Assembly (NCBI GenBank): GCA_965248845.1
Contig: CBDFKO010000002.1
Location: 968,063 to 1,032,062, forward strand
Direction of reading: 5' to 3'
Source of the DNA: Acidobacteriota bacterium
GTDB lineage: Bacteria > Acidobacteriota > UBA890 > WLXD01
DNA length: 64,000 nt
In this document: positions 1-64,000 of the stretch, piece after piece
Layout of the letters: each line of letters begins with the position of its first letter
Position numbering within the stretch: the first letter of the stretch is position 1
Translations under genes and position numbers: made by a program
The notes under the pieces: generated by a model
Database searches by the model: none
What the model was told of the DNA's origin: nothing
Seen by the model: the letters and a program-made list of their open reading frames with translations, nothing else

Positions 1-825
1 TCCCGATGCCAGCGCCGCGCCAAGTGCCGCCCGCCGGCCGGCGATCTCGTCGACCAGCCGGTACAGGCATATCAGGCAGAGCCCGAACAGGATGAGCTGG
101 AAGCCCCGCGCCACGACCACCGGGGCGGTCGGCGACACCATTCGGCCCAGGGTGTACGCGGGCAGCAGCAACAGCGCATAGCCCACCCCGTGCATCGAGT
201 ATCTCGATCCCTCTGCGAGACCCGGCTTGTAGTGAGGCGACAGCGCCGTCGGGTGGAAGGGACGGTACGCACCAGCCCCATACTCGTCGGCCACATCGAG
301 GTCGCCATCCTCCCAGATCGAGTGTGCGACCAGGAGGTGGTGGGGCTCGTCGCCTTGCGGCGACGGCCAGCCCGTTAGCGCCACCAGGCCCACGAGGACC
401 GCGAGCGTGGCGATCGTCAAGGCTCGGTCGCGCGCCGGGCGGCCCGTGGACTGGGCCAGCGCCGTCAAGCGCCAGGCACTCATCAGCCCGCCGATCGCCA
501 CTCCGATCCAGCCCAGAGCCGAAGTCAGCGGGCGGAACGACAGTGGGGCCAGGAGCACGGCGAGTGCGGGCAGGGCCAGCCCGATCATCACCGGGCGCAG
601 AGCCTGCGCCCGCTCCCGAACCGGGATCTCCCGAAGGCGGGTGTCAACGCATGCCGCCAGGCGGGGCAAGGCGGCGGCAAGTCCTGCGGCCACCACCAGG
701 ACCGCCCAGAATGCGCCCGCCGTCACCAGGGCAACGACGACGACGAGCGACCCGCGCGCCCCGGAGCCGGCCGGGATCCAGTGCGAACCAGCCCATACCG
801 ACGACCCGAGCGCTACGGCCGCCAC
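1..825 (-). CDS. Partial integral membrane protein, candidate GT-C fold (ArnT/PMT_2-like) glycosyltransferase; 3' end lies beyond the window start
   Basis: Stop-free minus-strand frame from 963 down to position 1 with several hydrophobic TM-like stretches. The motif GDEPHHLLVAHSIWEDGDLDVADEY follows a TM helix and resembles the ArnT/PMT_2 first-loop DE...GDW motif. Possible starts are GTG at 825 or ATG at 483. Absent from the ORF track because no stop falls inside the window. Confidence 0.35.
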   Translation of the reverse strand, partial: MAAVALGSSVWAGSHWIPAGSGARGSLVVVVALVTAGAFWAVLVVAAGLAAALPRLAACVDTRLREIPVRERAQALRPVMIGLALPALAVLLAPLSFRPLTSALGWIGVAIGGLMSAWRLTALAQSTGRPARDRALTIATLAVLVGLVALTGWPSPQGDEPHHLLVAHSIWEDGDLDVADEYGAGAYRPFHPTALSPHYKPGLAEGSRYSMHGVGYALLLLPAYTLGRMVSPTAPVVVARGFQLILFGLCLICLYRLVDEIAGRRAALGAALASG

Positions 826-902
826 GGAGGCGATCTGCGCGCGATCCGGACTTGAACGGCGTGCGGCGCTCAGCAGTACCTCGCTTCCAGCCGGCGAAAC
901 CG

Positions 903-959
903 CCGCACCAGCAGGCCGTGGTGAAATCTGACGGATCTGGCTATGCCACGGTCTCCTAG
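903..959. repeat. Micro copy (G) of the CTAG-terminated MITE family; its terminal CTAG supplies the frr stop codon
   Basis: caccagcaggccgtggtgaaatctg ... gccacggtctcctag matches the left and right terminal motifs of the other copies. Confidence 0.5.
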
Positions 960-1513
960 ATGGTCAGGAGCTCCTGACGCTTGTTTTCGGCGACCTCGTC
1001 GATCTCGGCACAGAACTTGTCGGTCAACTCCTGTACCTGCCCATGAGCCTGGCGCTCCTCGTCCTGGGAGACCTCCTTGTCGTGCTCGAGCTTCTTGACC
1101 TGCTCGTTAGAGTCACGCCGTACTTGCCTGATCGCAGTCTTGCCGTCCTCTGCGGCGACGCCGACCAAGCGGGCCAGGTCGTGGCGCCGTTCCTCGGTGA
1201 GCTCCGGGATCGGGATACGGATCACCTGGCCGTCGTTGTTCGGGTTGAGGCCGAGATCCGACTGCAGGATCGCCTTCTCGATCGCTCCGATCGAGCTCTT
1301 GTCATAGGGCTGCAGCTGCAGCAGCTGCGGCTCGGGCGCCGCCATGTTGGCAAGCTGATTCAGCGGCGTGCTGGTGCCGTAATAGTCGACGTGGATATCG
1401 TCCAGAATCGAGATGTTGGCGCGGCCGGTCCGGATGGCGCGTAGCTCACGGGCAACGGCGTCCACCGCGGCGTGCATGCGACGCTGCGCGTCGAGCAGAG
1501 TCTCGTTGAGCAT
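956..1513 (-). CDS. frr: Ribosome recycling factor
   Basis: 185-aa ORF with full-length RRF similarity; sits in conserved frr-pyrH-tsf-rpsB synteny. Confidence 0.95.
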   Translation of the reverse strand: MLNETLLDAQRRMHAAVDAVARELRAIRTGRANISILDDIHVDYYGTSTPLNQLANMAAPEPQLLQLQPYDKSSIGAIEKAILQSDLGLNPNNDGQVIRIPIPELTEERRHDLARLVGVAAEDGKTAIRQVRRDSNEQVKKLEHDKEVSQDEERQAHGQVQELTDKFCAEIDEVAENKRQELLTI

Positions 1514-1546
1514 CTCCGACCTCCTGTTCGAGTCTTATTAGTACTC

Positions 1547-2290
1547 CTATCCGACCAACTCGGGCTCCTCGTCGACGATCAGCGAACCGATCGCTTCACC
1601 CCGTACTGCGCGCACAATATTACCGGATTCGCACATGTTGAAGATCAGGATGGGAAGCCCGTTCTCCTGGCAGTGTGTGACGGCCGCCGTATCCATGACG
1701 CGCAGCCGGCGATCCAGAACTGCTTGAAAGGTAGCGCGCTCGATGTGCTGGGCGGTGGCATCGATCTCCGGGTCTGCCGTATACAGGCCGCCTACCTTGG
1801 TCCCCTTCATCACGATGTCCGCACCGATCTCGAGTGCCCGCAGCGCCGCCGCGGTGTCGGTGGAGAAATACGGATTTCCGGTTCCGGCAGCGAAGATGAC
1901 GACGCGTTGCTTGGCCAGATGACGGATCGCCCGGCGCCGAATGAACGGCTCGGCGACCTTGTCCATCCGCAGCGCCGACATGACCCGGGTTTCGAGGCCA
2001 CGCTTCTCCAGCGCATCCTGCAACGCGAGGCTGTTCATGACGGTGGCGAGCATGCCGATGTAGTCGGCGCTCACCCGGTCGATGCCCAGGTCGTCGGCGC
2101 GGATCCCGCGGAAGATGTTGCCGCCACCGATCACGATGCCGATCGTGGTGCCGGCTGCGTGCGCCTGCGCGATCTGGTCGGCAACGCCACGGGCCACCGA
2201 CACGTCGATTCCGTAACCCTGCTCGCCCATCAGGGCCTCGCCAGAGAGCTTGAGCAGGACCCGGCGATATAGAACGGTGGCCTCGGACAT
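1547..2290 (-). CDS. pyrH: Uridylate (UMP) kinase
   Basis: 247 aa with the KLSGEAL and GGGNIFRG motifs of the amino-acid kinase family. Confidence 0.95.
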   Translation of the reverse strand: MSEATVLYRRVLLKLSGEALMGEQGYGIDVSVARGVADQIAQAHAAGTTIGIVIGGGNIFRGIRADDLGIDRVSADYIGMLATVMNSLALQDALEKRGLETRVMSALRMDKVAEPFIRRRAIRHLAKQRVVIFAAGTGNPYFSTDTAAALRALEIGADIVMKGTKVGGLYTADPEIDATAQHIERATFQAVLDRRLRVMDTAAVTHCQENGLPILIFNMCESGNIVRAVRGEAIGSLIVDEEPELVG

Positions 2291-2301
2291 CGGCGCCTCG
2301 G

Positions 2302-2934
2302 CTATTCGGCGGGATCCGCCGCAGCCGCCAGGATGGTGTCGGAATCGCCGATCGCCATGCGCGCGAATCGACGCACGACGATGTTCTCGCCGATCCGGGC
2401 CATCGCCTCGGCAAGCATGTCGCCCACCTTTTGATCAGGATCCTTGACGAAGCTCTGCTCCAACAAGCAAACCTCGGAGTAATACCGCTTCACCTTGCCG
2501 TCGACGATCTTCTCGACGATATGCTCCGGCTTGCCCGCGGCGATCGCCTGCTCCCGGTAAAGCTGCCGCTCGGATTCGAGCGACGAGCCGTCGATGTCGT
2601 CGCGGGAGACGTAGCGTGGACTGGCAGCCGCCACTTGCATCGCCAGGTCCCGCGCCAGCGCAACGAAGTCCTCGTTGCGTGCCACGAAGTCGGTCTCGCA
2701 GTCGAGCTCGAGAACGACGGCGATCTTGCCGCCCATGTGCACATAGCTTTCGATCCGCCCCTCACGGGCCGCCCGGCCGGCGCGCTTGGCTGCCTTGGCC
2801 TTGCCCCTGGTGCGTAGGATCTTGATCGCCTCGTCGATGTCTCCACTGGCCTCCTTGAGGGCGCCCTTGCAATCCATGATGCCGACGCCGGTACGCTCGC
2901 GGAGCTCCTTCACTGCTGCTGCGGTGATTTCCAT
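2302..2934 (-). CDS. tsf: Elongation factor Ts
   Basis: The MEITAAAVKELRERTG...MDCKGAL N-terminus is canonical EF-Ts. Start taken at the internal ATG (2934) rather than the ORF-track start at 2946. Confidence 0.9.
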   Translation of the reverse strand: MEITAAAVKELRERTGVGIMDCKGALKEASGDIDEAIKILRTRGKAKAAKRAGRAAREGRIESYVHMGGKIAVVLELDCETDFVARNEDFVALARDLAMQVAAASPRYVSRDDIDGSSLESERQLYREQAIAAGKPEHIVEKIVDGKVKRYYSEVCLLEQSFVKDPDQKVGDMLAEAMARIGENIVVRRFARMAIGDSDTILAAAADPAE

Positions 2935-3021
2935 CCTTTTCGTCACTTGCTGGGTTTCGGATCTAGGAGGCCTTGCGGCGCGACCGTGAAAATTCTAAAT
3001 CGCGGACCCCGGAGCCAGGGA

Positions 3022-3831
3022 TCAAGCGTCGGCCTGCGCCCCGGTCTCAGGCTCGGTCTCGTTGGCCGACCCCTCGGTTGACTCGCTGTCGGCCTCGGCC
3101 TTCTTGGCCTCCTCGGCTTCACGCGCCGCGGCCTCGAGGCGATCGTCGTAGGTGGCACGACCCGCGATCACCGCGTCGGCGGCGATCCGGCAGAACAGAC
3201 GGATCGACCGGATTGCGTCGTCGTTACCCGGCACGACGTGCGCAATCCCGTCGGGATCGCAGTTGGTATCGACGACCGCTACGACAGGAATGCCCAGCTT
3301 TAGCGCCTCGTCGGCGGCGATGCGCTCGCGCCGGATATCCATTACGAACACGACGTCGGGAAGCCCTCCCATCTCCTTGATGCCTACGAGGTTGCGCTTG
3401 AGCTTGAAGAGCTCCCGCTCGAGCTTCAGCACTTCCTTCTTCGTAAGCAGATCGAAGCGCCCGTCGGCCGCCATGGCCTCGAGATCAACATACCGGTCGA
3501 TGGAGCGACGGATTGTCTGATAGTTGGTCAGCAGACCGCCCAGCCAGCGATGGTTGACGTAGTACTGGCCGCAGCGTGTGGCCTCTTCGGCGATGATGTC
3601 CTGCGCCTGACGCTTGGTGCCTACGAAGAGCACCCTGCCGCCCTGCGCGGACTCCTCCTCCAGGAACTCGAGGGCGCCTCGCCAGGCGTTCTGCGTTTTC
3701 TGCAGGTCGATGATGTAGATGCCGTTGCGCTTGCCGAAGATGAAGGGCTTCATCTTCGGGTTCCAGCGCCCGGTCTGGTGGCCGAAATGAACGCCGGCCT
3801 CAAACAGGTCTCGCAGCGTCACGCTGAGCAA
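3022..3831 (-). CDS. rpsB: 30S ribosomal protein S2
   Basis: The [15 protein letters not shown]-like N-terminus is diagnostic of S2; acidic C-terminal tail. Confidence 0.95.
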
Positions 3832-3843
3832 GTCGTCCTCCTA

Positions 3844-4236
3844 CTACCGCTTGCTGAACTGGAAGCGGGCTCGCGCGCCGCGCTGGCCATACTTCTTGCG
3901 CTCTTTCTCGCGCGCGTCGCGAGTCAGAAAGCCGTGCTCCTTGAGCTTCGGCCGAAGATCCGGGTCTGTCGCCAGCAGGGCCCGTGCCACGCCGTGGCGC
4001 ACTGCACCGGACTGGCCGCTGAGACCGCCCCCCTTGACCGTGACGAACAGATCGAACTTGTTGAGCTGGTCAACGACCTCGAGCGGTCGCATCGCGTCTG
4101 CCCGCTGCAACGCGCTCGGGAAGTAATCGTCGAACTCGCGACTATTGACCGTCACCTGCCCGGTACCCGGACGCAAGAAGACGCGGGCCACCGCGTTCTT
4201 CCGCTTGCCCGTTCCATAGAACTGCGTGTCTGCCAT
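3844..4236 (-). CDS. rpsI: 30S ribosomal protein S9
   Basis: 130 aa, GTGKRKNAVARV...GGGLSGQSGA...KKYGQRGARARFQFSKR. Confidence 0.95.
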   Translation of the reverse strand: MADTQFYGTGKRKNAVARVFLRPGTGQVTVNSREFDDYFPSALQRADAMRPLEVVDQLNKFDLFVTVKGGGLSGQSGAVRHGVARALLATDPDLRPKLKEHGFLTRDAREKERKKYGQRGARARFQFSKR

Positions 4237-4250
4237 CGATCTACTCCGGT

Positions 4251-4679
4251 CTACTCGGCGAACGGCTCGGGCTGCTGCGCCGCGTGCGGGTGGTCCGGCC
4301 CGGCGTAGACTTTCAACTTGCGGTACATCTGGCGGCCCACACGGGTCTTGGGCAGCATGCCCTTGACCGCGAGCTCCACGATGCGCTCGGGGTGCGTCTC
4401 CATCATGCGTTGGGCTCGGATCTCGGTGAGCCCACCCGGGTAGCCGCTGTACCGGTAGTACTTCTTGTCTTCCATTTTGGCGCCCGTGAGCACCACCTTG
4501 TCGGCGTTCACCACCACCACGTGATCACCCGTGTCGAGGAACGGGGTGTAGGTCGGCTTGTGCTTGCCCATGAGTAGGCGCGCCACTGTCGTGGCCAGCC
4601 GACCAAGGACCGCACCCTCGGCGTCGAGCGTCAGCCAGCGGCGCTCGATCTCCTTGGCGGAAGGGAACGGGGTACTCAT
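4251..4679 (-). CDS. rplM: 50S ribosomal protein L13
   Basis: 142 aa, [16 protein letters not shown]...YRYSGYPGG motifs; rplM-rpsI pair. Confidence 0.95.
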
Positions 4680-4746
4680 CGGTTCATCACTCTCGGTTCA
4701 TCCCCCAGCAGCGGGCCGGGGTTCGATCACGGGTCGGCCGGCCGCC

Positions 4747-6843
4747 TCAGGCTCCGGCGGCCACCTTCTCCTCTTCGGTGAGTGCCTTCAACGAGAGTCG
4801 AATTCGGTTGGGCGCCTCGATCTTCACTACCTTGACCACGATCTCGTCGCCCTCGGCAACGTGCTCGCGCATGTCCTGGACGTGCTGCTCCGAAACCTCG
4901 GAGATGTGCAGTAGGCCGTCGGTGCCCGGCAGGATCTCGACGAAGGCGCCGAAGTCCTTGATCGAGCGGACCTTGCCGCGATAGACGCGGCCGACCTCGG
5001 CCTCCTGGGTGAGATCCTCGATCATCCTCCGGGCGGCATCACAGGCATCGGTGTCGGGCGAGGCGATCTGCACGGTGCCGTCGTCCTCGACGTTGATCTT
5101 GCAGCCGGTCTCCTCCTGCATCTGCCGGATGATGCGGCCGCCGGGCCCGATGATGTCGCGGATGCGATCGACCGGGATCTTCAGGCTGATGATTTGCGGC
5201 GCCCAGCGGCTGGTCTCCGGTCGCGGCGCCGACAGAGCCTCGCTCATCTTGCGCAGGATGTGCAGCCGGTTCTCGCGCGCCTGGTTCAGCGCCGTCTCGA
5301 AGATCTCCCGGGACAGACCACTGACCTTGATGTCCATCTGCAGCGCCGTGATCCCTTGCGGCGTCCCGGCGACCTTGAAGTCCATGTCACCGTAGTGATC
5401 CTCCTCGCCGGCGATGTCCGACAGGATCGCTACCGTGTCGCCCTCCTTCATCAACCCCATGGCCACACCGGCGACCGGACCCCGGATCGGTACCCCGGCG
5501 TCCATCAGCGACAGCGTACCGCCACAGATCGTTGCCATCGACGAGGAGCCGTTCGACTCGAAGATTTCCGATACCGTGCGGATCACGTACTGCCACTCGT
5601 CCTCGGGCGGGATCACGGGCGAGAGCGCCCGCTCCGCCAGGTTCCCGTGGCCGATCTCGCGCCGGCCGGGCCCTCGCATGAAGCGCGCCTCGCCGACGCT
5701 GAAGGGCGGGAAATTGTAGTGGAGCAGGAAACGCTTCCAGTACTCCCCGTTGTACTCCTCGACCTTCTTGGCATCGTCGCTCGTGCCCAAGGTCGTGGTC
5801 ACAAAGGCCTGCGTCTCTCCGCGGGTGAACAACGCCGAGCCGTGCGCTCGGGGTGAATAGCCGACCTCGCAGGTGATCGGACGCACCTCGTCAAAGGCAC
5901 GACCGTCGAAGCGAACGCCGTCCTCGAGGGCCGACTTGCGGGTGTAGCGCTTGATCAGCTCACCGAGCGCCTCGCTCACGACTGGCCCGAGCTCCTCATC
6001 CTCGGCGACCTGCTCCTTGATGGCGGCCTTCATCTCGCCCATGCGATCGCGGCGCTCGATCTTGTCGCGGACCTGCAGCGCCTCGCTGATGGGCCCGCCG
6101 GCGAGCTCCTCGATGCGTGATACCAGAGCCGGGTCGAGCACATCGGGCACGAACTCGAACTTCTCGATGCTCGCCTGCTCGCGCAGCTTCTCCTGGACGT
6201 CGATCACGGTGTCGATAAACGGCTGTACGAACTCAAGCGCTCCGATGATCTCGTCCTCGGAGACCTCCTCGGCCCCCGCCTCCACCATCATCACGGCGTC
6301 GCGGCGGGCAGCCAGCACGAGATCGAGTCGGCTTTCCTCCATCTGGCTGCTGGTCGGGTTGAGTACGTAGTCGCCGTCGATCATGCCGATGCGAAAGGCA
6401 CCGAACGGAGTGTCGAACGGGATCCGGGACAGGTTGAGCGCGAAGGAGGCGCCCACTTTGGCCAGAACACCCGGATCGTTTTCGCCATCCGCCGACAGGA
6501 CCATGCCGATGACCTGGGTCTCGTGGCGGTATCCCTTCGGAAACAAGGGCCGGATCGTCCGGTCGATCATCCTGCAGGTCAGGATCTCCTTCTCGGAGGG
6601 CCGTCCCTCACGCTTGAAGAAGCCCCCGGGGATCTTGCCCCCCGCGTAGGTCCACTCACGGTAGTCGACAGTGAGCGGCAGGAAGGAGGCCTCACGCGGC
6701 TTGCGCGCCATCACCGCTGTCACCAGAACCTTCGTGTCGCCGCACGAGACCACAACTGCCCCGTCGGCCTGGCGGGCGATTCTGCCCATCTCGACCTCGA
6801 TGGTAATGCCGCCGAGCTCGATCGTTTCACGCACTATGCTCAT
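4747..6843 (-). CDS. pnp: Polynucleotide phosphorylase (polyribonucleotide nucleotidyltransferase)
   Basis: Two RNase PH domains, KH and S1 domains. Start taken at the internal ATG 6843 (MSIVRETIELGG); the ORF-track start at 6948 adds 35 non-conserved residues. Confidence 0.95.
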   Translation of the reverse strand: MSIVRETIELGGITIEVEMGRIARQADGAVVVSCGDTKVLVTAVMARKPREASFLPLTVDYREWTYAGGKIPGGFFKREGRPSEKEILTCRMIDRTIRPLFPKGYRHETQVIGMVLSADGENDPGVLAKVGASFALNLSRIPFDTPFGAFRIGMIDGDYVLNPTSSQMEESRLDLVLAARRDAVMMVEAGAEEVSEDEIIGALEFVQPFIDTVIDVQEKLREQASIEKFEFVPDVLDPALVSRIEELAGGPISEALQVRDKIERRDRMGEMKAAIKEQVAEDEELGPVVSEALGELIKRYTRKSALEDGVRFDGRAFDEVRPITCEVGYSPRAHGSALFTRGETQAFVTTTLGTSDDAKKVEEYNGEYWKRFLLHYNFPPFSVGEARFMRGPGRREIGHGNLAERALSPVIPPEDEWQYVIRTVSEIFESNGSSSMATICGGTLSLMDAGVPIRGPVAGVAMGLMKEGDTVAILSDIAGEEDHYGDMDFKVAGTPQGITALQMDIKVSGLSREIFETALNQARENRLHILRKMSEALSAPRPETSRWAPQIISLKIPVDRIRDIIGPGGRIIRQMQEETGCKINVEDDGTVQIASPDTDACDAARRMIEDLTQEAEVGRVYRGKVRSIKDFGAFVEILPGTDGLLHISEVSEQHVQDMREHVAEGDEIVVKVVKIEAPNRIRLSLKALTEEEKVAAGA

Positions 6844-7038
6844 TCCGCTCGTCCTTTGAGCCGCACTGGGGCTCTCGTCAGGGTCGCGCTGAAGCGCAGC
6901 TGGGTTGCCCTGGTCCGAGGTATGAATCGCTAGAGTGCGTTCCGCCAAGACCGCGTCAACCGACTAACCGCTAGTTCCCTTCGCCGCGTCCGCTTTTTCC
7001 GCTTCGGCCGGCACCAACCGGCTCTATCGATTCGTAAC

Positions 7039-7293
7039 CTACCGCCGCAGCCCGAGCTCTTGGATCAGGCCTTGATAGCGCGCCACGTCCTCGCGGCACA
7101 GGTAGTCCAGCAAGCGCCGACGCTTGCCGACCAGCATCAGGAGTCCGCGCTGCGTGGCGAAGTCCTTCTTGTGAGCTTTCATATGTTCGGTGAGGTGCTT
7201 GATCCGCGAGGTCAGCTGGGCAACCTGCACCTCTGGCGAGCCCGTGTCCGAAGGGTGTCGCCGAAAATCGTCGAATGCAGTTTCCATCATCAA
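7039..7293 (-). CDS. rpsO: 30S ribosomal protein S15
   Basis: [29 protein letters not shown]...RRRLLDYL is canonical S15; lies upstream of pnp. Confidence 0.9.
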
Positions 7294-7412
7294 TCTTCTT
7301 CTGATTTCCGTTCCGCTTGCAGATACCCGAGCGTGGACACACGAATGCCTCGGTTGAATCGGGTTAGGCTAGCATAGGCCAATGGGGCTGTAAAACGCAC
7401 TCGATTCCGTTA

Positions 7413-8390
7413 CTAGTGTGACGCGGCGGAGTTCTCTTGTCTTATGGCTTTGGCGAGGATCTGGTCGGCGGACTTGAGCCAAAGGAAGGGCTCGGAGCCG
7501 TCGTTCCAGGCTCGGATGAAGCGGTGGATGGCCTTGATCAGGACATCGACGCTGCTGAAGCTGCCGCGCCGGACGGCCTGCGAGGTGAGGATGCCGAACC
7601 AGGTCTCCACCTGATTCATCCAGGAAGCGGAAGTGGGCGTGAAGTGACGCGTGAACCGCGGGTGTTGCTCGAACCAGGCCTCGACCTTGGGCTGGGTGTG
7701 GGTGCCGTAGTTGTCCAGCACCAGGTGGATCTCGCCCTCGGGGTAGGTGCGGTCGATCAAGCGTAGGAAGCGAAGAAACTCCTGGTGGCGGTGCCGCTGC
7801 ATGCAGGTGCCCAGGATCTCGGCGGTGGCTAGGTTCAACGCCGCGAACAGCGTCGTGGTGCCGTGGCGTCTGTAATCGTGGGTGCAGCGCTCTGGATCGC
7901 CGCGGCGCATGGGCAACATCGGCTGAGTCCGGTCCAGAGCCTGGATCTGGCTCTTCTCGTCCACGCACAGCACCAGCGCCCCCTGGGGCGGGTGCAGGTA
8001 CAGCCCCACGATGTCGGTGACCTTGTCCTGCAGGAGTGGATCGGCGGAGTACTTGAAGGTCTCGGTGCGATGGGGCTGCAGGCCGTTGCGCCGCCAGATC
8101 CGCAGGATCGTCGAAGGGCTCGCATCGACCTGTTTGGCGAGCCGCTGTGCGCTCCAATGGGTTCGGCTCGGAGGCCTCTCCAGGGTTGCGGCGATGATCT
8201 TGGCTTCCCGCACGGCGTCGTAGGTGCGCACACGACCAGAGCGCGGCTCGTCACCGAGATCCTCGATGCCCTGCTTGGCTGCGCGAGCGCGCCACATGCC
8301 CACGGTCTGTCGGGAGGTCTCGAGGCGCTCGGCGATCTGCTGGTTCTGCAGCCCCTGCTCGGCAAGCAGGATGATGTGGGCTCGGAACAC
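7413..8390 (-). CDS. IS630-family DDE transposase (catalytic part; GTG start)
   Basis: 325 aa with a DDE_3-like core ([12 protein letters not shown]...[10 protein letters not shown]...WMNQVE). About 55% identical to the second IS630 transposase at 56910..58001. Confidence 0.85.
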   Translation of the reverse strand: MFRAHIILLAEQGLQNQQIAERLETSRQTVGMWRARAAKQGIEDLGDEPRSGRVRTYDAVREAKIIAATLERPPSRTHWSAQRLAKQVDASPSTILRIWRRNGLQPHRTETFKYSADPLLQDKVTDIVGLYLHPPQGALVLCVDEKSQIQALDRTQPMLPMRRGDPERCTHDYRRHGTTTLFAALNLATAEILGTCMQRHRHQEFLRFLRLIDRTYPEGEIHLVLDNYGTHTQPKVEAWFEQHPRFTRHFTPTSASWMNQVETWFGILTSQAVRRGSFSSVDVLIKAIHRFIRAWNDGSEPFLWLKSADQILAKAIRQENSAASH

Positions 8391-8573
8391 CTGCCGCTGC
8401 TGTGAGCTCGGCGCGTCGATTACTCCCTGGAGCCGCTGCCCGCTGCTGCCCGGTCAACGAAATCTCCGGTGCTACCCTGGGCATCGTGGCCTCCTGTCCC
8501 GACAAGTTTACTGTCGAGACAAGGAAGTCTTAATATGCCATATAAGTCAAGCTAATTACGACGCGTTACACTA
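7414..8573. mobile_element. IS630-family insertion sequence (copy 1, ~1.16 kb) inserted into a CTAG between truB and rpsO, with TA duplication
   Basis: Flanks are tacTAgtgtgacgcgg on the left and cgcgttacacTAgcgcc on the right. Terminal inverted repeat gtgtgacgcg / gtgtaacgcg. Reconstructed empty site is aCTAGc. Confidence 0.8.
8391..8505 (-). other. N-terminal HTH segment of the IS630 copy-1 transposase, encoded in a different frame from the catalytic part (frameshift)
   Basis: MPRVAPEISLTGQQRAAAPGSNRRAELTAAAGV aligns to the N-terminus of copy 2 ([17 protein letters not shown]...[13 protein letters not shown]). The catalytic ORF lies in the -1 frame relative to it. Confidence 0.45.
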
Positions 8574-8670
8574 GCGCCGCGTCGTCGTCGAGCCCATTCG
8601 ACCCTTTGGCGAGCCGGCGGGCGCATACGTGATCGGCCTCGAATCCCGTCGCGACGAGGCCGCGACGGCG

Positions 8671-9600
8671 TCACTGCAGCACCACCCTCGGCTGCAACAT
8701 GCCCCCCGGGCGAATCTCCGCGGCCGCGATCATGGAGCCTTGCTGGTCCAGGATCCGTACCCAGCCCCCGGCCCCGGTGCCGGTGATGATGTCGCCGTCC
8801 GCACCGGCTCTGCGCTCGACGATGTGGCGGGGCTCGATGACGCCGCCGTTCCGGAGCCGGTGCAGCCCCTCCTCGCCGACCCGGGCCACAGGCCAGGTCG
8901 GAAGCATCTCGGCGCATGGAATCACAGCCGCCAGCAGATCGTCGCGCGAGACCTGCTCCAGAGAGTCCAGCAGCATGGCGCGGTCGAGGCCGAAGCCCCC
9001 GACTCCGAGACGACGCAGTGACTCCAAGTGCGAGGGATAGCCCAAGGCCTCGCCCAGGTCGCGGGCCAGCGTACGTACGTAGGTGCCCGAGCCGCAGTGC
9101 ACCCGCAGATCGATGCGCTCCCCTTCAACGGCGAGCATCTCCAGCGCGTGGATTTCCACACGAATCAGATCGTGCACCACGCTTTCGCCGCGTCGCGCCC
9201 GCTTGTACGCAGGCTGACCACGGATCTTCTTGGCCGAGTACACCGGCGGGATCTGCTCGATCGGCCCGCGAAAGCGCTCCAGTGCCTGCTCGATGGCCGT
9301 CGCGTCGAGCGGCTCGACCGTGACCGGCCCCTCCACGATCTCCCCCTCGGCGTCGTAAGTATCTGTCGCCCAGCCGAGGCGTACGCTGCAGTCGTACACC
9401 TTGTCTTGGTGCTGCAGGAAGCGACTCAGGCGTGTCGCACCACCGACACAGACGAGCAGCACCCCGGTAGCCTGTGGGTCGAGCGTGCCGGTGTGCCCAG
9501 CCCGCGCATCCAGCTGCTTGCGAACGCGCACGACAACGTCGTGGGAGGTCAGCCCTGCCGGCTTGTCGAGAACCAGCATCCCAGCGACGGCAAGGCTCAT
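8671..9600 (-). CDS. truB: tRNA pseudouridine(55) synthase
   Basis: GMLVLDKPAGLTSHDVV...HTGTLDPQATGVL with the catalytic Asp motif. Start at ATG 9600; the ORF-track extension to 9687 is not conserved. Confidence 0.9.
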   Translation of the reverse strand: MSLAVAGMLVLDKPAGLTSHDVVVRVRKQLDARAGHTGTLDPQATGVLLVCVGGATRLSRFLQHQDKVYDCSVRLGWATDTYDAEGEIVEGPVTVEPLDATAIEQALERFRGPIEQIPPVYSAKKIRGQPAYKRARRGESVVHDLIRVEIHALEMLAVEGERIDLRVHCGSGTYVRTLARDLGEALGYPSHLESLRRLGVGGFGLDRAMLLDSLEQVSRDDLLAAVIPCAEMLPTWPVARVGEEGLHRLRNGGVIEPRHIVERRAGADGDIITGTGAGGWVRILDQQGSMIAAAEIRPGGMLQPRVVLQ

Positions 9601-10571
9601 TCGTCGGCCCCTCCCGAGTCCAACACGGCCCGAATAGCGCTCATCAAGGACGCGTAGGCGTGCTCGAACTCGCCGAGGATCTGGCACCCAGCGGCGCGCC
9701 GGTGCCCCCCGCCACCGTGTGCCGACGCCAACTCGGCCACATCGATACTGCCGTCGGAGCGAAAGGATATGCGGAACACATCCGGCTCCGGCTCCTTGAA
9801 CAGCAGGCTGACACGAACCCCGGCGATTCCCTGTGCGTGGTTGATGACACCCTCGGTATCGGTCGTCCCCCGCGCCTCGAACTGATCCCGTCCCAACCGC
9901 ATCCAGGCGATCTGACCGCCTTGCTCCAGTGTCAGTGTCGTGAGCGCATCGCCCATCAACTGGACTCGACCAGCCGGCACGTTGCCAAAAACCGACGAGG
10001 CGATCGGCTCGGGGCGAGCACCCGCGGCCACCATGTCGGCCGCGAAGTAGAGCGCCGATGCGTCGGTATTGGAGTGACGGAACGATCCGGTGTCGGTGAG
10101 CAGCGCCACATACAACTGCGCAGCCATGTCGGCGTCGATCTCGGCCCCCAGCGCGCCGATCAGCTCGCCGACCATCATTCCGACCGCCGCGACCGACGCG
10201 TCGATCCAGTTGACATGCGCGTACATCCCGTTCTTGGTGTGGTGATCGATGTTGAGCGAGGGCAGCGCCTCGAGCCCTTCGAGGCCGGTCCGCGCGAAGT
10301 CGCTACACTCGACCAGAATCGCGCTGGCACACCCCTCCGGCGGCGCGCTCGCCGTCTCGATGCGCTCGGCACCCGGAAGCCAGAAGTGGCGATCGGGCAA
10401 GGCCTGGCCGATCACGACCCGCGTTCGCTTGCCGCGCTGCTCTAACGCCGCAGCCAAGGCCAACGAGGACCCCAGGGAATCCCCGTCAGGGTTCATATGG
10501 GATCCGATCACGAAGTCGTCGTGGGCCTCGAGCCAGGTGACCACGTCGGCGACGTCCTGCACGCTAGTCAT
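9597..10571 (-). CDS. nrnA: DHH-family phosphoesterase (NrnA-like oligoribonuclease/pAp phosphatase)
   Basis: DHH motifs (GSHMNPDGDSLGS, NIDHH) and a DHHA1 C-terminus (GGGHRRAAG). Start at ATG 10571; its stop overlaps the truB start in an ATGA arrangement. Confidence 0.8.
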   Translation of the reverse strand: MTSVQDVADVVTWLEAHDDFVIGSHMNPDGDSLGSSLALAAALEQRGKRTRVVIGQALPDRHFWLPGAERIETASAPPEGCASAILVECSDFARTGLEGLEALPSLNIDHHTKNGMYAHVNWIDASVAAVGMMVGELIGALGAEIDADMAAQLYVALLTDTGSFRHSNTDASALYFAADMVAAGARPEPIASSVFGNVPAGRVQLMGDALTTLTLEQGGQIAWMRLGRDQFEARGTTDTEGVINHAQGIAGVRVSLLFKEPEPDVFRISFRSDGSIDVAELASAHGGGGHRRAAGCQILGEFEHAYASLMSAIRAVLDSGGADE

Positions 10572-10959
10572 CGTCACCCCCCGCCTGACCGGTGTCGAAC
10601 GAGTCCGGCACCTCGACCTCGCGAACCGGATTCTCCTCCAGCAGATGCTCCAGCCGTTCGCTCGCGTCGAGGGTCCGATCCTCGATGAAGTGTAGCTCTG
10701 GGGCCTCACGCAGACGCAGGCGCGCGGCCACTTGACGGCGGAGGAAGGCTCCGGCCCACCGCACGGCCTGCATCGATTCCGCGCGCGCCTCCTCGTCACC
10801 GAAAGTGCTGACCCAGACCTTGGCGTGGTGCAGGTCGTTGCTCATCCGCACCTCGGTGACCGTCACGAAGCCGAGCCGAGGATCGCCGACCTCGCGCATG
10901 AGCAGATCCGCCAGCTCTCGCCGAATCTGATCCGCCACTCTGCGAGGCCGAAATGACAT
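10564..10959 (-). CDS. rbfA: Ribosome-binding factor A
   Basis: 131 aa with the RbfA KH-like core (RVADQIRRELADLL...FVTVTEVRMSNDLHHAKVWVS). Confidence 0.9.
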   Translation of the reverse strand: MSFRPRRVADQIRRELADLLMREVGDPRLGFVTVTEVRMSNDLHHAKVWVSTFGDEEARAESMQAVRWAGAFLRRQVAARLRLREAPELHFIEDRTLDASERLEHLLEENPVREVEVPDSFDTGQAGGDDD

Positions 10960-10963
10960 GGCT

Positions 10964-11157
10964 AGCAGGCCTTCGTGAAGCGCTGATGGATCTCGCGAGT
11001 ACGTCCTGCGGGCGAGGGCAAGGAGCGCCGACGAGTCGATGCGACAACATCGTCGAGGCGGCGCGACACCGCCACCATCCCGCTCGAACCCTCCGGGCAG
11101 CCGCCTGTACTCCTTGGCGGCGCAACCCGACCCATCACACTTTCACCACGGCCTGCT
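10964..11157. repeat. MITE-like element, copy A (~194 bp), CTAG at both ends with imperfect ~25-bp terminal inverted repeats; its left end supplies the rbfA SD-like GAAGG
   Basis: Left end CTAGcaggccttcgtgaagcgctgatgg; right end ccatcacactttcaccacggcctgCTAG. Internal 40-bp block cgccaccatcccgctcgaaccctccgggcagccgcc is shared with the 18302-18469 element. Confidence 0.65.
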
Positions 11158-11198
11158 AGCGGCCTAACCAGACCCATGAGAGCCTCACCAAGATCCTG

Positions 11199-11480
11199 CT
11201 AGAGGTACTCTGTCTCGACGCGCGTCAGCAGCGCCTCGGCGCTGCGCTCGACCTCGTCGACCAGCTTTTCGAACAACCCCTCCAACCGTGGCCGGCTGTT
11301 GGAAACCGAGACCGCCGCGATACACGAGCGCTGCCACAGGTCCTGGTAGGCAACCTCTGCCACCGCCACATTGAAGCGTGACGTCAGGCGGTGCAGGAGT
11401 CTCTTGATCACGCTGCGCTTGTCCTTGAGGCTGCGACAAGCGGGCAAGTGCAACTCTAGGGTGCAGGCCCCGATAACCAT
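11199..11480 (-). CDS. DUF503 (YlxP-like) protein of the infB operon
   Basis: MVIGACTLELHLPACRSLKDKRSVIKRLL is typical of DUF503; lies between infB and rbfA. Start at ATG 11480; stop TAG lies inside a CTAG. Confidence 0.8.
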   Translation of the reverse strand: MVIGACTLELHLPACRSLKDKRSVIKRLLHRLTSRFNVAVAEVAYQDLWQRSCIAAVSVSNSRPRLEGLFEKLVDEVERSAEALLTRVETEYL

Positions 11481-11502
11481 CACACTTTCACTACGGCCTC
11501 CT
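11457..11502. repeat. Miniature copy (B, ~46 bp) of the MITE family spanning the infB stop and the DUF503 start
   Basis: CTAGggtgcaggcc..ccatcacactttcactacggcctcCTAG; 27 of 29 nt identical to the copy-A right end. It encodes the last residues (SLSRRP) and TAG stop of infB, and the ATG of DUF503. Confidence 0.6.
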
Positions 11503-13641
11503 AGAGAGGCTCGGGCGGATCTCCTTGAGGACGAAGAACTCAATCATGTCGCCGACCTTGACATCGTTGAAGTTCTCGAGCGCGATACCGCACTCGTAAC
11601 CCTGGCCCACCTCGGCGACGTCGTCCTTGAAGCGTCGCAGCGATCTGACCTGCCCCTCGTAGACGATCCTCGAGTCCCGCACCAGACGCACCTTGGCGGC
11701 GCGTGTCACCTTGCCCCCGGTCACGTAGCAGCCGGCGATGGAGCCGATCCGGGGAATGCGGAAAGTCTCGCGCACCTCGGCCTGTCCGAGCTCCTCGTCC
11801 TCGAAGGTGGGGTCGAGCTTACCCACCATCGCCTGCTTGACATCGTCGATGAGCTGGTAAATGACCGTGTAGAGCCGAAGATCGACGCCGGCGCTGGCTG
11901 CGATATCCGCCACGCCACGCTCCGGGCGCACGTTGAATCCCACGATGATCGCCTCGGACGCCGAGGCCAGCAACACATCGTGCTCCGAGACGCCACCGAC
12001 CGCCGCGCGGATGATCTGCACCTCGACTTTGTCGCCTGACAGCTTGCCCAGCGCGTCACGCAGCGTCTCGGTTGAGCCCTGGGTGTCGGCCCTGAGCACG
12101 ACCGAAAGCTTCACCCGACCACCGGCTTCGATGCGCGCGTGCAGATCGGCGAGCGTCAGGCGCGTGCCACCGGCCAATGATTCGCGCCGCTGTTTGTCCC
12201 GCCGCAGTTCGGCCACCTTGCGCGCCAACGACGCTTGCTCGACGACCTGGAAGGAGTCGCCGGCTCCCGGCACGCCGGAGAAGCCGAGCACCTCGACCGC
12301 CGTCGCCGGTCCGGCCTCCTTCACGGGGTTCCCGTAGGAGTCGAACATGGCACGGACCTTGGCGCTCTCGGCGCCCGCGACCAGGCTGTCGGCTACGGCG
12401 AGCGTTCCTGCCTGGACCAGCACCGTCGCGACCGGGCCGCGTCGCCGGTCGAGCTCGGCCTCGAGCACGACGCCATGCGCCGCGATCTTGGGGTTCGCAC
12501 GCAACTCCAAGAGCTCCGACGACAGAATGATCATCTCGAGCAGCCCATCGAGGTTCTCTTTGGTCTTGGCCGAGACCGCAACGCAGACGGTATCGCCGCC
12601 CCAATCCTCCGGCGTCAAGTCACGGTCGACCAGCTGCTGCTTGGCTCGGTCGACGTTGGCCTCGGGACGATCGATCTTGTTGACCGCCACGATGATCGGC
12701 ACGTTGGCCGCGCGGGCGTGGTCGATGGCTTCCACGGTCTGCGGCATGACTCCGTCGTCGGCGGCGAGCACCAGGACCACCAGATCGGTGACCTGTGCGC
12801 CGCGGGCTCGCATTCGCGTGAAGGCCTCGTGGCCCGGGGTATCGATGAAGACGATTCGGTTGCCGTTCCATTCCACCTCGGACGCGCCGATGTGCTGCGT
12901 GATCCCGCCCGCCTCGCGCGCCACAACGTTTGTCTGCCGGATCGAATCGAGCAGATGGGTCTTGCCATGGTCGACGTGCCCCATGATGGTCACGACGGGC
13001 GCTCGGGGTTCGAGATCGTCGCTGCTACCGGTCTCGATTTCGCCGAGCAGGACCTCGTCCCGCCCCAACAACTGCAGGGCCACTCCGTGCTCGGCAGCGA
13101 TCTCCACGGCCACATCGGCATCCAGCGCCTGGTTCACGTTGGCCATGGCACCGCGGCCCATCAATTCGCGGATGATCTCCGCGGGGCTGATTCCCATGGC
13201 CTCGGCCAGTTGCCCGACCGTAGCACCCTCCTCGACCGCTACCGCGCGAGCCGGTGCCGCGGCTGCGGCAGGCTCCGGCTCGACCTCCTGCTCCGGCTCG
13301 GGCTCGGGCTCTGCGTCGGCTGCTGCCCCGGGCTCGGCCTCGGCCTCGGCCTCGAGTTCTCCTTCGGGCTCGGGCTCGGGCTCAACTTCGGGCTCGGGCT
13401 CGGGCCCTACTTCGGGCTCGGCCTCTGCCTCAGGCTCGATCTCAATCTCAGCTTCAGGCCCGGCTACCAGGGGCTCGGGGCCTTGCCCCGATTCTCCGGC
13501 AAGCGCCTGCCGCACGCGAGCCGCTTCCTCCTCGGACACCGAGTTGGCATGGCTCTTGACCGCTACGCCCAGCTCGTTGAGGGCCTGGAGGACCACCTTG
13601 CTCTCGACGTCCAGTTCCCGGGCGATCTCGTAAACCCGCAT
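11491..13641 (-). CDS. infB: Translation initiation factor IF-2
   Basis: 716 aa with the GTPase domain ([17 protein letters not shown]) and IF2 C-terminal domains. Short N-terminal region rich in EP/EA repeats. Confidence 0.95.
13254..13445. repeat. Tandem GC-rich coding repeats (ctcggg/ctcggc units) encoding the [12 protein letters not shown] tract at the IF-2 N-terminus
   Basis: Visible tandem hexamer/dodecamer periodicity inside infB. Confidence 0.6.
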
Positions 13642-13720
13642 TCCTGTGAATCCTTCCGCTTCCTGTTGCCGCTAACTACGCGTTCCGCTCGATGTTTCAG
13701 GCTTCGATGCCGAAGCGCTC

Positions 13721-15313
13721 TCAGAATCGTCCATCGTCCGAGTCCTCACCCAGCGCCGGCTCCTGGTCAGCCGCAGCGTCGGGCTCCGCAACCTCGGCGG
13801 CCCCCGATTCATCGGCCTCGGTGACCTCGGGCTCCGCAACCTCGGTGGCTTGCGGCTCGGCGGGCTCCGGCTCGGCGACCTCGGTAACCTCCGGCTCGGC
13901 GGCCTCGGCGGGCTCCAGCTCGGCAACCTCCGTGGTCTCCGGCTCGGCAGCCTCGGTAACCTCCGGCTCAGCAGCCTCGGTGTCCTCCGGTTCCACGGGC
14001 GCGATGGCGACCTCGGGGGCCTCCTGCGTCCCCTCGATCAGGTCACGCGCTTGCTGATAGATCTTCAACGCCGACTTGGGTCCGATACCGGCCACCGCGA
14101 GGAGCGCATCCTCACCGGCCAGCACGATCGAGCGTGCCGTCTCGAAGCCGGCCTCGCGCAAGGCGGCGGCTGCGGTCGCGCCCACCGCCTCTAGCTGCTC
14201 GACACCCGGTGCCGCCGAGGTCGGCGCGGCTACCGGCTTTTTCTCCGTATCTGCGGCCGGCTGTCCGGCGCCGCCGACATCGATCTTGCAGCCGAGCAGC
14301 TTGCCGGCCAAGCGCACGTTCTGCCCGCGCTTGCCGATGGCAAGGGAAAGTTGGTCCTCGTTCACGATGACCTGAAGATGCTGTGCGGCCTCTCCGGTCA
14401 CTTCGTCGACTACGTCGACCTCCTTCACATGATTGACCCTTGCCGGCTTGAGCGCGTTGATCGCGAACTGGAAGCGATCCGGCGACCACTCAACGATGTC
14501 GATCTTCTCGCCGCGCAGCTCACGGATGATGGCCTGGACCCGAGAGCCCCGCATGCCGACGCACGCGCCGACGGGGTCGACGTCCGGCTCGTTGGACTGC
14601 ACCGCCACCTTGGCGCGGTCACCGCCTTCGCGCACGGCGCCCTTGATCACGACCGTCTGGTCGTAGATCTCGGGGACCTCCATCTCGAACAGCCGCTTGA
14701 GCAACTCGGGGCTGTTGCGCGACACTACGACCATCGGTCCGCGCGTGGCCTGCAGCACCTCGATGATGACCAGCCGAATGCGGTCGCCGATGTTGTAGTG
14801 TTCCGCCCGCGATTGCTCGCGCCGCGGCAAGATGGCCTCGGTTCGGCCCAGATCGACCATCATGTCACCGCGCTCGAAGCGCTTGACGATCCCGGTCAGG
14901 AGCTCGCCGACCCGGTCGACATACTCCACATATATATTGTCGCGCTCAGCATCGCGGACTTTCTGGAAAATGACCTGCCGGGCCGCATGGGCCGCGATGC
15001 GCCCGAGCTGATCGGTGGACATCGAGCGCCGTAGCTCGTCACCCACTTTCGGGTCGTCCATTCCCTCGGCTCGCGCCTCCTCGACGGTCAGCTCCGCAAG
15101 CGGGTCTTCGACCACTTCGACGACACGTTTCACCGCGGCCAGCTCGACCTCGCCGGTCTCAGGGTTCAGCGAAGCCTCGAGGTAGTCCTCGGTCCCATAG
15201 AACTTCTGGGCCGCTACCGCCATGGCCTCTTCGACCGCCTCGATGATGACCTGCGGCTCGATGTTTTTCTCACGACCGATCTGCTCGATCGTCTGGAGTA
15301 GCATCTGGGCCAT
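13721..15313 (-). CDS. nusA: Transcription termination/antitermination factor NusA with an acidic repeat C-terminal extension
   Basis: NusA N-terminal, S1 and two KH domains, then (EPEVTEAA)-like octapeptide repeats at the C-terminus. Confidence 0.95.
   Translation of the reverse strand: MAQMLLQTIEQIGREKNIEPQVIIEAVEEAMAVAAQKFYGTEDYLEASLNPETGEVELAAVKRVVEVVEDPLAELTVEEARAEGMDDPKVGDELRRSMSTDQLGRIAAHAARQVIFQKVRDAERDNIYVEYVDRVGELLTGIVKRFERGDMMVDLGRTEAILPRREQSRAEHYNIGDRIRLVIIEVLQATRGPMVVVSRNSPELLKRLFEMEVPEIYDQTVVIKGAVREGGDRAKVAVQSNEPDVDPVGACVGMRGSRVQAIIRELRGEKIDIVEWSPDRFQFAINALKPARVNHVKEVDVVDEVTGEAAQHLQVIVNEDQLSLAIGKRGQNVRLAGKLLGCKIDVGGAGQPAADTEKKPVAAPTSAAPGVEQLEAVGATAAAALREAGFETARSIVLAGEDALLAVAGIGPKSALKIYQQARDLIEGTQEAPEVAIAPVEPEDTEAAEPEVTEAAEPETTEVAELEPAEAAEPEVTEVAEPEPAEPQATEVAEPEVTEADESGAAEVAEPDAAADQEPALGEDSDDGRF
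13790..13995. repeat. Tandem ~24-bp coding repeats at the nusA 3' end (acidic octapeptide repeats)
   Basis: Repeating cctcggtaacctccggctcggc(a/g)g units. Confidence 0.6.
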
Positions 15314-15354
15314 CTCTTTGTTCCTATTCCTACTCGCGTCTGGGCGGACCGGAC

Positions 15355-15813
15355 TCAGATCTCGACCTCGAGCCGCGCTTCGGCGACCTGGTCCAGTAGA
15401 ATCTCGACCTGCGTACCCGCCTCGTCGTCCATCAGCACAACGCCGCGCCGGAAGCCCCGCAGGGTCCCCCGAAACAGGCTGCGCTCACCGATCGGGGCCC
15501 GGGTCTGAATACGGATTTGGCGGCCCGCGAACCGTCGATAGTCGGCCGCCACCAGCAAGAACTCGTCCAATCCAGGGGAGGAGACCTCGAGGGTGTAGGC
15601 GTGCGGAACGATGTCCTCGACGTCGAGCGTCGCCGACAACTGCCGACTCACCGAGGCGCAGTCCTCAACATCGACGCCTCCGTTCGTATCGAGGATCACC
15701 TGGAGCACCCAGCCCCGACTGCCGGTCGCGAAACGGACCTCGACCAGCTCGCAGCCCTGACGGCGCGCGGCGCGCTCGGCAAGAGGTGCGACGGCCTCCG
15801 CTACCGCCCCCAT
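15355..15813 (-). CDS. rimP: Ribosome maturation factor RimP
   Basis: LVEVRFATGSRGWVLQVILD...YTLEVSSPGLDE. Start at ATG 15813; first gene of the nusA-infB operon. Confidence 0.85.
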   Translation of the reverse strand: MGAVAEAVAPLAERAARRQGCELVEVRFATGSRGWVLQVILDTNGGVDVEDCASVSRQLSATLDVEDIVPHAYTLEVSSPGLDEFLLVAADYRRFAGRQIRIQTRAPIGERSLFRGTLRGFRRGVVLMDDEAGTQVEILLDQVAEARLEVEI

Positions 15814-16050
15814 TGATGTCGTTCTGGCCGGTGCTGGCACCGTCTTGCTCCTCTGGACAAAAAAAAGCGGGCACGAGGGCCCACTTCGCTCGCAGTACCC
15901 GAATTGCCGCAAACTCTACCAAGAACTCCGGTCCGCTTCAACGAGCCCGAGCTAGCAGGCCGTGGTAATTCTCTGACGGCGTTTGCGTCGCCGTACAGCT
16001 TCATTCAAGATCGCGGTCCGCCCCACAACCTGCCTCCTGCCGGAGTGCCT

Positions 16051-17223
16051 GTGAGTACCCTCTCCGCCCTGACCGACCTGGCCTGTAGCCGCTGCGAAAC
16101 CCCGCACGACGCCGACCGCCTACAACGCTCTTGCCTGGCGTGTGGCGGCCCCCTTTACCCTCGCTACGCGATCGACCCGCGAGCGATCCGCTGGGACACC
16201 CCAGAGTTCGCGGCACGGCCCGCCGGGTTATGGCGCTACGCCGAGCTACTGCCGGTCCGCGAGGAAAGCTACCGTCTCGACCTGGGAGAGGGGGGCACTC
16301 CCCTGCTGGCCGCCACGCGACTCGGCCCGGAGCTGGGGTTGCCGCGCCTCGAGATGAAGGATGAGGGGCTCAACCCGACCGGGTCGTTCAAGGCGCGCGG
16401 TCTGTGTCTCGCCGTTAGCCGCGCCTGGGAGCTGGGGGCCACCACGATCGCGATCCCCACAGCCGGCAACGCCGGCAGCGCCATGGCCGCCTACTGTGCC
16501 CGAGCTGGACTACGGGCGGTGATCTACCTTCCGATCGATACCCCCGGCGAGTTCCTGCAGGAGTACCGCGACCTGGGCGCCGAGGTCGTCAGCGTCGACG
16601 GCACGATTACCGACGCCGGTGCGCGAATGCTCGCCGAGGCCGAGGAGGACTGGTTCCCGGTTAGCACGCTCCAGGAGCCCTATCGGCTCGAGGGCAAAAA
16701 GACGCTGGGCTTCGAGCTTGCCGAGCAGGGCGGTTGGAGCGTGCCCGACGCCATCATCTACCCGACGGGTGGCGGCACCGGCTTGCTCGGCATGTGGAAG
16801 GCCTTCGACGAGCTCGAACGGCTCGGCCTGCTGGGCCCGGCGCGTCCCCGGATGTACGCCGTCCAGGCCGAGGGCTGCGCACCGATCGTCCGCGCCTTCG
16901 AAGCCGGCGACGCGACGGCCGAACCTTGGCACAATGCGCGTACGCTGGCCAACGGTCTGCGGGTACCGCGGGCCTTCGCCGATCGCGAGATTCTCACAGT
17001 GCTCCGCGACTCCGAGGGCGACGCCCTGATTGTCGAGGACCACGCCATGGTCGAGATGCTGCGCCGCTTGGCGCGCACCGAAGGCATCTACGCGGCCCCC
17101 GAGGCCGCGGCCACCTTGGTGGCGGCCTTGCGTCTCTGCCACAGCGGGGGGTTGCACCGCGAAGAAAGGGTGGTCTGCTTCCTCACGGGCAACGCCTACA
17201 AGTACCTCTCGTCGCTCGCCTGA
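16051..17223 (+). CDS. thrC: Threonine synthase (with N-terminal Zn-ribbon)
   Basis: PLP-dependent fold with the PTGSFKARG lysine motif; CSRCETPHD...CLACGG zinc ribbon. Start uncertain (GTG 16051 chosen; the ORF-track start at 15904 would crowd the divergent rimP promoter). Confidence 0.8.
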   Translation: MSTLSALTDLACSRCETPHDADRLQRSCLACGGPLYPRYAIDPRAIRWDTPEFAARPAGLWRYAELLPVREESYRLDLGEGGTPLLAATRLGPELGLPRLEMKDEGLNPTGSFKARGLCLAVSRAWELGATTIAIPTAGNAGSAMAAYCARAGLRAVIYLPIDTPGEFLQEYRDLGAEVVSVDGTITDAGARMLAEAEEDWFPVSTLQEPYRLEGKKTLGFELAEQGGWSVPDAIIYPTGGGTGLLGMWKAFDELERLGLLGPARPRMYAVQAEGCAPIVRAFEAGDATAEPWHNARTLANGLRVPRAFADREILTVLRDSEGDALIVEDHAMVEMLRRLARTEGIYAAPEAAATLVAALRLCHSGGLHREERVVCFLTGNAYKYLSSLA

Positions 17224-17305
17224 CAACCGGGCGGATTGCCGGGGCCATTGCCGGGGTCCTATCATGGAGCCACGTTCCGTCCGCCAACTATCACGCGAGA
17301 TTCAG

Positions 17306-17518
17306 ATGTTCGGCTCCATCGGTGGCCCTGAGCTGGTCCTGATCCTGGTTATCATCCTCCTCGTGTTCGGCCCCAAGCGCCTCCCCGAGTTCGGCCGCAC
17401 GATCGGCAAGGGGCTGGCTGAGTTCAAGCGAGCTTCCAGCGATCTGAGGCGCTCGCTCGAGGACGAGGTCCGCGTCGACGAGCCACGGCGCGACATCGGA
17501 CCGCGCGACGACAGTTGA
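17306..17518 (+). CDS. tatA: Sec-independent protein translocase TatA
   Basis: MFGSIGGPELVLILVIILLVFGPKRLPE is the canonical TatA N-terminus. Confidence 0.85.
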   Translation: MFGSIGGPELVLILVIILLVFGPKRLPEFGRTIGKGLAEFKRASSDLRRSLEDEVRVDEPRRDIGPRDDS

Positions 17519-17522
17519 CGCG

Positions 17523-18302
17523 GTGAGCACGGCCGAGCCTCCGGGCCTGCCGGAGACAGCTTCGGCTGCCGGCCGGCGAGAGAGTCTGCCCGAGATGTCC
17601 CTCATGGATCATCTCACCGAGCTGCGCGGGCGTTTGCTGGTCTCCGTGATCGCCGTCGTGCTCGGCGCCATCGGCGCCTGGTTCTACGCCGACGAGCTGT
17701 ACCGGCTGCTGACCCGACCCGTCGTGGAAATCTTGCCGGAACAGGACAATCGGCTGGCGTTCCTGTCGTTGACCGAGCCCTTCGTCCTCTACCTCAAGGT
17801 GGCCGGCCTGGCTGGGCTGTTCGCGGCCTCACCGGTCGTCATCTACCAGGGTTGGATGTTCGTGGCCCCCGGTCTGTACCGAAACGAGAAGCAGCACGCT
17901 TTGCCCGTCGTAGCTGCCTCCGCCGCGTGCTTTTTCGCCGGCGGCGCTTTCGGTTACTTCGTGCTGTTCCCGGTGATGGCCAACTTCTTCCTCGATCTCG
18001 GCTCCGACTTTCGCCAGGTTCTTACCGTGAACCGTCTCTTCGGCTTCCTCGTGCGAACGCTGCTGGGGTGCGCCCTCGTGTTCGAATGGCCCATCGTGGT
18101 CTTCTTTCTGGCACGCCTGGGGATCCTGACGGCCGGGGCAATGTGGAGCGGTCTCGGCTACGCCATCGTCGCGATCTTCGTCATTGCCGCCGTGGTCACG
18201 CCCACCCCCGACGCGCCCACACAGATTATCCTGGCCACGCCGATGCTATTGCTGTACTTGCTCGGTATCGGGATCGCCTGGTTGGTGCAGCCGCGCGACT
18301 AG
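17523..18302 (+). CDS. tatC: Sec-independent protein translocase TatC
   Basis: Six-TM TatC fold with the HLTELRGRL motif. Start is either GTG 17523 or ATG 17595; stop TAG lies inside the CTAG at 18299-18302. Confidence 0.9.
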   Translation: MSTAEPPGLPETASAAGRRESLPEMSLMDHLTELRGRLLVSVIAVVLGAIGAWFYADELYRLLTRPVVEILPEQDNRLAFLSLTEPFVLYLKVAGLAGLFAASPVVIYQGWMFVAPGLYRNEKQHALPVVAASAACFFAGGAFGYFVLFPVMANFFLDLGSDFRQVLTVNRLFGFLVRTLLGCALVFEWPIVVFFLARLGILTAGAMWSGLGYAIVAIFVIAAVVTPTPDAPTQIILATPMLLLYLLGIGIAWLVQPRD

Positions 18303-18469
18303 TGCTCCTGTACACAAGTACGGTGACGTTTGTTGGAGCGGGATGGTGGCGGATGCCAGGCGCACCGACGAGGCGATGTGAGCGCATCGTCGAGCGAGGT
18401 GCAACGCCGCAGACGCCACCATCCCGCTCCAACCCTCCGGGCAGCCGCCGTACTTGTGTACAGGAGCAC
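18302..18469. repeat. 168-bp nested-palindrome MITE with 22-bp perfect terminal inverted repeats that resemble IS630 ends
   Basis: Terminal repeats gtgctcctgtacacaagtacgg / ccgtacttgtgtacaggagcac, similar to the IS630 copy-2 end TAgtctcctgtaacag. Inner 20-bp inverted repeat gttggagcgggatggtggcg / cgccaccatcccgctccaac. Left flank is the CTAG of the tatC stop. Shares a ~65-bp internal block with MITE A. Confidence 0.65.
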
Positions 18470-18478
18470 TGGTGTAAG

Positions 18479-20200
18479 TCAGGCACAGAGATCCTGGATC
18501 TCCAGCTGTGGCACTACCCTGCCGCCCCACCGGCGTGGTTTCAGCGTTGCAACCACCGAGATCTCGTCGATTCCTGCAAGCGCGCTCGCCAGTTCGGGGC
18601 GGCGCCACGCCACGGCCTCGACGTCGCCTTCGTCGGCGCGCAACCGGAGCTTTGTGTGGGCCTCCTTCAGCAGCTGGGGCGGCCCCGCCAAGCGTGCGCC
18701 CTCACACACGAAGCGAGGACGCGGATTGCCGATGCCGAACGGAGCCAGCCGCTCGAGCTCGTGCACCAGGCTCACACTGACGTCGCGAGCCTCCAGACGA
18801 TCGTCGCAGGTCAGCACCGCGCGCAGCGAGCTCGGATCGGCGTTTCGGGCGTTGCTGCCGAGCACCTCGGCCAGGGCAGGCAGATTGGACGCGGGCAGCT
18901 CGAAGCCCGCCGCCTGCTTGTGGCCGCCGTAGCGTCCCAGTAGCTCCGCCGCCCCGTTCAGCGCCTCCACGATGTTGAAGCCGGGAACGGAGCGAGCCGA
19001 GCCATGAGCGACGCCCTCGTCGACCGACGCCACGACCGCCGGACGCCCCCAGCGCTCCACCAACCGCGAAGCTACGATGCCGATCACACCGCGATGCCAG
19101 CCCTCACCCCAGACCAACACGATCGGATCGTCGCCCGAGCCTCCCGACTCGACCGCCTGGTCATAGACGCTACGCTCGAGCTCCTGGCGCCGAGTGTTGA
19201 GCCGCTGCAGGTGGCCGGCAAGCCGTCGGGCTCTACCAGGATCGCCAGTCAGAAACAGCTCGGCTGCCTCGCCCGGATGGCCGATACGCCCCGCCGCGTT
19301 AATCCTCGGCGCCAGCCTGAAGCCCACGTCGCCGGCGGTTACCGAGCGGGCATCGACGCCCGCAACCTTCATCAGCTCGATCAACCCCGGGTTCACGGCT
19401 CCTGCGAGCGAGGCCAGACCGTGGAACGTCATGACCCGATTCTCTCCGTGCAGCGGTACTAGATCCGCAACGGTGCCGAGCGCCACCAGCTTCAGCATCG
19501 ACAGACCGCTGGAGGTGGTCACATGGCGCGCCAGAAGCGCCCGCGCCAGCTTGAAAGCCACGCCTACCGCCGCGAGGTCCTCCTCGGGATAGCCCGAACC
19601 CTCGACGCGTGGGTTGAGAATCGCGGCCGCCTCGGGCAGCTCGGTGCGCGGAATGTGGTGATCGACCACGATGACGTCGATGCCTCGCTGCTTGGCCAAC
19701 GCACAGGCCTCGTGCGCGGTAATGCCGCAGTCCACGCAGATCAGTACCTGTGCCCCGACCTCCGTGGCCTTGTCGATTCCGGACGGATTCAGCCCGTATC
19801 CGTCATCGATACGATGAGGCAGAACGAACTCGGCGTCGGCTCCGAGATGACGCAGCACCATGATCAGCAGGACGGTCGAGGTGATTCCATCGACGTCGTA
19901 GTCGCCGTGCACGACGATGCGCTCGCCGCACCGGATGGCGTACAGCAAGCGATCCACGGCAGCCTCCATGTCGGCGAAGAGAAAAGGGTCGTGCAGACCC
20001 GCGAGTGAAGGCTCCAGGAACGCCTCGGCCGCCTCGCTGGTTTCAATGCCGCGGCCGGCAAGCACCCGGGCCGCGACCGAGCTCAGCCCCAACGTGGTCC
20101 GCAGGCGATTCGCCGCCTGCTCGTCGATGGCGCGGAGCTGCCACGGCCGGCGTGCGGCAAGACGCGCGGCCGGCGCGCCGAGAGTGTCGGCGGTGCTCAC
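18479..20200 (-). CDS. recJ: Single-stranded-DNA-specific exonuclease RecJ
   Basis: 573 aa with DHH motifs (VVHGDYDVDGITS, DHH) and a DHHA1 domain. Confidence 0.9.
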   Translation of the reverse strand: MSTADTLGAPAARLAARRPWQLRAIDEQAANRLRTTLGLSSVAARVLAGRGIETSEAAEAFLEPSLAGLHDPFLFADMEAAVDRLLYAIRCGERIVVHGDYDVDGITSTVLLIMVLRHLGADAEFVLPHRIDDGYGLNPSGIDKATEVGAQVLICVDCGITAHEACALAKQRGIDVIVVDHHIPRTELPEAAAILNPRVEGSGYPEEDLAAVGVAFKLARALLARHVTTSSGLSMLKLVALGTVADLVPLHGENRVMTFHGLASLAGAVNPGLIELMKVAGVDARSVTAGDVGFRLAPRINAAGRIGHPGEAAELFLTGDPGRARRLAGHLQRLNTRRQELERSVYDQAVESGGSGDDPIVLVWGEGWHRGVIGIVASRLVERWGRPAVVASVDEGVAHGSARSVPGFNIVEALNGAAELLGRYGGHKQAAGFELPASNLPALAEVLGSNARNADPSSLRAVLTCDDRLEARDVSVSLVHELERLAPFGIGNPRPRFVCEGARLAGPPQLLKEAHTKLRLRADEGDVEAVAWRRPELASALAGIDEISVVATLKPRRWGGRVVPQLEIQDLCA

Positions 20201-21147
20201 TCGGCTGCCAAGGTACCCATGGCACGGAATTTCTCGTAGCGACCGGCCAGCAACTCGTCGATCGGCATCGATCGCAACGTGCCCAACTGTCGGCGCAGCA
20301 CGGCGCCGAGCTCCTGGAATATAGCTGCCGGGTCGGCGTGCGCTCCTCCCGGAGGCTCCGGCACGACCTCATCAACGAGGCCGAGCTCGAGCAGATCCGG
20401 TGCTGTCAATCGCAGGGCGTGCGCAGCCTCCTCGGCGTGCTCCGGATCACGCCACAGGATCGACGAGCAGCTCTCGGGAGAGATCACCGAGTACGTGGAG
20501 AATCGAAGCATGTTGACCCGGTCCCCTACCCCGATGGCGAGCGCGCCACCACTGCCGCCCTCGCCGATCACGCTGACGATGATCGGGACGCGCAGCAAGG
20601 CCATCTCCCGCAGATTGGTGGCGATCGCCTCTGCTACGCCACGTTCCTCGGAACCCGAGCCGGGGTAGGCGCCGGGCGTGTCGACGAGCGTCAGGATCGG
20701 CCGCTCGAACTTCTCGGCCAGCCGCATGACCCGAAGGGCCTTGCGGTACCCTTCCGGGTGCGGCATACCGAAGTTTCGGTGCAGCTTGGCCTTGGTGTTG
20801 CGCCCTTTCTGCTGCCCGATGACGCAAACCGACTCGCCGTCGAACTCCCCGAAGCCGGCCACCATCGCGGCATCGTCGCCATACAACCGGTCCCCGTGGA
20901 GCTCCTGGAAATTCGTGAGCATGCCGCCGACGTAGTCCAACGTATAGGGGCGACTCGGGTGACGCGCCACGAGCGTCGTCTCCCAGCGGGAGAGGTTCTC
21001 GTAGATGCCGCTTCGGGTTTCGTTGAGCTTCCGGCTGAGCTTGTCGAGGCGCGCCTCCCGCTGCATCGACTCGGGATAGCTCTCTAGCTCGGCGATCTGC
21101 TGCTCGATCTCCCGGATCGGCTTCTCGAACTCTTCGGTCTTGCGCAT
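20197..21147 (-). CDS. accA: Acetyl-CoA carboxylase carboxyltransferase subunit alpha
   Basis: ARHPSRPYTLDY...PILTLVDTPGAYPG...IGEGGSGGALAIG. Start at ATG 21147. Confidence 0.9.
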   Translation of the reverse strand: MRKTEEFEKPIREIEQQIAELESYPESMQREARLDKLSRKLNETRSGIYENLSRWETTLVARHPSRPYTLDYVGGMLTNFQELHGDRLYGDDAAMVAGFGEFDGESVCVIGQQKGRNTKAKLHRNFGMPHPEGYRKALRVMRLAEKFERPILTLVDTPGAYPGSGSEERGVAEAIATNLREMALLRVPIIVSVIGEGGSGGALAIGVGDRVNMLRFSTYSVISPESCSSILWRDPEHAEEAAHALRLTAPDLLELGLVDEVVPEPPGGAHADPAAIFQELGAVLRRQLGTLRSMPIDELLAGRYEKFRAMGTLAAE

Positions 21148-21215
21148 CGCGGCAAAGCGTAGCACGGTGCCCGGCGTTCACCCGCAACAGCAGCACGCAC
21201 CGGGAGCTCGGCCTG

Positions 21216-21776
21216 CTAGAGGGGTTCTCGATCTGGCCGGAAGACGCGGCGCAGCACGGTGACGACGCCCGCTCCCAGGACGCCCAGGACGCCCCCGACG
21301 CGGCTCGAAGGCGCGGTCGGTGGGGAAGCAAGGGCCGTCTGGGCGCGCCTCTGGGCGCGTGCGCTCAGCTCGTCCAGGAAGCTGTCGAAGACTCCGACGG
21401 CTTCGGCATCCCAACCAGGACCCCTACCCACAGGACGCGCCACCGAGCGCCATGCTGCGACCTGCTTGGCGAGCCGGCGCTGGCTACCGGGCAGATCGGC
21501 CTCGTCCTCCTGCAAAGCCCGCACCCAGGCCATCAGAGCTGCCTCGAGCTCCGTGGCCAAATTGCCGGCCAGGGCCTTGGCGCGGTGACGGTCATCGTCG
21601 AAAAGCGTGTCGAGCGAGGGCATGCTCAGGCGCCAGGCCCGGTAACGTCGGTGAATCTCTTGCCGCTTGCGCACGAAACGCTCGCGCGCCTCCGGCCTCA
21701 GAGCGCTCGGATCCGGCAACCTCGCCAGGGCTGCCTCGACCTCTGCGGCCGCGACCTCCACGTCAGACCCGCAGAC
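21216..21776 (-). CDS. Hypothetical protein with a C-terminal hydrophobic anchor
   Basis: Charged helical N-region ending in GGVLGVLGAGVVTVL. Start uncertain: GTG 21776 (overlaps the dnaE stop) or ATG 21623. No recognisable family. Confidence 0.35.
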   Translation of the reverse strand, partial: VCGSDVEVAAAEVEAALARLPDPSALRPEARERFVRKRQEIHRRYRAWRLSMPSLDTLFDDDRHRAKALAGNLATELEAALMAWVRALQEDEADLPGSQRRLAKQVAAWRSVARPVGRGPGWDAEAVGVFDSFLDELSARAQRRAQTALASPPTAPSSRVGGVLGVLGAGVVTVLRRVFRPDREPL

Positions 21777-24700
21777 GGACACACTCGCTGCCGACGAGCG
21801 CCTCCAGCTCCTGCACCAGGCTGGCCGTGGGATCGACGAAGAGGTACCGGTTCGGCGAGATGCTCGCTCGGAAGCCCTCGGGGTGAGCACGGACCAGGCT
21901 GACCCGAACGGGGATATTGCCGCGGTGCCGCTGCAGCACGTCCACAAGGCGAACCGGAAGCTCCGGGGCCGCCGTCGTCAGGTCGACGGCGATCTCGACG
22001 GTCTGCGGCGGCCGCTCCTTCTTCTGCTTCTCAGCCTGATCGAAAGGCAGAATCTCGCTGGCGACCATCCGAGCAGTATCGTCCTCGGCCTCGGCGCGAC
22101 CACGGAACAACAGTACGTCATCGGGCACGAGCAGCTCCCTGCAGGCTTCGAACACCTTCGGAAACACGACGACCTCGGCGTGACCGAACAAATCCTCGAT
22201 TACCAGCACGGCCATCGGGTCGCCCTTACGCGTCTTCAGGTTGCGGACCGACACGATCAAGCCGCCGACCGCGACCTCGGTGGGCTCCCTGGCGCTCGCC
22301 AGATCGGCGGTCGTCGTGTCGGCCAGGTGACGAAGCTTGTCCGCGTGCCGCTGCAAGGGATGACCGGTCACGTAGAAGCCCAGGGCCTCCTTCTCGGCGT
22401 TGAGGACCTGCCGGTCCGACCAGGCATCGCAGTCGGGAAGGCGCGGCATGGGCTGCGGCTCCGAGTCGTCGGCGCCGCCGCTCGCCATCGCGTCAAAGAG
22501 CCCGCCCTGCCCGGACCTGCGATCGCGCTGCAGCCGCTGCCCGCTTTCCATCGCCGGCTCCAGCTGCGCCATCAGGACGGCCCGCACGGTCCCGGCCGGC
22601 AGGTCGCCATAGGGGGACAGCAGCCCGTCCATGGCGCCCGATTTGATCAGGCTCTCGAGCGTCTTCTTGTTGATGCCGCGCGCCAGATCGACGCGCTCAC
22701 AAAAGTCGAGCAGATGCTGAAAGCGCCCCTCGGCGTTGCGCGTGTCGAGAACCGTCAGCACGGCCCCCTCGCCCACCCCCTTGATCGCGGCCAAGCCGAA
22801 GCGGATCGCCTCGCCTACCGGGGTGAAGTGTATGTTCGACTGGTTGACCGTCGGGGGTAGCACGTCGATGCCGATACCGCGGCACTCGTTGATGTACCGG
22901 ACCACCTTGTCGGTGTTGCTCTGCTCGGTGGTCAGCAGGGCCGCCATGAAGTGCACCGAGTAGTTCGCCTTCAGATAGCCGGTTTGGTAGGCGAGCAGCG
23001 CATAGGCCGCAGAGTGTGACTTGTTGAAGCCGTAGCCCGCGAACTCGACGATCTGGTCCCAGATCTGCTTCGACGGGGCCTTGGGCATCGAGTTCGCCCT
23101 GCAGCCGCCCAGGAACTGCTCCTCCATCGCGGCCATGACCTCGGGCTTCTTCTTGCCCATGGCCTGGCGCAGCACGTCGGCCTGACCCAACGAAAAGCCG
23201 GCCAGTGCCGAGGCGATCTGCATGGCCTGCTCCTGGTACACGATGATGCCGTAGGTCTCTCGAAGCATCGGCTCCAGCTCAGGGAGCACGAACTGCACGC
23301 GGGTCGGGTCGTGCTTGCGCTGGATGTACTCGTCGATCATGCCGGAGCCGATCGGTCCCGGACGATACAGGGCGTTCATCGCGATCAGGTCGTTGATACG
23401 ACTGGGGTTGAGCTTGCGCAGGTAATCACGCATCCCGGACGACTCGAACTGGAAGATCCCGGAAGTGCCGGCGGCGGCGAACAGAGCATAGGTCTGGTCA
23501 TCGTCCAGCGGGATGTCGCCGGTACCGAACGGTTCTCCGTGCTCACGCGAGATCGAAGCCAGGCAGTCGTGTACTAGCGTCAGCGTACGCAGCCCGAGGA
23601 AGTCCATCTTCAGCAGACCGATTGCCTCGACGTCGTTCATCGGGTACTGGGTCGCCACGAAGTGATCCTGGTCGGCCCCCTGGCCTGACGCGGGCTTGTA
23701 GAGCGGCACATACTCCGTAAGCGGCTCGTCGGAGATCACGATGCCGGCCGCATGAGTCGATGCATGCCGGAGCTGCCCCTCGACCTGCTCGGCCAGATCG
23801 ACAAGCCTGGCCACTTGCTCGTCGTCGCTCACCGCCGCCTTGAGCGGATCCTCGGTCTGGAGCGCCCCGCGGATTGTCGCGCCGAGGTCACTCGGGATCA
23901 TCTTGGCAATGCGGTCGACATCGCCGAACGGCATCTCCAGCGTACGGCCCACGTCGCGGATCGCCGCCTTCGCGGCCATGGTGCCGAACGTGATGATGTG
24001 AGCCACCTTGTCGCGCCCATACTTGTTGGCGACGTACTCGATGACCTCTCCGCGCCGCCGCATGCAGAAGTCGATATCGATATCCGGCATGCTGATGCGC
24101 TCGGGATTCAGGAAACGCTCGAATACGAGCCCGTACTCGAGCGGGTCGATGTCGGTGATGCCGAGCGAGTAGGCGACCAGGCTGCCGGCTGCGCTGCCAC
24201 GCCCCGGCCCAACGGGGATCGTTTGCTCGCGGGCGAAGCGGATGAAGTCCCAGACGATCAGGAAGTAGCCCGGGAACCCCATCTGCTCGATCACCGAGAT
24301 CTCGTAGTCCAGTCGCTGTTCGTACTCGGTGCGCGACACGGCGCCGCGCCAACCGTTGCCTTGCCCCAGCGCCCTCATGCGCTCCTCGAAGCCGGCCCGG
24401 ACGACGCGCTCGAAGTAGCCGCCCAGCTCGAAGCCCTTCGGTACAGGGAAGTGCGGCAAGTGGTGGCTATCAAAGTCGAGCTCGACGTCGCAGCGCTCCG
24501 CGATCTCCTCGGTGCTGGTCAACGCTTGGGGCACCTCGGCGAAGACCTGGCCCATCTCCTCCTGGCTCTTTACGTAGAACTCGTCGTTCGGGAACTTGAG
24601 CCGGTTGGGATCATTGATGCCCTTGCCCGTTTGGATGCACAGGAGTACGTCGTGCCCCTGGCTGTCTTCCCGCCGCAGGTAATGGCAGTCGTTCGTACCG

Positions 24701-25326
24701 ACCAGGCGGAGGCCAAACTCCTGCGCCAGGCGCACGAGGTGCGGGTTGATCCTCCGCTGCTCCGCGAGCCCCTGGTCCTGCAGCTCGACGTAGTAGTCGT
24801 GGCGGCCGAAGATCTCGACCATTTGGCCGACGAGAGTGCGCGCCGCAGCGTAGTCGCCGTTCATCAAGACCTGGCTGACTTCGCTCGCCAAGCAGCTGGT
24901 GGTTCCGATCAACCCATCGGCATGCGCGGCCAGCGCCTCCCGATCGATGCGCGGCCGGTGGTAGAAGCCCTCCAGATACCCGATGCTGGAGAGCCGCATC
25001 AGGTTGCGGTAGCCGCGGGCATTCTTGGCCAACAGGAGTTGGTGAAAGTTGTGCTTGCCTGCGTAGCCCGCGGTGCGCCCTGTCCGCGAGCCGGGAGCCA
25101 TATAGGCCTCCATGCCCAGAATGGGTTTGATGTCGCGGGCCTTGGCGCTCTGGTAGAACTGGATCGCGCCGAACATGTTGCCGTGGTCGGTCAGGGCCAC
25201 GGAGTGCATGCCGAGCTCGGAGCAGCGGGCCATGAGCTGATCGATCCGGGTGGCCCCGTCGAGCAGCGAAAAGTTCGTGTGGTTGTGGAGGTGGACGAAC
25301 CCGGAATGCGCGCCGTTCGAGCTCAT
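21763..25326 (-). CDS. dnaE: DNA polymerase III subunit alpha
   Basis: 1187 aa with PHP domain, polymerase core, HhH and OB-fold regions. Confidence 0.95.
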   Translation of the reverse strand: MSSNGAHSGFVHLHNHTNFSLLDGATRIDQLMARCSELGMHSVALTDHGNMFGAIQFYQSAKARDIKPILGMEAYMAPGSRTGRTAGYAGKHNFHQLLLAKNARGYRNLMRLSSIGYLEGFYHRPRIDREALAAHADGLIGTTSCLASEVSQVLMNGDYAAARTLVGQMVEIFGRHDYYVELQDQGLAEQRRINPHLVRLAQEFGLRLVGTNDCHYLRREDSQGHDVLLCIQTGKGINDPNRLKFPNDEFYVKSQEEMGQVFAEVPQALTSTEEIAERCDVELDFDSHHLPHFPVPKGFELGGYFERVVRAGFEERMRALGQGNGWRGAVSRTEYEQRLDYEISVIEQMGFPGYFLIVWDFIRFAREQTIPVGPGRGSAAGSLVAYSLGITDIDPLEYGLVFERFLNPERISMPDIDIDFCMRRRGEVIEYVANKYGRDKVAHIITFGTMAAKAAIRDVGRTLEMPFGDVDRIAKMIPSDLGATIRGALQTEDPLKAAVSDDEQVARLVDLAEQVEGQLRHASTHAAGIVISDEPLTEYVPLYKPASGQGADQDHFVATQYPMNDVEAIGLLKMDFLGLRTLTLVHDCLASISREHGEPFGTGDIPLDDDQTYALFAAAGTSGIFQFESSGMRDYLRKLNPSRINDLIAMNALYRPGPIGSGMIDEYIQRKHDPTRVQFVLPELEPMLRETYGIIVYQEQAMQIASALAGFSLGQADVLRQAMGKKKPEVMAAMEEQFLGGCRANSMPKAPSKQIWDQIVEFAGYGFNKSHSAAYALLAYQTGYLKANYSVHFMAALLTTEQSNTDKVVRYINECRGIGIDVLPPTVNQSNIHFTPVGEAIRFGLAAIKGVGEGAVLTVLDTRNAEGRFQHLLDFCERVDLARGINKKTLESLIKSGAMDGLLSPYGDLPAGTVRAVLMAQLEPAMESGQRLQRDRRSGQGGLFDAMASGGADDSEPQPMPRLPDCDAWSDRQVLNAEKEALGFYVTGHPLQRHADKLRHLADTTTADLASAREPTEVAVGGLIVSVRNLKTRKGDPMAVLVIEDLFGHAEVVVFPKVFEACRELLVPDDVLLFRGRAEAEDDTARMVASEILPFDQAEKQKKERPPQTVEIAVDLTTAAPELPVRLVDVLQRHRGNIPVRVSLVRAHPEGFRASISPNRYLFVDPTASLVQELEALVGSECVRLRV

Positions 25327-25506
25327 GCGGCGACTATAGCAGGCCGTGCTGAGGCGCTGATGCGCCTCGGCTGCCCGGCCGGGACTCAGCTGCAGACGAA
25401 TCGCTCACAACGTACATTTTCCTCTCTGGTGCGAATCCGAAACGACCCGTCACGACCCCGGCCACCCGCATTACTCGAGCGGGCGGGCCGAATTGCGGGC
25501 GGCGCC

Positions 25507-25935
25507 ATGGCGGCCGTCGCCGTCCTGAGCTGCGTGAGCCTGGCGCGCCCCGTAGCCCCCACGACGTACGCCGGCCCGCTACCGGCGCCGGTCACTGGCC
25601 GGCAGACCGGCGCCGAGGCTACGCCCGAGGCAACCGACGGGCCTCTCTACCTCGCGGCGCCCCGGTTCGAGTGGATCGACGGAACGGCCGGCAGCTACCG
25701 CTGGTCGGCGACGCTACGCAACCCGAGCCACACCGACATGGGGGTCACGGTGGTGCTGCAGATCCTCGATGCGGTAGGAACAACGTTGCACCACGAAGAC
25801 CTGTCCCGCATGCTGCGGGGCGGGCGCGCCTGGGATCTGGAGTCGGCAGGCCAGGTTCCCGGAGAGCGCCTCGCCGAGGCCCGGAGCTGGCAGATCGAGT
25901 ACTGGGTGCGGATCTCGCCGCCGCCGCACCGCTGA
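25507..25935 (+). CDS. Hypothetical small lipoprotein / secreted protein
   Basis: MAAVAVLSC with a lipobox-like VLSC; codes outside the dnaE antisense region. A longer start at GTG 25429 would add an Arg-rich n-region. Confidence 0.4.
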   Translation: MAAVAVLSCVSLARPVAPTTYAGPLPAPVTGRQTGAEATPEATDGPLYLAAPRFEWIDGTAGSYRWSATLRNPSHTDMGVTVVLQILDAVGTTLHHEDLSRMLRGGRAWDLESAGQVPGERLAEARSWQIEYWVRISPPPHR

Positions 25936-25954
25936 TCCGGGGCCGACCAGCGGG

Positions 25955-28078
25955 CTACTTCAGGCTCCGCTCGAACAGTCGGAGGATGCGGCGGTACTCG
26001 TCGGCCCACGAGGCGGCCTCGACGAAGCCATGGCTCTCGACCGGATACAGCGCCACCTCCCAGTCCTCCTTGCGCAGCTCGATCAACCGTTGCGCCAAAC
26101 GCACCACTCCCTGGAAGTGGACGTTCGTGTCGACGACCCCGTGGCAGATGAGCAGCGGGTCCTCCAGGCCCTCGGCGAAGTAGATCGGCGAGGAGCGCCA
26201 GTAGGACTCCGCGTCGTCCTGAGGCGAGTTCAAGATGTTGCTGGTGTACGGGTGGTTGTAGTGGGCCCAGTCGGTAACCGGGCGTAGGGCCGCCCCCGCC
26301 GCGAAGTGATCGGCGGCGGTGAACAACGCCATGAGCGTGATGAATCCGCCGTAGGAGCCGCCGTAAATGCCGATGCGGTCGGGATCGACCCCGTGCTGGT
26401 CCACCAGGTACCGGGCCCCGTCGATCTGATCTTCCAGGTCCTGACCGCCCATGTGCCGATAGATCGCGGTCCGCCAGGCTCTGCCGTAGCCGGCAGAGCC
26501 TCGGTAGTCGATATCGAGCACGGTGTAGCCACGCTCCATCAGCAGATGGTGGAACGTGAACTCGCGCGAGTACGAGGACCACCACCGATGCACGTTGTGC
26601 AGGTATCCGGCGCCGTGCACGAAGATCACGGCAGGACGATCCGGATGAGGGTTCTCCGGAAGGTACAGACGGGCCGGAACCTCGACACCGTCACGTGCCG
26701 TGATGTGCACGATCTCGGGGTCGATCCAGACGTAGGACTCGAACGCCGGACTCGGCGAGCTGGTGACGCGCGTCTCCTCGGCGTCGGCCGCAGCGTCTCG
26801 CACGTACAGCTCCGACGGCCGGTTCGACGAGGAGGCTACGCTCGCCAGCCGACTCCCGTCCGGCGACAGCGTCGAGTCGTGACGTCCGTGCCCGGAGGTC
26901 AGGGCGATGGGCTCGCCGCCGCCGATCGGCAGGCGATAGGTGTGGACCTCGAACGGATCGACAATCGAGGCCTCGAACACGAAGCTCTCCCTATCGGCGG
27001 AGAGCCGGGGGCCGAAGACCTCGAAGTTGCCGGCCGTCAGGGCCCGCGCCTCGCCGCCGGCAGCAGGCGCGACATACAGATGCATGCTCCCGGCGCGCTC
27101 CGAGACGAAGTAGAGAGCGTCACCCGTCGGCATCCAGCCGTAGCCACCGGCGACGCTCCAGTTGATCCAGGCCTCGTCGTGGTCATGCGCCGCAAGGACC
27201 GCCTCGGCGCGAAGCTCCTCACCGTCGCTCGCCGGCGTGATCACGGTGAACCAGCGGTCCTTGCTGTCGGTAGCGCGCGCGTGCACCAGGAAGGAGCTCG
27301 ACTCCTCGTTCCACACGGGCCCCGAGAAGGCGACGTCCCGATCGTCGAGCGCCGGTTCGGCCCACGCTATGCGCCCGGTTGCCACCTCGATCACCCCTAC
27401 CGTCGAATCGCCGAGCTCGTCGCCCACCTTGATCCGGGTCGAGATGTCCTCGGTATACCCGCTGGTCGTCACGTAGTTGGGCACGTCGGCAACTCGATCC
27501 GAGCCCGCCTCGCGGCTTGCCGTGATCGCCACCCAGCGCAGATCGGGCGATACGACGAGCGCGCCGGCCGTGAGCCCCTGCAGCCAGACCGGAGCGGGCT
27601 GGAGTCGCTCCGACCGTTCACGCGCCTCCTCGCGTCGCTGCGCGCGGCGGCTCAGCGCGTCGAATAGTGCGAGTTGCTGATCACGCAACCACCGCTGACT
27701 GTCGGTAGAAGGCTCGGTGTCCGACTCCTTCCCCGGACGGATGTCGGTGAGGCGTCGCAGCACCGACACTCCGCCAGCGGCGTCGATCGGCAGGGCCAAC
27801 AGATTGTCGCGATAGCGAACGACCGCCACACGGCCGCCGTCGGCCAGCGCCTGCGGTCGGGCCCCGTCGAGCCCGGAGATCAAAGTCCGTGTCTCGCCGC
27901 CCTCGAGCAGCATGACCGTGTCGCGAGCGGCCCACAGCGCACGTCGGTGATGCCGATCCCAGACCGCGAAGGCGGCCGGCACCAGCTCGGCCTCGTCGTC
28001 CGAAAGGCGCCGCAGCGCGCCCGCGTCGACGTCGTACTCCCACGTGCCTGTGCGCTCTTGCCCCAACGCTTCCACCAC
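25955..28078 (-). CDS. S9-family serine peptidase (prolyl oligopeptidase/DPP-IV family; propeller plus alpha/beta hydrolase), main frame
   Basis: C-terminal catalytic domain with the GGSYGG serine motif and conserved Asp/His; N-terminal beta-propeller region. Confidence 0.85.
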   Translation of the reverse strand: MVEALGQERTGTWEYDVDAGALRRLSDDEAELVPAAFAVWDRHHRRALWAARDTVMLLEGGETRTLISGLDGARPQALADGGRVAVVRYRDNLLALPIDAAGGVSVLRRLTDIRPGKESDTEPSTDSQRWLRDQQLALFDALSRRAQRREEARERSERLQPAPVWLQGLTAGALVVSPDLRWVAITASREAGSDRVADVPNYVTTSGYTEDISTRIKVGDELGDSTVGVIEVATGRIAWAEPALDDRDVAFSGPVWNEESSSFLVHARATDSKDRWFTVITPASDGEELRAEAVLAAHDHDEAWINWSVAGGYGWMPTGDALYFVSERAGSMHLYVAPAAGGEARALTAGNFEVFGPRLSADRESFVFEASIVDPFEVHTYRLPIGGGEPIALTSGHGRHDSTLSPDGSRLASVASSSNRPSELYVRDAAADAEETRVTSSPSPAFESYVWIDPEIVHITARDGVEVPARLYLPENPHPDRPAVIFVHGAGYLHNVHRWWSSYSREFTFHHLLMERGYTVLDIDYRGSAGYGRAWRTAIYRHMGGQDLEDQIDGARYLVDQHGVDPDRIGIYGGSYGGFITLMALFTAADHFAAGAALRPVTDWAHYNHPYTSNILNSPQDDAESYWRSSPIYFAEGLEDPLLICHGVVDTNVHFQGVVRLAQRLIELRKEDWEVALYPVESHGFVEAASWADEYRRILRLFERSLK

Positions 28079-28341
28079 TGGAACCAGAGCCGGTCACCGT
28101 CGGGGTGCCACCGAACCGACGACGGGCGCGAGCCGCTGAAGTCGGCGCCCTCCATGATCAGGTCCATGTCGAGCCCGGAAACCGACCCCGCGAGCCGCTG
28201 GTGGATCCCCGCATCGATCGCCCGCACCGGCTCCAGCTCGTCCTCCGCTACCGGCGGGTTGTCCTCCTGCGCTACGGCGGGCGGCACAGGTACCAGGAGC
28301 AGGAGCAGGGCAACGGGGGCGATGGTGCGCGCGAGCGGCAT
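28071..28341 (-). other. Signal peptide and first propeller segment of the S9 peptidase, in a different reading frame (apparent 1-nt frameshift near 28075)
   Basis: MPLARTIAPVALLLLLVPVPPAVAQ...SSVRWHPDGDRLWFQWW is in a +1 frame relative to the main ORF that begins VVEALGQERTGTWEYD. Confidence 0.5.
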
Positions 28342-28384
28342 GAGGGTCTCCCAGGAGGCCGTGGTGAAAGTGCGATGGGTCTGG

Positions 28385-30859
28385 CTACATGAGCGTACGG
28401 GGATCGATGTCGACGACCAGGTCGCGGGGCAACCCACGACCGGCTTCGAGCTCGGCGAGCGAGCTCCGAATGGTACCGACCAGATCATCACGATCCGGAC
28501 TCTTCAGGAGGATTTGCATGCGGTACTTGCCGCGTAACCGGGAGATCGGGGGCGACGCTGGACCGATGACCGCTACCTCGCCGACAACGTTGCGCCGCAG
28601 CGCCGCACCCAGTCGATCGGCCTGTTCCTTGACGTCGGTGGTTACCTTGGCGCGGCATAAACATGCGGCCAGACAGACGAAGGGCGGGTACCTCAGGCGA
28701 CGCCGGAACTCGATCTCACGCGCGTAGAAGGTCTCGAAGTCGTGCTCGAGCGCGGCCTCGATGGCGTAGTGCCCGGGCTGGTGAGCCTGCAGGACCACCT
28801 CGCCGGGCGTGTCTCCCCGCCCGGCGCGTCCAGCCATTTGGGTGAGCAGCTGAAAGGTCCGCTCGGCAGCGCGAAAGTCGGGCATCCCGAGCCCAGCGTC
28901 GGCGCCCACCACGCCGACCAGCGTGACCCCGGGGAAGTCGTGTCCCTTGGCGAGCATCTGGGTGCCGACCAAGACGTCGAGCTGGCGCGAGCCGAAGGCC
29001 GATAGAATCCGCGCGTGCGCTCCCTTCTGGCGTGTCTGATCGGCGTCGAACCTTCCGATTCGAGCCGCTGGGAATGCCTGGGCCAGGGCACCCTGCAACT
29101 GCTCGGTCCCGTGACCCAGCTCGTGTAGCGAATCGGCCCCACACTGCGGGCAGAGACTGACCGCCGGGCGCCGGTAGTCGCAGTAGTGACAGCGCAGGGA
29201 ACGCTCCGCCCGATGCAGCGTCAGGCTGACAGCACATTCGGGACACTCCGGCCGCGCACCGCAGACACGGCAGACCAAGGCGCTAGCATAGCCACGGCGG
29301 TTCAGCAGAATGAGCGCCTGCTCGCCATCGACCAACCGGGCCTCGATCCGTTTCTCGAGGGCGCGGGACACCAGGGTACGACCGCACTCCTTCCACTCGC
29401 GGCGCATGTCGACGAGCGCCACGCTCGGCATCGGGCGCGCCGCAACCCGCCTCGGAAGCAGAGCCGTTCTAAAGCGCCCGGCGCGGGCGCGCCAGGCAGT
29501 GCCCAGTGCGGGCGTCGCCGATCCAAGAACGACCACGGCCCCCTCGCACTCCCCGCGGATCAACGCCACGTCGCGGCCGTGGTAGCGGGGGCGTTCCTCC
29601 TGCTTGTAGGCCGCATCCTGCTCTTCGTCGACGACGACCAGACCGACGTCTGCGAGCGGCGCGAACAGCGCCGAGCGTGGGCCGACCACGACGCGTGCCT
29701 CGCCCCGGCGTAACCGCCACCAGGCGTTGGTCCGTTCGCTGGCCGACAATCCCGAATGTAGAACGGCCACCTGGCTGCCGAAGACCGCCTGCGCCCGCCC
29801 ACGCAGCTGCGGTGTCAGGCCGATCTCCGGAACCAGCAGGATCGCCGAACACCCGGCCTCCAGTGCGGTCCGGGCGGCGCGAAGATAGACCTCGGTCTTG
29901 CCGCTTCCCGTCACCCCGTGGAGCAGCACCGGCACTCGATCGCGTCTGGCCCGGTCGATGTCCCGCAGGGCGGCGCTCTGATCGCGTGTCAGCATGAACG
30001 TGCCTGCCCCGGCAGAGCCGAGGCTCCAGCCGTCGCTTCGGTCCACCGCCCGCTCGAGACGCTCGACCAGGCCCTTGGCTTCGAGCGACCGCAACACGGC
30101 GGCCGACACGCCCGCTTCGCGCATGAGCAGCATCGAGTCCACCTCGCGCTCACCGTGCGCCCGCAGCCACGCCACAGCGCGACGCTGCGCCGGAGCGTGC
30201 CGGGTCGCCTGCCCCTGCGTCGCTTCGTCGAGCCCTGCGGTCAGCCGGATCTCGGTCGCAGTCCGACCGCTGGCCTGGCCGCTCCACTCATCGCGCACCT
30301 CCAGGAGCCCGTCTGCGGCCAGGCGCTGGACCGTCGCCATCGGCGCCACGCCCGGCAGCATGCGGGCAATCTGGCTGACCCGGGTCCAGCGGGAGCCATG
30401 GCGAAGCCCGGCGAGCGCCTGCATGAACCGCCGGGGATCGTGCCCCGCAATGTGCGTCGGTGCGGTGCCAGCCAGGCGTACCCGGGCGCTCTGCTCGGGG
30501 TTGCCGGCGGGCAGCGCGAGCTGCGCCACCACGCCCCAGGATGCCATGTAGCGTTCCGACACCCGGCGCGTCAGATCGAGCATGGCGGAGGTCAGCAGCG
30601 GACGGCGGTCCAGGCAATCGTCGATGTCCCGCAGCCGATCGGCCGACACCTCTGGGGGCGGAGCCTCTACCGTCTCGACCACGAGCGCCACGAGCGAACG
30701 CCCCCCGAAACGCACCCGCACCCTGGCACCCGGGGCAACGAGCCACTCGTGCTGCGGCGGGACCCGGTAGCTGTATAGCCCTTCCGCCGGCACAGGAACC
30801 GCGACGCGGGCGAACAGCCGCCCGACCTCGGGTAGTAGCAGCGCCTGCCGGCCGCTCAC
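28385..30859 (-). CDS. priA: Primosomal protein N' (replication restart helicase PriA)
   Basis: Walker A (LLHGVTGSGKTEVYL), DEEQD box, Cys4 zinc-binding region, and the conserved N-terminal ARVAVPVP...RVRVRFGGRS. Start uncertain (GTG about 30859). Confidence 0.85.
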   Translation of the reverse strand: MSGRQALLLPEVGRLFARVAVPVPAEGLYSYRVPPQHEWLVAPGARVRVRFGGRSLVALVVETVEAPPPEVSADRLRDIDDCLDRRPLLTSAMLDLTRRVSERYMASWGVVAQLALPAGNPEQSARVRLAGTAPTHIAGHDPRRFMQALAGLRHGSRWTRVSQIARMLPGVAPMATVQRLAADGLLEVRDEWSGQASGRTATEIRLTAGLDEATQGQATRHAPAQRRAVAWLRAHGEREVDSMLLMREAGVSAAVLRSLEAKGLVERLERAVDRSDGWSLGSAGAGTFMLTRDQSAALRDIDRARRDRVPVLLHGVTGSGKTEVYLRAARTALEAGCSAILLVPEIGLTPQLRGRAQAVFGSQVAVLHSGLSASERTNAWWRLRRGEARVVVGPRSALFAPLADVGLVVVDEEQDAAYKQEERPRYHGRDVALIRGECEGAVVVLGSATPALGTAWRARAGRFRTALLPRRVAARPMPSVALVDMRREWKECGRTLVSRALEKRIEARLVDGEQALILLNRRGYASALVCRVCGARPECPECAVSLTLHRAERSLRCHYCDYRRPAVSLCPQCGADSLHELGHGTEQLQGALAQAFPAARIGRFDADQTRQKGAHARILSAFGSRQLDVLVGTQMLAKGHDFPGVTLVGVVGADAGLGMPDFRAAERTFQLLTQMAGRAGRGDTPGEVVLQAHQPGHYAIEAALEHDFETFYAREIEFRRRLRYPPFVCLAACLCRAKVTTDVKEQADRLGAALRRNVVGEVAVIGPASPPISRLRGKYRMQILLKSPDRDDLVGTIRSSLAELEAGRGLPRDLVVDIDPRTLM

Positions 30860-31635
30860 TCGTGCCCGGCGAGACGAGCCATGACCATCTGCATGTCGTC
30901 CCAGGTCTTGTGCTTTTCTGCCGGGCTCCGCAGCAGGTACGCCGGGTGGTAGGTGCACATGACCGGGATACCGTCCCACTCCATGAAGCGCCCCCGCAGA
31001 CGGCCGAGCGGAGCATCGACGTCGAGCACCGCCTGCGCCGCCACTCGGCCGAGGAGCACGATGATCTCCGGGCGGACGGCCTTCACCTGTCGCAGCAAGA
31101 AGTGGCGGCAGGCGGCGAGCTCGTCCCGCTCCGGATTCCGGTTCTTAGGTGGCCGGCACTTCACGGTATTGGCGATGTAGACCTGCGAGCGCTCGAGTCC
31201 CATAGCCACGATGATGCGGTCGAGTAGCTGACCAGCGCGCCCGACGAATGGCTCTCCCTGTAGGTCCTCGTCGCGTCCCGGGCCTTCGCCGATGAACATG
31301 AGCCGCGCGGTCGGATTGCCGACGCCGAATACGACATTCGTTCGGGTCTCACAAAGGCGGCAGAGGGTGCATGTGGCAGCCTCGGCCGCCACCGATTCCA
31401 GAGACTCATCCGCCGCCGGCTGATCGGATTCGCCACCGGTGGCAACCGGCTCGGCGGTGGGCGCCCCGCTGGTGATCGGCTGCTCGATCGCACCGACGGG
31501 AGTCGCTGCCTCGCCCGGCTGGCGCGCCGCCACGTCGGCGCGCGATCGAGTCGCCATGCCCCAAACGCCGTCGTCGCGCAGCTGCTCTAGATGCAACGCC
31601 AGTTGGTGCCGCGCCTCGAGCGTCCTATCCGCCAT
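30856..31635 (-). CDS. Uracil-DNA glycosylase, family 4 (Fe-S cluster type)
   Basis: CTLCRLC...VVFGVGNP...MFIGEGPG...HPAYLLR motifs; Ala/Glu-rich N-terminal extension. Confidence 0.85.
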
Positions 31636-32869
31636 CGCCCTCGCCTACGGCCAGGAAGCGGCTCACGGCTTGCCATATGGCTCCGGCGACGACGCGCTTC
31701 GAGGCGCGCGCGATCTCGTCGCGGCCGCCCCGGCGGTCCAGAACCACGGCGGCGTTGTCGTCGGACCCGAATCCCGTTCCAGAATGGCCCACCTGGTTTG
31801 CCACCATCAAGTCGCAGCCCTTGGCCGAGAGCTTGGCGGCGGCCCGCTGTTCGATGTCTGAGGTCTCCGCGGCAAAGCCGACCAGCAGCGGCCGCTCGTC
31901 CCGTGCGCCGAGCGCCGCCAGGATGTCCTGCGTCCGCTCGAGTCGCAGCTCCAGGTGGTCGTGGCCCGCCTTCTTGATCTTCTCGTCCCGCGTCGCGTCG
32001 GGTCGATAGTCGCATACCGCCGCCGACAACAGCGCAATGTCCCAGCGCCGGTCGAGGTCGAGCACGGCAGCCGCCATCTCGGCCGCGCTCTCGACATCGA
32101 CCCGCTCGACGCGGGCCGGCGCCGCAAGCTCAGTCGGACCGCTGACGAGAATGACCTCGGCGCCGAGCAACGAAGCCTCTGCCGCCAGTGCATAACCCAT
32201 CTTCCCGGTCGATCGATTAGTGAGCATGCGGACCGGGTCGATGCGCTCGCGCGTCGGACCAGCGGTCACGAGCACGCGGCGGCCCCGGAGCCAAGCGTGC
32301 TCGGGCGGGTCGTGGAGCAACCGTTCTATCGTGCCGGCGATCTCGGCCGGCTCGGCCATGCGCCCGGGTCCCGATCGGCCGGAGGCCAGGGAGCCGGTTC
32401 CGGGACCGACGAGCCACGCGCCCCGATCCACCAGGGACGCGAGGTTACGCTGCACGGCCGGGTGCGCGTACATCTCGTCTTCCATAGCCGGAGCCAGCAG
32501 CAGCGGGGCCGGACTGGCAAGCGCCAGCGTGGACGCAAAGTCGTCGGCGATCCCGTGCGACAGCTTGGCAATGAAGTCTGCGGTCGCGGGGGCGACGCAG
32601 AGAAGATCAGCCTCCTCGGCCCAGCGAACATGCGCGATGCACTCAGGCCGTGGATCGTCGAACAGACTGTCGATGACCCGTTCGCCCGACAGCGCGGCGA
32701 AGGTTGTCGGGCTGACGAACCGAGTCGCGCCGCGTGTCATCGCGACCCGGACCCGCAGCTGCCGCTCGCGCAGCCGGCGTACCAGCTCGCACACCTTGTA
32801 GGCGGCGATCCCGCCGGTCACCGCCAGCACGACGGTCGTCCGGGCCTGTGGCTCGGCGATTCCGGTCAT
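31625..32869 (-). CDS. coaBC: Bifunctional phosphopantothenoylcysteine decarboxylase/phosphopantothenate-cysteine ligase
   Basis: N-terminal flavoprotein domain (VTGGIAAYK) and C-terminal DFP/CoaB domain. Start at ATG 32869. Confidence 0.9.
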   Translation of the reverse strand: MTGIAEPQARTTVVLAVTGGIAAYKVCELVRRLRERQLRVRVAMTRGATRFVSPTTFAALSGERVIDSLFDDPRPECIAHVRWAEEADLLCVAPATADFIAKLSHGIADDFASTLALASPAPLLLAPAMEDEMYAHPAVQRNLASLVDRGAWLVGPGTGSLASGRSGPGRMAEPAEIAGTIERLLHDPPEHAWLRGRRVLVTAGPTRERIDPVRMLTNRSTGKMGYALAAEASLLGAEVILVSGPTELAAPARVERVDVESAAEMAAAVLDLDRRWDIALLSAAVCDYRPDATRDEKIKKAGHDHLELRLERTQDILAALGARDERPLLVGFAAETSDIEQRAAAKLSAKGCDLMVANQVGHSGTGFGSDDNAAVVLDRRGGRDEIARASKRVVAGAIWQAVSRFLAVGEGDGG

Positions 32870-32903
32870 GATCGCTTCCTGTCGCGGCAGCGGCCGCGGT
32901 GGC

Positions 32904-33134
32904 CTACTCTTCGCCGGCCGCGTCGTCGCTAGGTTCCTGCATCGCGGTGGCAACGAGATCGAGCTCGCCCTCCTCGCGTAAACGCCAAGGAACGGTCCCT
33001 TGGTCGACCTCGCGAACGGCCAGGGTCGTGTACTTGCGCACGGTGGCCTCGATCTTGGGCCGGGCGCCGCGCATGAGCTGGAGGCAGCGCTGCGCCGCCA
33101 CCTCTACGAACAGATACTCACTTTCTGGCTTCAC
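32904..33134 (-). CDS. rpoZ: DNA-directed RNA polymerase subunit omega
   Basis: 76-aa ORF not in the ORF track; GTG start preceded by GGAGGA. Lies between gmk and coaBC as in the conserved arrangement. KYTTLAVREV resembles the omega core. Confidence 0.7.
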   Translation of the reverse strand: MKPESEYLFVEVAAQRCLQLMRGARPKIEATVRKYTTLAVREVDQGTVPWRLREEGELDLVATAMQEPSDDAAGEE

Positions 33135-33148
33135 GAGAATCCTCCGAT

Positions 33149-33820
33149 TCAGTGGCCCACGATAGAGCCGGGCGGCGGCGTACGCTCCCCACCGAAGGAG
33201 CGGCTGATCCGCTCCGCCAGAGACGTTCGCCGCGTACGTCGGCAGCGCTCCGCGCGCACGATAGCCTCGAGCTCCGCGGCTGCCGTGTCGAGTTCGTCGT
33301 TGACGACCACGTAATCGTAGCCCACATAGTGGGCGATTTCGCTCGCCGCGATGCCCAGCCGACGCTCGATCGTCGATCGGTTCGCGTCGTTGAGCCCATC
33401 GCGCCCCACCAGACGGCTCTCGAGCTCGTCCCGGGAGGGCGGCAAGACGAAGATCGTCACGGCGGAGGCCATACGCCGAAGCACGGACTCGGCCCCCTGC
33501 ACGTCGATCACAAGAACGGCATCGGCTCCAGCGGAATGGATGCGCTCGATCTCCGAATGCAATGTGCCGTAGAGGTAGCCGTGCACCTGCGCCCACTCGA
33601 GGAAATTGCCGGCAGCACGGCGTGCTTCGAACTCCTCGGCGCCGACGAAGAAATAGTCGCGGCCGTGGTGCTCGTTGTCCCGGGCGACCCGCGTCGTGCA
33701 AGAGATCGTACGAACGAGCCGGTCGGCCCGGGCCAGCAGCGTGTTCGCCAGCGTCGTTTTGCCAGCCCCCGAGGGAGCCGATATCACGAAGCACACGGAG
33801 GGCGCGGCCGCGTCACTCAA
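33149..33820 (-). CDS. gmk: Guanylate kinase
   Basis: P-loop ISAPSGAGKTTL and the GMP-binding region. Confidence 0.9.
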   Translation of the reverse strand: MSDAAAPSVCFVISAPSGAGKTTLANTLLARADRLVRTISCTTRVARDNEHHGRDYFFVGAEEFEARRAAGNFLEWAQVHGYLYGTLHSEIERIHSAGADAVLVIDVQGAESVLRRMASAVTIFVLPPSRDELESRLVGRDGLNDANRSTIERRLGIAASEIAHYVGYDYVVVNDELDTAAAELEAIVRAERCRRTRRTSLAERISRSFGGERTPPPGSIVGH

Positions 33821-34694
33821 TGTTCTGCACCTGCTCCCGGATCTTCTCGAGCTCCGACTTCAGGCCGAGCACCTCGTCGGCCACCGCCAGGTCTTTGGTC
33901 TTGGCCCCGATCGTGGTCAGCTCCCGGTGGATCTCCTGGGCGACGAACTCCAGCGCGCGCCCCACCGAGTCCGACGACTGCAGCAGATCGCGCGTCTTGT
34001 CGAGATGCGACCGAAGGCGCACGGTCTCCTCGGTGACGTCAGCGCGCTCGGCATAGTAGGCGGCCTCCTGGATGAGCCGAGATTCGTCGACCGGTGCCCC
34101 GACCTCTGCAAGCAGCTCTCCGACCCGCTCGCGGAGCTGGTCGCGGATCCGCGCCGGCAGCTCAGCGGCCGCGTTCTCGATACGGCGAAGGCCGCCGTCA
34201 AGCAGGTCGACCCGGGCGCCGAGATCCTGCGCAAGATGGGTCCCCTCGTGGGCACGCATCGCACCGAGCCCCTCGAGGGCCGTGCGGAGCGCCTTCTCGA
34301 TCACCGGCGTGTCCTCCTCAGGATCGACGGAGGCCTCATCCCCGACGCTCATGACGCCTGGCAACGGCAGCAGATCTGCCACGCCGAGATCACTCCGAAT
34401 CCCCAGATCGCCAGCCATCTCGTCGAGCTCGCGGGCCCAGGCGCTGGCGGCTTCCCGGTCGATGCGCGATGTGCCGCCGGCCCTTGCCGCCACCGATAGT
34501 GTCATGTCTACCTTGCCGCGCTGGACATGTTCCTGGATCATTCGCCGCGCCCGGCCCTCAAAGAACGCCAGCTCCGACGGCAGCCGCATCGCGACCCGGC
34601 AAAATCGATGGTTGACGCTGCGAACCTCGGCAACTGCCCGCAACCGCTCCGAGCTGGCCTCGCCCCGCCCGTGCCCGCTCATGCTTCGAATCAT
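33813..34694 (-). CDS. YicC-family stress-induced protein (YicC_N/DUF1732)
   Basis: MIRSMSGHGRGE N-terminus and DUF1732 C-terminus; conserved yicC-gmk-rpoZ-coaBC order. Confidence 0.8.
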   Translation of the reverse strand: MIRSMSGHGRGEASSERLRAVAEVRSVNHRFCRVAMRLPSELAFFEGRARRMIQEHVQRGKVDMTLSVAARAGGTSRIDREAASAWARELDEMAGDLGIRSDLGVADLLPLPGVMSVGDEASVDPEEDTPVIEKALRTALEGLGAMRAHEGTHLAQDLGARVDLLDGGLRRIENAAAELPARIRDQLRERVGELLAEVGAPVDESRLIQEAAYYAERADVTEETVRLRSHLDKTRDLLQSSDSVGRALEFVAQEIHRELTTIGAKTKDLAVADEVLGLKSELEKIREQVQNIE

Positions 34695-34758
34695 GGCGCG
34701 CAATGTTAGCAGCCCGTCTGGATTCGGTTCGCCCACCCGAGCTGCCGTGTCAGCGGCT

Positions 34759-35421
34759 TCAGCCGATCTCGCGTCCGGCCTGCTCGGAGAGCTTCGCAAG
34801 GCGCGCCGCCACCTCCGAATCGGCCTTCCGGAGCGCAGCGTCACCACCGTCCCGCGGCACCCACAGGTGCGGCCCGTAAACGAACACGCCACGGCTGAAC
34901 GGCAGCGGGAAGATCATGCGGTCCCAGGTGCCGAGCCGTAGCTCGCGGCTACACGCGAAAGCCACGGGCAGTAAAGGCCTTCCGGTAGCCCGCGCCACCC
35001 AGGTTGCCCCAGGCTGCACCTTCTCGGCCGGGCCGCGGGGACCATCGGGCGTGATTCCCATGTCGCGGCCGCGCCGAGCCGCGGCAACCATGCCCCGTGC
35101 GGCGGCCACGCCGCCGCGCGAGCTCGACCCACGGGTGGCCTCCACACCGAGCCACCCAAAGAGCGTGGCGGTCATCGCGCCGTCGTCCGAACGTGAGATC
35201 GGTACAACGGTGGGAGGCCGGAACTGCACCCAGGGCATCATCGCCAGCTGGGAATGCCAGAAGCAGTAGATCACCGGACCGCCGTCCTCGGGTAGGGCGT
35301 TCTCCGCGCCCACGCGGTGCAGCCGCATGGTGCGGCGAACCATCGCCAGGTACCCCGCCCCGAGGGTGCCGGCCCCGCTCAGCATCGACCGGCGCAGACC
35401 GGCGCGGAGTCGAGACGGCAT
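34759..35421 (-). CDS. DUF374 / lysophospholipid acyltransferase-like protein
   Basis: The IYCFWHSQL motif is typical of DUF374 proteins that sit upstream of msbA/lpxB/kdtA in diderm bacteria. Confidence 0.7.
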   Translation of the reverse strand: MPSRLRAGLRRSMLSGAGTLGAGYLAMVRRTMRLHRVGAENALPEDGGPVIYCFWHSQLAMMPWVQFRPPTVVPISRSDDGAMTATLFGWLGVEATRGSSSRGGVAAARGMVAAARRGRDMGITPDGPRGPAEKVQPGATWVARATGRPLLPVAFACSRELRLGTWDRMIFPLPFSRGVFVYGPHLWVPRDGGDAALRKADSEVAARLAKLSEQAGREIG

Positions 35422-35430
35422 CGTAGACGC

Positions 35431-37245
35431 TCAGCCCTCCAACGCGAACCCTGGCTCCACCGCGGCGGCGAAGTGCAGCGCGTACAGACGCTGGTACGCA
35501 CCCATGCGCGACAGCAACTGCTCGTGGGTCCCCTGCTCGACGACACGGCCGCCCTCGATCACGACGATCAGGTCGACGTTGCGGATCGTCGACAGACGGT
35601 GCGCGATGATGACGGTCGTACGTCCTTCCATCAGATTGACCAACGCCTCCTGCACCAGGCGGTCGGAGCGTACGTCGAGGTTGCTCGTCGCCTCGTCCAG
35701 GATCAGGATCGGCGCGTTCTTGAGCAGCGCGCGGGCGATCGCGATGCGCTGACGCTGCCCCCCCGACAGGCGCAGCCCGCGCTCGCCCAGCACGGTTTCG
35801 TAGCCCTGTGGCAACTTGCTGATGAATTCGTGCGCGAAGGCCGCGCGGGCGGCCGACTCGACCGCTTCAGCAGAAACATTCGGCTGGCAATAGCCGATAT
35901 TAGCGCGCACCGAATCATTGAACAGGATGGTTTCCTGGGTGACCATGGCGATCTGCGCGCGCAGCTCGTCGAGACGGATGCCCTTCAGATCTACATCGTC
36001 GATCGCTACGCGGCCCGAGCTCGGCTCGTAGAAGCGCGGAATCAGGTTGGCCAGCGTCGATTTGCCGGACCCGGAGGGACCGACGAACGCAACCGCGGAG
36101 CCGGCCCGAATCTCCAGATCGATATCGTGCAGCACTTGCTCGCCGCCGCCGTCGGCGTACTCGAAAGCGACGGACTCGAAGCGCAAACCATGAACAAGAG
36201 CCGGCATCGGGACCGTCGGCTCGAACCCGGCGACAGGTTCTGAAAGCGAACCGCCGATCAACCGCAAACGATCGGCCGCCGGCAATGGTTCGACCGGCTC
36301 GTCGAGCACCTCGAACAGACGATCTGCTGCCGATGCCGCGGCCTGCACCCGCACGTTCGCCGAGCTGAGGCGCCGCAGCGGCGCGTAGGTCAGCAGGGCC
36401 GATGCGAGAAACGAGGTGAGCTCACCCGGCGTCAGTTGCGCCTGCGCGATCTGCCACGACCCGTAGATCACCACCAGCGCGCCGCCGCACGCGCCGATGA
36501 ACTCCATCAAAGGCGAGCCGATCGCGGACAGGCGCTCGGCGTGCAATGAATGCCGGTACAGCCGCTCGGCCGCGCGCCGGAACTTCTCCGACTCCGGCTG
36601 CTCCATGCCGAACGCCTTCACCACGCGGATCCCGGTAAGCGTCTCCTGCAGCAGTGCCGAGATCTCGCCAAGCCCCTGCTGTGCGGCGCGGCTGACCCGG
36701 CGTAGACGCTTACCGAGCGCGCCGATGACGGTCGCCACGACCGGTCCGACGGTGAGCACCAGGAGCGCCAAGACCCAGTCGGTGTAGAGCATCAGCGCGA
36801 TCAATCCGACCAGCGTCATGCTCTCGCGCAGCAGATCGACGAAGACTCGCGTCAGCGCCTCCTGGATGGCCAGCACGTCGGAGGTAACCCGTGACATCAA
36901 GCTGCCGGTGGAGCGTCGCGCGTGAAACCCGAGAGGCAGGAACTGCAGGTGCCGGTAGACGTGGACGCGCAGATCACGAACGACCGCGAAGCCGACGCTG
37001 CCCATGAGGTAGCTCGACAGGTAGCGCGCGATTCCCAGCGTCAAGTACAGCAGCACGATGGCCGCGGCGAGCATGCGGACATCGGTAGCGACGGCGCTCG
37101 TAACAAAGGCCTCGTCGACTACGAAGCGCAGCATGTAGATGATCGCCGCGTTCGCCGTCGCCAGGGCGGCCATGGCGGCGATCGCACCCAGCATCCTGGA
37201 CACGTAGGGCCGAACGAAGGGGCTGAGGCGGCGGAGATTGGTCAT
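35431..37245 (-). CDS. ABC transporter permease/ATPase, MsbA-like lipid A exporter
   Basis: Six-TM domain plus NBD with Walker A GPSGSGKST, signature LSGGQRQR and Walker B ILILDEATS. Confidence 0.85.
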   Translation of the reverse strand: MTNLRRLSPFVRPYVSRMLGAIAAMAALATANAAIIYMLRFVVDEAFVTSAVATDVRMLAAAIVLLYLTLGIARYLSSYLMGSVGFAVVRDLRVHVYRHLQFLPLGFHARRSTGSLMSRVTSDVLAIQEALTRVFVDLLRESMTLVGLIALMLYTDWVLALLVLTVGPVVATVIGALGKRLRRVSRAAQQGLGEISALLQETLTGIRVVKAFGMEQPESEKFRRAAERLYRHSLHAERLSAIGSPLMEFIGACGGALVVIYGSWQIAQAQLTPGELTSFLASALLTYAPLRRLSSANVRVQAAASAADRLFEVLDEPVEPLPAADRLRLIGGSLSEPVAGFEPTVPMPALVHGLRFESVAFEYADGGGEQVLHDIDLEIRAGSAVAFVGPSGSGKSTLANLIPRFYEPSSGRVAIDDVDLKGIRLDELRAQIAMVTQETILFNDSVRANIGYCQPNVSAEAVESAARAAFAHEFISKLPQGYETVLGERGLRLSGGQRQRIAIARALLKNAPILILDEATSNLDVRSDRLVQEALVNLMEGRTTVIIAHRLSTIRNVDLIVVIEGGRVVEQGTHEQLLSRMGAYQRLYALHFAAAVEPGFALEG

Positions 37246-38465
37246 GATGCCAGCGCGTCGTCTGCGGTGCGGACGCTCGGTGGAACGATCGTCTCAGCTA
37301 CGGCACGCGCGGCCCGCCGGGAAGCGCCCGGTTCGCCGAGCCGCATCCGAACCTCCTGCAGGAATTCGAGGCACCGACGACGTGGAGCACCGTCCTGCAA
37401 CAACGGGACGAGCTCCTCAACGATCCGTGTTGGAGTGACCTGCTCCTGGAGCAGCTCTGGCACCCCACGGCGAGCCGCAACCACATTTACCAATGCGATG
37501 TCACGAATGCGCACCAGTAACTTTCCGAGATTATAGGTAAGCCAGGATGTTCTGTAAACGACCACTTCGGGCGTCCCGAGAAGCGCTGCCTCGAGCGTCG
37601 CGGTTCCCGAACAGACCACGGCTGCCCGACACTGGCGAAGCAGATCGTAGTAGTCGCCGTCCAGGAGGTGTACGCGCTCGCGGAGCTCGGGCTGCAGCCC
37701 GGCCAACGGGATCTCGTATTCCGAGCGATCGACGCCGGATGCACGCGGGATCAGAAAGTGGAGCGCGCCCTCCAGGGCCGCCAACCGGCTGGCAGCCCCG
37801 AGCAGCGGGTCCAGCAGCCGCGATACCTCGCTCTTGCGGCTCCCAGGCAACAGGCCGACCCACGACGCCGACGCTGGCAGGCTGTGCCGCGCGGCAAGCT
37901 GCTCACGCGGGCAGCGCGGCTCCGCCGGGATGACGTCGAGCAGCGGGTGGCCGACGAAGTCGACCGCGACCCCGAGGTCCTCGTAGAGCGCTTTCTCGAA
38001 CAAGAGAATCACCAGCACCCGGTCGGCCAGGCGCGCAATGTCACGCACTCTGCCCGCCCGCCAGGCCCACACCTGCGGGCTGATGTAGTAGACGATTGGC
38101 ATCTCCGGACGCACCCTGCGCAGGCGGCGCGCCAACGCCATGTTGAAGTCCGGATAATCGACCAGGATGACACCGTCGATGTCGAGATCTTGAACCGCTG
38201 CCACCAGCCCGTTCATGGCCCGGCGTACGTCGCCCAGGTGCGCCAGCACCTCGGTGAAGCCGACCACGGCCAAATGCCGATAGTGGTAGAGGAGCTCGAC
38301 CCCCTGCGCCGCCAGGCAATCCCCACCCACGCCCCAGACCTCGAGCGGCTCGGGATCGTGGCGCAGTTGGTGCACCAGGCTCGACGCGTGGAGGTCCCCC
38401 GAAGCTTCGCCGGCCACGATCAAGAGGCGGCGACCGCCGCGCTGGTCCAGCCCGCCAGGCGCCAA
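37242..38465 (-). CDS. lpxB: Lipid-A-disaccharide synthase
   Basis: LLIVAGEASGDLHAS...GVGG...DYPDFN...YISPQVWAWR are canonical LpxB motifs. Confidence 0.9.
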   Translation of the reverse strand: MAPGGLDQRGGRRLLIVAGEASGDLHASSLVHQLRHDPEPLEVWGVGGDCLAAQGVELLYHYRHLAVVGFTEVLAHLGDVRRAMNGLVAAVQDLDIDGVILVDYPDFNMALARRLRRVRPEMPIVYYISPQVWAWRAGRVRDIARLADRVLVILLFEKALYEDLGVAVDFVGHPLLDVIPAEPRCPREQLAARHSLPASASWVGLLPGSRKSEVSRLLDPLLGAASRLAALEGALHFLIPRASGVDRSEYEIPLAGLQPELRERVHLLDGDYYDLLRQCRAAVVCSGTATLEAALLGTPEVVVYRTSWLTYNLGKLLVRIRDIALVNVVAARRGVPELLQEQVTPTRIVEELVPLLQDGAPRRRCLEFLQEVRMRLGEPGASRRAARAVAETIVPPSVRTADDALAS

Positions 38466-38468
38466 GCC

Positions 38469-40328
38469 TCAGCCCTCCAGGGCAGCGCCCCGGACCCCCG
38501 TGATGTCGAGAGCCTCGAGCACCTCGAGCACCCGCTCCTCCTTTCGGTAGGGCGGTATGACGTGTACTCCGGCGACGCGGCCCGGCAGGGCAGCAAGGAG
38601 ATCTCGCGCCAGCCGACGACCCGTGGCCTCCGGATCCGCCGCGGCCGACAGGGTACCCCGCATGGACTCGGGAATGTCGACTCCTGGAACCTCGTTGTGG
38701 AGGTATTCCGCATGCGCGCTCGTGCGCAGGGGCAGGAGGCCGACGATCACCGGGACCGACAGCTCTCCGATCCGGGCCAGGAAGCGATCTAATAGATCCA
38801 GGCTGAAGATCGGGGGCGTGACTACCGCCACAGCTCCGGCCTCTGCCTGGGCGCTCAGGCGACGTACCTCGTCGTCCAGGTCGGCCGCGGTCGGGTCTCC
38901 CGCCACCAGCGGTACAAAGGCGGTCGGCTCACCGATGGTATTGCCCGCCAGGTCGAGCCCCCGGTTCATCGAGTCCAGAATGCGGACCAGGCCGAGCGGG
39001 CCGACGTCGGCCAGGGTGGTGGCATTCGGATAGTCACCGAAGTTGGCCGGATCGGCGACCGAGATCAACAGGTTGCGCACTCCGAGCACGTGGGCTGCCA
39101 ACATGTCCGATTGAATCCCGAGCATGTTCTTGTCGCGACTCGCGTACGCCTGCACGCACTCGACCCCGAGCTCAGACTGCAGCCGATAGGCTACGACCGT
39201 CGGATGCACGACCAGGCGCGCCCGCAGCGACTCGGACAGGATCAGGGTGTCGACGTCTGCTTGCATCAGCCTGCGACCTTGCCGCACCGTCGGAGCCAGG
39301 TCATGGGAACGCGGGAGCTCCAGGTCGACCGCCACCACGAAGCTCCGACCCAGCCGTGCGGCTAAACCCGTGCGCTGAGGCGCGGGAACGGGCTCACGCG
39401 CGCCCTTGACCGCCGGCTCGTCCTGCAAGCCGTCGCGTCGCACCTCGACTACCTGACGCCGGATCTCGGCGGCCATGGCAGCGACGTGCTCCGGCGTTGA
39501 GCCGCAGCAAGCACCGACGATCGAAGCCCCGGCCTCAGCAAGCAGGCGCGCGTATCGCGCCATGTACTGCGGCTCGGCGTGGTAGTCGATGCGCCCATCG
39601 ACCAGGCGCGGCAGACCGGCTGTCGGCAGAGCCGACAGTGGCAATTCGCTCCGCTGGGCCATGCGCAGGATGATGTCGAGCATGCGCTGCGGTCCAACAG
39701 TGCAGTTGGCGCCGACGACGTCGGCACCGCCGGCCTCCGCCCGTGCCACGACCTCATGTGGTAGCTCGCCCATCAGGGTACGGCCGTCCTCGGTGAAGGT
39801 CTTGTGAACTACGATCGGCAGGTCCGAGGTGTCGCGTGCGGCCCCAAGGGCCACGTCGAACTCCTCGAGATCCGAGATGGTCTCGATTACGAGCAGGTCG
39901 ACACCGCCGTCCACAAGCGCCGCGATCTGCTCGCGGAAGGCCTCGATGGCAGCTGCGCGGGGAACGGATCCGAGCGGTTCCATCGCCAGCCCCAGCGGCC
40001 CTACGACCCCGGCGACGTAGGCCCGCCCCCGACTGGCCTGTCGCGCCAGCCGAGCGGCGTGCACGTTGATCTTCTGCACCTGGCCGGCAAGCCCGAAGTG
40101 CTCCAGTTGCAGTCTGTGCGCACCGTAGGTGTTGGTGCCGACGATCTCCGCTCCCGCCGCGACGTACTCCCGGTGGATGCGCTCCACCAGACCCGGGGCC
40201 AGCAGACACTGCTCCGGAAAGCAACGGTCCATAGGAACGCCCAGGGTATGCAGGTAGGTCCCCATGGCGCCGTCGGACACGATGACCCCCTGCGTCAGGC
40301 GCTCGCGGAAATCGGGCGTCTTTCGCAT
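38469..40328 (-). CDS. Bifunctional homocysteine S-methyltransferase / 5,10-methylenetetrahydrofolate reductase fusion
   Basis: N-terminal Hcy-binding S-methyltransferase domain (zinc cysteines in the GACCG region) fused to a C-terminal MetF/MTHFR domain. Confidence 0.85.
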   Translation of the reverse strand: MRKTPDFRERLTQGVIVSDGAMGTYLHTLGVPMDRCFPEQCLLAPGLVERIHREYVAAGAEIVGTNTYGAHRLQLEHFGLAGQVQKINVHAARLARQASRGRAYVAGVVGPLGLAMEPLGSVPRAAAIEAFREQIAALVDGGVDLLVIETISDLEEFDVALGAARDTSDLPIVVHKTFTEDGRTLMGELPHEVVARAEAGGADVVGANCTVGPQRMLDIILRMAQRSELPLSALPTAGLPRLVDGRIDYHAEPQYMARYARLLAEAGASIVGACCGSTPEHVAAMAAEIRRQVVEVRRDGLQDEPAVKGAREPVPAPQRTGLAARLGRSFVVAVDLELPRSHDLAPTVRQGRRLMQADVDTLILSESLRARLVVHPTVVAYRLQSELGVECVQAYASRDKNMLGIQSDMLAAHVLGVRNLLISVADPANFGDYPNATTLADVGPLGLVRILDSMNRGLDLAGNTIGEPTAFVPLVAGDPTAADLDDEVRRLSAQAEAGAVAVVTPPIFSLDLLDRFLARIGELSVPVIVGLLPLRTSAHAEYLHNEVPGVDIPESMRGTLSAAADPEATGRRLARDLLAALPGRVAGVHVIPPYRKEERVLEVLEALDITGVRGAALEG

Positions 40329-40372
40329 CCCGCTAGAGTACCCGATCGTCAGCGCACGAAACGGCCGGGTAC

Positions 40373-40534
40373 GAGCAGGCCATGGCGAGGTGTGATGCGT
40401 CGGGGCAAGTAGGTTCTACGGCCGAGGGCAAGGCTCGGCAGAGCCGGCGCAGGCACATCGTCGAGAGCGTGCCGCGAGGCATCTGCGCCCCTGGCGGCGT
40501 AACCAGCCCATCACACTTTCACCACGGCCTGGTA
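40373..40534. repeat. MITE-like element, copy C (~160 bp), in the divergent promoter region between the methyltransferase gene and the glycosyltransferase cluster
   Basis: Left end gagcaggccatggcgaggtgtgatgcg; right end cccatcacactttcaccacggcctggTAG; interior homologous to copy A (cggccgagggcaagg, acatcgtcgag). Confidence 0.6.
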
Positions 40535-40600
40535 GGAGACCGTGCTAGAGTTCAGCCTTCTTGGGGCGCCCCTGCTCCGCCTCCCATCTGCCCGCTCCCG

Positions 40601-41707
40601 ATGCGAATCTGTATCGACTACCGGCCGGCGCTGCACGAGTCCACTGGGGTCGGCACCTACGTAAAAGGGCTGCTGTACGGGCTGCTGGAGTGCTACCCCG
40701 ACGAACGGATCACAGCTTTCTCGGCCTCGTGGCGACACCGTCCGGACCCACCCAAGGAACTCGAAGGCGCCCGGTTCGTCGACGCACGCTTCCCGGTCCG
40801 GCTCCTGGATCTGCTCTGGAACCGCGGCGCTTGGCCGGCCATCGAACGCTGGGTCGGTCCGCAGGACCTGGTCCATTCGCCGTCGCCGTTGCCGCTGCCG
40901 ACGCGCACTGCCCGACAGGTCGTCACGGTCCACGACTGCTACTTTCTGCGCCATCCCGAGGACGTCGATGGACCGATGCGACGCGACTTCGCACCCATGT
41001 TGAAGCGAGCACTCGAGTCGGCCGATGGCATCATCACCAACACCGAGACGACCCGACGCGAGTTGCTCGAGCTCGTCGACATTCCCGAGCAGCGCGTGCA
41101 CGTGACCTTGCTCGGGCTGGACCCGGCCTTCGAAGGCCACGAGGCTCCGGTCGCTCGGATCGCCGGCTTGCCTGCGCGCTACCTGCTGTTCGTCGGACGC
41201 CGGGAACCGCGCAAGGACCCGCGCACACTCCTGCAGGCGTTCGACCTGATCTTGGACCACGACCCCGACCAGCATCTCGTTCTAGTCGGTCCGGACGGCC
41301 TGCGCTGGGACCAGACCTGGGCGGCCGCAAGCGAACGCGCGCGGGCCCGGACCATCCGTATGCCGCACGAGTCCACCGAACGACTTGCCGGTATCTACGC
41401 CGGCGCCGAAGGATTGCTGCTGCCATCGCGGTGGGAGGGGTTCGGGCTTACTGCGATCGAGGCCATGGCCATGGGAACACCGGTGATCGCGACGCGGTGT
41501 GGAGCCCTGCCGGAGGTGCTGGGTAACGCCGCGATCTGGTTCGATGTCGGGGACGCACGCGCCCTGGCCGATGCTTGTCTCGGTCTCGCCGACGATCCCG
41601 AGAGGCGACGACGTCTGGTGGCACGGGGCACCGAACGGGCGCGCCGCTATCGCTGGCAGAACACCGCGCGCCGCACCCACGAGCTGTACCGACAGCTCGC
41701 CGCATGA
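40601..41707 (+). CDS. Glycosyltransferase family 4
   Basis: GT-B fold with the EGFGL(T/P)..EAMA motif; ATG 40601. Confidence 0.85.
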   Translation: MRICIDYRPALHESTGVGTYVKGLLYGLLECYPDERITAFSASWRHRPDPPKELEGARFVDARFPVRLLDLLWNRGAWPAIERWVGPQDLVHSPSPLPLPTRTARQVVTVHDCYFLRHPEDVDGPMRRDFAPMLKRALESADGIITNTETTRRELLELVDIPEQRVHVTLLGLDPAFEGHEAPVARIAGLPARYLLFVGRREPRKDPRTLLQAFDLILDHDPDQHLVLVGPDGLRWDQTWAAASERARARTIRMPHESTERLAGIYAGAEGLLLPSRWEGFGLTAIEAMAMGTPVIATRCGALPEVLGNAAIWFDVGDARALADACLGLADDPERRRRLVARGTERARRYRWQNTARRTHELYRQLAA

Positions 41708-42804
41708 GTTCCGGCAAGCCGCTGCGGATCGCCGTCGACGCTCGTGAGCTCGAGGGTCGCCCCACGGGGGTCGGCCGTGTAGTCGCCGGCCTCCTGGCGT
41801 CCTGGCCCAGAACCGACGACCGAATCGAGCTAATCTGTCGCTCCGCCATCCGCCCCCCCTGGCTGCGCGAGGGATGGGCCGTGCGCACGGCAAGCGGCGC
41901 CCCCCGACTCCCGGGGGCCCTGTGGGAGCAGACGGTATTGCCAATGGCGCTTGGCGACGCGGAGGTCCTAGTTGCGCCCAACTACGGTATGCCGCGGTTC
42001 GCCCCAATCCCGACAGCCGTGTGTATGCACGACTGCGCTCCGTTCGCCTTACCTGAGACGTTCGCCGCTCGAGAGCGGGCCCGCCGACGCTGGTCGGCGC
42101 GCGTTGCTGCCCGCCGAGCCGCAGTGATCTTCATGGGCTCGGAGTTCGCCGCGCGTGAATGCCATCGGTGGCTCGGCGTTTCGGACCAGCGGCTCCTCGT
42201 TATCCCGTGGGGATGCACGCCGGAGTTCCGGCCCGCTTCCCGCGAGCGGGTGGCGACGGTGCGTTCACGCTACCGACTGCGCGACCGCGTCGTGCTGTTC
42301 GTCGGCTCGCAGCTGCAGCGGCGGGACATCGATGCCCTCGGCCGTCACGTAGCACAGCTACGGGCCGGTCGCGATGACCTGGAGCTATGCATCGTCGGCG
42401 GCAATCCGGAGGCCGCCGAGCACACCGATCAAGACCGGCACGTACGACGACTGGGCTATGTTCCCGACGAGGACCTCCCTGCCCTCTACAGCGCCGCTAC
42501 GGTGGTGGCCTACCCGTCGCGCTACGAAGGGTTCGGCCTACCGGTGCTCGAGGCCCTGGCATGCGGAACGCCCGTCGTGGCCTCGGCTACCAGTGCACTC
42601 CTCGACGTCTTCTCCGGCCGGGCGCGGCTCGTGGACCACGACGACGACGTGGCCTGGCTCGAAGCGCTGGCTCGCCTGCTCGACAGTCAGGAGGTCCGCG
42701 ACCAGGAGATCGCACGGGGTCACGGCTGGGCCGTCGGTCGTGACTGGGACGCGAGCGCCGCCCGTCTGCGAGCCCGACTCGCTGACATCGGATCGACGCC
42801 ATGA
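41704..42804 (+). CDS. Glycosyltransferase family 4
   Basis: The EGFGLPVLEALACGTPVV motif; start overlaps the upstream stop (ATGA). Confidence 0.85.
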   Translation: MSSGKPLRIAVDARELEGRPTGVGRVVAGLLASWPRTDDRIELICRSAIRPPWLREGWAVRTASGAPRLPGALWEQTVLPMALGDAEVLVAPNYGMPRFAPIPTAVCMHDCAPFALPETFAARERARRRWSARVAARRAAVIFMGSEFAARECHRWLGVSDQRLLVIPWGCTPEFRPASRERVATVRSRYRLRDRVVLFVGSQLQRRDIDALGRHVAQLRAGRDDLELCIVGGNPEAAEHTDQDRHVRRLGYVPDEDLPALYSAATVVAYPSRYEGFGLPVLEALACGTPVVASATSALLDVFSGRARLVDHDDDVAWLEALARLLDSQEVRDQEIARGHGWAVGRDWDASAARLRARLADIGSTP

Positions 42805-43697
42805 CGCCGATCGACATCGTCGTCGTCAGCTACAATCGCCGCGATCTTCTGCTGCAGTGCTGTGCTGCCGTAGGACGGCTCGAGCAGGCAACCCGCCTTT
42901 TCGTCGTCGACAACGCCTCCGATGACGGTAGCGCTGCGGCGGTTCGCGAACGCGTTCCGGCGGCGCACGTCATCGACATGGGCTCCAACCGCGGCTTCGC
43001 CGCGGCCGTGAATCGTGGCGTGGGCGAGGGCTCGGCGCCGCTCGTGCTGTTGCTCAACAGCGACGCGTCGATCCAGAGCGCGGCGCTGGGCCGGCTGGCT
43101 GAGGTTCTCGAGCGCGACCCCGAGGTGGCCGGCGCGGGGCCGCGGATCCGCGGTGCCGGTGGTCAACTCGAGCTATCGACAGGGCGCACCATGAGCGTGT
43201 TGAACGACATCGGGTTCCTGGTCGCCGGTCTCCTGCATCGGGGTGGCAACGGCCCCCTGACGCCGCTACTGGAGCGACACGCTTCACGCCCGCGGATCGC
43301 GGGATCGCTCACCGGCGCCTGCCTGTTACTGCGGCGCACGGCCCTGGAGTCGGTGGGCGGGCTCGACGAGCGCTTCTTCCTCTACGCCGAGGACGTCGAC
43401 TTGTGCCTCCGCTTGCGCCAAGCAGGTTGGCGCCTCCGATACGTTCCGGAAGCCACGGCCTGTCACCTGCGCGGTGGCTCAGCGGCGACAGCACCGGCGG
43501 CAACGGCGCTCGCCTACCGACGCAGCCAGCTCGCCTTCTACGACAAGCACCGTGGGTCGGTGCAGCGCACCATGCTCCGCGGCTGGCTACTGGCCCGCTT
43601 CGGTGTCGCCGCCCTCCTGGCCGGTGGCGCGCGCGGAACCAGGGCCCGGCAGGTGGTCGCCATGGCACTCGGGCGTGGAGCGGGAGCGGGCAGCTGA
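42801..43697 (+). CDS. Glycosyltransferase family 2
   Basis: IVVVSYNRRDLL...VVDNASDDGS...DAS motifs of the GT-A fold; ATGA overlap with the upstream gene. Confidence 0.85.
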   Translation: MTPIDIVVVSYNRRDLLLQCCAAVGRLEQATRLFVVDNASDDGSAAAVRERVPAAHVIDMGSNRGFAAAVNRGVGEGSAPLVLLLNSDASIQSAALGRLAEVLERDPEVAGAGPRIRGAGGQLELSTGRTMSVLNDIGFLVAGLLHRGGNGPLTPLLERHASRPRIAGSLTGACLLLRRTALESVGGLDERFFLYAEDVDLCLRLRQAGWRLRYVPEATACHLRGGSAATAPAATALAYRRSQLAFYDKHRGSVQRTMLRGWLLARFGVAALLAGGARGTRARQVVAMALGRGAGAGS

Positions 43698-44845
43698 TGC
43701 GGGTGCTGATCGACGCGCGCAAGCTCGGCGACTTCGGCATCGGCAGGTACATCCGAGGACTCGTGGGGGCCGCGGCCGCGCTACGACCGAGCTGGGAGTT
43801 CTGCGTGATGTCGCGACCCGAGAACAGCGACATCGCCACCTGGGCTGCCGGGAACGTACGCGTCGTTCTCGACTCCACCGGCGACTACTCGCTGGGCGAG
43901 ATGGTGGCCGGGAGTCGTTGCGCCCGGAGGATCGGAGCGGACCTGTTTCACGCGCCGCACTATGTCTTCCCGCGGCGCCTCCCCTGCCCCGGCATCGTGA
44001 CGATCCACGACTGCATCCACCTACGGTACCCTGGCCATCTGCCGCGTCCGCTCGGCCTGCTACCTCGCCGCCTCAGCCTGCTGTATGCGCAGCGCATGAT
44101 GCGCTTCGCAACGCGCACGGCGAGCCACGTGATCGCCGTGTCGGAAGCCACGCGAGCCGATATCGTCGATCGGCTTGGCGTCGGCGCCACCCGGGTCACG
44201 GCAATCCTCAACGGAGGTGGGACGGACGCGCTGGCGGCGCATGTAGCCGACCGGGCCGACTCCGACGACAGGAACGCGGCTCTGCCCGGTCTCTACGTGC
44301 TGTTCGTGGGCAACCCGAAGCCGCACAAGAACCTATCGGGTCTGCTGAGTGCCTTCGCCGGCCTGGCCGCGGACTATCCGGTTCTGCAGCTCGTGTTGGT
44401 CGGGCCTCTGGGGGCGCTCGCCGATGCGGTGGCAGCGCATCCGGCATCGACCGACCTGGCCGCTCGGATCCACAACTTGGGCCTCCTGTCCGAGCACGAG
44501 CTGCGTTGCGTCTACCGACAGGCGACACTGCAGTGCATGCCGTCGCTGTACGAGGGTTTCGGTCTGCCGGCGCTAGAGGCCATGGCTGCGGGGACGCCGG
44601 TAGTCGCATCCGATGCTGGTGGTCTGCCCGAGGTCGTCGGCGACGCCGGCGTCTTGGTCGAGCCGGGTAGTGTGGAGGCACTGACCGAGGCCCTGGCTCA
44701 CCTCCTGAGCGACGAGACCCGCCGCCGAGAGCTGGCCCGTCGGGGGCGGGAGCGCGCCTCCCGATTCAGCTGGCAACGCGCCGCCGAAGCAACCCTCGAC
44801 ATCTACGAGCTGGTCACCCTCCAGAAGGTCGCGGTGAAAATCTGA
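43697..44845 (+). CDS. Glycosyltransferase family 4
   Basis: YEGFGLPALEAMAAGTPVVAS; start overlaps the upstream stop. Confidence 0.85.
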   Translation: MRVLIDARKLGDFGIGRYIRGLVGAAAALRPSWEFCVMSRPENSDIATWAAGNVRVVLDSTGDYSLGEMVAGSRCARRIGADLFHAPHYVFPRRLPCPGIVTIHDCIHLRYPGHLPRPLGLLPRRLSLLYAQRMMRFATRTASHVIAVSEATRADIVDRLGVGATRVTAILNGGGTDALAAHVADRADSDDRNAALPGLYVLFVGNPKPHKNLSGLLSAFAGLAADYPVLQLVLVGPLGALADAVAAHPASTDLAARIHNLGLLSEHELRCVYRQATLQCMPSLYEGFGLPALEAMAAGTPVVASDAGGLPEVVGDAGVLVEPGSVEALTEALAHLLSDETRRRELARRGRERASRFSWQRAAEATLDIYELVTLQKVAVKI

Positions 44846-44861
44846 TGGGTCTGATCGGGCT

Positions 44862-45992
44862 GTGAGAGTCGCACTCGTCCACGACTGGCTCACCGGTATG
44901 CGCGGTGGCGAGAAGGTACTCGAGGAGCTCGTCCGGCTGTTCCCCGAGGCCTCCATCCATACGCTAGTGCATGAGCTCGGCTCGGTGAGCGACCTGTTGG
45001 AATCGCGGCCGATCCATACCTCGTTCATCCAGCGGCTGCCGACGCGCTCGGCCTTCCGCTGGTACCTGCCTTTATTCCCGGCCGCCGTACGCGGGTTGGA
45101 CCCGGGCGAGGTCGACCTGGTGTTTTCCAGCAGTCACTGCGCTGCCAAGGCGATCATCGCGCCGCCGGGGGCACGTCACCTGTGCTACTGCCACACCCCC
45201 ATGCGCTACGCCTGGGACCAGTTCGACGCCTACTTCTCACCTGAACGGTCGGGCCGCCTACGCTACCCGATCATCCGTGCGGTCATCGCCTGGCTGCGGC
45301 ACTGGGATCGCGCGACAGCTCATCGCGTGCACGCCTTCGCCGCCAACTCTGCCTACGTTGCCGGGCGGATCCGCCGTTACTACGACCGCGAGGCGGTCGT
45401 CATCCCGCCACCGGTCGACACGGAGCGTCTCACTCCCGGCGAGACAGCCCCCGAGCCATTCTGGCTGATGGTCTCGGCCCTCACCCCGTACAAGCGCATC
45501 GAGCTGGCGATCGAGGCCTTCAACCGCACGCGACGAGCGCTGGTGATCGCGGGGTGGGGGCCCGAGCGTGAGCGGCTAGAAGATCTCGCCGGACCGACCG
45601 TCCGTCTCGTCGGCAAGGTGACCGACACGGAGCTCCTCGACCTGTATCGTCGATGTCGCGGCTTCCTGCTTCCGGGCGTCGAAGACGCCGGCATCGCGCC
45701 GCTCGAGGCCATGGCCTGCGGACGGCCGGCGCTGGTGCTCAACCAGGGCGGAGCCGCGGAGGCCATCGTACCTGGCGAAACGGGTCTGCTTATCGAATCA
45801 CCGACTTCCGAGGCCATGAACGCAGCTATTGACACCGCCGAAGGCCTCTCCTTCAATACTGAGACGATCCGTACGCATGCGGAGCGCTACTCCCGGGCCG
45901 CGTTCAGGCGTCGTATCGAGCGCTTCGTCGAGCAAAACTTCAGCGGGTCGCAGATGGCTGCCCACCCGCCCTCCGACCCCGCACCTTCCTGA
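44862..45992 (+). CDS. Glycosyltransferase family 4
   Basis: GT4-like with a GTG start and MRVALVHDWLTGMRGGEKV N-terminus. Confidence 0.85.
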   Translation: MRVALVHDWLTGMRGGEKVLEELVRLFPEASIHTLVHELGSVSDLLESRPIHTSFIQRLPTRSAFRWYLPLFPAAVRGLDPGEVDLVFSSSHCAAKAIIAPPGARHLCYCHTPMRYAWDQFDAYFSPERSGRLRYPIIRAVIAWLRHWDRATAHRVHAFAANSAYVAGRIRRYYDREAVVIPPPVDTERLTPGETAPEPFWLMVSALTPYKRIELAIEAFNRTRRALVIAGWGPERERLEDLAGPTVRLVGKVTDTELLDLYRRCRGFLLPGVEDAGIAPLEAMACGRPALVLNQGGAAEAIVPGETGLLIESPTSEAMNAAIDTAEGLSFNTETIRTHAERYSRAAFRRRIERFVEQNFSGSQMAAHPPSDPAPS

Positions 45993-46006
45993 CCCGAGGC
46001 CACGGA

Positions 46007-47476
46007 TTGATCGCACGCCAGCGCACTCAGCAAGCGGTCGCGCTCTTCATATCCGACCTCGTCGCTATCGGGGTGGCTTTCTGGTTCGCCTACTGGCTGC
46101 GCTTCGTCGCCCAGGTGATCGAGGTCCGCGATCGACCCGAGGACATCCCGACCCTGGGCAGCTACTGGCCCGTATTGGCCGCGGCGCTGATCGTGGTTCC
46201 GCTGATCCTGGCATCGGCGCGGCTGTACCGGGTCGGGCGCACGAACGCCCGGATCGAGGGCTACATCCGGGTGGCCGGCGCCGTCAGCTTCGGCCTGCTG
46301 CTCGTCGCCGCCCTGGTGGCCGCGCTGTACCGACCGGAGCAGCTAGTGCCGGTGAACGTCGGCGACGGGCAGACCGAGCTCGTGCGTGTCATCAGCTTCC
46401 AGATCTCCCGCTGGTTCCTGATTTTCTTTTGGGCCGAGACGGTGTTCGCGGCAGTGGCAGGGCGCGTGCTGATTCAGCGTTTTATCGACCGCGCCCGGCG
46501 ATCCGGCAGCAACCTCAAGAGCATTCTCATTGCCGGCACTGGGCCTCTCGCGGAAACCGTGATCAACAAGATCCGCCTGCACGAGGAATTCGGCCTCAGA
46601 GTGGTCGGTATGCTCGAAGCCGAGCCGGAGGCGGCCGAGTACCGCGGCGTGCCAGTGGTCGGATCCCTGGCCGACGCGGCGCGCCTGGTCCGCAAGCGTA
46701 AGGTCGACCAGGTCTACGTCGCCCTGCCGCTGTCGGCCCACGAGCAGATCCTGCAGCTGCTCCGCGACCTGGCCCACGAGATCGTCGAGGTCAAGGTGGT
46801 CCCGGATCTGCTGCAGTACATTACCCTGGGTGCAGGAGTAGAGGACCTCGACGGTGTGCCCATCGTCAACCTCTCGCGTATCCCGCTCGAGGGCTTCCCC
46901 GCCGTCGTCAAGCGGACCTTCGACATCCTCTTCGCCGGGGCGTGTCTGCTGCTGTTTGCCCCGTTGTTCCCCATCATCGCGCTGGCCGTGCGCCTCACCT
47001 CACCCGGCCCGATCCTGTACCGGCAGCAGCGCATGGGTCTCGACGGGCGCCCCTTCGACTTGCTGAAGTTCCGCTCGATGGTCGTCGATGCCGAGGCCCA
47101 CACCGGCCCGGTGTGGGCCGATGAAAAGGACCGGCGCTGTACCCCGATCGGCTCGGCGCTGCGCAAGTTGAGCCTCGACGAGCTACCACAGTTCTGGAAC
47201 GTGCTGCGCGGCGACATGAGCCTGGTCGGCCCGCGGCCGGAGCGCCCCTACTTCGTCGACCAGTTCCGCGAGCACATCCCTCACTACATGCTTCGCCATC
47301 GCGTGCGAGCCGGGCTTACCGGCTGGGCCCAGGTACACGGATGGCGGGGGAATACGTCGCTCGAGAAGCGCATAGAATACGACCTCTATTACATCGAGAA
47401 CTGGTCGCTGGCGCTTGACTTCAAGATCCTCTGGATGACCGTAACCAACGGCATGGTCCACGAGCACGCCTACTGA
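46007..47476 (+). CDS. Priming sugar transferase (undecaprenyl-phosphate hexose-1-phosphate transferase, WcaJ/WbaP-like)
   Basis: N-terminal TM region plus the bacterial sugar transferase domain (PRPE..., DELPQFWNVLRGDMSLVGPRP). Confidence 0.9.
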   Translation: MIARQRTQQAVALFISDLVAIGVAFWFAYWLRFVAQVIEVRDRPEDIPTLGSYWPVLAAALIVVPLILASARLYRVGRTNARIEGYIRVAGAVSFGLLLVAALVAALYRPEQLVPVNVGDGQTELVRVISFQISRWFLIFFWAETVFAAVAGRVLIQRFIDRARRSGSNLKSILIAGTGPLAETVINKIRLHEEFGLRVVGMLEAEPEAAEYRGVPVVGSLADAARLVRKRKVDQVYVALPLSAHEQILQLLRDLAHEIVEVKVVPDLLQYITLGAGVEDLDGVPIVNLSRIPLEGFPAVVKRTFDILFAGACLLLFAPLFPIIALAVRLTSPGPILYRQQRMGLDGRPFDLLKFRSMVVDAEAHTGPVWADEKDRRCTPIGSALRKLSLDELPQFWNVLRGDMSLVGPRPERPYFVDQFREHIPHYMLRHRVRAGLTGWAQVHGWRGNTSLEKRIEYDLYYIENWSLALDFKILWMTVTNGMVHEHAY

Positions 47477-47515
47477 GCAAGCCCCGCCGGCTCGCTGGGA
47501 GGCGGGAGTGCGATC

Positions 47516-48475
47516 ATGAGTGAACGCACAGAGACAGTGCTGATCACAGGTGGTGCCGGATTCATCGGCTCGCACCTCGCCGAGCATCTGCTGGGCCAGG
47601 GTGCCCGCGTGATCGTCATGGACAACTTGCTCACCGGCACCGCGAGCAACGTAGCGCGTTTCGCCAACCGCGACTACCTGTTCATCCAGCACGACGTCAC
47701 CAACTACATGTTCATCGATGAGCCGGTCGACTACGTCCTCCATTTCGCCTCGCCGGCGTCCCCGATCGACTATCTCCGCTACCCGATCCAGACGCTCAAG
47801 GTCGGTGCGCTGGGGACGCACAAGGCACTCGGCCTGGCGCGCCACAAGAACGCGGTCTTCATGTTGGCCTCGACCTCCGAGGTGTACGGCGACCCCCAGA
47901 TCAACCCGCAGCCCGAGTCCTACTGGGGGCACGTGAATCCGATCGGCCCGCGCGGCGTCTACGACGAGGCCAAGCGCTTTGGCGAGGCGATCACCATGGC
48001 CTACCACCGCAGCCACGGGCTGCGGACACGGATCGCGCGAATCTTCAACACCTACGGGCCTCGAATGCGGGTCGACGATGGACGGGCGGTGCCCAACTTC
48101 CTCATGCAGGCGCTTACGGCCGAGCCGATCACGGTGTACGGGGACGGCTCCCAGACGCGTTCCTTCTGCTACGTCGAGGACACGGTGCGTGGCCTCGTGG
48201 CACTGATGTGCTCGGCGGTCAGCGAACCGGTGAACGTCGGAAACCCGGCCGAGATCTCCATTCTGGACATCGCCCGGTTGATCGTCGACAAGACCGAGTC
48301 GAACAGCGAGATCGTGTTTCACGATCTTCCGGTCGACGATCCCAAGGTGCGACGCCCCGACATCGGCCGCGCGCACGCGGAGCTGGGTTGGGACCCGCAG
48401 ATCGACCTCGCCGAAGGTCTCGAGCTCACGATTCCCTGGTTCCGCCAGCAGCTCGCCAAGCGCCAGACCGCCTAG
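47516..48475 (+). CDS. UDP-glucuronate decarboxylase (UDP-xylose synthase), SDR family
   Basis: [10 protein letters not shown] Rossmann motif, catalytic YDEAKR and UXS-type conservation. Stop TAG lies within the CTAG that was targeted by IS5. Confidence 0.9.
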
Positions 48476-49780
48476 CAGGCTGCTGAAAAACGGCTCGAGC
48501 GCGCCATTTTGGGCTGGATCGTCTCGATCACGGTGAGTTAGCGGGGCGGCGAGTGCGAGTGCGAGGCTCTGGTTGCCGGCCGCGCCGGTATTTCTTGGGC
48601 GGTTAGTCCCGATATCGTCACGTCGCCCCCTGGAGGTTGCGCATTCTGACCAGGTTGAAGGCAGCGGCGGTGAAGGTGAACATCCAATCGACGCGTTCGG
48701 TGCCTCGGTGCCGCGTCTTGCGCATCAGCCCGACCGTCTTGGCCCATCCGAACATCTGCTCGACGAGCTTGCGTTTCCTTTGACTGACCTGGTAGCCGGG
48801 GTGGCGGGTTGTGCGCCGGTCGATGGCGCTGCGCCGATTGGTGTCGTTCTGTGCGACGTGCGGGGTGATGTTCCGATCTCGAAGCTTACGGACGCACTCG
48901 CGTGTGTCGTAGCCCTTGTCGGCCGCCAAGGTCACCCTGCGGTTACCGGAAATCTTGTCCGCCATTTGCACCGCCGCCTCTCGTTCCGCTGTCCCGGAAG
49001 CGATCGTTACGCATGCCTTGGTTGCTAACCCGTGGCGGTTGTCGATCATCAGGTGCCCCATGTAGCAGAGCTTCGACTCGGCTCCCCTACTTTTCTTGTA
49101 CAGGCGTGCGTCCGGATCGGTCCTGGAGGCGTGAGTATCGTTTGTGCGCCGTTGTTTGCGAAAATCGACGCTCGGGTTGCTGCCGCCCTCATCGGAGTCG
49201 CTCTGATCCTTCGGCTTGAAGCTCTTGTGTGAGGCCCACGCCTCGATCAGCGTACCGTCCACCGTGAAGTGCTCATCCGATAGCAGGCTGCGGCGCCGTG
49301 CCTCCGCCAGCACTTCCTGGAAGAACACCTCGGCGACCTCGCCTCCCAACACTCGATCCCGGTTCTTCGTGAACACCGTCGCATCCCACACCAGATCGTC
49401 CATGTTCAGGCCCACAAACCACCGGAACAGCAGGTTGTAGTCGAGCTGCTCCATCAGCATGCGCTCGGAGCGAATCGTGTACAGCACCTGCAGCAGCAGC
49501 GCCCGCAGCAGTTTCTCCGGCGGGATCGACGGTCGCCCCGTGTGCGAGTACAGCTTCTCGAACAGCGGCGACATCCGCCCCAGCACATCGTTGACGATCC
49601 TCAGCAGCGGCCGCAGCGGATGCTCTTTCGGTACTCGCTGCTCCGGAGATACGTAACTAAAGGCGGCCACCTGTCCCGCGTCCTCACCACGCATCTGCTC
49701 ACCTCGTTGATGCTTCGGTTTTTGCCGCGGGCTGCGTGGTTCAGAATCTACTCGAACAAGGGGAGTTTTTCAGCAGCCTG
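48476..49780. mobile_element. IS5-family insertion sequence (1305 bp) with 16-bp perfect terminal inverted repeats and a 4-bp CTAG target duplication
   Basis: Terminal repeats caggctgctgaaaaac / gtttttcagcagcctg; CTAG at 48472-48475 and 49781-49784. Confidence 0.85.
48618..49694 (-). CDS. IS5-family DDE transposase
   Basis: 358 aa with DDE_Tnp_1-like motifs (HPLRPLLRIVND..., DKGYD). Confidence 0.9.
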   Translation of the reverse strand: MRGEDAGQVAAFSYVSPEQRVPKEHPLRPLLRIVNDVLGRMSPLFEKLYSHTGRPSIPPEKLLRALLLQVLYTIRSERMLMEQLDYNLLFRWFVGLNMDDLVWDATVFTKNRDRVLGGEVAEVFFQEVLAEARRRSLLSDEHFTVDGTLIEAWASHKSFKPKDQSDSDEGGSNPSVDFRKQRRTNDTHASRTDPDARLYKKSRGAESKLCYMGHLMIDNRHGLATKACVTIASGTAEREAAVQMADKISGNRRVTLAADKGYDTRECVRKLRDRNITPHVAQNDTNRRSAIDRRTTRHPGYQVSQRKRKLVEQMFGWAKTVGLMRKTRHRGTERVDWMFTFTAAAFNLVRMRNLQGAT

Positions 49781-49804
49781 CTAGGAGACCGTGCTTCGGC
49801 CCCT

Positions 49805-50923
49805 TCAGCGCTCCAGAGCCCGCACGAGATCCTCCGGCCCCACGTCGATCGCCCAAGCGCCGTCGGCCGCCGCCATCTCGCCGAGTGCGAGCGGCAGCGC
49901 GCAGCGAGTCACGCCCTTGCGGGACTTCTTGTCGTGACGCGTTGCGGCCACGACGTCCTGTGCGGCCATCCCGGCCGGCAGGGCGGTGGGTAGGCCGGCA
50001 CGGGCGCAGAGCGACTCGATGCGCTCCGGCAGATCCGCAGGGGCGCGCAACAGGCGACAGGCCAGCCGGGCCTCAGCGACCATGCCGATGGCGACCGCCT
50101 TGCCGTGGCTGACGCTCAGGCCACTGGCCGCCTCGACCCCGTGGCCGAGCGTATGCCCGAAGTTCAGGATCGTCCGTCGCCCAGCCTCCCGCTCGTCATC
50201 GGCAACAACTCCAGCTTTCAGCTGCACACTGCGCTCGACGACGTTCTCGAGGGCGCCCGCGACCCTGCCCCGGCACGACTCGAGCAGGCCGTCCTCAAGA
50301 TCGACAAAGAGCTGCGCATCGAGGATGACGCCGTACTTGATGACCTCCGCCAAGCCGGCGCCGAGCTCGGAATCCGGCAGGCTGGCAAGCAGCTCCACGT
50401 CGGCAATCACGCCAGCCGGTTGGTGGAACGCGCCAACCAGGTTCTTGCCCGCCGCCGTGTCGATGCCCGTCTTGCCTCCCACCGAGCTGTCGACCATCGC
50501 CAGCAGGGTGCTCGGCAGCTGCACGAAAGGCAACCCGCGATAGAGTGTCGCCGCGACGAAGCCCGCCAGGTCACCGACCACGCCGCCGCCGAGCGCAACC
50601 ACGGCCGCATCGCGCCCGAAACCCGACTCGATGATCGCGTCCTGGAGTGCGCCTACCGTCTGGCGCGATTTCGCCGCCTCGCCGGCGGGAAAGGTAAACG
50701 TCCGGACCGGCGTGCCGGAGCGCGCGAAGCTCGCTTGCGTAACGGCGCTGTAGAGCTCGGCGACCGTCGTATCGCTGATCAACGCCCAGCCGGCCGGCTG
50801 CAGCCATGCAGCCGTATGCTCGGCGGCTCCTTCGAGCAGGCCGCTGCCAACTATGACCTCGTAGCTGCGATCCTCACCTGCGGGGAGCTCGACCCGTACG
50901 CGGGAGCCGGGCACCGTCCTCAA
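49805..50923 (-). CDS. aroB: 3-dehydroquinate synthase
   Basis: GGGVVGDLAGFVAATLYRGLPFVQLPSTLLAMVDSSVGGKTGI. Confidence 0.9.
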   Translation of the reverse strand: MRTVPGSRVRVELPAGEDRSYEVIVGSGLLEGAAEHTAAWLQPAGWALISDTTVAELYSAVTQASFARSGTPVRTFTFPAGEAAKSRQTVGALQDAIIESGFGRDAAVVALGGGVVGDLAGFVAATLYRGLPFVQLPSTLLAMVDSSVGGKTGIDTAAGKNLVGAFHQPAGVIADVELLASLPDSELGAGLAEVIKYGVILDAQLFVDLEDGLLESCRGRVAGALENVVERSVQLKAGVVADDEREAGRRTILNFGHTLGHGVEAASGLSVSHGKAVAIGMVAEARLACRLLRAPADLPERIESLCARAGLPTALPAGMAAQDVVAATRHDKKSRKGVTRCALPLALGEMAAADGAWAIDVGPEDLVRALER

Positions 50924-51618
50924 GCCGCCGCGAGCCGACAGTCAGCTTGCTGCAGCGCCGTCCGCGCCAGAACTTCGGAGGCGTCGATGACCGGCAGCGG
51001 CACAGCCTGCGGATCGACCGCGAGAGGCAGCTCGGTGCAACCCAGAACCAATGCCTGAGCGCCCGCCGCAACGAGCGCCTCGATAGAATCCATGAGACGC
51101 GGATCGCGCCCCGTTCGCCCGCCCTTGATGGCACGAATCGCCGCCATGACGTTGGCCTGGGGCTCCGCGGCGAGGGCAACCGGAACCAACCCCTGCGCCT
51201 CCAGGCAACGATCGTACAGCCCGAGATGGACTGTCCCGGTCGCCGCCAGGATCGCTACGTGCGTGCCCGGAGCCACCCGTCGGGCCACCTCGCGTGCGGC
51301 CAGGTCGATCATGTCGAGTACTGGGATGCCAACTGCTTCGCGCACCGCCTCCAGGTAGGCATGTGCCGAATTGCAAGGGATCGTGATCAGATCGGCTCCG
51401 GCACCCTCGAGCACCCGCGCCGCCGCGCCTAGCGCGGGTGCCGGATCGGCCCCGTCGCCCGTCAGATGACCCGTCCGGTCGGGCGTCTGTGTGGCGTTGT
51501 ACACCACGCACGGAGGATGGTCCTGGTCCTTCCCGGCACCCACCATGCGTACCAGCCGTGCGAAGAAGTCGACCGTTGCTACCGGCCCCATGCCGCCCAG
51601 AACTCCGATCGTCTTCAC
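50920..51618 (-). CDS. Aspartate/glutamate racemase family protein
   Basis: MKTIGVLGGMGP...IPCNSAH...LGCTE motifs of Asp/Glu racemases. Confidence 0.8.
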   Translation of the reverse strand: MKTIGVLGGMGPVATVDFFARLVRMVGAGKDQDHPPCVVYNATQTPDRTGHLTGDGADPAPALGAAARVLEGAGADLITIPCNSAHAYLEAVREAVGIPVLDMIDLAAREVARRVAPGTHVAILAATGTVHLGLYDRCLEAQGLVPVALAAEPQANVMAAIRAIKGGRTGRDPRLMDSIEALVAAGAQALVLGCTELPLAVDPQAVPLPVIDASEVLARTALQQADCRLAAA

Positions 51619-51619
51619 G

Positions 51620-53134
51620 TCAGGCGCTCTGTTCGTCGGCCGGTTCCGGCACCCAACGCAATACCGGCCTGCGAGCCGCGGCGGTCTCGTCGAGCCGGCG
51701 ATGATAGGTCGAGTGGGGCGCCCCGGTTACCTTCTCTGGCTCGCTCTCGGTCTCTCCCGCGATGGCGATCAGTGCCTCGGCGAACTGGTCCAGCTCCTGC
51801 AGCGAGACAGTCTCCGTCGGCTCGATCATCAGGGCGCCGGACACTACCAGCGGGAAGTAGACGGTCGGCGGGTGAAAGCCGTAGTCCATCAGACGCTTGC
51901 AGATGTCCATCGCGCTCACGCCGAGCGCCTTCTGGCGGGCGTCCGAGAACACGACCTCGTGCATACAGACCCGGTTGTGCGGCAGCTCGTAGTGGTTGCG
52001 AAGCCGCTCCTTCAGGTAGTTCGCCGCCAGTACCGCATCCTCGGCGACTCGGCGCAGGCCCGAGGGTCCGAGGGCCCGGATGTAGGTATAAGCCCGGACC
52101 ATCATGCCAAAGTTGCCGTAGAAGCCGTGGATCTTGCCGATGCTGTCGGGACGGTTGCCCTCCATACTGAAGCGGCCGTCAGTGTCGCGCGCCACAATCG
52201 GCCGTGGCCGGAACGGCTCGAGATGCTCGGCCAGCGCCACTGGGCCACACCCCGGACCCCCGCCGCCGTGCGGCGTCGTGAAGGTCTTGTGCAGGTTGAT
52301 ATGGAAGACGTCGGCGCCGAAGTCCCCGGGCCGGGATTTGCCCAGAATGGCGTTCAGGTTGGCGCCATCGCAGTAGACCAGGCCACCCGCGCCATGGACG
52401 ATCCCGATGATCTCGACGATCTGCTCCTCGAACAGCCCCAGCGTGTTGGGGTTGGTCAGCATGAGGGCCGCGGTCTCGGCGTCGGCGGCAGCCCGCAGCG
52501 CCTCAAGATCGATCATTCCCGACGCGTTGCTGGGGATCTCCACTGGCCGCAGCCCGCAGAGACTGGCCGTTGCCGGGTTCGTGCCGTGGGCCGCATCGGG
52601 AATCAGTACCTTCTTGCGGGCACGATCGCCGCGCTTCCGATGGTACGCGTCGATCATCATGATCCCGGTCAGCTCGCCCTGGGCGCCGGCCGCCGGCTGC
52701 AGCGACACATGGGGCAGGCCGGTGATCTCCGACAGCGTCCGCTCGAGCCGCCACATGAGCTCCAGGCATCCCTGCATGCACTCGTAGGGCATGTAGGGAT
52801 GCGCGCCGCCGAACCCCGCTAACCTGGCCACCCGCTCGTGCAGCCGCGGGTTGTACTTCATCGTGCACGAGCCCAGTGGGTGCAATCCCATGTCGATGCC
52901 GTAGTTGTGCTGCGAGATGCGTGTGAAATGACGTACGACGTCGACCTCGGAGACCTCCGGGAACCCTTCGATCCCGTCGCGCACCTGATCCTGCCCCCAG
53001 GCTTCGGCGGCCACGACCGCCGGCACGTCGAGCTCGGGCAGCGAATACCCAACCCGCCCGAACCCGCTACGCTCGAAGATCAGCCCTTCCGACTTGAGCT
53101 GCCCCTGCTCGGTGGCAGCTATCGGTCGGCTCAT
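51620..53134 (-). CDS. gcvPB: Glycine dehydrogenase (decarboxylating) subunit 2
   Basis: PLP fold with the NLHKTF lysine motif. Start at ATG 53134; ATGA overlap with gcvPA. Confidence 0.9.
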   Translation of the reverse strand: MSRPIAATEQGQLKSEGLIFERSGFGRVGYSLPELDVPAVVAAEAWGQDQVRDGIEGFPEVSEVDVVRHFTRISQHNYGIDMGLHPLGSCTMKYNPRLHERVARLAGFGGAHPYMPYECMQGCLELMWRLERTLSEITGLPHVSLQPAAGAQGELTGIMMIDAYHRKRGDRARKKVLIPDAAHGTNPATASLCGLRPVEIPSNASGMIDLEALRAAADAETAALMLTNPNTLGLFEEQIVEIIGIVHGAGGLVYCDGANLNAILGKSRPGDFGADVFHINLHKTFTTPHGGGGPGCGPVALAEHLEPFRPRPIVARDTDGRFSMEGNRPDSIGKIHGFYGNFGMMVRAYTYIRALGPSGLRRVAEDAVLAANYLKERLRNHYELPHNRVCMHEVVFSDARQKALGVSAMDICKRLMDYGFHPPTVYFPLVVSGALMIEPTETVSLQELDQFAEALIAIAGETESEPEKVTGAPHSTYHRRLDETAAARRPVLRWVPEPADEQSA

Positions 53135-54516
53135 CGCGACACCTCGCTCAAGACCTCGGTCAAGCGATCGATTTGCTCGCGCGTGTGGACCTCGGTTACG
53201 CAGACCAGCAGCTGGTCGCCACGCTCCGTATCGAAGCGCTCGAGCGGCACTCCAGGGACGACCCCGCGCTCGGCGGCCGCGAGGCACACCTCGCTGGCCG
53301 AGCCGGGTACGCGGACGACGAACTCGTTGAAGTGCGGACCGCCATACAGCGGCTCGAATCCGGCCGCCGCCAGCGCCTCTCGCGCATAGCTGGCCTTGGC
53401 CAGGTTGTGGCTCGCAAGCTCGGCGACGCCTCCGCGCCCCAGCGTGCACATGTGAATACACGCAGCCAGCGCGCACAGCGCCTCGTTGGTGCAGATGTTG
53501 GAGGTCGCCTTGCCGCGGCGGATATGCTGCTCGCGCGTCGACAACGTCAGCACATAACCGCGCTTCCCGGCCGCGTCGACGGTCTCGCCCGCCAGCCGGC
53601 CCGGGAGGTTCCGCTTGTCACGGTCGCGGCACGCCACGAAGCCGACCAAGGGGCCCCCGTAGTTCATCCCGTTGCCGAAGCTCTGGAGCTCGCCCACGAC
53701 CAGGTCGGCGCCGGCATCGCCCGGCGGATAGGCAAGGCCGAGTGCCAGCGGCTCGGTGGTGGCCACTACGAACTTCGCAGCACTCTCGGCGATGAGCGCT
53801 CCGGCAGCGCGCAGATCCTCCATGACGCCGAAGAAGTTGGGTTGCTGCAGGACTACGGCGATCACCTCGTCGTCGACCGCCTCGAGCCGCGTGCGCCCGC
53901 TCTCATCGACCGGCAACGTCACGAACTCGATGTCGAGATGGGTGGCGTAGGTGTGGGTGACCTCGACGTAGCCCGGGTGCACACCCTCTGAAAGCAGCAC
54001 CCTGCCGCCTCGCCGCACCAGGCGGCGAGCCATCAGAACCGCCTCCGCCACCGAGCTGGCCCCATCGTAGACCGAGGCGTTGCACACCTCCATGCCGGTC
54101 AGCAGACAGACCAAGCTCTGGAACTCGAAGATGGCCTGCAGCGTTCCCTGCCCAACCTCCGCCTGGTAGGGCGTGTAGGCGGTGAGGAACTCTTGGCGCT
54201 GGATCAGCGCGTCGACATGGGACGGGACGAAGTGCGGATTGCAGCCCGCCCCCAGGAAGCTGAGGGCGCCCTGCCCCGGAGCAGTACGCGCCGCCAGCGA
54301 TTCCATCAGCGACACCAACTCCTGTTCGGCCATGGTGCACTCGACGGCCAACTCGCCCGTGAAGCGGACGGACGCCGGGATGGATTCGAACAGCTGGTCG
54401 ATGTGGTCGACGCCGACCGTCCGCATCATCGCGTCTCGATCGCCATGGCCCTGCGACAGCAGCCGGCCCGACCCACGGGCGTCGTTGCCCCGTGACTGGC
54501 TCGCATCGATCGTCAC
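53131..54516 (-). CDS. gcvPA: Glycine dehydrogenase (decarboxylating) subunit 1
   Basis: GcvP N-terminal half; MLAAIG-like N-terminus. Confidence 0.9.
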   Translation of the reverse strand: MTIDASQSRGNDARGSGRLLSQGHGDRDAMMRTVGVDHIDQLFESIPASVRFTGELAVECTMAEQELVSLMESLAARTAPGQGALSFLGAGCNPHFVPSHVDALIQRQEFLTAYTPYQAEVGQGTLQAIFEFQSLVCLLTGMEVCNASVYDGASSVAEAVLMARRLVRRGGRVLLSEGVHPGYVEVTHTYATHLDIEFVTLPVDESGRTRLEAVDDEVIAVVLQQPNFFGVMEDLRAAGALIAESAAKFVVATTEPLALGLAYPPGDAGADLVVGELQSFGNGMNYGGPLVGFVACRDRDKRNLPGRLAGETVDAAGKRGYVLTLSTREQHIRRGKATSNICTNEALCALAACIHMCTLGRGGVAELASHNLAKASYAREALAAAGFEPLYGGPHFNEFVVRVPGSASEVCLAAAERGVVPGVPLERFDTERGDQLLVCVTEVHTREQIDRLTEVLSEVSR

Positions 54517-54523
54517 TGCGATC

Positions 54524-54907
54524 TCACTCCTCGATGTGTGAGCGGTAGGCGTCGGCGCTCATCAACGCGGCCACCTCGGCAGCGTCGTCCATCTTGATGC
54601 GCACCATCCAGCCGGCCCCGTGTGGATCGTCGTTGACGGTCTCGGGCGCATCTACGAGCTCCTCGTTGACGACAACGATCTCGCCGGCGACCGGCGCGTA
54701 CAGGTCGGAGACCGCCTTGACGGACTCGATCGTCCCGAAAGGGTCTCCCCTGCCAAAGCGGCTCCCGGGCTCGGGGAGCTCGACAAAAACTACGTCGCCG
54801 AGCTCGTCCTGGGCGTGGTGCGTGATCCCTACCGTGCACACCTCGCCGTCGACGGAGATCCACTCGTGCTCATTGGAATAGACGTAACTGTCGGGGTAGT
54901 CGGCCAT
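54524..54907 (-). CDS. gcvH: Glycine cleavage system H protein
   Basis: Lipoyl-lysine motif ESVKAVSDLYAP; start at ATG 54907. Confidence 0.9.
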   Translation of the reverse strand: MADYPDSYVYSNEHEWISVDGEVCTVGITHHAQDELGDVVFVELPEPGSRFGRGDPFGTIESVKAVSDLYAPVAGEIVVVNEELVDAPETVNDDPHGAGWMVRIKMDDAAEVAALMSADAYRSHIEE

Positions 54908-54966
54908 GAGCTCCTCCGCTGCGCCGGCCCGGCCACGATCGCGTGTCACGAACTGGGCGCGGCCAC

Positions 54967-56064
<1,098 letters not shown>

Positions 56065-56137
56065 GGGACCTCCCGCGGGACGGAGCAGGAATGGGCGAAC
56101 AGACGGGCGTCGGGCCGACGCGACGCCTCAAGTTACC

Positions 56138-56174
56138 ATAGCAGGCTGTGGTGCAAGTGTGATGGGCCTGGTAG
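56138..56174. repeat. Micro copy (~37 bp) of the MITE family in the gcvT leader
   Basis: aTAGcaggctgtggtgcaagtgtgatgggcctggTAG, i.e. left terminal motif plus the right tip. Confidence 0.5.
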
Positions 56175-56231
56175 TTCTGCCAACGGCGCCTCACGGCGCC
56201 TTCCACCGCGCGGAAGAGGCCGCAGAAAAGC

Positions 56232-56870
56232 CTACCGGACCCGCTCCCAGCCGCTGGTAGCGGCGCGGAATCGCCACACGGCGACACGGCCGGTCGCCCC
56301 ATACAAGCGCACCGCCGCAGCGTCCCCGTAAGCGTTGTGGAGATAGACCGTACCGCTACTCGTCGACCCTTCAGGGGCAACGCTCAGCCGATCGAGACGG
56401 CCGAACGCGACGCCATCCGCGGGCCGGGCGCCGGCCAGCGACGGCACCCCGGCCGGTAGACCCGCCACGATCCCGGGAAAGTCGCGTTCGAGACGAAACA
56501 CTCGACCCGTCGGCCTATCGATGTTCCGACGCAGGTCGTCCGATCGGAGGCCGTCCCCATCGCCATCCTCGAGCTCGTGCCATTCCAGACCGTCCACCGT
56601 GTAGAACTGAAGGCCGAAGTGCCGGCCGTGGGCGCTCGCTCTCGCTTGCAAGACGGCGACCTGCGTCGCAATCGCGCCGCAGGCCGACAGGAGCTGTTGG
56701 CTCTGGCGCCATCGGACCCAGGCGGGAGCAGCCGTCTGCACGAGTAGCCCTACGATCGCGAGGCACACGGTCAACTCGAGCAGTGAGACGCCCGCTGCCC
56801 GGAAGGCTACGCCGCCAGCGGCGCGTCCTTGACGGTGGCACCGTAACCAGACCCACCACACTTTCACCAC
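56232..56870 (-). CDS. Orphan prepilin-type N-terminal cleavage/methylation domain protein (GspH/FimT-like minor pseudopilin); 5' end lies within a MITE copy
   Basis: AAG|VSLLELTVCLAIVGLL prepilin motif with Glu at +5; GspH-like C-terminus. No other T2SS/T4P genes nearby. The GTG start falls inside the repeat caccacactttcacc. Confidence 0.55.
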   Translation of the reverse strand: MVKVWWVWLRCHRQGRAAGGVAFRAAGVSLLELTVCLAIVGLLVQTAAPAWVRWRQSQQLLSACGAIATQVAVLQARASAHGRHFGLQFYTVDGLEWHELEDGDGDGLRSDDLRRNIDRPTGRVFRLERDFPGIVAGLPAGVPSLAGARPADGVAFGRLDRLSVAPEGSTSSGTVYLHNAYGDAAAVRLYGATGRVAVWRFRAATSGWERVR

Positions 56871-56879
56871 GGTCTCCTA
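56850..56879. repeat. MITE-family right-end copy (D) immediately left of IS630 copy 2
   Basis: gacccaccacactttcaccacggtctccTA. Confidence 0.6.
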
Positions 56880-58080
56880 GTCTCCTGTAACAGTGGTTCG
56901 CAGCATAAGTCATGAGGCGTGTTGGTCGAGAGTGCGCTGTGCGAACCGGGCGATGGGAGCCAGGATCTCGTCGGCACTCTTGCACCACACGAACGGCTCG
57001 GGGGTCTCGTTGTGCGCATCGATGAACTCCCAGATAGCTGCCACCAGCGCTGCGACACTGCAATGAGATCCGCGGCGGATCTGCTTGTTGGTCAGCTCGG
57101 CGAACCAGCGCTCGACCTGGTTGAGCCACGAGGCATAGGTAGGGGTGAAGTGCAGGTGGAAGCGTGGCCGTTTGGCCAGCCAGGTGTGGATCATCGGGCT
57201 CTTGTGGGTGCCGTAGTTGTCCAGGACCAGATGCACCTGCAGTTGGGCAGGCACCTGCTCATCGATCATGTCCAGGAACTTGCGGAACTCCACCGAGCGA
57301 TGCCGGCGGTGAGTCTGAGCCAGAACGGTTCCCGTCTTGATGTCCAAGGCGGCGAACAACGATGTCGTTCCATGGCGTTGGTAGTCATGCGTGCGCCGCT
57401 CCATCTGGCCGGGCCGCATGGGTAGCAACGGCTGTGTCCGATCCAGTGCCTGGATCTGGCTCTTTTCGTCCACGCACAGCACCACCGCGTGCTCGGGCGG
57501 GTTGACATACAACCCGACGACGTCGCGCACCTTGTCCACCAGTAACGGGTCGGGCGAGAGCTTGAACGTCTCGGTGCGGTGTGGCTTGAGACCAAAGGCA
57601 CGCCAGATCCGGCTGATTGTGGCGTGGCTCAAGCCGGTCGCCTTGGCCATCGACCGGGTGGACCAGTGGGTGGCCCCACGCGGGGTACTCTCCAAGGTGC
57701 GGATGATCACCTGTTCGACCTGGGCGTCCGTGATCTTGCGCGGCGCTCCGGGTCGCGGTTCGTCGTACAGGCCATCGAGACGATCCGACACGAAGCGTGC
57801 CCGCCATTTGCCCACGGTGCTCGGTGACAGCTGCAAGCGCTTGGCCACGGCCTTGTTGTCGTGTCCCTGCGCGCAGGCCAGGACGATGCGCGCGCGGCGT
57901 GCCGGGGCGGGGGCGGTGCGGGATCGATGCGCCAACGAGTTCAGGTGTGCCTCCTCCTGTGGCGTCAGCGTTAAGGGAGCCTTGGGTCGACCGGTGCGCA
58001 TGCGACAATCTCCTGTGCTCAGCTACAGGTTCAACATATGCACACTATAACTTATATCAGTTATTTCTGATACAGGAGAC
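56880..58080. mobile_element. IS630-family insertion sequence (copy 2, 1201 bp) inserted at the TA of a CTAG between two MITE arms
   Basis: TA duplications at 56878-56879 and 58081-58082. Terminal inverted repeat gtctcctgtaacag / gtctcctgtatcag with AT-rich subterminal sequence. Confidence 0.85.
56910..58001 (-). CDS. IS630-family DDE transposase (full length, N-terminal HTH plus DDE core)
   Basis: 363 aa; aligns with the copy-1 transposase over its whole length. Confidence 0.9.
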
Positions 58081-58127
58081 TAGCGGCCCGTGGTGAAAGT
58101 GTGATTAAGCGGCCCGCCGCTTGGTAG
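58081..58127. repeat. MITE-family left-end/micro copy (E) immediately right of IS630 copy 2
   Basis: TAgcggcccgtggtgaaagtgtgatt...cttggTAG. Together with D it forms a 16-bp perfect palindrome, cacactttcaccacgg / ccgtggtgaaagtgtg, centred on the TA that was duplicated. Confidence 0.6.
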
Positions 58128-58158
58128 GCCGACGATCTGGCGCTACCCTGAAGCCGGC

Positions 58159-59820
58159 ATGAAATGCGGAACCAGGCTCATGGCGTGGCGCACCCTTCCG
58201 GCGATCGGGGCCTGCCTTCCCCAGCTGGTTGCGGTCGCCGCCTGCGCGTCCCCTGCCCCCATGACCGTGATCGGACTAGTCCCGGCCCCCGCCTCCATGA
58301 CCCTGGGTTCCGGGCTCTTTCGCCTGACGGTCGCGACGGAAGTAGCGCAGCCTCCGCCCGAGCTCGCGAGCGTCGTCGCGCGACAGATCGAGGCGCTGCG
58401 CCGTAGCACCGGGCTGCCACTCGCCGATGCGGCGAACGACGCCTTGGGCATCCGTGTGGTAGCTGACGCGACGCTCCCGGCGGAGGGATACCGACTGCGC
58501 GTGGTGCCGGGCGAGCTGAGCATCGAGGCCTCGACCGAAGCCGGCGTCTTCTACGCCTTCCAGACGCTGCGTCAGCTGCTGCCGCCCGAGATCGAGTCGG
58601 ACACCCCGGTGCAAGGCGTCGACTGGACGATCCCCACGCTCGAGATCGAGGATGCGCCGCGCTTCCCCTACCGGGGCATGCACCTCGACGTTGGCCGCCA
58701 CTTCTTCCCGGTCGAGGTCGTCAAGAAGTACATCGACACCATCGCGCGCTTCAAGTTCAACCGCTTGCACTGGCACCTGACCGAGGATCAGGGCTGGCGT
58801 GTCCAGATCGACGCCTACCCCAGGCTCACCGAAGTCGGCGCCTGGCGCGCTGAGAGTCCCGCCGACGGAAACCGCGAAATCTACACCGGCGACGGCACCC
58901 CGCACGGAGGCTTCTACACCAAGCAGCAGATCCGCGAGGTCGTCGTCTACGCCCAGGAGCGCTTCGTTACCGTGGTCCCCGAGATCGAGATGCCCGGCCA
59001 CGCCACCGCCGCGATCGCTGCCTACCCCGAGCTCGGCTGCACCGACGAGCAGCTCGAGGTCTCCACCATCTGGGGCATCCACGACACCATCTACTGCCCC
59101 CAGGAGGAGACCTTCGAGTTCCTCGAGACCGTGCTCTCGGAGGTCATGGAGCTGTTCCCCTCCGAGTACCTGCACATCGGCGGCGACGAGGTTCCCAAGC
59201 GCCAATGGCAGGAGAGCGAGCTGGCCCAGGAGGTCATTCGCCGCGAGGGCCTGGCCGACGAGGACGAGCTGCAAAGCTGGTTCATCCGCCGCATCGAGCG
59301 CCACCTGCGCGCCAACGGCCGCCGCCTGATCGGCTGGGACGAGATCCTCGAGGGAGGGCTAGCGCCCGACGCCACCGTCATGTCCTGGCGCGGCAACGAG
59401 GGTGGCATCGAGGCCGCCCACCAGGGCCACAACGTCATCATGACCCCCATCGAGCACGCCTACTTCGACTTCTACCAGGGCGACGAGGCCACCGAGCCCC
59501 TGGCCATGGACTGGGCCGGCTTCCCGATCACCCTGCAGACAGTCTACGAGTTCGAGCCGGTTCCGGAGGTCCTGACCGAGCAGCAGGCCGAGCATATCCT
59601 CGGAGCCCAGGGCAACGTCTGGACCGAGTACATCAGCACGCCGGAGTACCTCGAGTACATGGCCTTCCCGCGGGCGCTGCCCATGGCAGAGGTGGTCTGG
59701 AGCCCGCGCGTGAGCCGCGACTGGCCGGGCTTCGTGGAACGGCTTGCAAGCGTGCTGCCGCACCTGGATGCCCTGGAGGTCAGCTACCGCTTTCCTGCGG
59801 AGGTGATCCACGACCGCTGA
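58159..59820 (+). CDS. Beta-N-acetylhexosaminidase, GH20 family, probable lipoprotein
   Basis: GH20 catalytic motifs (HLDVGRHFF, HWHLTEDQGWR, D-E catalytic pair); N-terminal signal with a cysteine. Confidence 0.9.
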   Translation: MKCGTRLMAWRTLPAIGACLPQLVAVAACASPAPMTVIGLVPAPASMTLGSGLFRLTVATEVAQPPPELASVVARQIEALRRSTGLPLADAANDALGIRVVADATLPAEGYRLRVVPGELSIEASTEAGVFYAFQTLRQLLPPEIESDTPVQGVDWTIPTLEIEDAPRFPYRGMHLDVGRHFFPVEVVKKYIDTIARFKFNRLHWHLTEDQGWRVQIDAYPRLTEVGAWRAESPADGNREIYTGDGTPHGGFYTKQQIREVVVYAQERFVTVVPEIEMPGHATAAIAAYPELGCTDEQLEVSTIWGIHDTIYCPQEETFEFLETVLSEVMELFPSEYLHIGGDEVPKRQWQESELAQEVIRREGLADEDELQSWFIRRIERHLRANGRRLIGWDEILEGGLAPDATVMSWRGNEGGIEAAHQGHNVIMTPIEHAYFDFYQGDEATEPLAMDWAGFPITLQTVYEFEPVPEVLTEQQAEHILGAQGNVWTEYISTPEYLEYMAFPRALPMAEVVWSPRVSRDWPGFVERLASVLPHLDALEVSYRFPAEVIHDR

Positions 59821-59821
59821 C

Positions 59822-59840
59822 AGTAGTGCTCTGTAACAGA
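59822..59840. repeat. Solo IS630-like terminal inverted repeat (TAgtgctctgtaacag) at the hexosaminidase stop
   Basis: Resembles the IS630 copy-2 end and the 18302 MITE end. A weak AT-rich match (cactatatcagtt) to the IS630 subterminal sequence lies near 60425. Confidence 0.35.
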
Positions 59841-59873
59841 TGTTGATGGACCCGTGCCCACTGGCGGCCTCGC

Positions 59874-60185
59874 TTACCGAGCCATTGCCCGTGCGATGTC
59901 CTTCTTCGAGGCTCCCAGCGCCAGCATCGACCGCGTCAGCAGATCCAGCGACACGGACGGATCTCCAACCTCGATCTTCGCTACACGCGATTGGCTCGAG
60001 CCGAGTCGTTCGGCCAGCTGAACCTGCGTCAGCTTGCTCTGGCGCCGCAGCGACCTCACGGCTTCGCTGAGCTGTAGCTTGAGCTCGACGTAGGCCGCGT
60101 CTTCAGGGCCGAGGTCGAGAAACTCGGCGACGCTTCCCTCCTCCCAGCCTTTGTCTCGCAGCCGATTCCACTTAGCTCTATCCAT
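59874..60185 (-). CDS. HTH XRE-family antitoxin (HigA-like)
   Basis: KLTQVQLAERLGSSQSRVAKIEVGDPSVSLDLL helix-turn-helix; its start overlaps the toxin fragment. Confidence 0.75.
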   Translation of the reverse strand: MDRAKWNRLRDKGWEEGSVAEFLDLGPEDAAYVELKLQLSEAVRSLRRQSKLTQVQLAERLGSSQSRVAKIEVGDPSVSLDLLTRSMLALGASKKDIARAMAR

Positions 60186-60424
60186 CGTCGTACTCCCGGA
60201 GACGGCGCCGGCAGTTCCGGATCACGCGTGATGCGCAGCTCGTGGCAGTTGCGCCCGACCCTGGGAATGGGCCGCGACCACGGCATCGAGAGACGCTCAC
60301 CCTTCTGCAGCTTCCGCAACAAGACGCCCGCCTCGATGCGTCCTGCAGCGGGAAACGGCGGCGTCTTGATCTCGCCCGCGAGCCACCGGAGCAGCCTTTC
60401 ATTAGGCACTGCAAACCTCGACAC
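60185..60424 (-). pseudogene. Truncated HigB-like (RelE/ParE-superfamily) toxin; N-terminal ~75 aa only
   Basis: FPAAGRIEAGVLLRKLQKGERLSMPWSRPIPRVGRNCHELRI matches the HigB-type toxin N-terminal half. The conserved C-terminal catalytic half is absent in all frames; the reading frame runs on into higA. Confidence 0.5.
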
Positions 60425-60447
60425 TATATCAGTTTCGACATATCACG

Positions 60448-60811
60448 GTGAATCACGCAGGACGCGGCCCGACCGGCCTCCTACTTCATGAGACGGCCAT
60501 GGTCACTAGGATTGCCGCCCGTGCCCCGCTGGTTCGCTTGCACCTCGAGGACGGTCTGAAACGCGGAGAGCCCGTCTACGAGGAGGTTAGGACCACCACG
60601 GTCCGCGTCGCGGTCTGGTGCCCCGCGTCTGCCGACGATCTCGGCAGCCAAGCTCCTGAGGATCCTCCGGACGCACGGCTTCGACGTCACTCGTCAGAGT
60701 GGCAGCCATCTCGTGCTCCGGCACGCGGACGGGCGCCGACCGCTGACTACGACTCCGCCGAGAAGAAGATCTCGACGACCGACTTGGGAGGCCGCGGGGT
60801 GCGTCGGCTGA
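60448..60811 (+). pseudogene. Remnants of a hicB-hicA-like toxin-antitoxin pair (HicB C-terminal fragment, then a HicA-like mRNA interferase lacking a start codon)
   Basis: HicB-like LHLEDGLKRGEPV (frame of 60448). HicA-like LLRILRTHGFDVTRQSGSHLVLRHADGRR (frame +1, 60629-60811) with no ATG/GTG/TTG start; its 3' end overlaps the transporter gene. Confidence 0.4.
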
Positions 60812-62219
60812 CAGTCACCACGAGCGCCAGGGACACGAACGGGCCCACGAGCGCCGGCCAGATGCCGGCGATCCAGTTGTCGAGCGTCCCGTGCGTCAGG
60901 TAGCCGGCCAGGTACCAGAGCACGCACGCGGCGGCGCCACCGAGCATTCCGGCGAGCGCCCCTTCGCGGGTGGCGCGCGGCCACCACAATCCGAGCAGGA
61001 ACGGGAAGGTGAACGCCGAGGCCATCAGGCTGAACGACATCGTGACGATCCACAGGATCGCCGCCGGCGGATCGACCGCCACCAGCATGGCCAGCGCGCC
61101 GATACCCAGCGTCGTCCACCGGGCGATCCGCATGCCGGTGGCCTCGTCGATCTGGCCGCCGTGGCGTGGCAGGTAGAGATTCTCGACGACCAGCGAGCCG
61201 GCCAGCAGCAGAATCGAGTCGATCGTCGACATGGTAGCGCCGAGCACCGCGGCCACGATGATGCCGCCGAGAGCCGGGGGCAGTAGATTCGCGACCAGCG
61301 TGGGCAAGGCCAGGTCGGGCCGATCCAGGGTCGGTAGCAACACACCGGAGGCAATAGCGATGAGCGTCGCGCAAACGTAGATGAAGGCCGAGAAGGTCAC
61401 CGAATAGACCATCGCCGTCTTCAGCGTACGATCGTCCTCGGGAATCAGGAAACGGGTCACTGCTGCCGGCGCGCCGCCGATCTGGAAGAACCCCCAGACC
61501 AGGAACGAGGAAACCACCCAGAGCGCCGGCATCTCGCCCACGAAGCGGAGCCCCTCCGGGTTGATCTCGCCGTATTGACGGTGCATCTCGGCGAAGCCAC
61601 CCGCGGCACCGATCGCGGTCGGCGCCAGCACCGCGAAGCCGACGATCATGATCGTCCCCTGGATCAGGTCGGTCCAGGCCACCGCGTGCATGCCGCCGAT
61701 CACGGTGTACAGGATGACGATGCCGCCGAAGAGCGCGAGCGCCGCCAGGTACGGCATCCCCAGCAGCACCTCGAAGGCGTTGGCAGCGGCCTTGAGCTGA
61801 GCGCCGATGAGCGGAACGAAGGCGACCAGCATGATCGTCGCCGCGACGCGTCCGGGCCCTCTGCCGTAGTAGCGCGCCTCGAACACGTCGACCAGCGTGG
61901 TGCACTCGATCTTGGCCGCGACCCGTCGCAGCCGATCGCCCAGCAGGACGTAGGCGAACCAGGGCGCCGCCGCCGAGGCCACGCCGCCGGGCGAGAAGTT
62001 GTAGCCGAGCAGTCGCTCCGTCCCCACCGCGCCCATGTAGGAGCTGCCGCTCATCTGGGTCGCCGAGTAGGAAAACCCGATGGTGCCGGGGCCGAGCTTG
62101 CCACGGGCCAGGAAGTAGTCGGCGCGGCTGCGCTGCCGGCGGTTGAACCAGATCGCCAGCCCCATCAGCGCACCGAAGTAGAGCACGAGGATGACGGTGT
62201 ACTGCCCGGTGGCGCCCAC
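60747..62219 (-). CDS. Sodium:solute symporter family (SSF) transporter
   Basis: 490 aa, about 13 TM segments, SSF signature region. Confidence 0.85.
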   Translation of the reverse strand: MGATGQYTVILVLYFGALMGLAIWFNRRQRSRADYFLARGKLGPGTIGFSYSATQMSGSSYMGAVGTERLLGYNFSPGGVASAAAPWFAYVLLGDRLRRVAAKIECTTLVDVFEARYYGRGPGRVAATIMLVAFVPLIGAQLKAAANAFEVLLGMPYLAALALFGGIVILYTVIGGMHAVAWTDLIQGTIMIVGFAVLAPTAIGAAGGFAEMHRQYGEINPEGLRFVGEMPALWVVSSFLVWGFFQIGGAPAAVTRFLIPEDDRTLKTAMVYSVTFSAFIYVCATLIAIASGVLLPTLDRPDLALPTLVANLLPPALGGIIVAAVLGATMSTIDSILLLAGSLVVENLYLPRHGGQIDEATGMRIARWTTLGIGALAMLVAVDPPAAILWIVTMSFSLMASAFTFPFLLGLWWPRATREGALAGMLGGAAACVLWYLAGYLTHGTLDNWIAGIWPALVGPFVSLALVVTVSRRTPRPPKSVVEIFFSAES

Positions 62220-62228
62220 GCCGCGGCG

Positions 62229-62429
62229 CTACTTCCCGGTCTTCACGTGTACGAGCGCCGCCGCCACCACGTAGACGTAGCCGCCGTAGACCAGCAGCCA
62301 GACCCCCCAATCCAGGTTCGCGGGCCCTGCCGGCCAGTCGAGCAGCAACCCGAGGCTGCCGCCTACCAAGAACAGCGCCATCAGCAGCAGCGAGACGCGC
62401 GGAACTCCGGGCCCGTCGCTAGGCTCCAC
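62229..62429 (-). CDS. Small two-TM membrane protein (DUF3311-like) partnered with the SSF transporter
   Basis: 66 aa, two hydrophobic helices, immediately upstream of the symporter on the same strand. Confidence 0.55.
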   Translation of the reverse strand: MEPSDGPGVPRVSLLLMALFLVGGSLGLLLDWPAGPANLDWGVWLLVYGGYVYVVAAALVHVKTGK

Positions 62430-63649
62430 TACCAGACCTCCTCGAGCACGCGCAGGATGGTGCCCCCCATGACCGTGGCGATCTGTTCGTCCGAGTACTC
62501 GTGCTTCACGAGCCAGCGCAGGATGTTCTTGGAAGCCTCGGTCGGGTTCTCGACGCCGCGCACGTATTCCACCGGCTCGAATCCCGGGATCGCCTCCGAC
62601 GGATCGCCACCGGCATGCGAGGCGTCGATCGACAGGGCATCGGCGTAGACCTTGTGCAGACCCACGTGGTCGCCGTAGAGCGTGTCGGGCCCGAAGGCGA
62701 CGTGGTCGATCCCCACCAGCTCCTTGATGTACTCGAAGTGCTCCATGAACGACTCGAGATCGTGGCGCGGGTGCCGCGCCGTGACCGTGGTGTGCGGCGC
62801 CGCCTCGATGCCGATCACGCCGCCCTTACCGGCCACCGCACGAATGACCTCGTCGGGCGCCAGGCGCTTGATACTCCAGAGCGCCCGCGCCCCCGTGTGG
62901 GTCAGAAAGATCGGCTTGCTGCTGACCTCGACCACATCGAGCGTGGTCTGGTCGCTGGCATGGGCGCAGTCGATCGCCATGCCGACCTCGTTCATGCGCC
63001 GCACGGCCCGCCGGCCGAAGTCGGTGAGACCACCGTCGCGGACCTCCTTGAGCCCGGTGCCGAGCGCGTTCGACTCGCTGTAGGTGATCCCCAGTACCCG
63101 CAGGCCGATGCCGTAGAGGATCTCGATACGGTCGAGCTCGTTCTCGATCATCGCGGCGCCTTCCTGCGCCGCCACCAGCGCGATGCGGCCCTCCCGGTGA
63201 GCCCGCTGGAAGTCGTCCACCGATTCGCAGCGGATCAGGAAGTCCTGGTGCGCCAGATCGCAGAGCCGCATACCCATGTCGTAGACGATGTCGTCGAACT
63301 TCCAGCCGCTCTTGGAGGTGATGAAAGTTGTGCCGTTCTGGAAGTTGTCGAACACGCCGTCCCAGTACGAGTCGGCAAGCGCGGCGTAGGCAGTGGAGAT
63401 CCGCGCCTCCTTGTCGTACGACTCCATCTCCGCCAGATCGGCGGGAAACAGGTGCGGGTGCTCGTGCAGCGAGATCATCACCAGGCGGGCGGCGAGATCC
63501 TCGACGCGACGTTCTTGCTCGGCATCGAGCGGCAGTAAGTAGGGCTCGAAGGACGAGTGTCCCTCGATCAGCTCGAACTGCCGGAAGTCGCGCGTGGCTC
63601 GTAGGTAGTCGAAGGATCGGTAGCCGGAGTACTTCTTGTTGACGCCCAT
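62429..63649 (-). CDS. Membrane dipeptidase, peptidase family M19
   Basis: The HEH...DH...E metal ligand pattern of renal dipeptidase homologs; start at ATG 63649. Confidence 0.85.
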   Translation of the reverse strand: MGVNKKYSGYRSFDYLRATRDFRQFELIEGHSSFEPYLLPLDAEQERRVEDLAARLVMISLHEHPHLFPADLAEMESYDKEARISTAYAALADSYWDGVFDNFQNGTTFITSKSGWKFDDIVYDMGMRLCDLAHQDFLIRCESVDDFQRAHREGRIALVAAQEGAAMIENELDRIEILYGIGLRVLGITYSESNALGTGLKEVRDGGLTDFGRRAVRRMNEVGMAIDCAHASDQTTLDVVEVSSKPIFLTHTGARALWSIKRLAPDEVIRAVAGKGGVIGIEAAPHTTVTARHPRHDLESFMEHFEYIKELVGIDHVAFGPDTLYGDHVGLHKVYADALSIDASHAGGDPSEAIPGFEPVEYVRGVENPTEASKNILRWLVKHEYSDEQIATVMGGTILRVLEEVW

Positions 63650-63722
63650 CGCTCGTGCCTCCATCGAGTGTCGGGGCGGCAACCTAGATCAGGCTCGAGC
63701 CGGTGTCAAAGCGACTCCGCGA

Positions 63723-63980
63723 TCAAACCGTAGCCTTCCTGATCTTGCGCTTGAGACCGTGAATCTGACGGCGGATCCGCTTGAGCTCGCGCGAGTCGTG
63801 CGCCTGCAGGGCAGCGTCGCGCTCCACCTTGAGCGCGCGGATCTGCCGCTTGGTCCTCGCCTTGTTGATGCCGACGACATCGTGGTGCACGTGCTCCTCG
63901 AGTCCGAAGGCCAGGCACAAGGCGTGCAGCAACGGCTCCTTGTGCATGGTCGTGTGGCCGTGCACCGCCTCGTGTTCCAC
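63723..63980 (-). CDS. C-terminal part of an unidentified protein with a basic tail; the gene continues beyond the window end
   Basis: Open frame reaches the window edge; the Lys/Arg-rich C-terminus suggests nucleic-acid binding. No family assigned. Confidence 0.35.
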   Translation of the reverse strand: MEHEAVHGHTTMHKEPLLHALCLAFGLEEHVHHDVVGINKARTKRQIRALKVERDAALQAHDSRELKRIRRQIHGLKRKIRKATV

Positions 63981-64000
63981 ACCCGCCGCGATCTCTCTGA

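Follow-up and report, generated by a model that had tools for sequence, protein, structure and literature searches.

A 1991 study by Tenzen and Ohtsubo reportedly deals with how IS630 prefers TA inside CTAG. In vitro, insertion of the IS630-family element ISY100 into TA with duplication of the dinucleotide is the rule, and in rare products only one side has a normal TA (PMC2170065). The pneumococcal repeat unit (RUP), a 107-bp non-autonomous DNA transposon (MITE), is thought to be moved by IS630-Spn1, and Correia elements are co-transcribed in neighbouring mRNAs, their long stem-loops having been proposed as RNase III targets (PMC2229807).

The window analysed here is a 64-kb stretch of bacterial DNA, in which a 168-bp element sits between tatC and recJ (18302-18469). 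Judging from its sequence features, we think it likely that this element is a MITE of the IS630/Tc1-mariner type, with the insertion history and family proposed below. A MITE moved by IS630-type enzymes is also what the first-pass annotation had proposed, and the terminal repeats, the lack of a coding signal, the CTAG at the left junction and an IS630-like terminus all support that proposal. The MITE traits seen are the length (168 bp, under ~300 bp), terminal inverted repeats, lack of coding capacity and an empty site in two relatives; multicopy status, a defining trait of MITEs, amounts here to one copy in the window and one diverged homologue in another contig, L034. The coordinates of all features are collected in Table 1.

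Table 1. Features of the tatC-recJ locus and of related mobile elements, in positions of the window. A slash marks the boundary of an element.
Feature	Position	Strand	Remarks
IS630-family copy 1	7416-8571	-	ends TA/GTGTGACGCG and TA/GTGTAACGCG; in CTAG
MITE A (CTAG-MITE), GCAGGCC... ends	10965-11156	+	TA within CTAG on both sides; shares core and 34-nt block
tatC	17523-18302	+	Pfam TatC, E 4.8e-64
CTAG at left junction	18299-18302	.	target dinucleotide presumably TA 18300-18301
Left terminal inverted repeat GTGCTCCTGTACACAAGTACGG	18302-18323	+	perfect 22-nt inverted repeat
Left spacer TGACGTTT	18324-18331	+	asymmetric internal loop; 7/8 identical to L034 element
Inner inverted repeat, left arm GTTGGAGCGGGATGGTGGCG	18332-18351	+	perfect over 20 nt with 18414-18433
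Apical core	18352-18413	+	smaller imperfect hairpin centred on CGATG..CATCG; conserved
Right inner-repeat arm and right spacer	18414-18447	+	near-identical to MITE A 11070-11103
Right terminal inverted repeat CCGTACTTGTGTACAGGAGCAC	18448-18469	+	exact reverse complement of 18302-18323
Right flank TG	18470-18471	.	TA duplication expected; one base off; junction CTGG
recJ	18479-20200	-	Pfam DHH, DHHA1, RecJ_OB; convergent with tatC
MITE B, decayed CTAG-MITE	40375-40532	+	weakly shared core; without 34-nt block
IS630-family copy 2	56880-58080	-	ends TA/GTCTCCTGTAACAG and TA/GTCTCCTGTATCAG; TA duplication in CTAG
Solo end TA/GTGCTCTGTAACAG	59824-59839	+	intermediate between the ends of the 168-bp element and of IS630 copy 2

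The Pfam domains of the two flanking genes agree with their earlier designation as tatC and a convergent recJ, and the perfect 22-bp outer and 20-bp inner inverted repeats are present as first described. With flanking bases added, the outer repeat extends to 26 nt at 96% identity (ACTAGTGCTCC versus ACCAGTGCTCC), and the inner repeat to 25 nt at 92%. We refer to the termini as GTGCTCCTGTACA-type ends. Allowing up to three mismatches, the 22-mer GTGCTCCTGTACACAAGTACGG was found nowhere else in the window, and not in shuffled sequences either. Both RNA and DNA folding turn the whole 168 bp into a single hairpin with a stem of ~80 bp. The RNA folding energy is -128.5 kcal/mol for the plus strand (z -14.3) and -117 for the minus strand (z -11.0), which bears out the long hairpin previously noted after tatC; the DNA fold gives -71.7 (z -14.1). 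At 168 bp the element is too short to encode a transposase, and the six-frame peptides of this element, of MITE A and of the L034 element had no protein match among 5.8 billion.

The left boundary of the element reads ...GAC TA/GTGCTCC, and the TAG stop codon of tatC (18300-18302) is composed of the target TA and the first G of the element. The TatC C-terminus (...IAWLVQPRD) has a native length when set beside those of relatives (...IAWVAGKR and ...IAWAVAPRS), and so the stop codon stands at its native position. A boundary exactly in CTAG is informative because this tetranucleotide is strongly depleted in the window: there are 42 sites in 64 kb, compared with 115 ± 10 in shuffled sequences, and nine of the 42 bound mobile elements. 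The right boundary reads GGAGCAC/TG GTGTAAG TCA, where TCA is the stop codon of recJ on the other strand. The two stop codons are thus 0 nt (tatC) and 9 nt (recJ) from the element. On this side the target duplication is imperfect (TG), though all 44 bases of the terminal repeats are flawless; the only explanations put forward are a point change, presumably A to G, and an aberrant integration.

Excision of the element and one dinucleotide in silico leaves GAC-TAG-TGTAAG-TCA, which is probably the ancestral site, with about six bases between the stop codons. We propose that an IS630-family transposase supplied in trans would have bound both terminal inverted repeats and excised the element, which would then have been pasted into the TA of the CTAG overlapping the tatC stop codon. 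Since the element begins with G, tatC would have kept its TAG at the native position. On the right, the duplicated TA would since have become TG by an A-to-G change.

Two relatives have accA-recJ convergent with tatC-tatA-PALP, as in the window, and their recJ-tatC spacers measure 12 bp (L001) and 24 bp (L002), compared with 176 bp in the window. From this comparison, the locus does not have a long spacer as a conserved trait, and the element is absent at this site in both relatives. They are distant (66-70% RecJ identity) rather than strains of the same species, and their short spacers do not amount to a recent empty allele. The nearest RecJ proteins are 70% and 66% identical, and the named matches, from Acidobacteria/Acidobacteriota MAGs, are at most 60% identical. 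These homologues place the organism among uncultured Acidobacteria-like bacteria, probably Acidobacteriota.

There are two IS630-family elements in the window, both flanked by TA inside CTAG. Their transposases contain Pfam DDE_3 and HTH domains and score 278 bits (copy 1) and 292 bits (copy 2) against the NCBIfam IS630 equivalog NF033545, for which the cut-off is 100 bits. Copy 1 has a 325-aa ORF and ends (GTGTRACGCG) that are unrelated to those of the 168-bp element; copy 2 encodes an intact 363-aa transposase. A search of the window for TAGTGCTCCTGTA at an edit distance of 1 or less returned nothing but both ends of the element, both ends of copy 2 (56880 and 58080, reading TAGTCTCCTGTA) and the solo end at 59824 (reading TAGTGCTCTGTA), in agreement with the resemblances that had first drawn attention to these sites. 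Aligned with TAGT-CTCCTGTA of copy 2, TAGTGCTCCTGTA matches at 12 of 13 positions with one indel, and beyond ~12 nt we found no likeness between the element and copy 2. A deletion derivative of copy 2 was rejected, as the interior of the element has no similarity to that IS.

Eleven relatives of copy 2, found in other metagenomes and 87-92% identical to it in nucleotide sequence, share its ends and lie in CTAG with duplication of the TA, and a plasmid search with copy 2 retrieved relatives annotated as IS630 family. At 13 loci of copy 2 relatives the ends read GTCTCCTGTAWCAG, with ATCTCCCGTCTCAG in L046; neither GTGCTCCTGTACAC ends nor the full 22-bp repeat occurs among these 13 loci. From sequence, there is good support for an IS630-family enzyme as the kind of mobiliser of the 168-bp element; any specific partner is a candidate only, and copy 2 is the closest candidate source of transposase. 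Both the mobilisation in trans and the choice of transposase are what we infer.

A homologue of the element is present in L034, a 22.6-kb contig (ENA ERZ26167216; 66.7% GC) that was reached via the copy 2 transposase. IS630 copy 2 has a 99.5% identical counterpart in L034, and a 190-bp element (L034:11008-11197) directly adjoins this IS and has a TA in common with it. The terminal repeats of the 190-bp element span 35 nt (94% identity), its inner repeat spans 20 nt (95%) and its hairpin has a z-score of -13.2; its left flank is TA and its right flank TT. Its genomic context, next to an IS, differs from that of the tatC-recJ element. The global alignment of the two elements has 120 matches in 162 columns (74%), with a score of 77 compared with -37 ± 12 for shuffled sequences, and its first 144 columns are gap-free. 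The terminal repeats are identical at 16 of 22 positions in register, and the L034 repeat (GTACTCCAATCC...) is further from the end of IS630 copy 2 than that of the 168-bp element. By sequence, then, the two are members of a small family, with a full-length Watson-Crick palindrome around a conserved apical core of ~60 nt; a related core is present in the CTAG-MITEs of the same genome.

All 59 pairs of the consensus structure are formed in both elements, and 22 of them differ on both sides (seven in the terminal repeats, 11 in the inner stem). When the partners were slid by 1-3 columns as a control, the number of paired changes was 0-2. G-U pairs occupy three of 118 cells. Given that they are almost absent, the symmetry of the stem looks like inverted-repeat identity at the DNA level rather than a constraint on RNA only. 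Possible causes of the double-sided changes, which in a comparison of two sequences are descriptive only, are selection on structure, symmetric protein-binding sites and concerted evolution of the arms.

Searches for another copy with these terminal repeats were negative in the window, in JGI metagenomes, in viral contigs and in plasmids. A 19-base core pattern had 31 single matches among 185,579 species-representative genomes; they are in unrelated taxa and extend over 20-25 nt in BLAST, and so are attributed to chance. The genome of the window would have given three matches to this pattern, and so it is not part of that collection. The same pattern had no match in JGI metagenomes, the scans of viral contigs returned none, and BLAST searches of plasmids with the 168-bp element and with the L034 element were likewise negative. 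In the 361 kb of DNA analysed, an nhmmer profile of the core found exactly four instances, and core and full-length profiles together found no further family members. Rfam 15 gave no match in the whole window at gathering thresholds. Under permissive settings only miRNA-precursor hairpins of plants and animals appeared (best, MIR1858, with 36 bits against a threshold of 137), and such sub-threshold scores reflect the hairpin shape only.

These searches bear on whether the element is a transposon at all. It might instead be a fold-back palindrome produced by template switching during replication, or a resident structured RNA gene. The two halves of the element are indeed related over their full length (65 matches in 96 columns when aligned against each other), the element is single-copy in all data searched, and the target duplication is imperfect. 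Set against this are the homologous element in an unrelated context in L034, the junction in a rare CTAG, a terminus related to IS630-family ends, the absence from the same site in relatives and the lack of an Rfam match, and we consider a non-transposon origin very improbable. A conserved structured RNA gene was also the alternative named in the first-pass annotation; the relatives have none at this site, though no identical second copy of the element was found either. We further rejected an integron attC site (on a reading of the sequence, neither the core motifs nor their order fit, and an integron context is lacking), a REP/RAYT-type palindrome (terminal repeats and CTAG junction fit IS630 instead) and an assembly artefact (the homologue is in an independent contig).

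Within the MITE interpretation, the relationship to MITE A needs to be explained. The 168-bp element and MITE A are 79% identical over 101 columns (E 1.5e-18). An earlier estimate of ~90% over ~65 bp with one gap is slightly too high: the stretch has 53 matches in 65 columns (82%) and two gaps (1 and 6 nt), or 91% identity in the ungapped columns. The likeness is not uniform along the element. Segment 18414-18447 matches MITE A at 33 of 34 positions (97%, z 12), compared with a non-significant 62% for the L034 element and no significant similarity to MITE B. The core is 81% identical to that of the L034 element, 73% to MITE A and 61% to MITE B. The terminal repeats are 68% identical to those of the L034 element (z about 3), with no significant similarity to MITE A or B (z -1.5 to 0.1), and the GCAGGCC...CACTTTCACCACGGCCTGC terminal repeats of the CTAG-MITE family are not found in the 168-bp element. 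A mosaic of this kind, with a 97% block, a 73% core and nothing in the terminal repeats, makes sequence exchange between MITE families likely, and the 34-nt patch suggests gene conversion or recombination between the family of the 168-bp element and that of MITE A. In MITE A, where the inner repeat has no left copy and folding is far weaker (z -4.1), the block is single and one-sided. In the 168-bp element its 20-nt part is present on both arms, and the block occupies the inner-stem position of the 168-bp/L034 family. Transfer of the block into MITE A appears at least as likely as the reverse.

The first-pass annotation had described the element as an apparent chimera of an IS630-like end and a CTAG-MITE interior, due to recombination between element families or to a common non-autonomous ancestor. 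Spelled out, either IS630-like ends were joined once to the interior of a CTAG-MITE, or both descend from one non-autonomous ancestor with an exchange of ends. The uneven likeness to MITE A agrees with this description, both in its overall extent and in its distribution over block, core and terminal repeats, as does the occurrence of the core in MITE B and the L034 element. A one-off fusion, however, does not agree with the L034 element, which shares the terminal-repeat type, left spacer, inner-stem position and core in one ungapped register. Because terminal-repeat type and interior recur together there, their combination would be the design of the family. The position of the block in the family's inner stem, on both arms here, on one side only of MITE A and missing from MITE B, also argues against the chimera, and four sequences cannot settle the direction of exchange. 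All told, the chimera idea has partial support, in the mosaic likeness to MITE A, but we regard a one-off chimera as unlikely.

What might the hairpin of such a MITE do at this site? As the stop codons are so close (0 and 9 nt), both convergent transcripts must enter the element, and each mRNA would carry a long double-stranded 3' hairpin. By analogy with Correia elements (PMC2229807), this hairpin could stall RNA polymerase or be a substrate of RNase III. It had been suggested to act as a bidirectional terminator. The hairpin is real, but it is not followed by a U-tract on either strand, and a scan of 17400-19000 for hairpin-plus-T-run terminators returned 0 sites, which gives no support to a canonical intrinsic terminator. 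Canonical hairpin-plus-U terminators exist elsewhere in the window, for example at 15887-15864 on the minus strand. We found no sigma-70-like promoter in or around the element. The effect of the element on transcripts is most likely none or mild.

A further proposition is that selection keeps the hairpin for a function, as an RNA or DNA structure brought to gene ends (for example a bidirectional terminator without U-tract, a target of RNase III or a palindrome bound by protein), transposition being a mere means of delivery. Pairing is 100% in both members despite the double-sided changes, of which the 11 in the inner stem lie outside the 22-bp repeats; the apical core is conserved at 81%; the element is placed between convergent operons that otherwise have ~6-24 bp between their stops; and the stem-loops of Correia transcripts provide a precedent as proposed RNase III targets (PMC2229807). 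Against selection stand the missing U-tracts and the empty terminator scan, the lack of an Rfam family, a scarcity of G-U pairs that looks like symmetry at the DNA level rather than an RNA-only constraint, and the fact that relatives manage without the element. The paired changes, moreover, come from two sequences only, for which relatedness and concerted arm evolution remain alternatives. We find a selected function improbable. Quite improbable, too, is the more general idea of modular hairpin MITEs, in which the ~80-bp stem would be kept strictly Watson-Crick by compensatory change while MITE families that differ in their terminal repeats exchange the conserved apical module. If true, selection or an active arm-homogenising mechanism would act on structured cargo dropped at gene ends, and between convergent operons this cargo could block transcription in both directions without a U-tract or offer a site to RNase III.

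As a MITE, the 168-bp element is of an ordinary kind, with a long hairpin that is unusually well preserved. It brings to light a MITE family in a lineage that has been little studied, where RecJ and transposase homologues bear Acidobacteria names, and provides a clean example of an IS630-type element on a stop codon with the gene undamaged. Because CTAG is depleted and elements rebuild CTAG at their ends, these elements act as landing pads for further IS630-type insertions, which explains the nested arrangements in the window and in L034. Modest clues to the evolution of MITE families, and to their exchange of parts, come from the compensatory preservation of the whole hairpin and from the patchwork likeness between families. 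Current understanding is unchanged unless a function at the transcript level is shown.

RUP, like the 168-bp element, is small and non-coding, inserts at TA and has ends that resemble an IS630-family element of the same genome (PMC2229807). RUP tends to land beside or inside IS (PMC2229807); here, IS630 copy 2 lies at CTAG sites created by MITE ends. There are ~108 copies of RUP, compared with one 168-bp element in 64 kb. Unlike RUP, our element resembles an IS end over ~12 nt only, and is a GC-rich palindrome, almost complete over 80 bp. In Neisseria, the Correia elements (NEMIS), which measure 100-155 bp, have terminal repeats, as the 168-bp element does, and TA at the ends (PMC2229807), where the 168-bp element has TA on its left side and TG on its right. 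They offer the best analogy for what its hairpin could do, but they carry an IHF site and promoter parts, neither of which was found in the 168-bp element. They are also highly repeated, and no sequence relationship is expected.

In enterobacteria and Yersinia, ERIC (127 bp) and YPAL/RU-2 (168 bp) are intergenic imperfect palindromes of similar size that form long RNA hairpins (PMC2229807, PMC2759123). YPAL is likewise not AT-rich, and is without terminal TA (PMC2229807, PMC2759123). It has internal inverted repeats and duplications of 3-26 bp, whereas in the 168-bp element the repeats are truly terminal and the CTAG/TA junction relates it to IS630. Closer to home, CTAG-MITEs A and B follow the same junction logic, beginning with G and ending with C so that CTAG is rebuilt at both ends, but their terminal repeats are unrelated to those of the 168-bp element (GCAGGCC... 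versus GTGCTCC...). Finally, although they belong to a different domain of life and have no homology to it, the Stowaway-type MITEs of eukaryotes, which are mobilised by Tc1/mariner, have a TA target, short terminal repeats and a hairpin spanning the whole element, as does the 168-bp element.

CTAG is depleted about 2.7-fold in the window, with 42 sites observed against 115 ± 10 in shuffled sequences. Mobile-element ends lie at nine of the 42 (see table). The mobile elements at CTAG sites have G as their first base and C as their last, so every insertion rebuilds CTAG and makes new landing sites.

CTAG-associated elements, possible relics and their positions
Feature	Position	Description
CTAG at mobile-element ends	window 7413, 8571, 10962, 11156, 18299, 48472, 49781, 56877, 58080	from the window CTAG listing
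IS630 copy 1	window 7416-8571 (-)	325-aa ORF
MITE B	window 40375-40532	CTAG-MITE
IS, ~1.3 kb	window 48472-49783	CTAG at both ends
Palindrome around IS630 copy 2	window 56840-56879 + 58081-58110	...CACTTTCACCACGGTCTCC TA / TA GCGGCCCGTGGTGAAAGTGTG
Repeat-like sequence	window 1537-1552	TTAGTACTCCTATCC
Solo end	window 59824-59839	TA, then GTGCTCTGTAACAG
L034 stack, three elements	L034 8495-11197	
L034 stack, element 1		DDE_Tnp_1/DUF772 IS, 93% identity to window 48472-49783
L034 stack, element 2		IS630 copy 2 type IS, 99.5% identity
L034 stack, element 3		190-bp hairpin MITE

A single site in L034, a metagenome contig carrying a homologue of the 168-bp hairpin MITE found between tatC and recJ, holds a stack of three CTAG-associated elements. 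The L034 homologue of the ~1.3 kb window IS encodes a DDE_Tnp_1 transposase.

MITE B, a CTAG-MITE, has decayed: GA replaces TA in its left flank, and it ends in G rather than C. Its length falls ~34 bp short of that of MITE A, the other CTAG-MITE in the window, and it lacks the block that MITE A shares with the 168-bp element. The two IS630 copies share only 55% protein identity, and, measured against copy 2, the ORF of copy 1 begins ~35 residues in. A stop is present in the upstream extension of this ORF that was tested (7440-8490, - strand), so copy 1 may be truncated at its N-terminus or may use a different start codon.

Two isolated end-like sequences were also seen. One, near the beginning of the window, agrees with the L034 MITE's terminal repeat (TAGTACTCCAATCC) at 13 of 14 positions; a search for a partner repeat found none nearby, and the sequence could be a solo relic of that MITE's family or a chance match. 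The other, the solo end, lies immediately 3' of the stop codon of a 553-aa ORF (58159-59820) and is intermediate between the ends of the 168-bp element and those of IS630 copy 2; it has no partner in the window.

IS630 copy 2 itself occupies the central CTAG of a palindrome built from CTAG-MITE-like ends. Among its relatives from other metagenomes, AACCACGGGCTG followed directly by CTAG recurs on both flanks (as in the flanks of loci L038-L044), which suggests that this sequence is a favoured target or that a partner MITE is widespread.

Follow-up and report, generated by a model that had tools for sequence, protein, structure and literature searches.

A base missing from a GGGG run divides a predicted exported S9 serine peptidase gene between two reading frames

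On the minus strand of a 64-kb window (the whole stretch of DNA analyzed, 64,000 nucleotides), the region 25955–28341 is, on the reading of its sequence presented here, a single gene and not two, encoding an orthologue of predicted exported S9 serine peptidases with a length of ~800 aa. Its coding sequence is interrupted by the deletion of one base, relative to all orthologues, in a run of four G residues at 28064–28061, and the full-length protein cannot come from the gene as written. As a frameshift of one base in a conserved and otherwise ordinary gene, the case is routine and of a kind already known, and nothing about it suggests new biology.

The 5′ part of the gene lies in frame A and begins with ATG at 28341. 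An SD-like GGGAG (28348–28352), read from the sequence, is located 6 nt 5′ of this start codon and 43 nt past the priA stop codon. The start codon opens a signal-peptide-like N-terminus of 25 codons (28267–28341), translated as MPLARTIAPVALLLLLVPVPPAVA and followed by Q. This leader combines a positively charged n-region with a hydrophobic core of 16 residues and carries A-V-A before the Gln, a pattern that suggests cleavage before Gln; hydrophobic leaders also begin the orthologues in the alignment. By three-frame translation, frame A reads MPLARTIAPVALLLLLVPVPPAVAQ...VRWHPDGDRLWFQWWKRWG from the ATG and is nonsense after that. In a fuller reading, it is MPLARTIAPVALLLLLVPVPPAVAQEDNPP...SSVRWHPDGDRLWFQWWKRWG, followed by low-complexity nonsense up to a TGA at 27882–27880. 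A first-pass annotation of the same DNA had read a secretion-signal-like peptide and a propeller-start peptide in this frame, and both are present in the translations where it had placed them.

The upstream segment of homology, supported by the profile, tblastn, and the structural model, comprises residues 1–93 and the bases GG of Gly94 (28061–28341). Homology ends at 28061, and the frame continues as an out-of-frame tail of 59 nonsense codons plus the TGA (27880–28060, the end of the ORF 27880–28491). The product as written is therefore 153 aa in length, with 94 native and 59 out-of-frame residues. That frame had earlier been described as dying at about 28075; homology indeed leaves it nearby, but its first stop is the TGA at 27882–27880. 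Likewise, the lesion had been put at about 28075, which is close, but the orthologue alignment places it at 28064–28061, ~15 nt downstream.

Frame B is closed on its 5′ side by a TGA at 28094–28096 and so is not extendable to any N-terminus. This stop is followed by a 707-aa ORF that runs from GTG 28078 to the stop codon at 25957–25955. It is homologous only from the Gln codon CAA (28060–28058) on, with 701 homologous residues, and the six codons before that (VVEALG) read the upstream segment in its other frame. The downstream segment (25955–28060), delimited by the profile, Pfam, and tblastn, covers residues 95–795 of the repaired protein together with the stop codon and contains, in the −1 frame, the remaining beta-propeller and the alpha/beta-hydrolase catalytic domain. 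The only signal-peptide-like segment of the gene lies upstream of the break, in agreement with the earlier remark that the downstream ORF alone would lack an export signal. A promoter and terminator scan of 25300–28700 found none, and no RNA families (Rfam) were found in the whole 64-kb window.

The unity of the gene is seen in the homology that crosses the break. A repaired protein of 795 codons, obtained by inserting one base into the GGGG run, was used as the query against a collection of 5.8 billion proteins. It retrieves full-length matches of about 800–860 aa with 54–63% identity, whose annotations go no further than S9, prolyl-oligopeptidase-family, or dipeptidyl-aminopeptidase proteins; no protein of the collection is closer than 63–66%. 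An HMM of just the 17 closest orthologues, run against the three minus-strand frames, matches frame A over positions 29–100 (E = 2.5e-27) and frame B over positions 101–811 (1202 bits). The same division is obtained by tblastn with the closest orthologue (P0002, 839 aa), of which residues 32–101 map to 28269–28057 and residues 104–839 to the adjacent frame (frames −2 and −1), the latter with 64.5% identity. This two-frame pattern is far beyond chance.

The profile passes from one frame to the other without a gap, and the break bisects one beta-sheet blade; both observations uphold the proposal of a single S9 peptidase gene. The junction is read through in one frame by all 24, then all 38, aligned homologues and likewise in the DNA of the closest orthologue's locus (L081), with the homologue consensus ...VRWDGDGSRLWF-x-WKRWDE-EETGTFEY.... 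There is no second stop or shift in the gene, and the rest of it is free of lesions. The uncharacterized S9 orthologues of Acidobacteriota-type MAGs (e.g., P0002, P0001, and P0014), full-length matches with 54–66% identity, have the domain order of the repaired protein, i.e., leader, propeller, and alpha/beta-hydrolase. However, they are uninterrupted single ORFs, whereas the copy in the window is one base short and has one additional Trp.

Relative to all orthologues, the lesion is a 1-nt deletion in a Gly codon (GGN) within the GGGG run (CCCC on the plus strand), where profile and codon comparison give TGG GG- CAA. Profile position 100 is a Gly in frame A and position 101 a Gln in frame B. 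No profile column is lost or repeated, and thus exactly one nucleotide is missing, in line with the 1-nt indel that had been suspected. In a codon-wise comparison, the orthologue DNA (L081) reads TGG GAC GAG CCG GAA AGC GGA ACC TGG, and the window, aligned to it, reads TGG GG- CAA GAG CGC ACA GGC ACG TGG. The spacing at the site is matched by a further homologue, P0004, with WKRWGE. The residues spanning the junction of the repaired protein are WKRWGQERTGTWEYDVDAGALR. Codon-position GC follows the same course, with the low-GC second position tracking frame A above ~28100 and frame B below ~28070.

The junction also harbors an additional TGG codon, 8 nt upstream of the G run. It forms an in-frame TGG-TGG pair (28072–28077), as revealed by the alignment and by DNA comparison with L081, such that the window has FQWWKRW where 24 of 24 aligned homologues have FQ-WKRW; it is separate from the frameshift. 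The codon could be an old lineage-specific loop insertion or a sign of locally unreliable consensus. A net insertion of two bases in place of the deletion of one was considered and rejected, as the TGG adds one whole codon in frame, and Gly at profile position 100 directly adjoins Gln at 101. Two degenerate patterns for the junction DNA have no match in JGI metagenomes, and exact matching of the DnaE product and of the 707-aa ORF retrieves no recorded protein. Among the matches listed from a scan of GTDB-representative contigs, the relatives have at most 49% identity.

The repaired protein has the sequence features of an S9 peptidase, with a predicted catalytic domain, catalytic triad, and N-terminal beta-propeller, the last of which gates the active site in this family. 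Pfam assigns residues 600–794 to Peptidase_S9 (PF00326) with 165 bits against a cutoff of 22.6 and also matches DPPIV_N (58–63 bits) and a PD40 repeat. Peptidase_S9 and DPPIV_N are still matched by the 707-aa ORF alone, and no Pfam family is found in the 153-aa frame A product. The catalytic residues are intact and occur in the S9 order Ser, Asp, His. The nucleophile is located in a GxSxGG elbow (G661-G662-S663-Y664-G665-G666). S663 (TCC, 26354–26356, within GGSYGG), D738 (GAC, 26129–26131, within HGVVDTNV), and H771 (CAT, 26030–26032, within VESHGF) all occupy invariant columns of a 39-sequence alignment.

An AlphaFold2 model of the repaired protein, computed with the 39-sequence alignment as input, has a mean pLDDT of 86 and a pTM of 0.84. 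The leader (residues 1–25) is poorly ordered with low pLDDT. Upstream of the break, the model has helices at residues 37–51, 59–62, and 66–69 and strands at 74–78 and 84–90 (pLDDT 92–95), and the strands adjoin those downstream of the break at 99–104 and 109–112 (pLDDT 92–96). The fold is all-beta over residues 74–560, and the break falls in the loop between strands 84–90 and 99–104 of one four-stranded blade, the first of the propeller.

Among solved structures, DPP IV, DPP8/9, and prolyl tripeptidyl peptidase are the nearest in both sequence and fold. Bacterial DPP IV (S9B; 5yp1 from Pseudoxanthomonas mexicana and 2ecf from Stenotrophomonas maltophilia) provides the top sequence match there (E = 7e-52, with 5yp1 and 2ecf at 1e-52 to 1e-49) and superposes over its full length in Foldseek (TM 0.72/0.80, ~775 columns). 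The two share the Ser-Asp-His order and the propeller-plus-hydrolase architecture. However, identity to 5yp1 and 2ecf is just ~23%, and the N-terminal alignment to DPP IV, which covers query residues 55–130 and crosses the junction, is weak. In contrast to DPP IV, the family to which the window protein belongs has a long helical hairpin at residues 214–247. A conserved SGYTED segment (T292, S294, and E298 in the 39-sequence alignment) is a candidate counterpart of the DPP-IV YEEE (double-Glu) motif, which anchors the free N-terminus of the substrate; the 5yp1 sequence alignment does not reach that part of the propeller. None of the NCBIfam equivalogs of named S9 enzymes (Dpp5, oligopeptidase B, and lasso-peptide isopeptidase) reaches its cutoff, the best scores of 77, 67, and 28 bits falling far short of the required 400, 900, and 1313. 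The protein is therefore filed only as a predicted S9, DPP-IV-like peptidase.

The closest orthologue is 63–65% identical, and its gene belongs to a metagenomic contig of 5.76 Mb where the gene order is yicC-gmk-rpoZ-coaBC-UDG-priA-S9-guaA-dnaE-hyp-accA-recJ (L081), with priA and the S9 gene in the same tight arrangement as in the window. All of these neighbors except guaA are found by tblastn in the window in the same order and orientation, with 44–70% identity. The one difference is that guaA lies between the S9 gene and dnaE at L081, whereas the window has no guaA there. At 64.5% identity, the S9 gene is in the middle of this range and inside the 56–70% spanned by the neighboring genes. Together with the synteny, this identifies the S9 gene as the positional orthologue, with a divergence no faster than that of the genes around it.

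An arrangement of two genuine genes, one for a small secreted protein (ATG 28341) and the other for a cytoplasmic 707-aa peptidase (GTG 28078), is scarcely credible. Both ORFs exist mechanically, and the longer one by itself scores as Peptidase_S9 and DPPIV_N, but in every orthologue the homologous counterpart of the upstream 94 residues is the N-terminus of the same protein, and the 707-aa ORF opens with six codons in the wrong frame of that homology. Moreover, no SD-like sequence was found before GTG 28078 when the sequence was read directly, and the 153-aa product has no Pfam family to recommend it as a protein in its own right. In the model, the frameshift cuts one propeller blade in half, which excludes two independent genes. 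Also very unlikely is a functional role for the G run, i.e., programmed −1 ribosomal frameshifting, transcriptional slippage, or phase variation by which a full-length enzyme would be made and regulated. In terms of geometry alone, the correct protein would be regained if tRNA-Gly slipped by −1 from GGC to GGG at G GGC, and recoding of this kind predicts the trans-frame peptide WKRWGQERTGTW. However, the X XXY YYZ heptamer is absent, as the incoming frame has U UGG GGC A at the site, and an SD-like stimulator was not found upstream. The downstream 99 nt have a folding energy of −49.9 kcal/mol versus a mean of −46.6 for shuffled sequences (z = −0.92); of the 200 shuffled sequences, 32 are at least as stable. 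The arrangement occurs in none of the aligned homologues, of which none is closer than ~65% identity, and hence is not conserved. In the absence of a slippery heptamer, significant downstream structure, and conservation, programmed frameshifting was rejected. Transcriptional slippage and phase variation are known from runs of roughly 7–9 nt or more, and a run of 4 nt is far below this length. A non-canonical switch at the G run, through low-level tRNA-Gly slippage or reversible G4/G5 variation, is improbable in the extreme; if it did operate, the output of a secreted DPP-IV-like peptidase would be tuned or switched and not simply lost.

Two accounts of the single broken gene then carry most of the weight, the same two that the first-pass annotation had named. 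On balance, a genuine and very recent slipped-strand deletion is somewhat favored, the gene being a young pseudogene and possibly polymorphic in the population. If real, the lesion would be recent, given that there is no other lesion in the gene and that its divergence is no greater than that of its neighbors. The competing account, an error of consensus or assembly, is a serious contender at a little short of even chances. It holds that the true run is GGGGG, that the ORF of 795 codons is intact, and that the enzyme is made and exported normally, one base having dropped out in base-calling, polishing, or assembly, in which case the missing base would be present in the organism's own DNA. As a one-base homopolymer undercall from G5 to G4, the lesion has the form of a classic consensus error of long-read, nanopore-type sequencing, which fragments gene calls (PMC9262707). 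A gene otherwise without defect, with its triad intact and a divergence equal to that of its neighbors, is what such an error predicts, and an indel about every 64 kb would not be out of place in a long-read MAG of low coverage. The contig of the closest relative comes from a long-read-style metagenome assembly, an indication that the lineage is recovered by such methods, and the additional TGG 8 nt away could hint at poor local consensus.

Against an error stands the integrity of the remaining sequence, as error-prone assemblies usually carry several frameshifts. A search of the 64-kb window (~55 genes) with a GC3/GC2 filter and a codon-usage frame map found no other frameshift, despite 91 G/C runs of at least 5 nt, including runs of 6–7 nt; the window has 315 runs of 4 nt, 77 of 5 nt, 12 of 6 nt, and 2 of 7 nt. 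A G7 run in the LSGGQ motif of an ABC transporter gene is in frame. About 20 overlapping or abutting same-strand ORF pairs were flagged, all of which are separate intact genes by Pfam and ORF inspection (pyrH/tsf, nrnA-like/rbfA, DUF503/infB, nusA/rimP, recJ/accA, gmk/yicC, msbA/lpxB, gcvPA/PB/H/T, tatA/tatC, and glycosyltransferases). The remaining frame switches in the codon-usage map fall at gene boundaries. A stretch at 17.2–18.3 kb with three open frames was rejected as a frameshift on the same grounds, since it consists of separate intact genes. Short-read and HiFi consensus seldom gets a 5-nt run wrong, and a lone lesion of this kind would be unusual for either. The genes dnaE, priA, infB, nusA, accA, and lpxB are intact, and the sole lesion is in a dispensable accessory gene; one such lesion per 64 kb is in line with the background frequency of young pseudogenes among free-living bacteria. 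The pattern is the same as that of the frameshifted pseudogenes and homopolymer indel errors known from annotation pipelines, and nothing sets the window case apart from them.

For the gene as written, ribosomes starting at ATG 28341 would be expected to make the signal peptide and the first 69 native residues of the mature protein, then to add 59 nonsense residues, ending this 153-aa translation at 27882–27880. The catalytic domain would not be made, or would be made only from a weak internal start, and an internally started product would have neither the signal peptide nor half of the first propeller blade. The secreted enzyme would thereby be lost, and the truncated products are presumably inactive. 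Should the deletion be real, it would represent the recent loss of one secreted peptidase from a family that is conserved across Acidobacteriota-like and Bacteroidota genomes, a small and ordinary instance of gene decay.

The consequences are mainly for annotation, where the two ORFs are best recorded as one frameshifted S9 peptidase gene; an entry for a small hypothetical protein beside one for a peptidase with no leader would be wrong. The G-run site also offers a handy single-position check of the consensus quality of the assembly.

The S9 peptidase gene carries tandem TGG codons (TGG-TGG, 28072-28077, minus strand) that give the encoded protein one additional tryptophan, in the segment FQWWKRW, relative to all 24-38 homologues in the alignments. 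The pair lies only 8 nt from the G run at which the gene is frameshifted, on its upstream side. Like the frameshift, it is a slippage-like change in length, the second in this loop or strand end. The longest G/C homopolymers in the window are two runs of 7 nt each (35758-35764 and 41853-41859), both located within intact genes. The former falls in the gene of an MsbA-like ABC transporter, where it codes for the two glycines of the LSGGQ signature. These two runs are handy internal controls of homopolymer accuracy.

In L081, the syntenic metagenomic locus harboring the best S9 orthologue, guaA is found between the S9 gene and dnaE, whereas the window has a 628-nt spacer at this position (25327-25954) and no match to guaA anywhere along its length. 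A candidate small ORF on the plus strand (about 25435-25935) lies convergently within the spacer. Its N-terminus, MAAVAVLSCVSLA, is signal-like, its coding score is weak, and it matches no Pfam family. The same stretch is overlapped by the end of a 727-aa open frame (23752-25935, plus strand) that is largely antisense to dnaE, with only the ~150 final codons extending beyond that gene. This long frame is mostly an antisense shadow of dnaE, i.e., a high-GC artefact.

At 17274-18302 (plus strand), the first impression of a frame switch was rejected; the region harbors two separate, adjoining genes, putatively named tatA/E-like (MFGSIGGPELVLILVIILLVFGPKRLPE...) and tatC-like from their ORF translations.

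A terminator-like hairpin followed by T8 (15859-15887, minus strand) lies upstream of rimP, ~20 nt from the likely start codon of that gene (GTG 15840, which follows a GAGGAG). The hairpin has no match in Rfam, and its T8 is the sole 8-nt run in the window (67% GC). The element may act as an attenuator in the leader of the rimP-nusA-infB operon.

Follow-up and report, generated by a model that had tools for sequence, protein, structure and literature searches.

A predicted glycan-assembly operon with a UDP-xylose synthase, conserved beside lipid A genes in Acidobacteriota

The stretch of acidobacterial DNA analysed here (64 kb, hereafter the window) contains a compact run of glycosyltransferase (GT) genes together with a nucleotide-sugar gene, and the genes that usually export or polymerize a glycan are absent from its surroundings. 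This raises the question of what the locus would build, and where its product would go.

The seven genes and their products

Seven intact ORFs, all co-oriented, occupy positions 40601–48475 of the plus strand, with the same coordinates as in the first-pass annotation. That annotation had described four GT4 and one GT2 glycosyltransferases, a WcaJ-type priming transferase and a decarboxylase, a reading that Pfam and NCBIfam searches support. The set comprises three paralogous GT4 enzymes, one GT2, a WbaZ-like GT4, a WcaJ-family priming transferase and a predicted UDP-xylose synthase (UXS):

40601–41707, plus strand: GT4a, GT4 (GT-B fold) glycosyltransferase, 368 aa; Pfam Glyco_transf_4 and Glycos_transf_1
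41704–42804, plus strand: GT4b, GT4 glycosyltransferase, 366 aa; Glyco_transf_4 and Glycos_transf_1
42801–43697, plus strand: GT2 glycosyltransferase (GT-A fold), 298 aa; Pfam Glycos_transf_2
43697–44845, plus strand: GT4c, GT4 glycosyltransferase, 382 aa; Glyco_transf_4 and Glycos_transf_1
44862–45992, plus strand: GT4d, WbaZ-like GT4 glycosyltransferase, 376 aa, GTG start; Glyco_transf_4 and Glycos_transf_1
46007–47476, plus strand: WcaJ-family polyprenyl-phosphate hexose-1-phosphate transferase, 489 aa, TTG start; Bac_transf and CoA_binding_3
47516–48475, plus strand: predicted UDP-glucuronate decarboxylase (UXS), 319 aa, extended SDR

The EX7E motif is present in all four GT4 enzymes (at residue 279 in GT4a). 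GT4a is close in length to its orthologue in the related locus L081 (369 aa); a 441-aa extended ORF from 40382 was rejected as its start, since it crosses a repeat element and the orthologues have 369 residues. GT4b shares 30% identity with both GT4a and GT4c. The GT2 enzyme has no transmembrane segment predicted by hydropathy and is likely soluble. GT4d belongs to a different subfamily from the other three GT4 enzymes, and its closest solved structure is the mannosyltransferase WbaZ-1 (2f9f, E = 5.5e-23). The priming transferase gene lies directly 3′ of GT4d in 68 loci from several phyla, indicating that the two are conserved partners.

The priming transferase scores above the cut-offs of both TIGR03023 (WcaJ; 485.4 bits against 410.75) and TIGR03025 (469.8 bits against 295.55), and WbaP structures match it at E of about 1e-34. 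The name of the TIGR03023 model implies glucose as its substrate sugar, but WbaP (Gal-1-P) models also match. The protein contains the DELPQ motif (residue 391, with the Asp-Glu dyad) and GPRP, and a crude hydropathy analysis places five hydrophobic segments at residues 10, 50, 87, 138 and 300. Its architecture, an N-terminal transmembrane bundle followed by CoA_binding_3 and a C-terminal Bac_transf domain, is that of the large WcaJ type.

Human UXS1 structures match the product of the last gene at E = 4e-105, compared to 1e-42 to 8.7e-42 for the best non-UXS structures and ∼1e-24 for ArnA. Pfam Epimerase and GDP_Man_Dehyd cover its full length, and the N-terminal GxxGxxG NAD-binding motif is present as GGAGFIGSH (residues 12–20). 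Human UXS1 combines a catalytic Thr/Tyr/Lys with the UXS-specific residues Ser119, Glu120 and Arg277 (PMC3438964). All six signature residues are retained here, as T120, S121, E122, Y149, K153 and R279 align with Thr118, Ser119, Glu120, Tyr147, Lys151 and Arg277 of the human enzyme. We conclude that this protein is a UXS orthologue, predicted to convert UDP-GlcA to UDP-xylose. It is very improbable that it is instead another extended SDR (a 4,6-dehydratase, a 4-epimerase, an ArnA-like decarboxylase or a UDP-apiose synthase), in which case no xylose would be implied. JGI names do label some homologues dTDP-glucose 4,6-dehydratase, and the top NCBIfam match is RmlB, in a collection that holds no UXS equivalog model; however, the RmlB score of 147 bits is far under the cut-off of 365, human UXS1 outranks every dehydratase and epimerase match by more than 60 orders of magnitude in E-value, and NCBI assigns close homologues to the UDP-glucuronic acid decarboxylase family. 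The decarboxylase assignment of the first-pass annotation, for which a 4,6-dehydratase had been the named alternative, is therefore upheld by the UXS1 match and the six signature residues. Its further claim, that bacteria seldom have a dedicated UXS, is contradicted by at least 7991 clusters at E ≤ 1e-100 among 8000 scored candidates. Homologues at the UXS level span Acidobacteriota, Methylomirabilota, Planctomycetota, Chloroflexota and others; UDP-xylose synthesis is thus routine among environmental bacteria.

Three junctions had been described as overlapping, as ATGA or as ATG on TGA, and the sequence confirms two ATGA overlaps, at 41704–41707 (GT4a/GT4b) and 42801–42804 (GT4b/GT2), and one TGATG at 43695–43699, in which the ATG of GT4c shares one base with the TGA of GT2. 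As this junction reads TGATG, the start of GT4c is 43697 rather than 43694. The remaining gaps, from GT4c through UXS, are 16, 14 and 39 nt. From these overlapping or ≤39-nt junctions, we infer that the seven genes form one operon. A promoter scan of 40200–48800 gave no sigma-70-like site, such scans being uninformative for this phylum; a terminator scan of the operon region gave no usable signal, and an Rfam scan of the 64-kb window gave no matches.

Repeat and insertion elements lie at both edges of the operon:

40372–40535, strand not assigned: MITE-like repeat copy, 164 nt, with imperfect terminal inverted repeats of ∼27 nt
48476–49780, minus strand: IS5-family insertion sequence, with a transposase ORF at 48618–49694 (DUF772 and DDE_Tnp_1)

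The upstream copy, reported at first pass as a MITE and confirmed here as MITE-like, sits in the 272-nt intergenic region that separates GT4a from a divergent metH-like gene. Its two ends can be aligned as inverted repeats if one indel is allowed. A second full copy (10962–11159, 198 nt) is 77% identical to it and carries inverted repeats of 32 nt with 78% complementarity; the 28-nt terminal motif occurs six times in the window, where none is expected. The repeat at 40372–40535 is thus small, non-coding and multicopy with inverted termini, as is typical of MITEs. The copy at 10962–11159 starts and stops with CTAG, and the one at 40372–40535 has CGAG and GTAG. The IS5-family element also ends in CTAG, within perfect 21-nt inverted ends, and its termini are partly similar to those of the MITE-like repeat. 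Its insertion site, overlooked in the first-pass annotation, is the CTAG that holds the UXS stop codon. The element is absent from the related loci L001, L002 and L081 and is specific to this genome.

Conservation and genomic setting

All seven genes occur in identical order in 32 of 84 related loci, and the first six in order in 38. The UXS gene directly follows that of the priming transferase in about 42 of the 54 loci with room for it. Loci with the full order nearly always adjoin msbA and lie between housekeeping genes, with no flippase or polymerase within 10 kb. In a marine lineage (L082 and L083) UXS is missing while the other six genes are kept, and xylose may therefore be a dispensable decoration or come from elsewhere. 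Cluster proteins are 46–76% identical to those of L001 and L002, compared to 52–71% for neighbouring housekeeping proteins, and the cluster and the window have the same GC content. With GC content and protein divergence both in line with the neighbouring genes, horizontal transfer and a genomic island were rejected. Because gene order and the msbA/housekeeping setting are kept, with no flippase or polymerase nearby, comparison of these loci indicates that Vicinamibacteria-type Acidobacteriota inherited the operon vertically from an ancestor as part of their core genome, beside msbA and, in the window lineage, also beside lpxB; it is not a variable O-antigen or capsule island. This class-wide conservation beside lipid A genes was missed in the first-pass annotation. 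A literature search returned no description of the cluster or of acidobacterial LPS loci.

The lipid A side of the locus consists of three genes identified with Pfam and NCBIfam:

34759–35421, minus strand: DUF374 protein
35431–37245, minus strand: MsbA-type ABC exporter
37242–38465, minus strand: LpxB

This block is divergent from the cluster in L001, L002, L081 and L082 as well, and 46 loci have a divergent MsbA-type gene upstream. On the other side, the window, L081 and L082 carry aroB, a racemase gene and gcvP, so that the operon is flanked by housekeeping genes. As coaBC, gmk and yicC are also conserved in the same block as msbA and lpxB, closeness to the latter may be inherited synteny without function. 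The exporter scores 568 bits in the window and 605 in L018 on TIGR02203 (MsbA), where the cut-off is 602, and 178–188 bits on the PglK model, where the cut-off is 1000. A PglK-type flippase was therefore rejected in favour of MsbA.

No ugd gene was found within the 64-kb window. Between msbA and the cluster, Vicinamibacterales carry ugd, galE and a polyprenyl-phosphate GT2 gene, which are predicted to supply UDP-GlcA, the UXS substrate. In L084 ugd is likewise upstream. In L018 the exporter gene overlaps an upstream GT2 gene by 4 nt, with galE and ugd further upstream on the same strand.

Proposed product and destination

The families, catalytic motifs, tight coupling and conserved gene order described above suggest the following scheme. 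On the cytoplasmic side of the inner membrane, the operon would build up a defined oligosaccharide with undecaprenyl phosphate as its lipid carrier, a reading to which we give a probability of roughly 0.75. The WcaJ-family transferase would prime undecaprenyl phosphate with a hexose-1-phosphate, probably Glc-1-P, and the WbaZ-like GT4d would probably add the second sugar. GT4a, GT4b, GT4c and GT2 could then attach as many as four further sugars, for a product of roughly hexasaccharide size. As UXS would convert UDP-glucuronate to UDP-xylose, xylose is probably among the sugars added, although sugar specificity cannot be read off GT4 and GT2 sequences. Neither a flippase nor a polymerase, ligase or oligosaccharyltransferase is encoded at the locus.

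Every long ORF of the 64-kb window was scanned, and none encodes Wzx, Wzy, Wza, Wzz, WaaL, an ABC-2 exporter or an oligosaccharyltransferase, in agreement with the absence of Wzx, Wzy and Wza reported at first pass. Nor does a complete Wzx/Wzy locus continue the cluster, as that annotation had allowed for, since housekeeping genes border the cluster both in the window and in related loci. No Wzx, Wzy or WaaL was present among the polytopic membrane proteins sampled within 10 kb of 48 full-cluster loci, and scans of the window and of the flanks examined in relatives gave no STT3/PglB or PglL/Wzy_C. The same procedure did recover Wzx and Wzy_C at loci of other phyla. Membrane proteins near the cluster in relatives proved to be AI-2E, MFS, CitMHS and Na/H transporters and one GT87, and ORFs of 430–510 aa inserted within the cluster in relatives, considered as flippases, were trypsin-like peptidases, a TPR protein and DEAD-box helicases. 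Thus, the wzx, wzy and wza/wzc genes that stand beside GTs in a Wzx/Wzy-dependent locus are absent from the window and from the polytopic proteins sampled at the 48 related loci. A Wzm/Wzt or synthase-dependent system is not indicated either, as the sole ABC protein is the MsbA-type half-transporter and the GT2 enzyme lacks a transmembrane segment.

Our tentative preference, held at somewhat less than even odds, is that the product ends up in the cell envelope linked to LPS. Close behind, and also only possible, ranks an exopolysaccharide or capsule of the classical Wzx/Wzy-dependent type, whose repeat unit the operon would make and whose wzx, wzy, wza and wzc genes would lie at another genome locus. 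Split polysaccharide loci are common, TIGR03023 and TIGR03025 are defined on exopolysaccharide priming enzymes, and GT4d homologues adjoin Polysacc_synt (Wzx), Wzy_C and MurJ-like genes in Gemmatimonas, Ignavibacteriae and Terriglobia. However, the 48 full-cluster loci show no such neighbours, and the locus is invariant over deep lineages, unlike most capsule and exopolysaccharide islands.

A polymerase-free GT cluster conserved over a clade would agree with a general protein glycosylation system of the kind known from Campylobacter (pgl), Burkholderia (OGC) and Bacteroidetes (lfg), for which the operon would make a fixed lipid-linked oligosaccharide. The MsbA-type exporter might then act as a PglK-like flippase; this half-transporter, of the ABC_membrane type, is the only consistently adjacent exporter, and in L018 it is joined to the GT2, galE and ugd genes. 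Such a destination is nevertheless unlikely, given the MsbA-like model scores, the lack of STT3/PglB and PglL/Wzy_C, and the co-orientation of the window-lineage exporter with lpxB, which fits lipid A export. A long shot is that the MsbA-type neighbour flips an invariant, class-wide, xylose-containing lipid-linked oligosaccharide used to modify LPS or envelope proteins. If so, the lack of a nearby Wzx would be explained and Acidobacteriota, which are among the most abundant soil bacteria, would possess a general glycosylation system; to our knowledge, none is known in this phylum.

Whichever destination applies, a locus whose position and content stay constant throughout a class would be well suited to studies of envelope glycan chemistry in cultured Vicinamibacteria. 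The operon is ordinary in its parts and its logic is standard, so that sequence alone settles no open question; it is unusual mainly in its fixed class-wide position by lipid A genes without transport genes.

Comparison with known systems

Characterised bacterial UXS enzymes include SmUxs1 of Sinorhizobium meliloti and BfUxs1 and BfUxs2 of Bacteroides fragilis, as cited in PMC5607165. Like these, the enzyme described here is a single-function UXS-type extended SDR of ∼320 residues in or near a glycan locus, a likeness drawn from comparison with human UXS1 only.

With the colanic acid wca locus of E. coli and the Xanthomonas gum locus, the operon shares a priming transferase of the large WcaJ type, scoring above the TIGR03023 cut-off, and a nucleotide-sugar gene embedded in a single operon with the genes of multiple soluble GT4 and GT2 enzymes. 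In contrast, wca and gum carry wzx, wzy, wza and wzc within the locus, whereas none of these was found here in 64 kb or in related loci, and the acidobacterial locus, unlike wca and gum, is invariant and syntenic across a whole class. The compact GT4 set, which would produce one fixed lipid-linked oligosaccharide with no polymerase, and the adjacent MsbA-type ABC half-transporter resemble Campylobacter jejuni pgl. However, pgl uses a small PglC-type priming enzyme and PglB, compared to the large WcaJ type and no oligosaccharyltransferase here, and the present ABC protein scores as MsbA rather than PglK. We know of no evidence of glycoproteins in Acidobacteriota. The O-glycosylation clusters of Burkholderia (OGC) and Bacteroidetes (lfg) include a Wzx-type flippase, which the locus here lacks, but resemble the operon in that the glycan cluster is conserved clade-wide and the transferring enzyme is encoded elsewhere.

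Gene content and enzyme assignments

The cluster comprises seven intact ORFs on the + strand (40601–48475) with high third-position GC, in a window whose GC content is 64–71% throughout. Assignments were made with Pfam and NCBIfam models.

Genes of the cluster
40601–41707, +, GT4 glycosyltransferase (GT4a)
41704–42804, +, GT4 glycosyltransferase (GT4b)
42801–43697, +, GT2 glycosyltransferase
43697–44845, +, GT4 glycosyltransferase (GT4c)
44862–45992, +, GT4 glycosyltransferase (GT4d), GTG start
46007–47476, +, priming transferase, a large phosphoglycosyl transferase (CoA_binding_3 and Bac_transf), TTG start
47516–48475, +, extended SDR (UDP-xylose synthase, UXS)

Direct reading of the junctions showed three overlaps, two as ATGA (41704 and 42801) and one as TGATG (43695–43699), with gaps of 16, 14 and 39 nt at the remaining boundaries. 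The gene coordinates and three overlapping junctions of the first-pass annotation are therefore right, the sole correction being the GT4c start at 43697. All four GT4 proteins retain the EX7E motif. GT4a, GT4b and GT4c are distant paralogues with mutual identities of 30–34%, and GT4d belongs to a different subfamily, its closest solved structure being the mannosyltransferase WbaZ-1 (2f9f).

The priming transferase reaches 485 bits against TIGR03023, the WcaJ model for undecaprenyl-phosphate glucose phosphotransferase (cut-off 410.75), scores 470 bits against TIGR03025, and is matched by WbaP structures with E ∼1e-34. The DELPQ and GPRP motifs are retained, and five hydrophobic segments lie at residues 10, 50, 87, 138 and 300.

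In a structure search, human UXS1 matches the SDR over its full length with E = 4e-105, compared to 8.7e-42 for the best non-UXS chain and ∼1e-25 to 1e-30 for dTDP-glucose dehydratases and ArnA. Epimerases are described in one passage of PMC3438964 as carrying other residues at Glu120 and Arg277; the aligned positions of the window protein are T120, S121, E122, Y149, K153 and R279. The match to human UXS1 and these signature residues argue against a different SDR and uphold the original call of a UDP-xylose synthase. The accompanying statement that a dedicated UXS is uncommon in bacteria has to be abandoned. A threshold of E ≤ 1e-100, attained in the structure search by UXS alone, was passed by at least 7991 clusters when the best 8000 candidates of a protein search were scored; named examples come from Acidobacteriota, Methylomirabilota, Rokubacteria, Tectomicrobia, Planctomycetota, Chloroflexota and Eisenbacteria, and a passage in PMC5607165 places UXS enzymes in all domains of life.

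Conservation of the locus

Scanning a genome collection with GT4d yielded 80 related loci, and exact-protein matching a further 4. The closest are from Acidobacteriota MAGs (GT4d identity 61–65%), and most of the others are from Vicinamibacteria/Vicinamibacterales (50–58%). When the window proteins were compared with these loci by tblastn, all seven genes were found in the window order in 32 loci and the first six in 38. In 68 loci the gene right after GT4d is the priming transferase; UXS comes after the priming transferase in ∼42 of the 54 with room for it, and 46 loci have a divergently oriented MsbA-type gene upstream.

Genes flanking the cluster in the window, from a scan of all remaining long ORFs
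Upstream, minus strand: homocysteine S-methyltransferase/MTHFR fusion, lpxB, MsbA-type ABC exporter, DUF374, yicC, gmk, coaBC, UDG-family, priA, more housekeeping genes
Downstream: IS5-family transposase, aroB, racemase, gcvP, gcvH, gcvT, IS630-family transposase, GH20 hexosaminidase, others

One relative, L081, has the window gene order except for the fusion gene and the insertion sequence: DUF374, msbA and lpxB lie on one strand and GT4a-GT4b-GT2-GT4c-GT4d-priming transferase-UXS on the other, followed by aroB, racemase and gcvP, with the glycosyltransferase gene overlaps preserved. Relative to loci L001 and L002, cluster proteins are 46–76% identical and flanking housekeeping proteins 52–71%. 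These similar values indicate that the locus evolved with the genome and rule out its being an island. The fusion gene (38469–40328) is found between lpxB and the cluster only in the window and L002; as it is missing from the corresponding position in L001, L081 and L082, its insertion into the conserved block is lineage-specific.

Several relatives show variations on this arrangement. In the Vicinamibacterales form (L018), ugd, galE (418 bits, cut-off 262) and an AglJ/ArnC-like polyprenyl-phosphate GT2 lie between msbA and the cluster; ugd is also upstream in L084. At L018 718–5528, msbA overlaps this GT2 gene by 4 nt, and galE and ugd precede it on the same strand. These three genes together can supply UDP-Gal and UDP-GlcA, the UXS substrate, and the arrangement may allow an undecaprenyl-phosphate-sugar to be made for modifications in the periplasm. 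A marine acidobacterial lineage (L082/L083, 11110–12608) keeps the flanks and six transferase genes but lacks UXS in the interval that separates the priming transferase from aroB. Other relatives have lineage-specific genes in or beside the cluster. A GT87 gene (GT-C fold) directly follows UXS in L012 (13549–14805). Genes inserted inside the cluster encode trypsin-like peptidases, between GT2 and GT4c in a seven-locus family represented by L038 (7343–8773) and L013 (7251–8777), or, in L005 (7622–9115), a TPR protein whose gene separates GT4c from GT4d.

Repeats and insertion sequences

A 28-nt motif, CCATCACACTTTCACCACGGCCTGCTAG, occurs in 6 copies in the window (0 expected). One of them lies in the 272-nt intergenic region before GT4a, where it forms the right end of an element of 164 nt (40372–40535). 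The two ends of this element align as inverted repeats, and it shares 77% identity with a copy of 198 nt located at 10962–11159. Labelling it a MITE, as had been proposed for the region before the cluster, is reasonable on these sequence features. The latter and further full or partial copies (10962–11159, 11477–11504, 28351–28378 and 56138–56165) are all intergenic, in housekeeping operons, one of them in the leader upstream of gcvT.

An IS5-family element (48471–49785; transposase 48618–49694, minus strand) with perfect 21-nt inverted ends including CTAG is inserted exactly at the CTAG that holds the UXS TAG stop codon, which was restored because the insertion duplicated its target. UXS is directly convergent with aroB, with no IS, in L001, L002 and L081. 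An IS630-family element (56857–58103; transposase 56910–58001, minus strand) interrupts a palindromic copy of the 28-nt repeat at its central CTAG; the arms of this copy (56857–56893 and 58067–58103) are 89% complementary, and we suggest that this element targets the repeats. A second IS630-family copy (7413–8574; DDE_3 transposase 7413–8390; 33-nt inverted ends) is only 72% identical to it over 300 nt. Elsewhere, the infB N-terminal and nusA C-terminal parts (13240–14017) contain dense 9–24-nt periodic GC-rich repeats encoding low-complexity acidic, proline-rich linkers. No Rfam family reached its gathering score in window positions 1–64000; thus, there is no recognisable glycine riboswitch before the gcvT-gcvH-gcvP operon, nor a riboswitch before the metH-like fusion gene.

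Export functions and the likely product

The best-supported reading is that of a single operon building an undecaprenyl-diphosphate-linked oligosaccharide about six sugars long. Priming would probably be with glucose; GT4d likely acts second, since it and the priming transferase are paired in several phyla, and xylose is probably incorporated in the chain.

The destination of this oligosaccharide is less certain. Attachment to LPS ranks first (probability about 0.35–0.4), given that the locus is invariant and neighbours msbA and lpxB. Against the MsbA equivalog TIGR02203 (cut-off 602), the exporter reaches 568 bits in the window and 605 bits in L018, and is best read from its sequence as MsbA; an assignment as PglK is disfavoured at 178–188 bits, compared to a cut-off of 1000. 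The constant proximity of exporter and cluster fits a connection with LPS, if weakly, since conservation in this block extends to the unrelated yicC, gmk and coaBC.

An exopolysaccharide, ranked a close second, would have its Wzx/Wzy export genes at another place; a donor for protein glycosylation, ranked third, is improbable. Every long ORF of the 64-kb window was scanned, and none encodes Wzx, Wzy, Wzz, Wza, WaaL, an ABC-2 exporter, STT3 or ugd; nor does a Wzx/Wzy locus extend the cluster, which the first-pass annotation had described as having no Wzx/Wzy/Wza genes. Clustering all ORFs of the related loci returned, as recurrent families, ugd, galE, GT2, CDP-alcohol phosphatidyltransferase, TPR-SLH protein, hflX, yicC, gmk and coaBC. 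Ten ORFs from full-cluster loci, selected for at least six predicted transmembrane segments and run against Pfam, were AI-2E, MFS, CitMHS and Na/H transporters and one GT87; in L058 and L061, DEAD-box helicases are encoded immediately after UXS. As a positive control, GT4d loci of Gemmatimonas, Ignavibacteriae and Terriglobia were put through the same steps and yielded Polysacc_synt (Wzx), Wzy_C and MurJ-like proteins. Since such genes were detected there, the absence of flippase and polymerase genes from the acidobacterial locus is a conserved trait rather than a shortcoming of one window.

No prior description of this locus was found in the literature searched. Its components all belong to well-known families and its logic is standard; what is noteworthy is that the locus is conserved class-wide, holds a fixed position amid housekeeping genes and consistently lacks transport genes.

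Follow-up and report, generated by a model that had tools for sequence, protein, structure and literature searches.

The window analyzed here, a stretch of 64,000 nucleotides from a GC-rich Acidobacteriota-like bacterium, contains a complete insertion sequence (IS) between two convergent genes, one coding for a predicted UDP-glucuronate decarboxylase (UDP-xylose synthase, UXS) and the other, aroB, for 3-dehydroquinate synthase (Table 1). Genes for GT4 glycosyltransferases and a Bac_transf priming transferase lie to the left of UXS. Beyond aroB, on the right side, follow a racemase gene and then gcvPB, gcvH and gcvT; the gap itself and the gene order of relatives suggest that gcvPA occupies an unmodelled gap at 53476-54524. 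This arrangement agrees with an earlier note on this DNA, which described the element as separating a glycan cluster from aroB and the gcv operon. A pseudopilin-like gene with a weak GspH-type N-terminus (56232-56870, minus strand) is located upstream of gcvT. Searches with Rfam at gathering thresholds returned no family anywhere in the window, including a glycine riboswitch upstream of the gcvT-H-P operon (56064-56232), and a tRNA scan of the window found none.

The product of the UXS gene matches the Pfam families Epimerase and GDP_Man_Dehyd, and its residues 5-314 align with the structures of human UXS1 (4gll/2b69) with an E-value of 4e-105 and 355 bits, versus 9e-42 for the next, non-UXS family. 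A GxxGxxG motif (GGAGFIG) starts at residue 12 and the catalytic YxxxK motif (YDEAK) at residue 149. None of the NCBIfam models reached its cut-off with this protein; homologues at 66-70% identity are named 'UDP-glucuronic acid decarboxylase family protein'. The full reading frame, the match to human UXS1 and the length of 319 residues as compared to 321-327 in relatives confirm that the UXS coding sequence is intact, as had been claimed. The assignment of aroB is based on TIGR01357 (347 bits, cut-off 305) and on Pfam DHQ_synthase.

Table 1. Features of the UXS-aroB junction and other mobile or repeated DNA in the window.
Feature	Position	Strand	Basis
UDP-glucuronate decarboxylase (UDP-xylose synthase, UXS), 319 aa, intact	47516..48475	+	ORF, Pfam, structure match
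CTAG, predicted left 4-bp target-site duplication, includes UXS stop	48472..48475	.	direct reading, repeat finder
Complete IS5-family insertion sequence, 1305 bp	48476..49780	-	repeat finder, IR search, composition
IRR, terminal inverted repeat distal to transposase start, CAGGCTGCTGAAAAAC	48476..48491	.	repeat finder, IR search
Transposase gene, 358 aa, DUF772 + DDE_Tnp_1	48618..49694	-	six-frame ORF list, Pfam, NCBIfam, alignment
IRL, terminal inverted repeat beside transposase start	49765..49780	.	repeat finder, IR search
CTAG, predicted right 4-bp target-site duplication	49781..49784	.	direct reading, repeat finder
Native 20-bp spacer, UXS stop to aroB stop before insertion	49785..49804	.	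reading of sequence
aroB, 3-dehydroquinate synthase	49805..50923	-	TIGR01357, Pfam DHQ_synthase
Second IS, IS630 family (transposase 56910-58001)	56880-58080	-	NF033545, 292 bits vs cut-off 100
Repeat of about 40 nt, minus-strand matches	11132-11155, 11477-11500, 40508-40531, 56853-56876	-	window scan
Repeat of about 40 nt, plus-strand matches	15952-15979, 28355-28378, 44825-44848 (weak), 56142-56165, 58084-58107; also 10962-10989	+	window scan

The one perfect inverted pair reported by the repeat finder, in accord with direct reading, has arms at 48471-48491 and 49765-49785 that are 100% complementary. Each 21-nt arm consists of a 16-bp terminal inverted repeat (IR, CAGGCTGCTGAAAAAC, 16/16 bp perfect), the tetranucleotide CTAG and one chance C/G pair as the outermost position. 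No third site resembles the 16-mer in the 64-kb window when up to three mismatches are allowed (0.23 chance matches expected). The element has a GC content of 61.8%, as compared to 66.8% for the window. A length of 1305 bp, perfect 16-bp terminal repeats and a CTAG on both sides had been described before, and all of these proved exact, as did the placement of the UXS stop codon (TAG, 48473-48475) inside the left CTAG. Short terminal IRs, an element of about 1-1.5 kb and a single transposase ORF make up the IS5-type layout, which is found here with repeats of 16/16 bp, 1305 bp and 358 residues.

According to the six-frame ORF list, the transposase gene is the only long ORF within the IS, and a Shine-Dalgarno-like sequence (GAGGTG) stands 5 nt upstream of its ATG. 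The protein scores 284.1 bits on the NCBIfam model NF033581, 'IS5 family transposase' (cut-off 140), over profile positions 10-285 of 285, which substantiates the earlier assignment to the IS5 family. InsH of E. coli IS5 reaches 366 bits with this model; the InsH query sequence was validated by 100% identity to genes annotated as 'IS5-like element IS5 family transposase'. On the remaining IS5 sub-models of NCBIfam the window transposase stays below the cut-off. The second-best transposase model, that of the IS1182 family, has the N-terminal DUF772 region in common with the window protein. Membership in this family was rejected, as NF033551 gives 198 bits with a cut-off of 270, and the match falls into three separate stretches, the best one spanning only profile positions 4-160 of 488. 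The residues D146 (VDGT), D259 (ADKGY), E312 and K319 (RKLVEQMFGWAK, pattern R-x3-E-x6-K) form the catalytic signature of the window transposase and are invariant in an alignment of five sequences, namely the window protein, InsH, ISAzs10 and two other homologues.

The likeness to E. coli IS5 therefore includes the NF033581 model, a single-ORF DDE transposase with DUF772 and DDE_Tnp_1 domains, and the aligned D/D/E and R-x3-E-x6-K residues, where VDGT and ADKGY of the window protein align with VDAT and ADAGY of InsH. Terminal repeats of 16 bp would be a further common trait. Both elements are associated with a 4-bp duplication of 5'-YTAR-3'; for E. coli IS5 this rule was derived from 220 reconstructed duplications (PMC5009759), and CTAG has been quoted as an IS5 repeat (PMC10379815). 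On the other hand, InsH is only 23% identical to the window transposase and is shorter (326 versus 358 residues), and the two hosts differ. The closest ISfinder-derived name in the searched collections is the ISAzs10 family, with 61% amino acid identity over the full 358 residues of the window transposase. The ISAzs10 copy on plasmid pAB510f of Azospirillum sp. B510 (NC_013860.1) measures about 1307 bp, has a related IR (CAGGCCGCGGAAAAAGG) and is flanked by TTAG on both sides, a 4-bp YTAR duplication. The window element differs from it at the nucleotide level, with 62% identity. Such a value lies far below the level at which ISfinder usually treats two elements as the same IS, and under these criteria the window element would call for a new name. 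Judged by its sequence, the element is probably a previously unnamed IS in the IS5-family group of E. coli IS5 and ISAzs10.

This IS is strongly expanded in the source genome, as indicated by many near-identical transposases on two contigs. At least 41 listed transposase representatives with at least 92% identity are recorded on contigs of 4,360,038 bp or 735,484 bp, and one of these representatives stands for a cluster of 59 members. The larger contig also encodes proteins that are 100% identical to the UXS and AccA proteins of the window. The source genome would seem to comprise an Acidobacteriota-like chromosome of 4.36 Mb and the contig of 0.74 Mb; among named organisms, the closest AccA proteins (70-73% identity) are those of Acidobacteriota. 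For a closer comparison we assembled 16 copies, consisting of the window copy and 15 full copies retrieved from ENA metagenome contigs (designated by L numbers). All are 1303-1305 bp long and have the same 16-bp IRs. The window copy is 99.2% identical to the copy in L081 and 90.6-92.6% identical to the 14 others, so that two IS subtypes can be distinguished, one represented by the window copy and L081 and a second about 92% identical to the window copy. The presence of many near-identical copies at different sites points indirectly to transposition of the element.

In 12 of the 16 copies the flanking tetranucleotides are equal on both sides (CTAG in ten, CTAA in one, TTAG in one), and 31 of all 32 flanks match YTAR. 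The other four copies have unequal flanks: CTAG/CTAC in L094, CTAG/TTAA in L097, TTAA/CTAA in L099 and CTAG/TTAG in L102. These cases count against a model of a single clean duplication and need an extra explanation; they suggest recombination between copies with rearrangement, mutation, or chimeric metagenome assembly.

Several of the sampled copies are nested in or beside other mobile DNA (L089 1960-4194, L090 2180-2425, L087 4031-6077). One splits an IS481/IS3-like transposase gene in L089 and another breaks a phage terminase gene in L090, while IS3-type and Mutator-type transposase genes adjoin some copies (L087, L081, L090). The window itself carries a second IS, which belongs to the IS630 family and is likewise inserted in a CTAG. 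This element differs from the IS5-family copy by its transposase family (NF033545), by its IRs of about 14 bp (GTCTCCTGTAACAG) and by the duplication of only the central TA within the CTAG. It is centred in a near-palindromic pair of a repeat of about 40 nt, forming an inverted repeat of 37 nt (89%) across the junctions.

The 40-nt repeat, CTAG-(C/G)AGGCCGTGGTGAAAGTGTGATGG-GTCTGGTTACGC, occurs about nine times in the 64 kb, mostly in intergenic positions and mostly preceded by CTAG. Its start resembles the terminal repeat of the IS5 group (compare the ISAzs10 IR), and the string CTAGCAGGCY has six matches in the window versus 0.18 expected. An inverted pair bounds a MITE-like segment of 198 bp (10962-11159) situated between rbfA and a DUF503 gene; in one place the repeat covers both the end of infB, with its stop codon, and the start of the DUF503 gene. 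In the other loci retrieved, about 138 kb in all, a single weak match is present. It may represent a MITE or solo IS ends, or else a promoter or leader motif. A 5-kb transposon bounded by CTAGCAGGCC at 15952 and 21210 was considered and rejected, as housekeeping genes (PALP enzyme, TatC, RecJ, AccA) lie between these positions.

We then asked how the position of the IS5-family copy on a stop codon may be understood. In four of the 16 copies the insertion point coincides exactly with the stop codon of a called gene. The genes concerned are UXS in the window, a ferredoxin gene in L081, a gene for a 322-aa protein in L100 and, in L101, a DUF5681 gene. As a background we used the 70 YTAR sites of the window, which a rough GC3-based gene model (41 genes) divides into 4 on stop codons, 32 inside genes and 34 in intergenic DNA; the share of YTAR sites that fall on stop codons is thus about 6% overall and about 11% when only non-genic sites are counted. 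CTAG itself is found 42 times in the window, under half of the 91 occurrences expected from a Markov model. As side observations, TTAA occurs only four times in the 64 kb, and in the rough 41-gene model 24 genes end in TGA, 17 in TAG and none in TAA.

These counts bear on the idea that the element actively favours gene ends, using stop codons as a 'safe haven' beyond what YTAR recognition and selection would provide. The excess of 4/16 copies over 4/70 YTAR sites (binomial p = 0.011) speaks for such a preference, but against the non-genic YTAR sites alone the difference is not significant (p = 0.08). Furthermore, the gene model missed at least one more CTAG stop, that of the DUF503 gene at 11199, so that the true background share of YTAR sites on stops is higher. 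Other copies do break genes, as seen for the IS481-like transposase gene (L089), the terminase gene (L090) and ORFs that run into the IS (L092, L102), and 16 copies make a small sample. We therefore regard an active preference for gene ends as unlikely, although it survives better than any other alternative. Each YTAR site reads TAA or TAG on both strands, and this triplet is rebuilt by the duplication; a coding sequence therefore remains untouched whenever its stop codon is preceded by C or T. The simplest reading of the stop-codon position is YTAR target choice combined with the loss of gene-disrupting copies, and no dedicated preference is needed.

The age of the insertion was addressed by comparison with two related lineages, in which UXS faces aroB with no IS between them. 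In the first (L082-L086, including GCA_966190425.1) UXS is 79% identical to the window protein and the UXS-aroB spacer measures 75 bp; in the second (L103) UXS is 76% identical and the two genes overlap by 11 bp. Both lineages have the order glycosyltransferases, Bac_transf, UXS, and then convergent aroB, racemase, gcvPB and gcvPA; gcvH and gcvT are also present at the locus in the first. Since this gene order is kept without the IS, the insertion is derived in the lineage of the window. The earlier note had proposed a search for the empty site in related genomes as a check, and by this comparison the element is not ancestral. By the same gene orders, the insertion is not a mark of the edge of an acquired island. 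A UXS search of genome contigs returned, among the matches listed, relatives at 67% identity or less. From the window we predicted the uninterrupted UXS-aroB junction with a single CTAG as GCCAGACCGCCTAGGAGACCGTGC. Scans of JGI metagenomes gave no match to either this reconstructed empty junction or the filled one; the host organism is absent from this collection, and these null scans therefore say nothing on polymorphism.

Derived status also bears on the idea that the element is old, fixed and domesticated, for example by providing UXS or aroB with a terminator or a regulatory signal. The one feature in its favour lies inside the IS (48574-48590), where the UXS strand contains a terminator-like hairpin and a T-run; transcripts reading through UXS would end there, about 100 nt beyond its stop codon. 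This hairpin is weak and not above chance: a consensus scan found two terminator-like sites versus 1.5 expected from shuffled sequences, both inside the IS and none in the spacer. Predicted RNA folds are no better than those of shuffles, with z = +1.4 for the IRR region, z = +1.0 for the region of IRL and the aroB end, and z = +0.8 for the reconstructed empty site. Together with the two lineages that lack the element, the 99.2% identity to another copy, the intact ORF, the perfect IRs and the intact duplication, these data make domestication very improbable, and the copy is structurally intact and probably recently inserted. The same scans led us to drop the idea of a displaced or imported terminator. 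The proposal that the IS had replaced the terminator or 3' UTR of UXS is consequently unsupported in its terminator part, given that the native spacer is only 20 bp long and contains no terminator-like site, and that the reconstructed site forms no convincing hairpin (by the fold just cited).

With regard to transcription, the transposase gene has the orientation of aroB, and the IS begins 24 nt downstream of the aroB stop (IS end 49780, aroB 49805). Transcripts of the gcv-aroB operon that fail to terminate could extend through the transposase gene and then run antisense into UXS. Transcripts reading through UXS would conversely enter the IS antisense to the transposase gene and meet the weak hairpin described above.

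An assembly artefact, by which a repeat was misplaced into the UXS-aroB junction, is just as improbable as domestication. An IS so highly repeated in the source genome invites such an error, and the four metagenomic copies with mismatched flanks could be chimeras, but deletion of the IS plus one CTAG restores a UXS stop that faces the aroB stop, as in the relatives, and the CTAG tetranucleotides at the two junctions match.

Because CTAG is palindromic, the window site alone cannot separate a duplicated target from an element end. Two sister copies carry non-palindromic direct duplications (CTAA/CTAA in L100, TTAG/TTAG in L101), and an uninterrupted paralogous terminase gene in L089 has a single CTAG where the gene in L090 holds the IS. 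From these observations it follows that the four base pairs are a true target duplication, so that the CTAG duplications described in the earlier note hold up; for the UXS site itself, the duplication would follow from the sister copies. In another reading there is no target duplication, and the element measures 1313 bp, with the CTAGs as the outer ends of IRs of 20 bp. This reading looks the same at the palindromic window site and accords with the perfect inverted repeat of 21 nt, but the sister-copy flanks, the TTAG/TTAG flanks of ISAzs10 and the single CTAG of the paralogous site make it the least credible alternative of all.

We conclude, with a probability of roughly 0.9, that the window contains an intact and probably recent IS5-family copy that duplicated its YTAR target and is nearly neutral at the UXS-aroB gap. 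The transposition chemistry, the current activity of the element and the near-neutrality of this copy are what we infer. In this scheme the DDE transposase would recognize the 16-bp terminal repeats and excise the element, which would be joined into a 5'-YTAR-3' target by staggered cuts 4 bp apart, and repair of the stagger would duplicate these 4 bp. The target used here would have been the CTAG composed of the third position of the last sense codon and the UXS TAG stop, next to the 20-bp gap between the convergent UXS and aroB genes. Regeneration of CTAG on both sides would leave the UXS coding sequence and stop unchanged and aroB untouched, and the copy would therefore be nearly neutral and would have persisted.

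For the study of IS5-type elements, this case implies that YTAR targeting can be expected to place insertions 'exactly at the stop codon', and that these should not be taken for a regulatory adaptation. A more speculative extension, to which we give little credence, starts from the GC-rich genome, in which YTAR is rare and a good share of its occurrences are TAG or TAA stops: the IS lineage might use stop codons as scar-free landing pads, with a true enrichment at gene ends that exceeds what the supply of target motifs alone would give. If true, this would help to explain how the element could reach a copy number in the dozens at low cost within a genome of 5 Mb. The element described here is a probably new, structurally intact member of the IS5 family, multiplied in the genome of an Acidobacteriota-like host. 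It merits a name and masking in annotation, and it accounts for one interruption of a gene order that is otherwise conserved. For studies of genome plasticity in uncultured Acidobacteriota, the IS load of this genome may be of interest, as dozens of copies of two subtypes are accompanied by IS630, IS481-like and Mutator-type elements in their vicinity.
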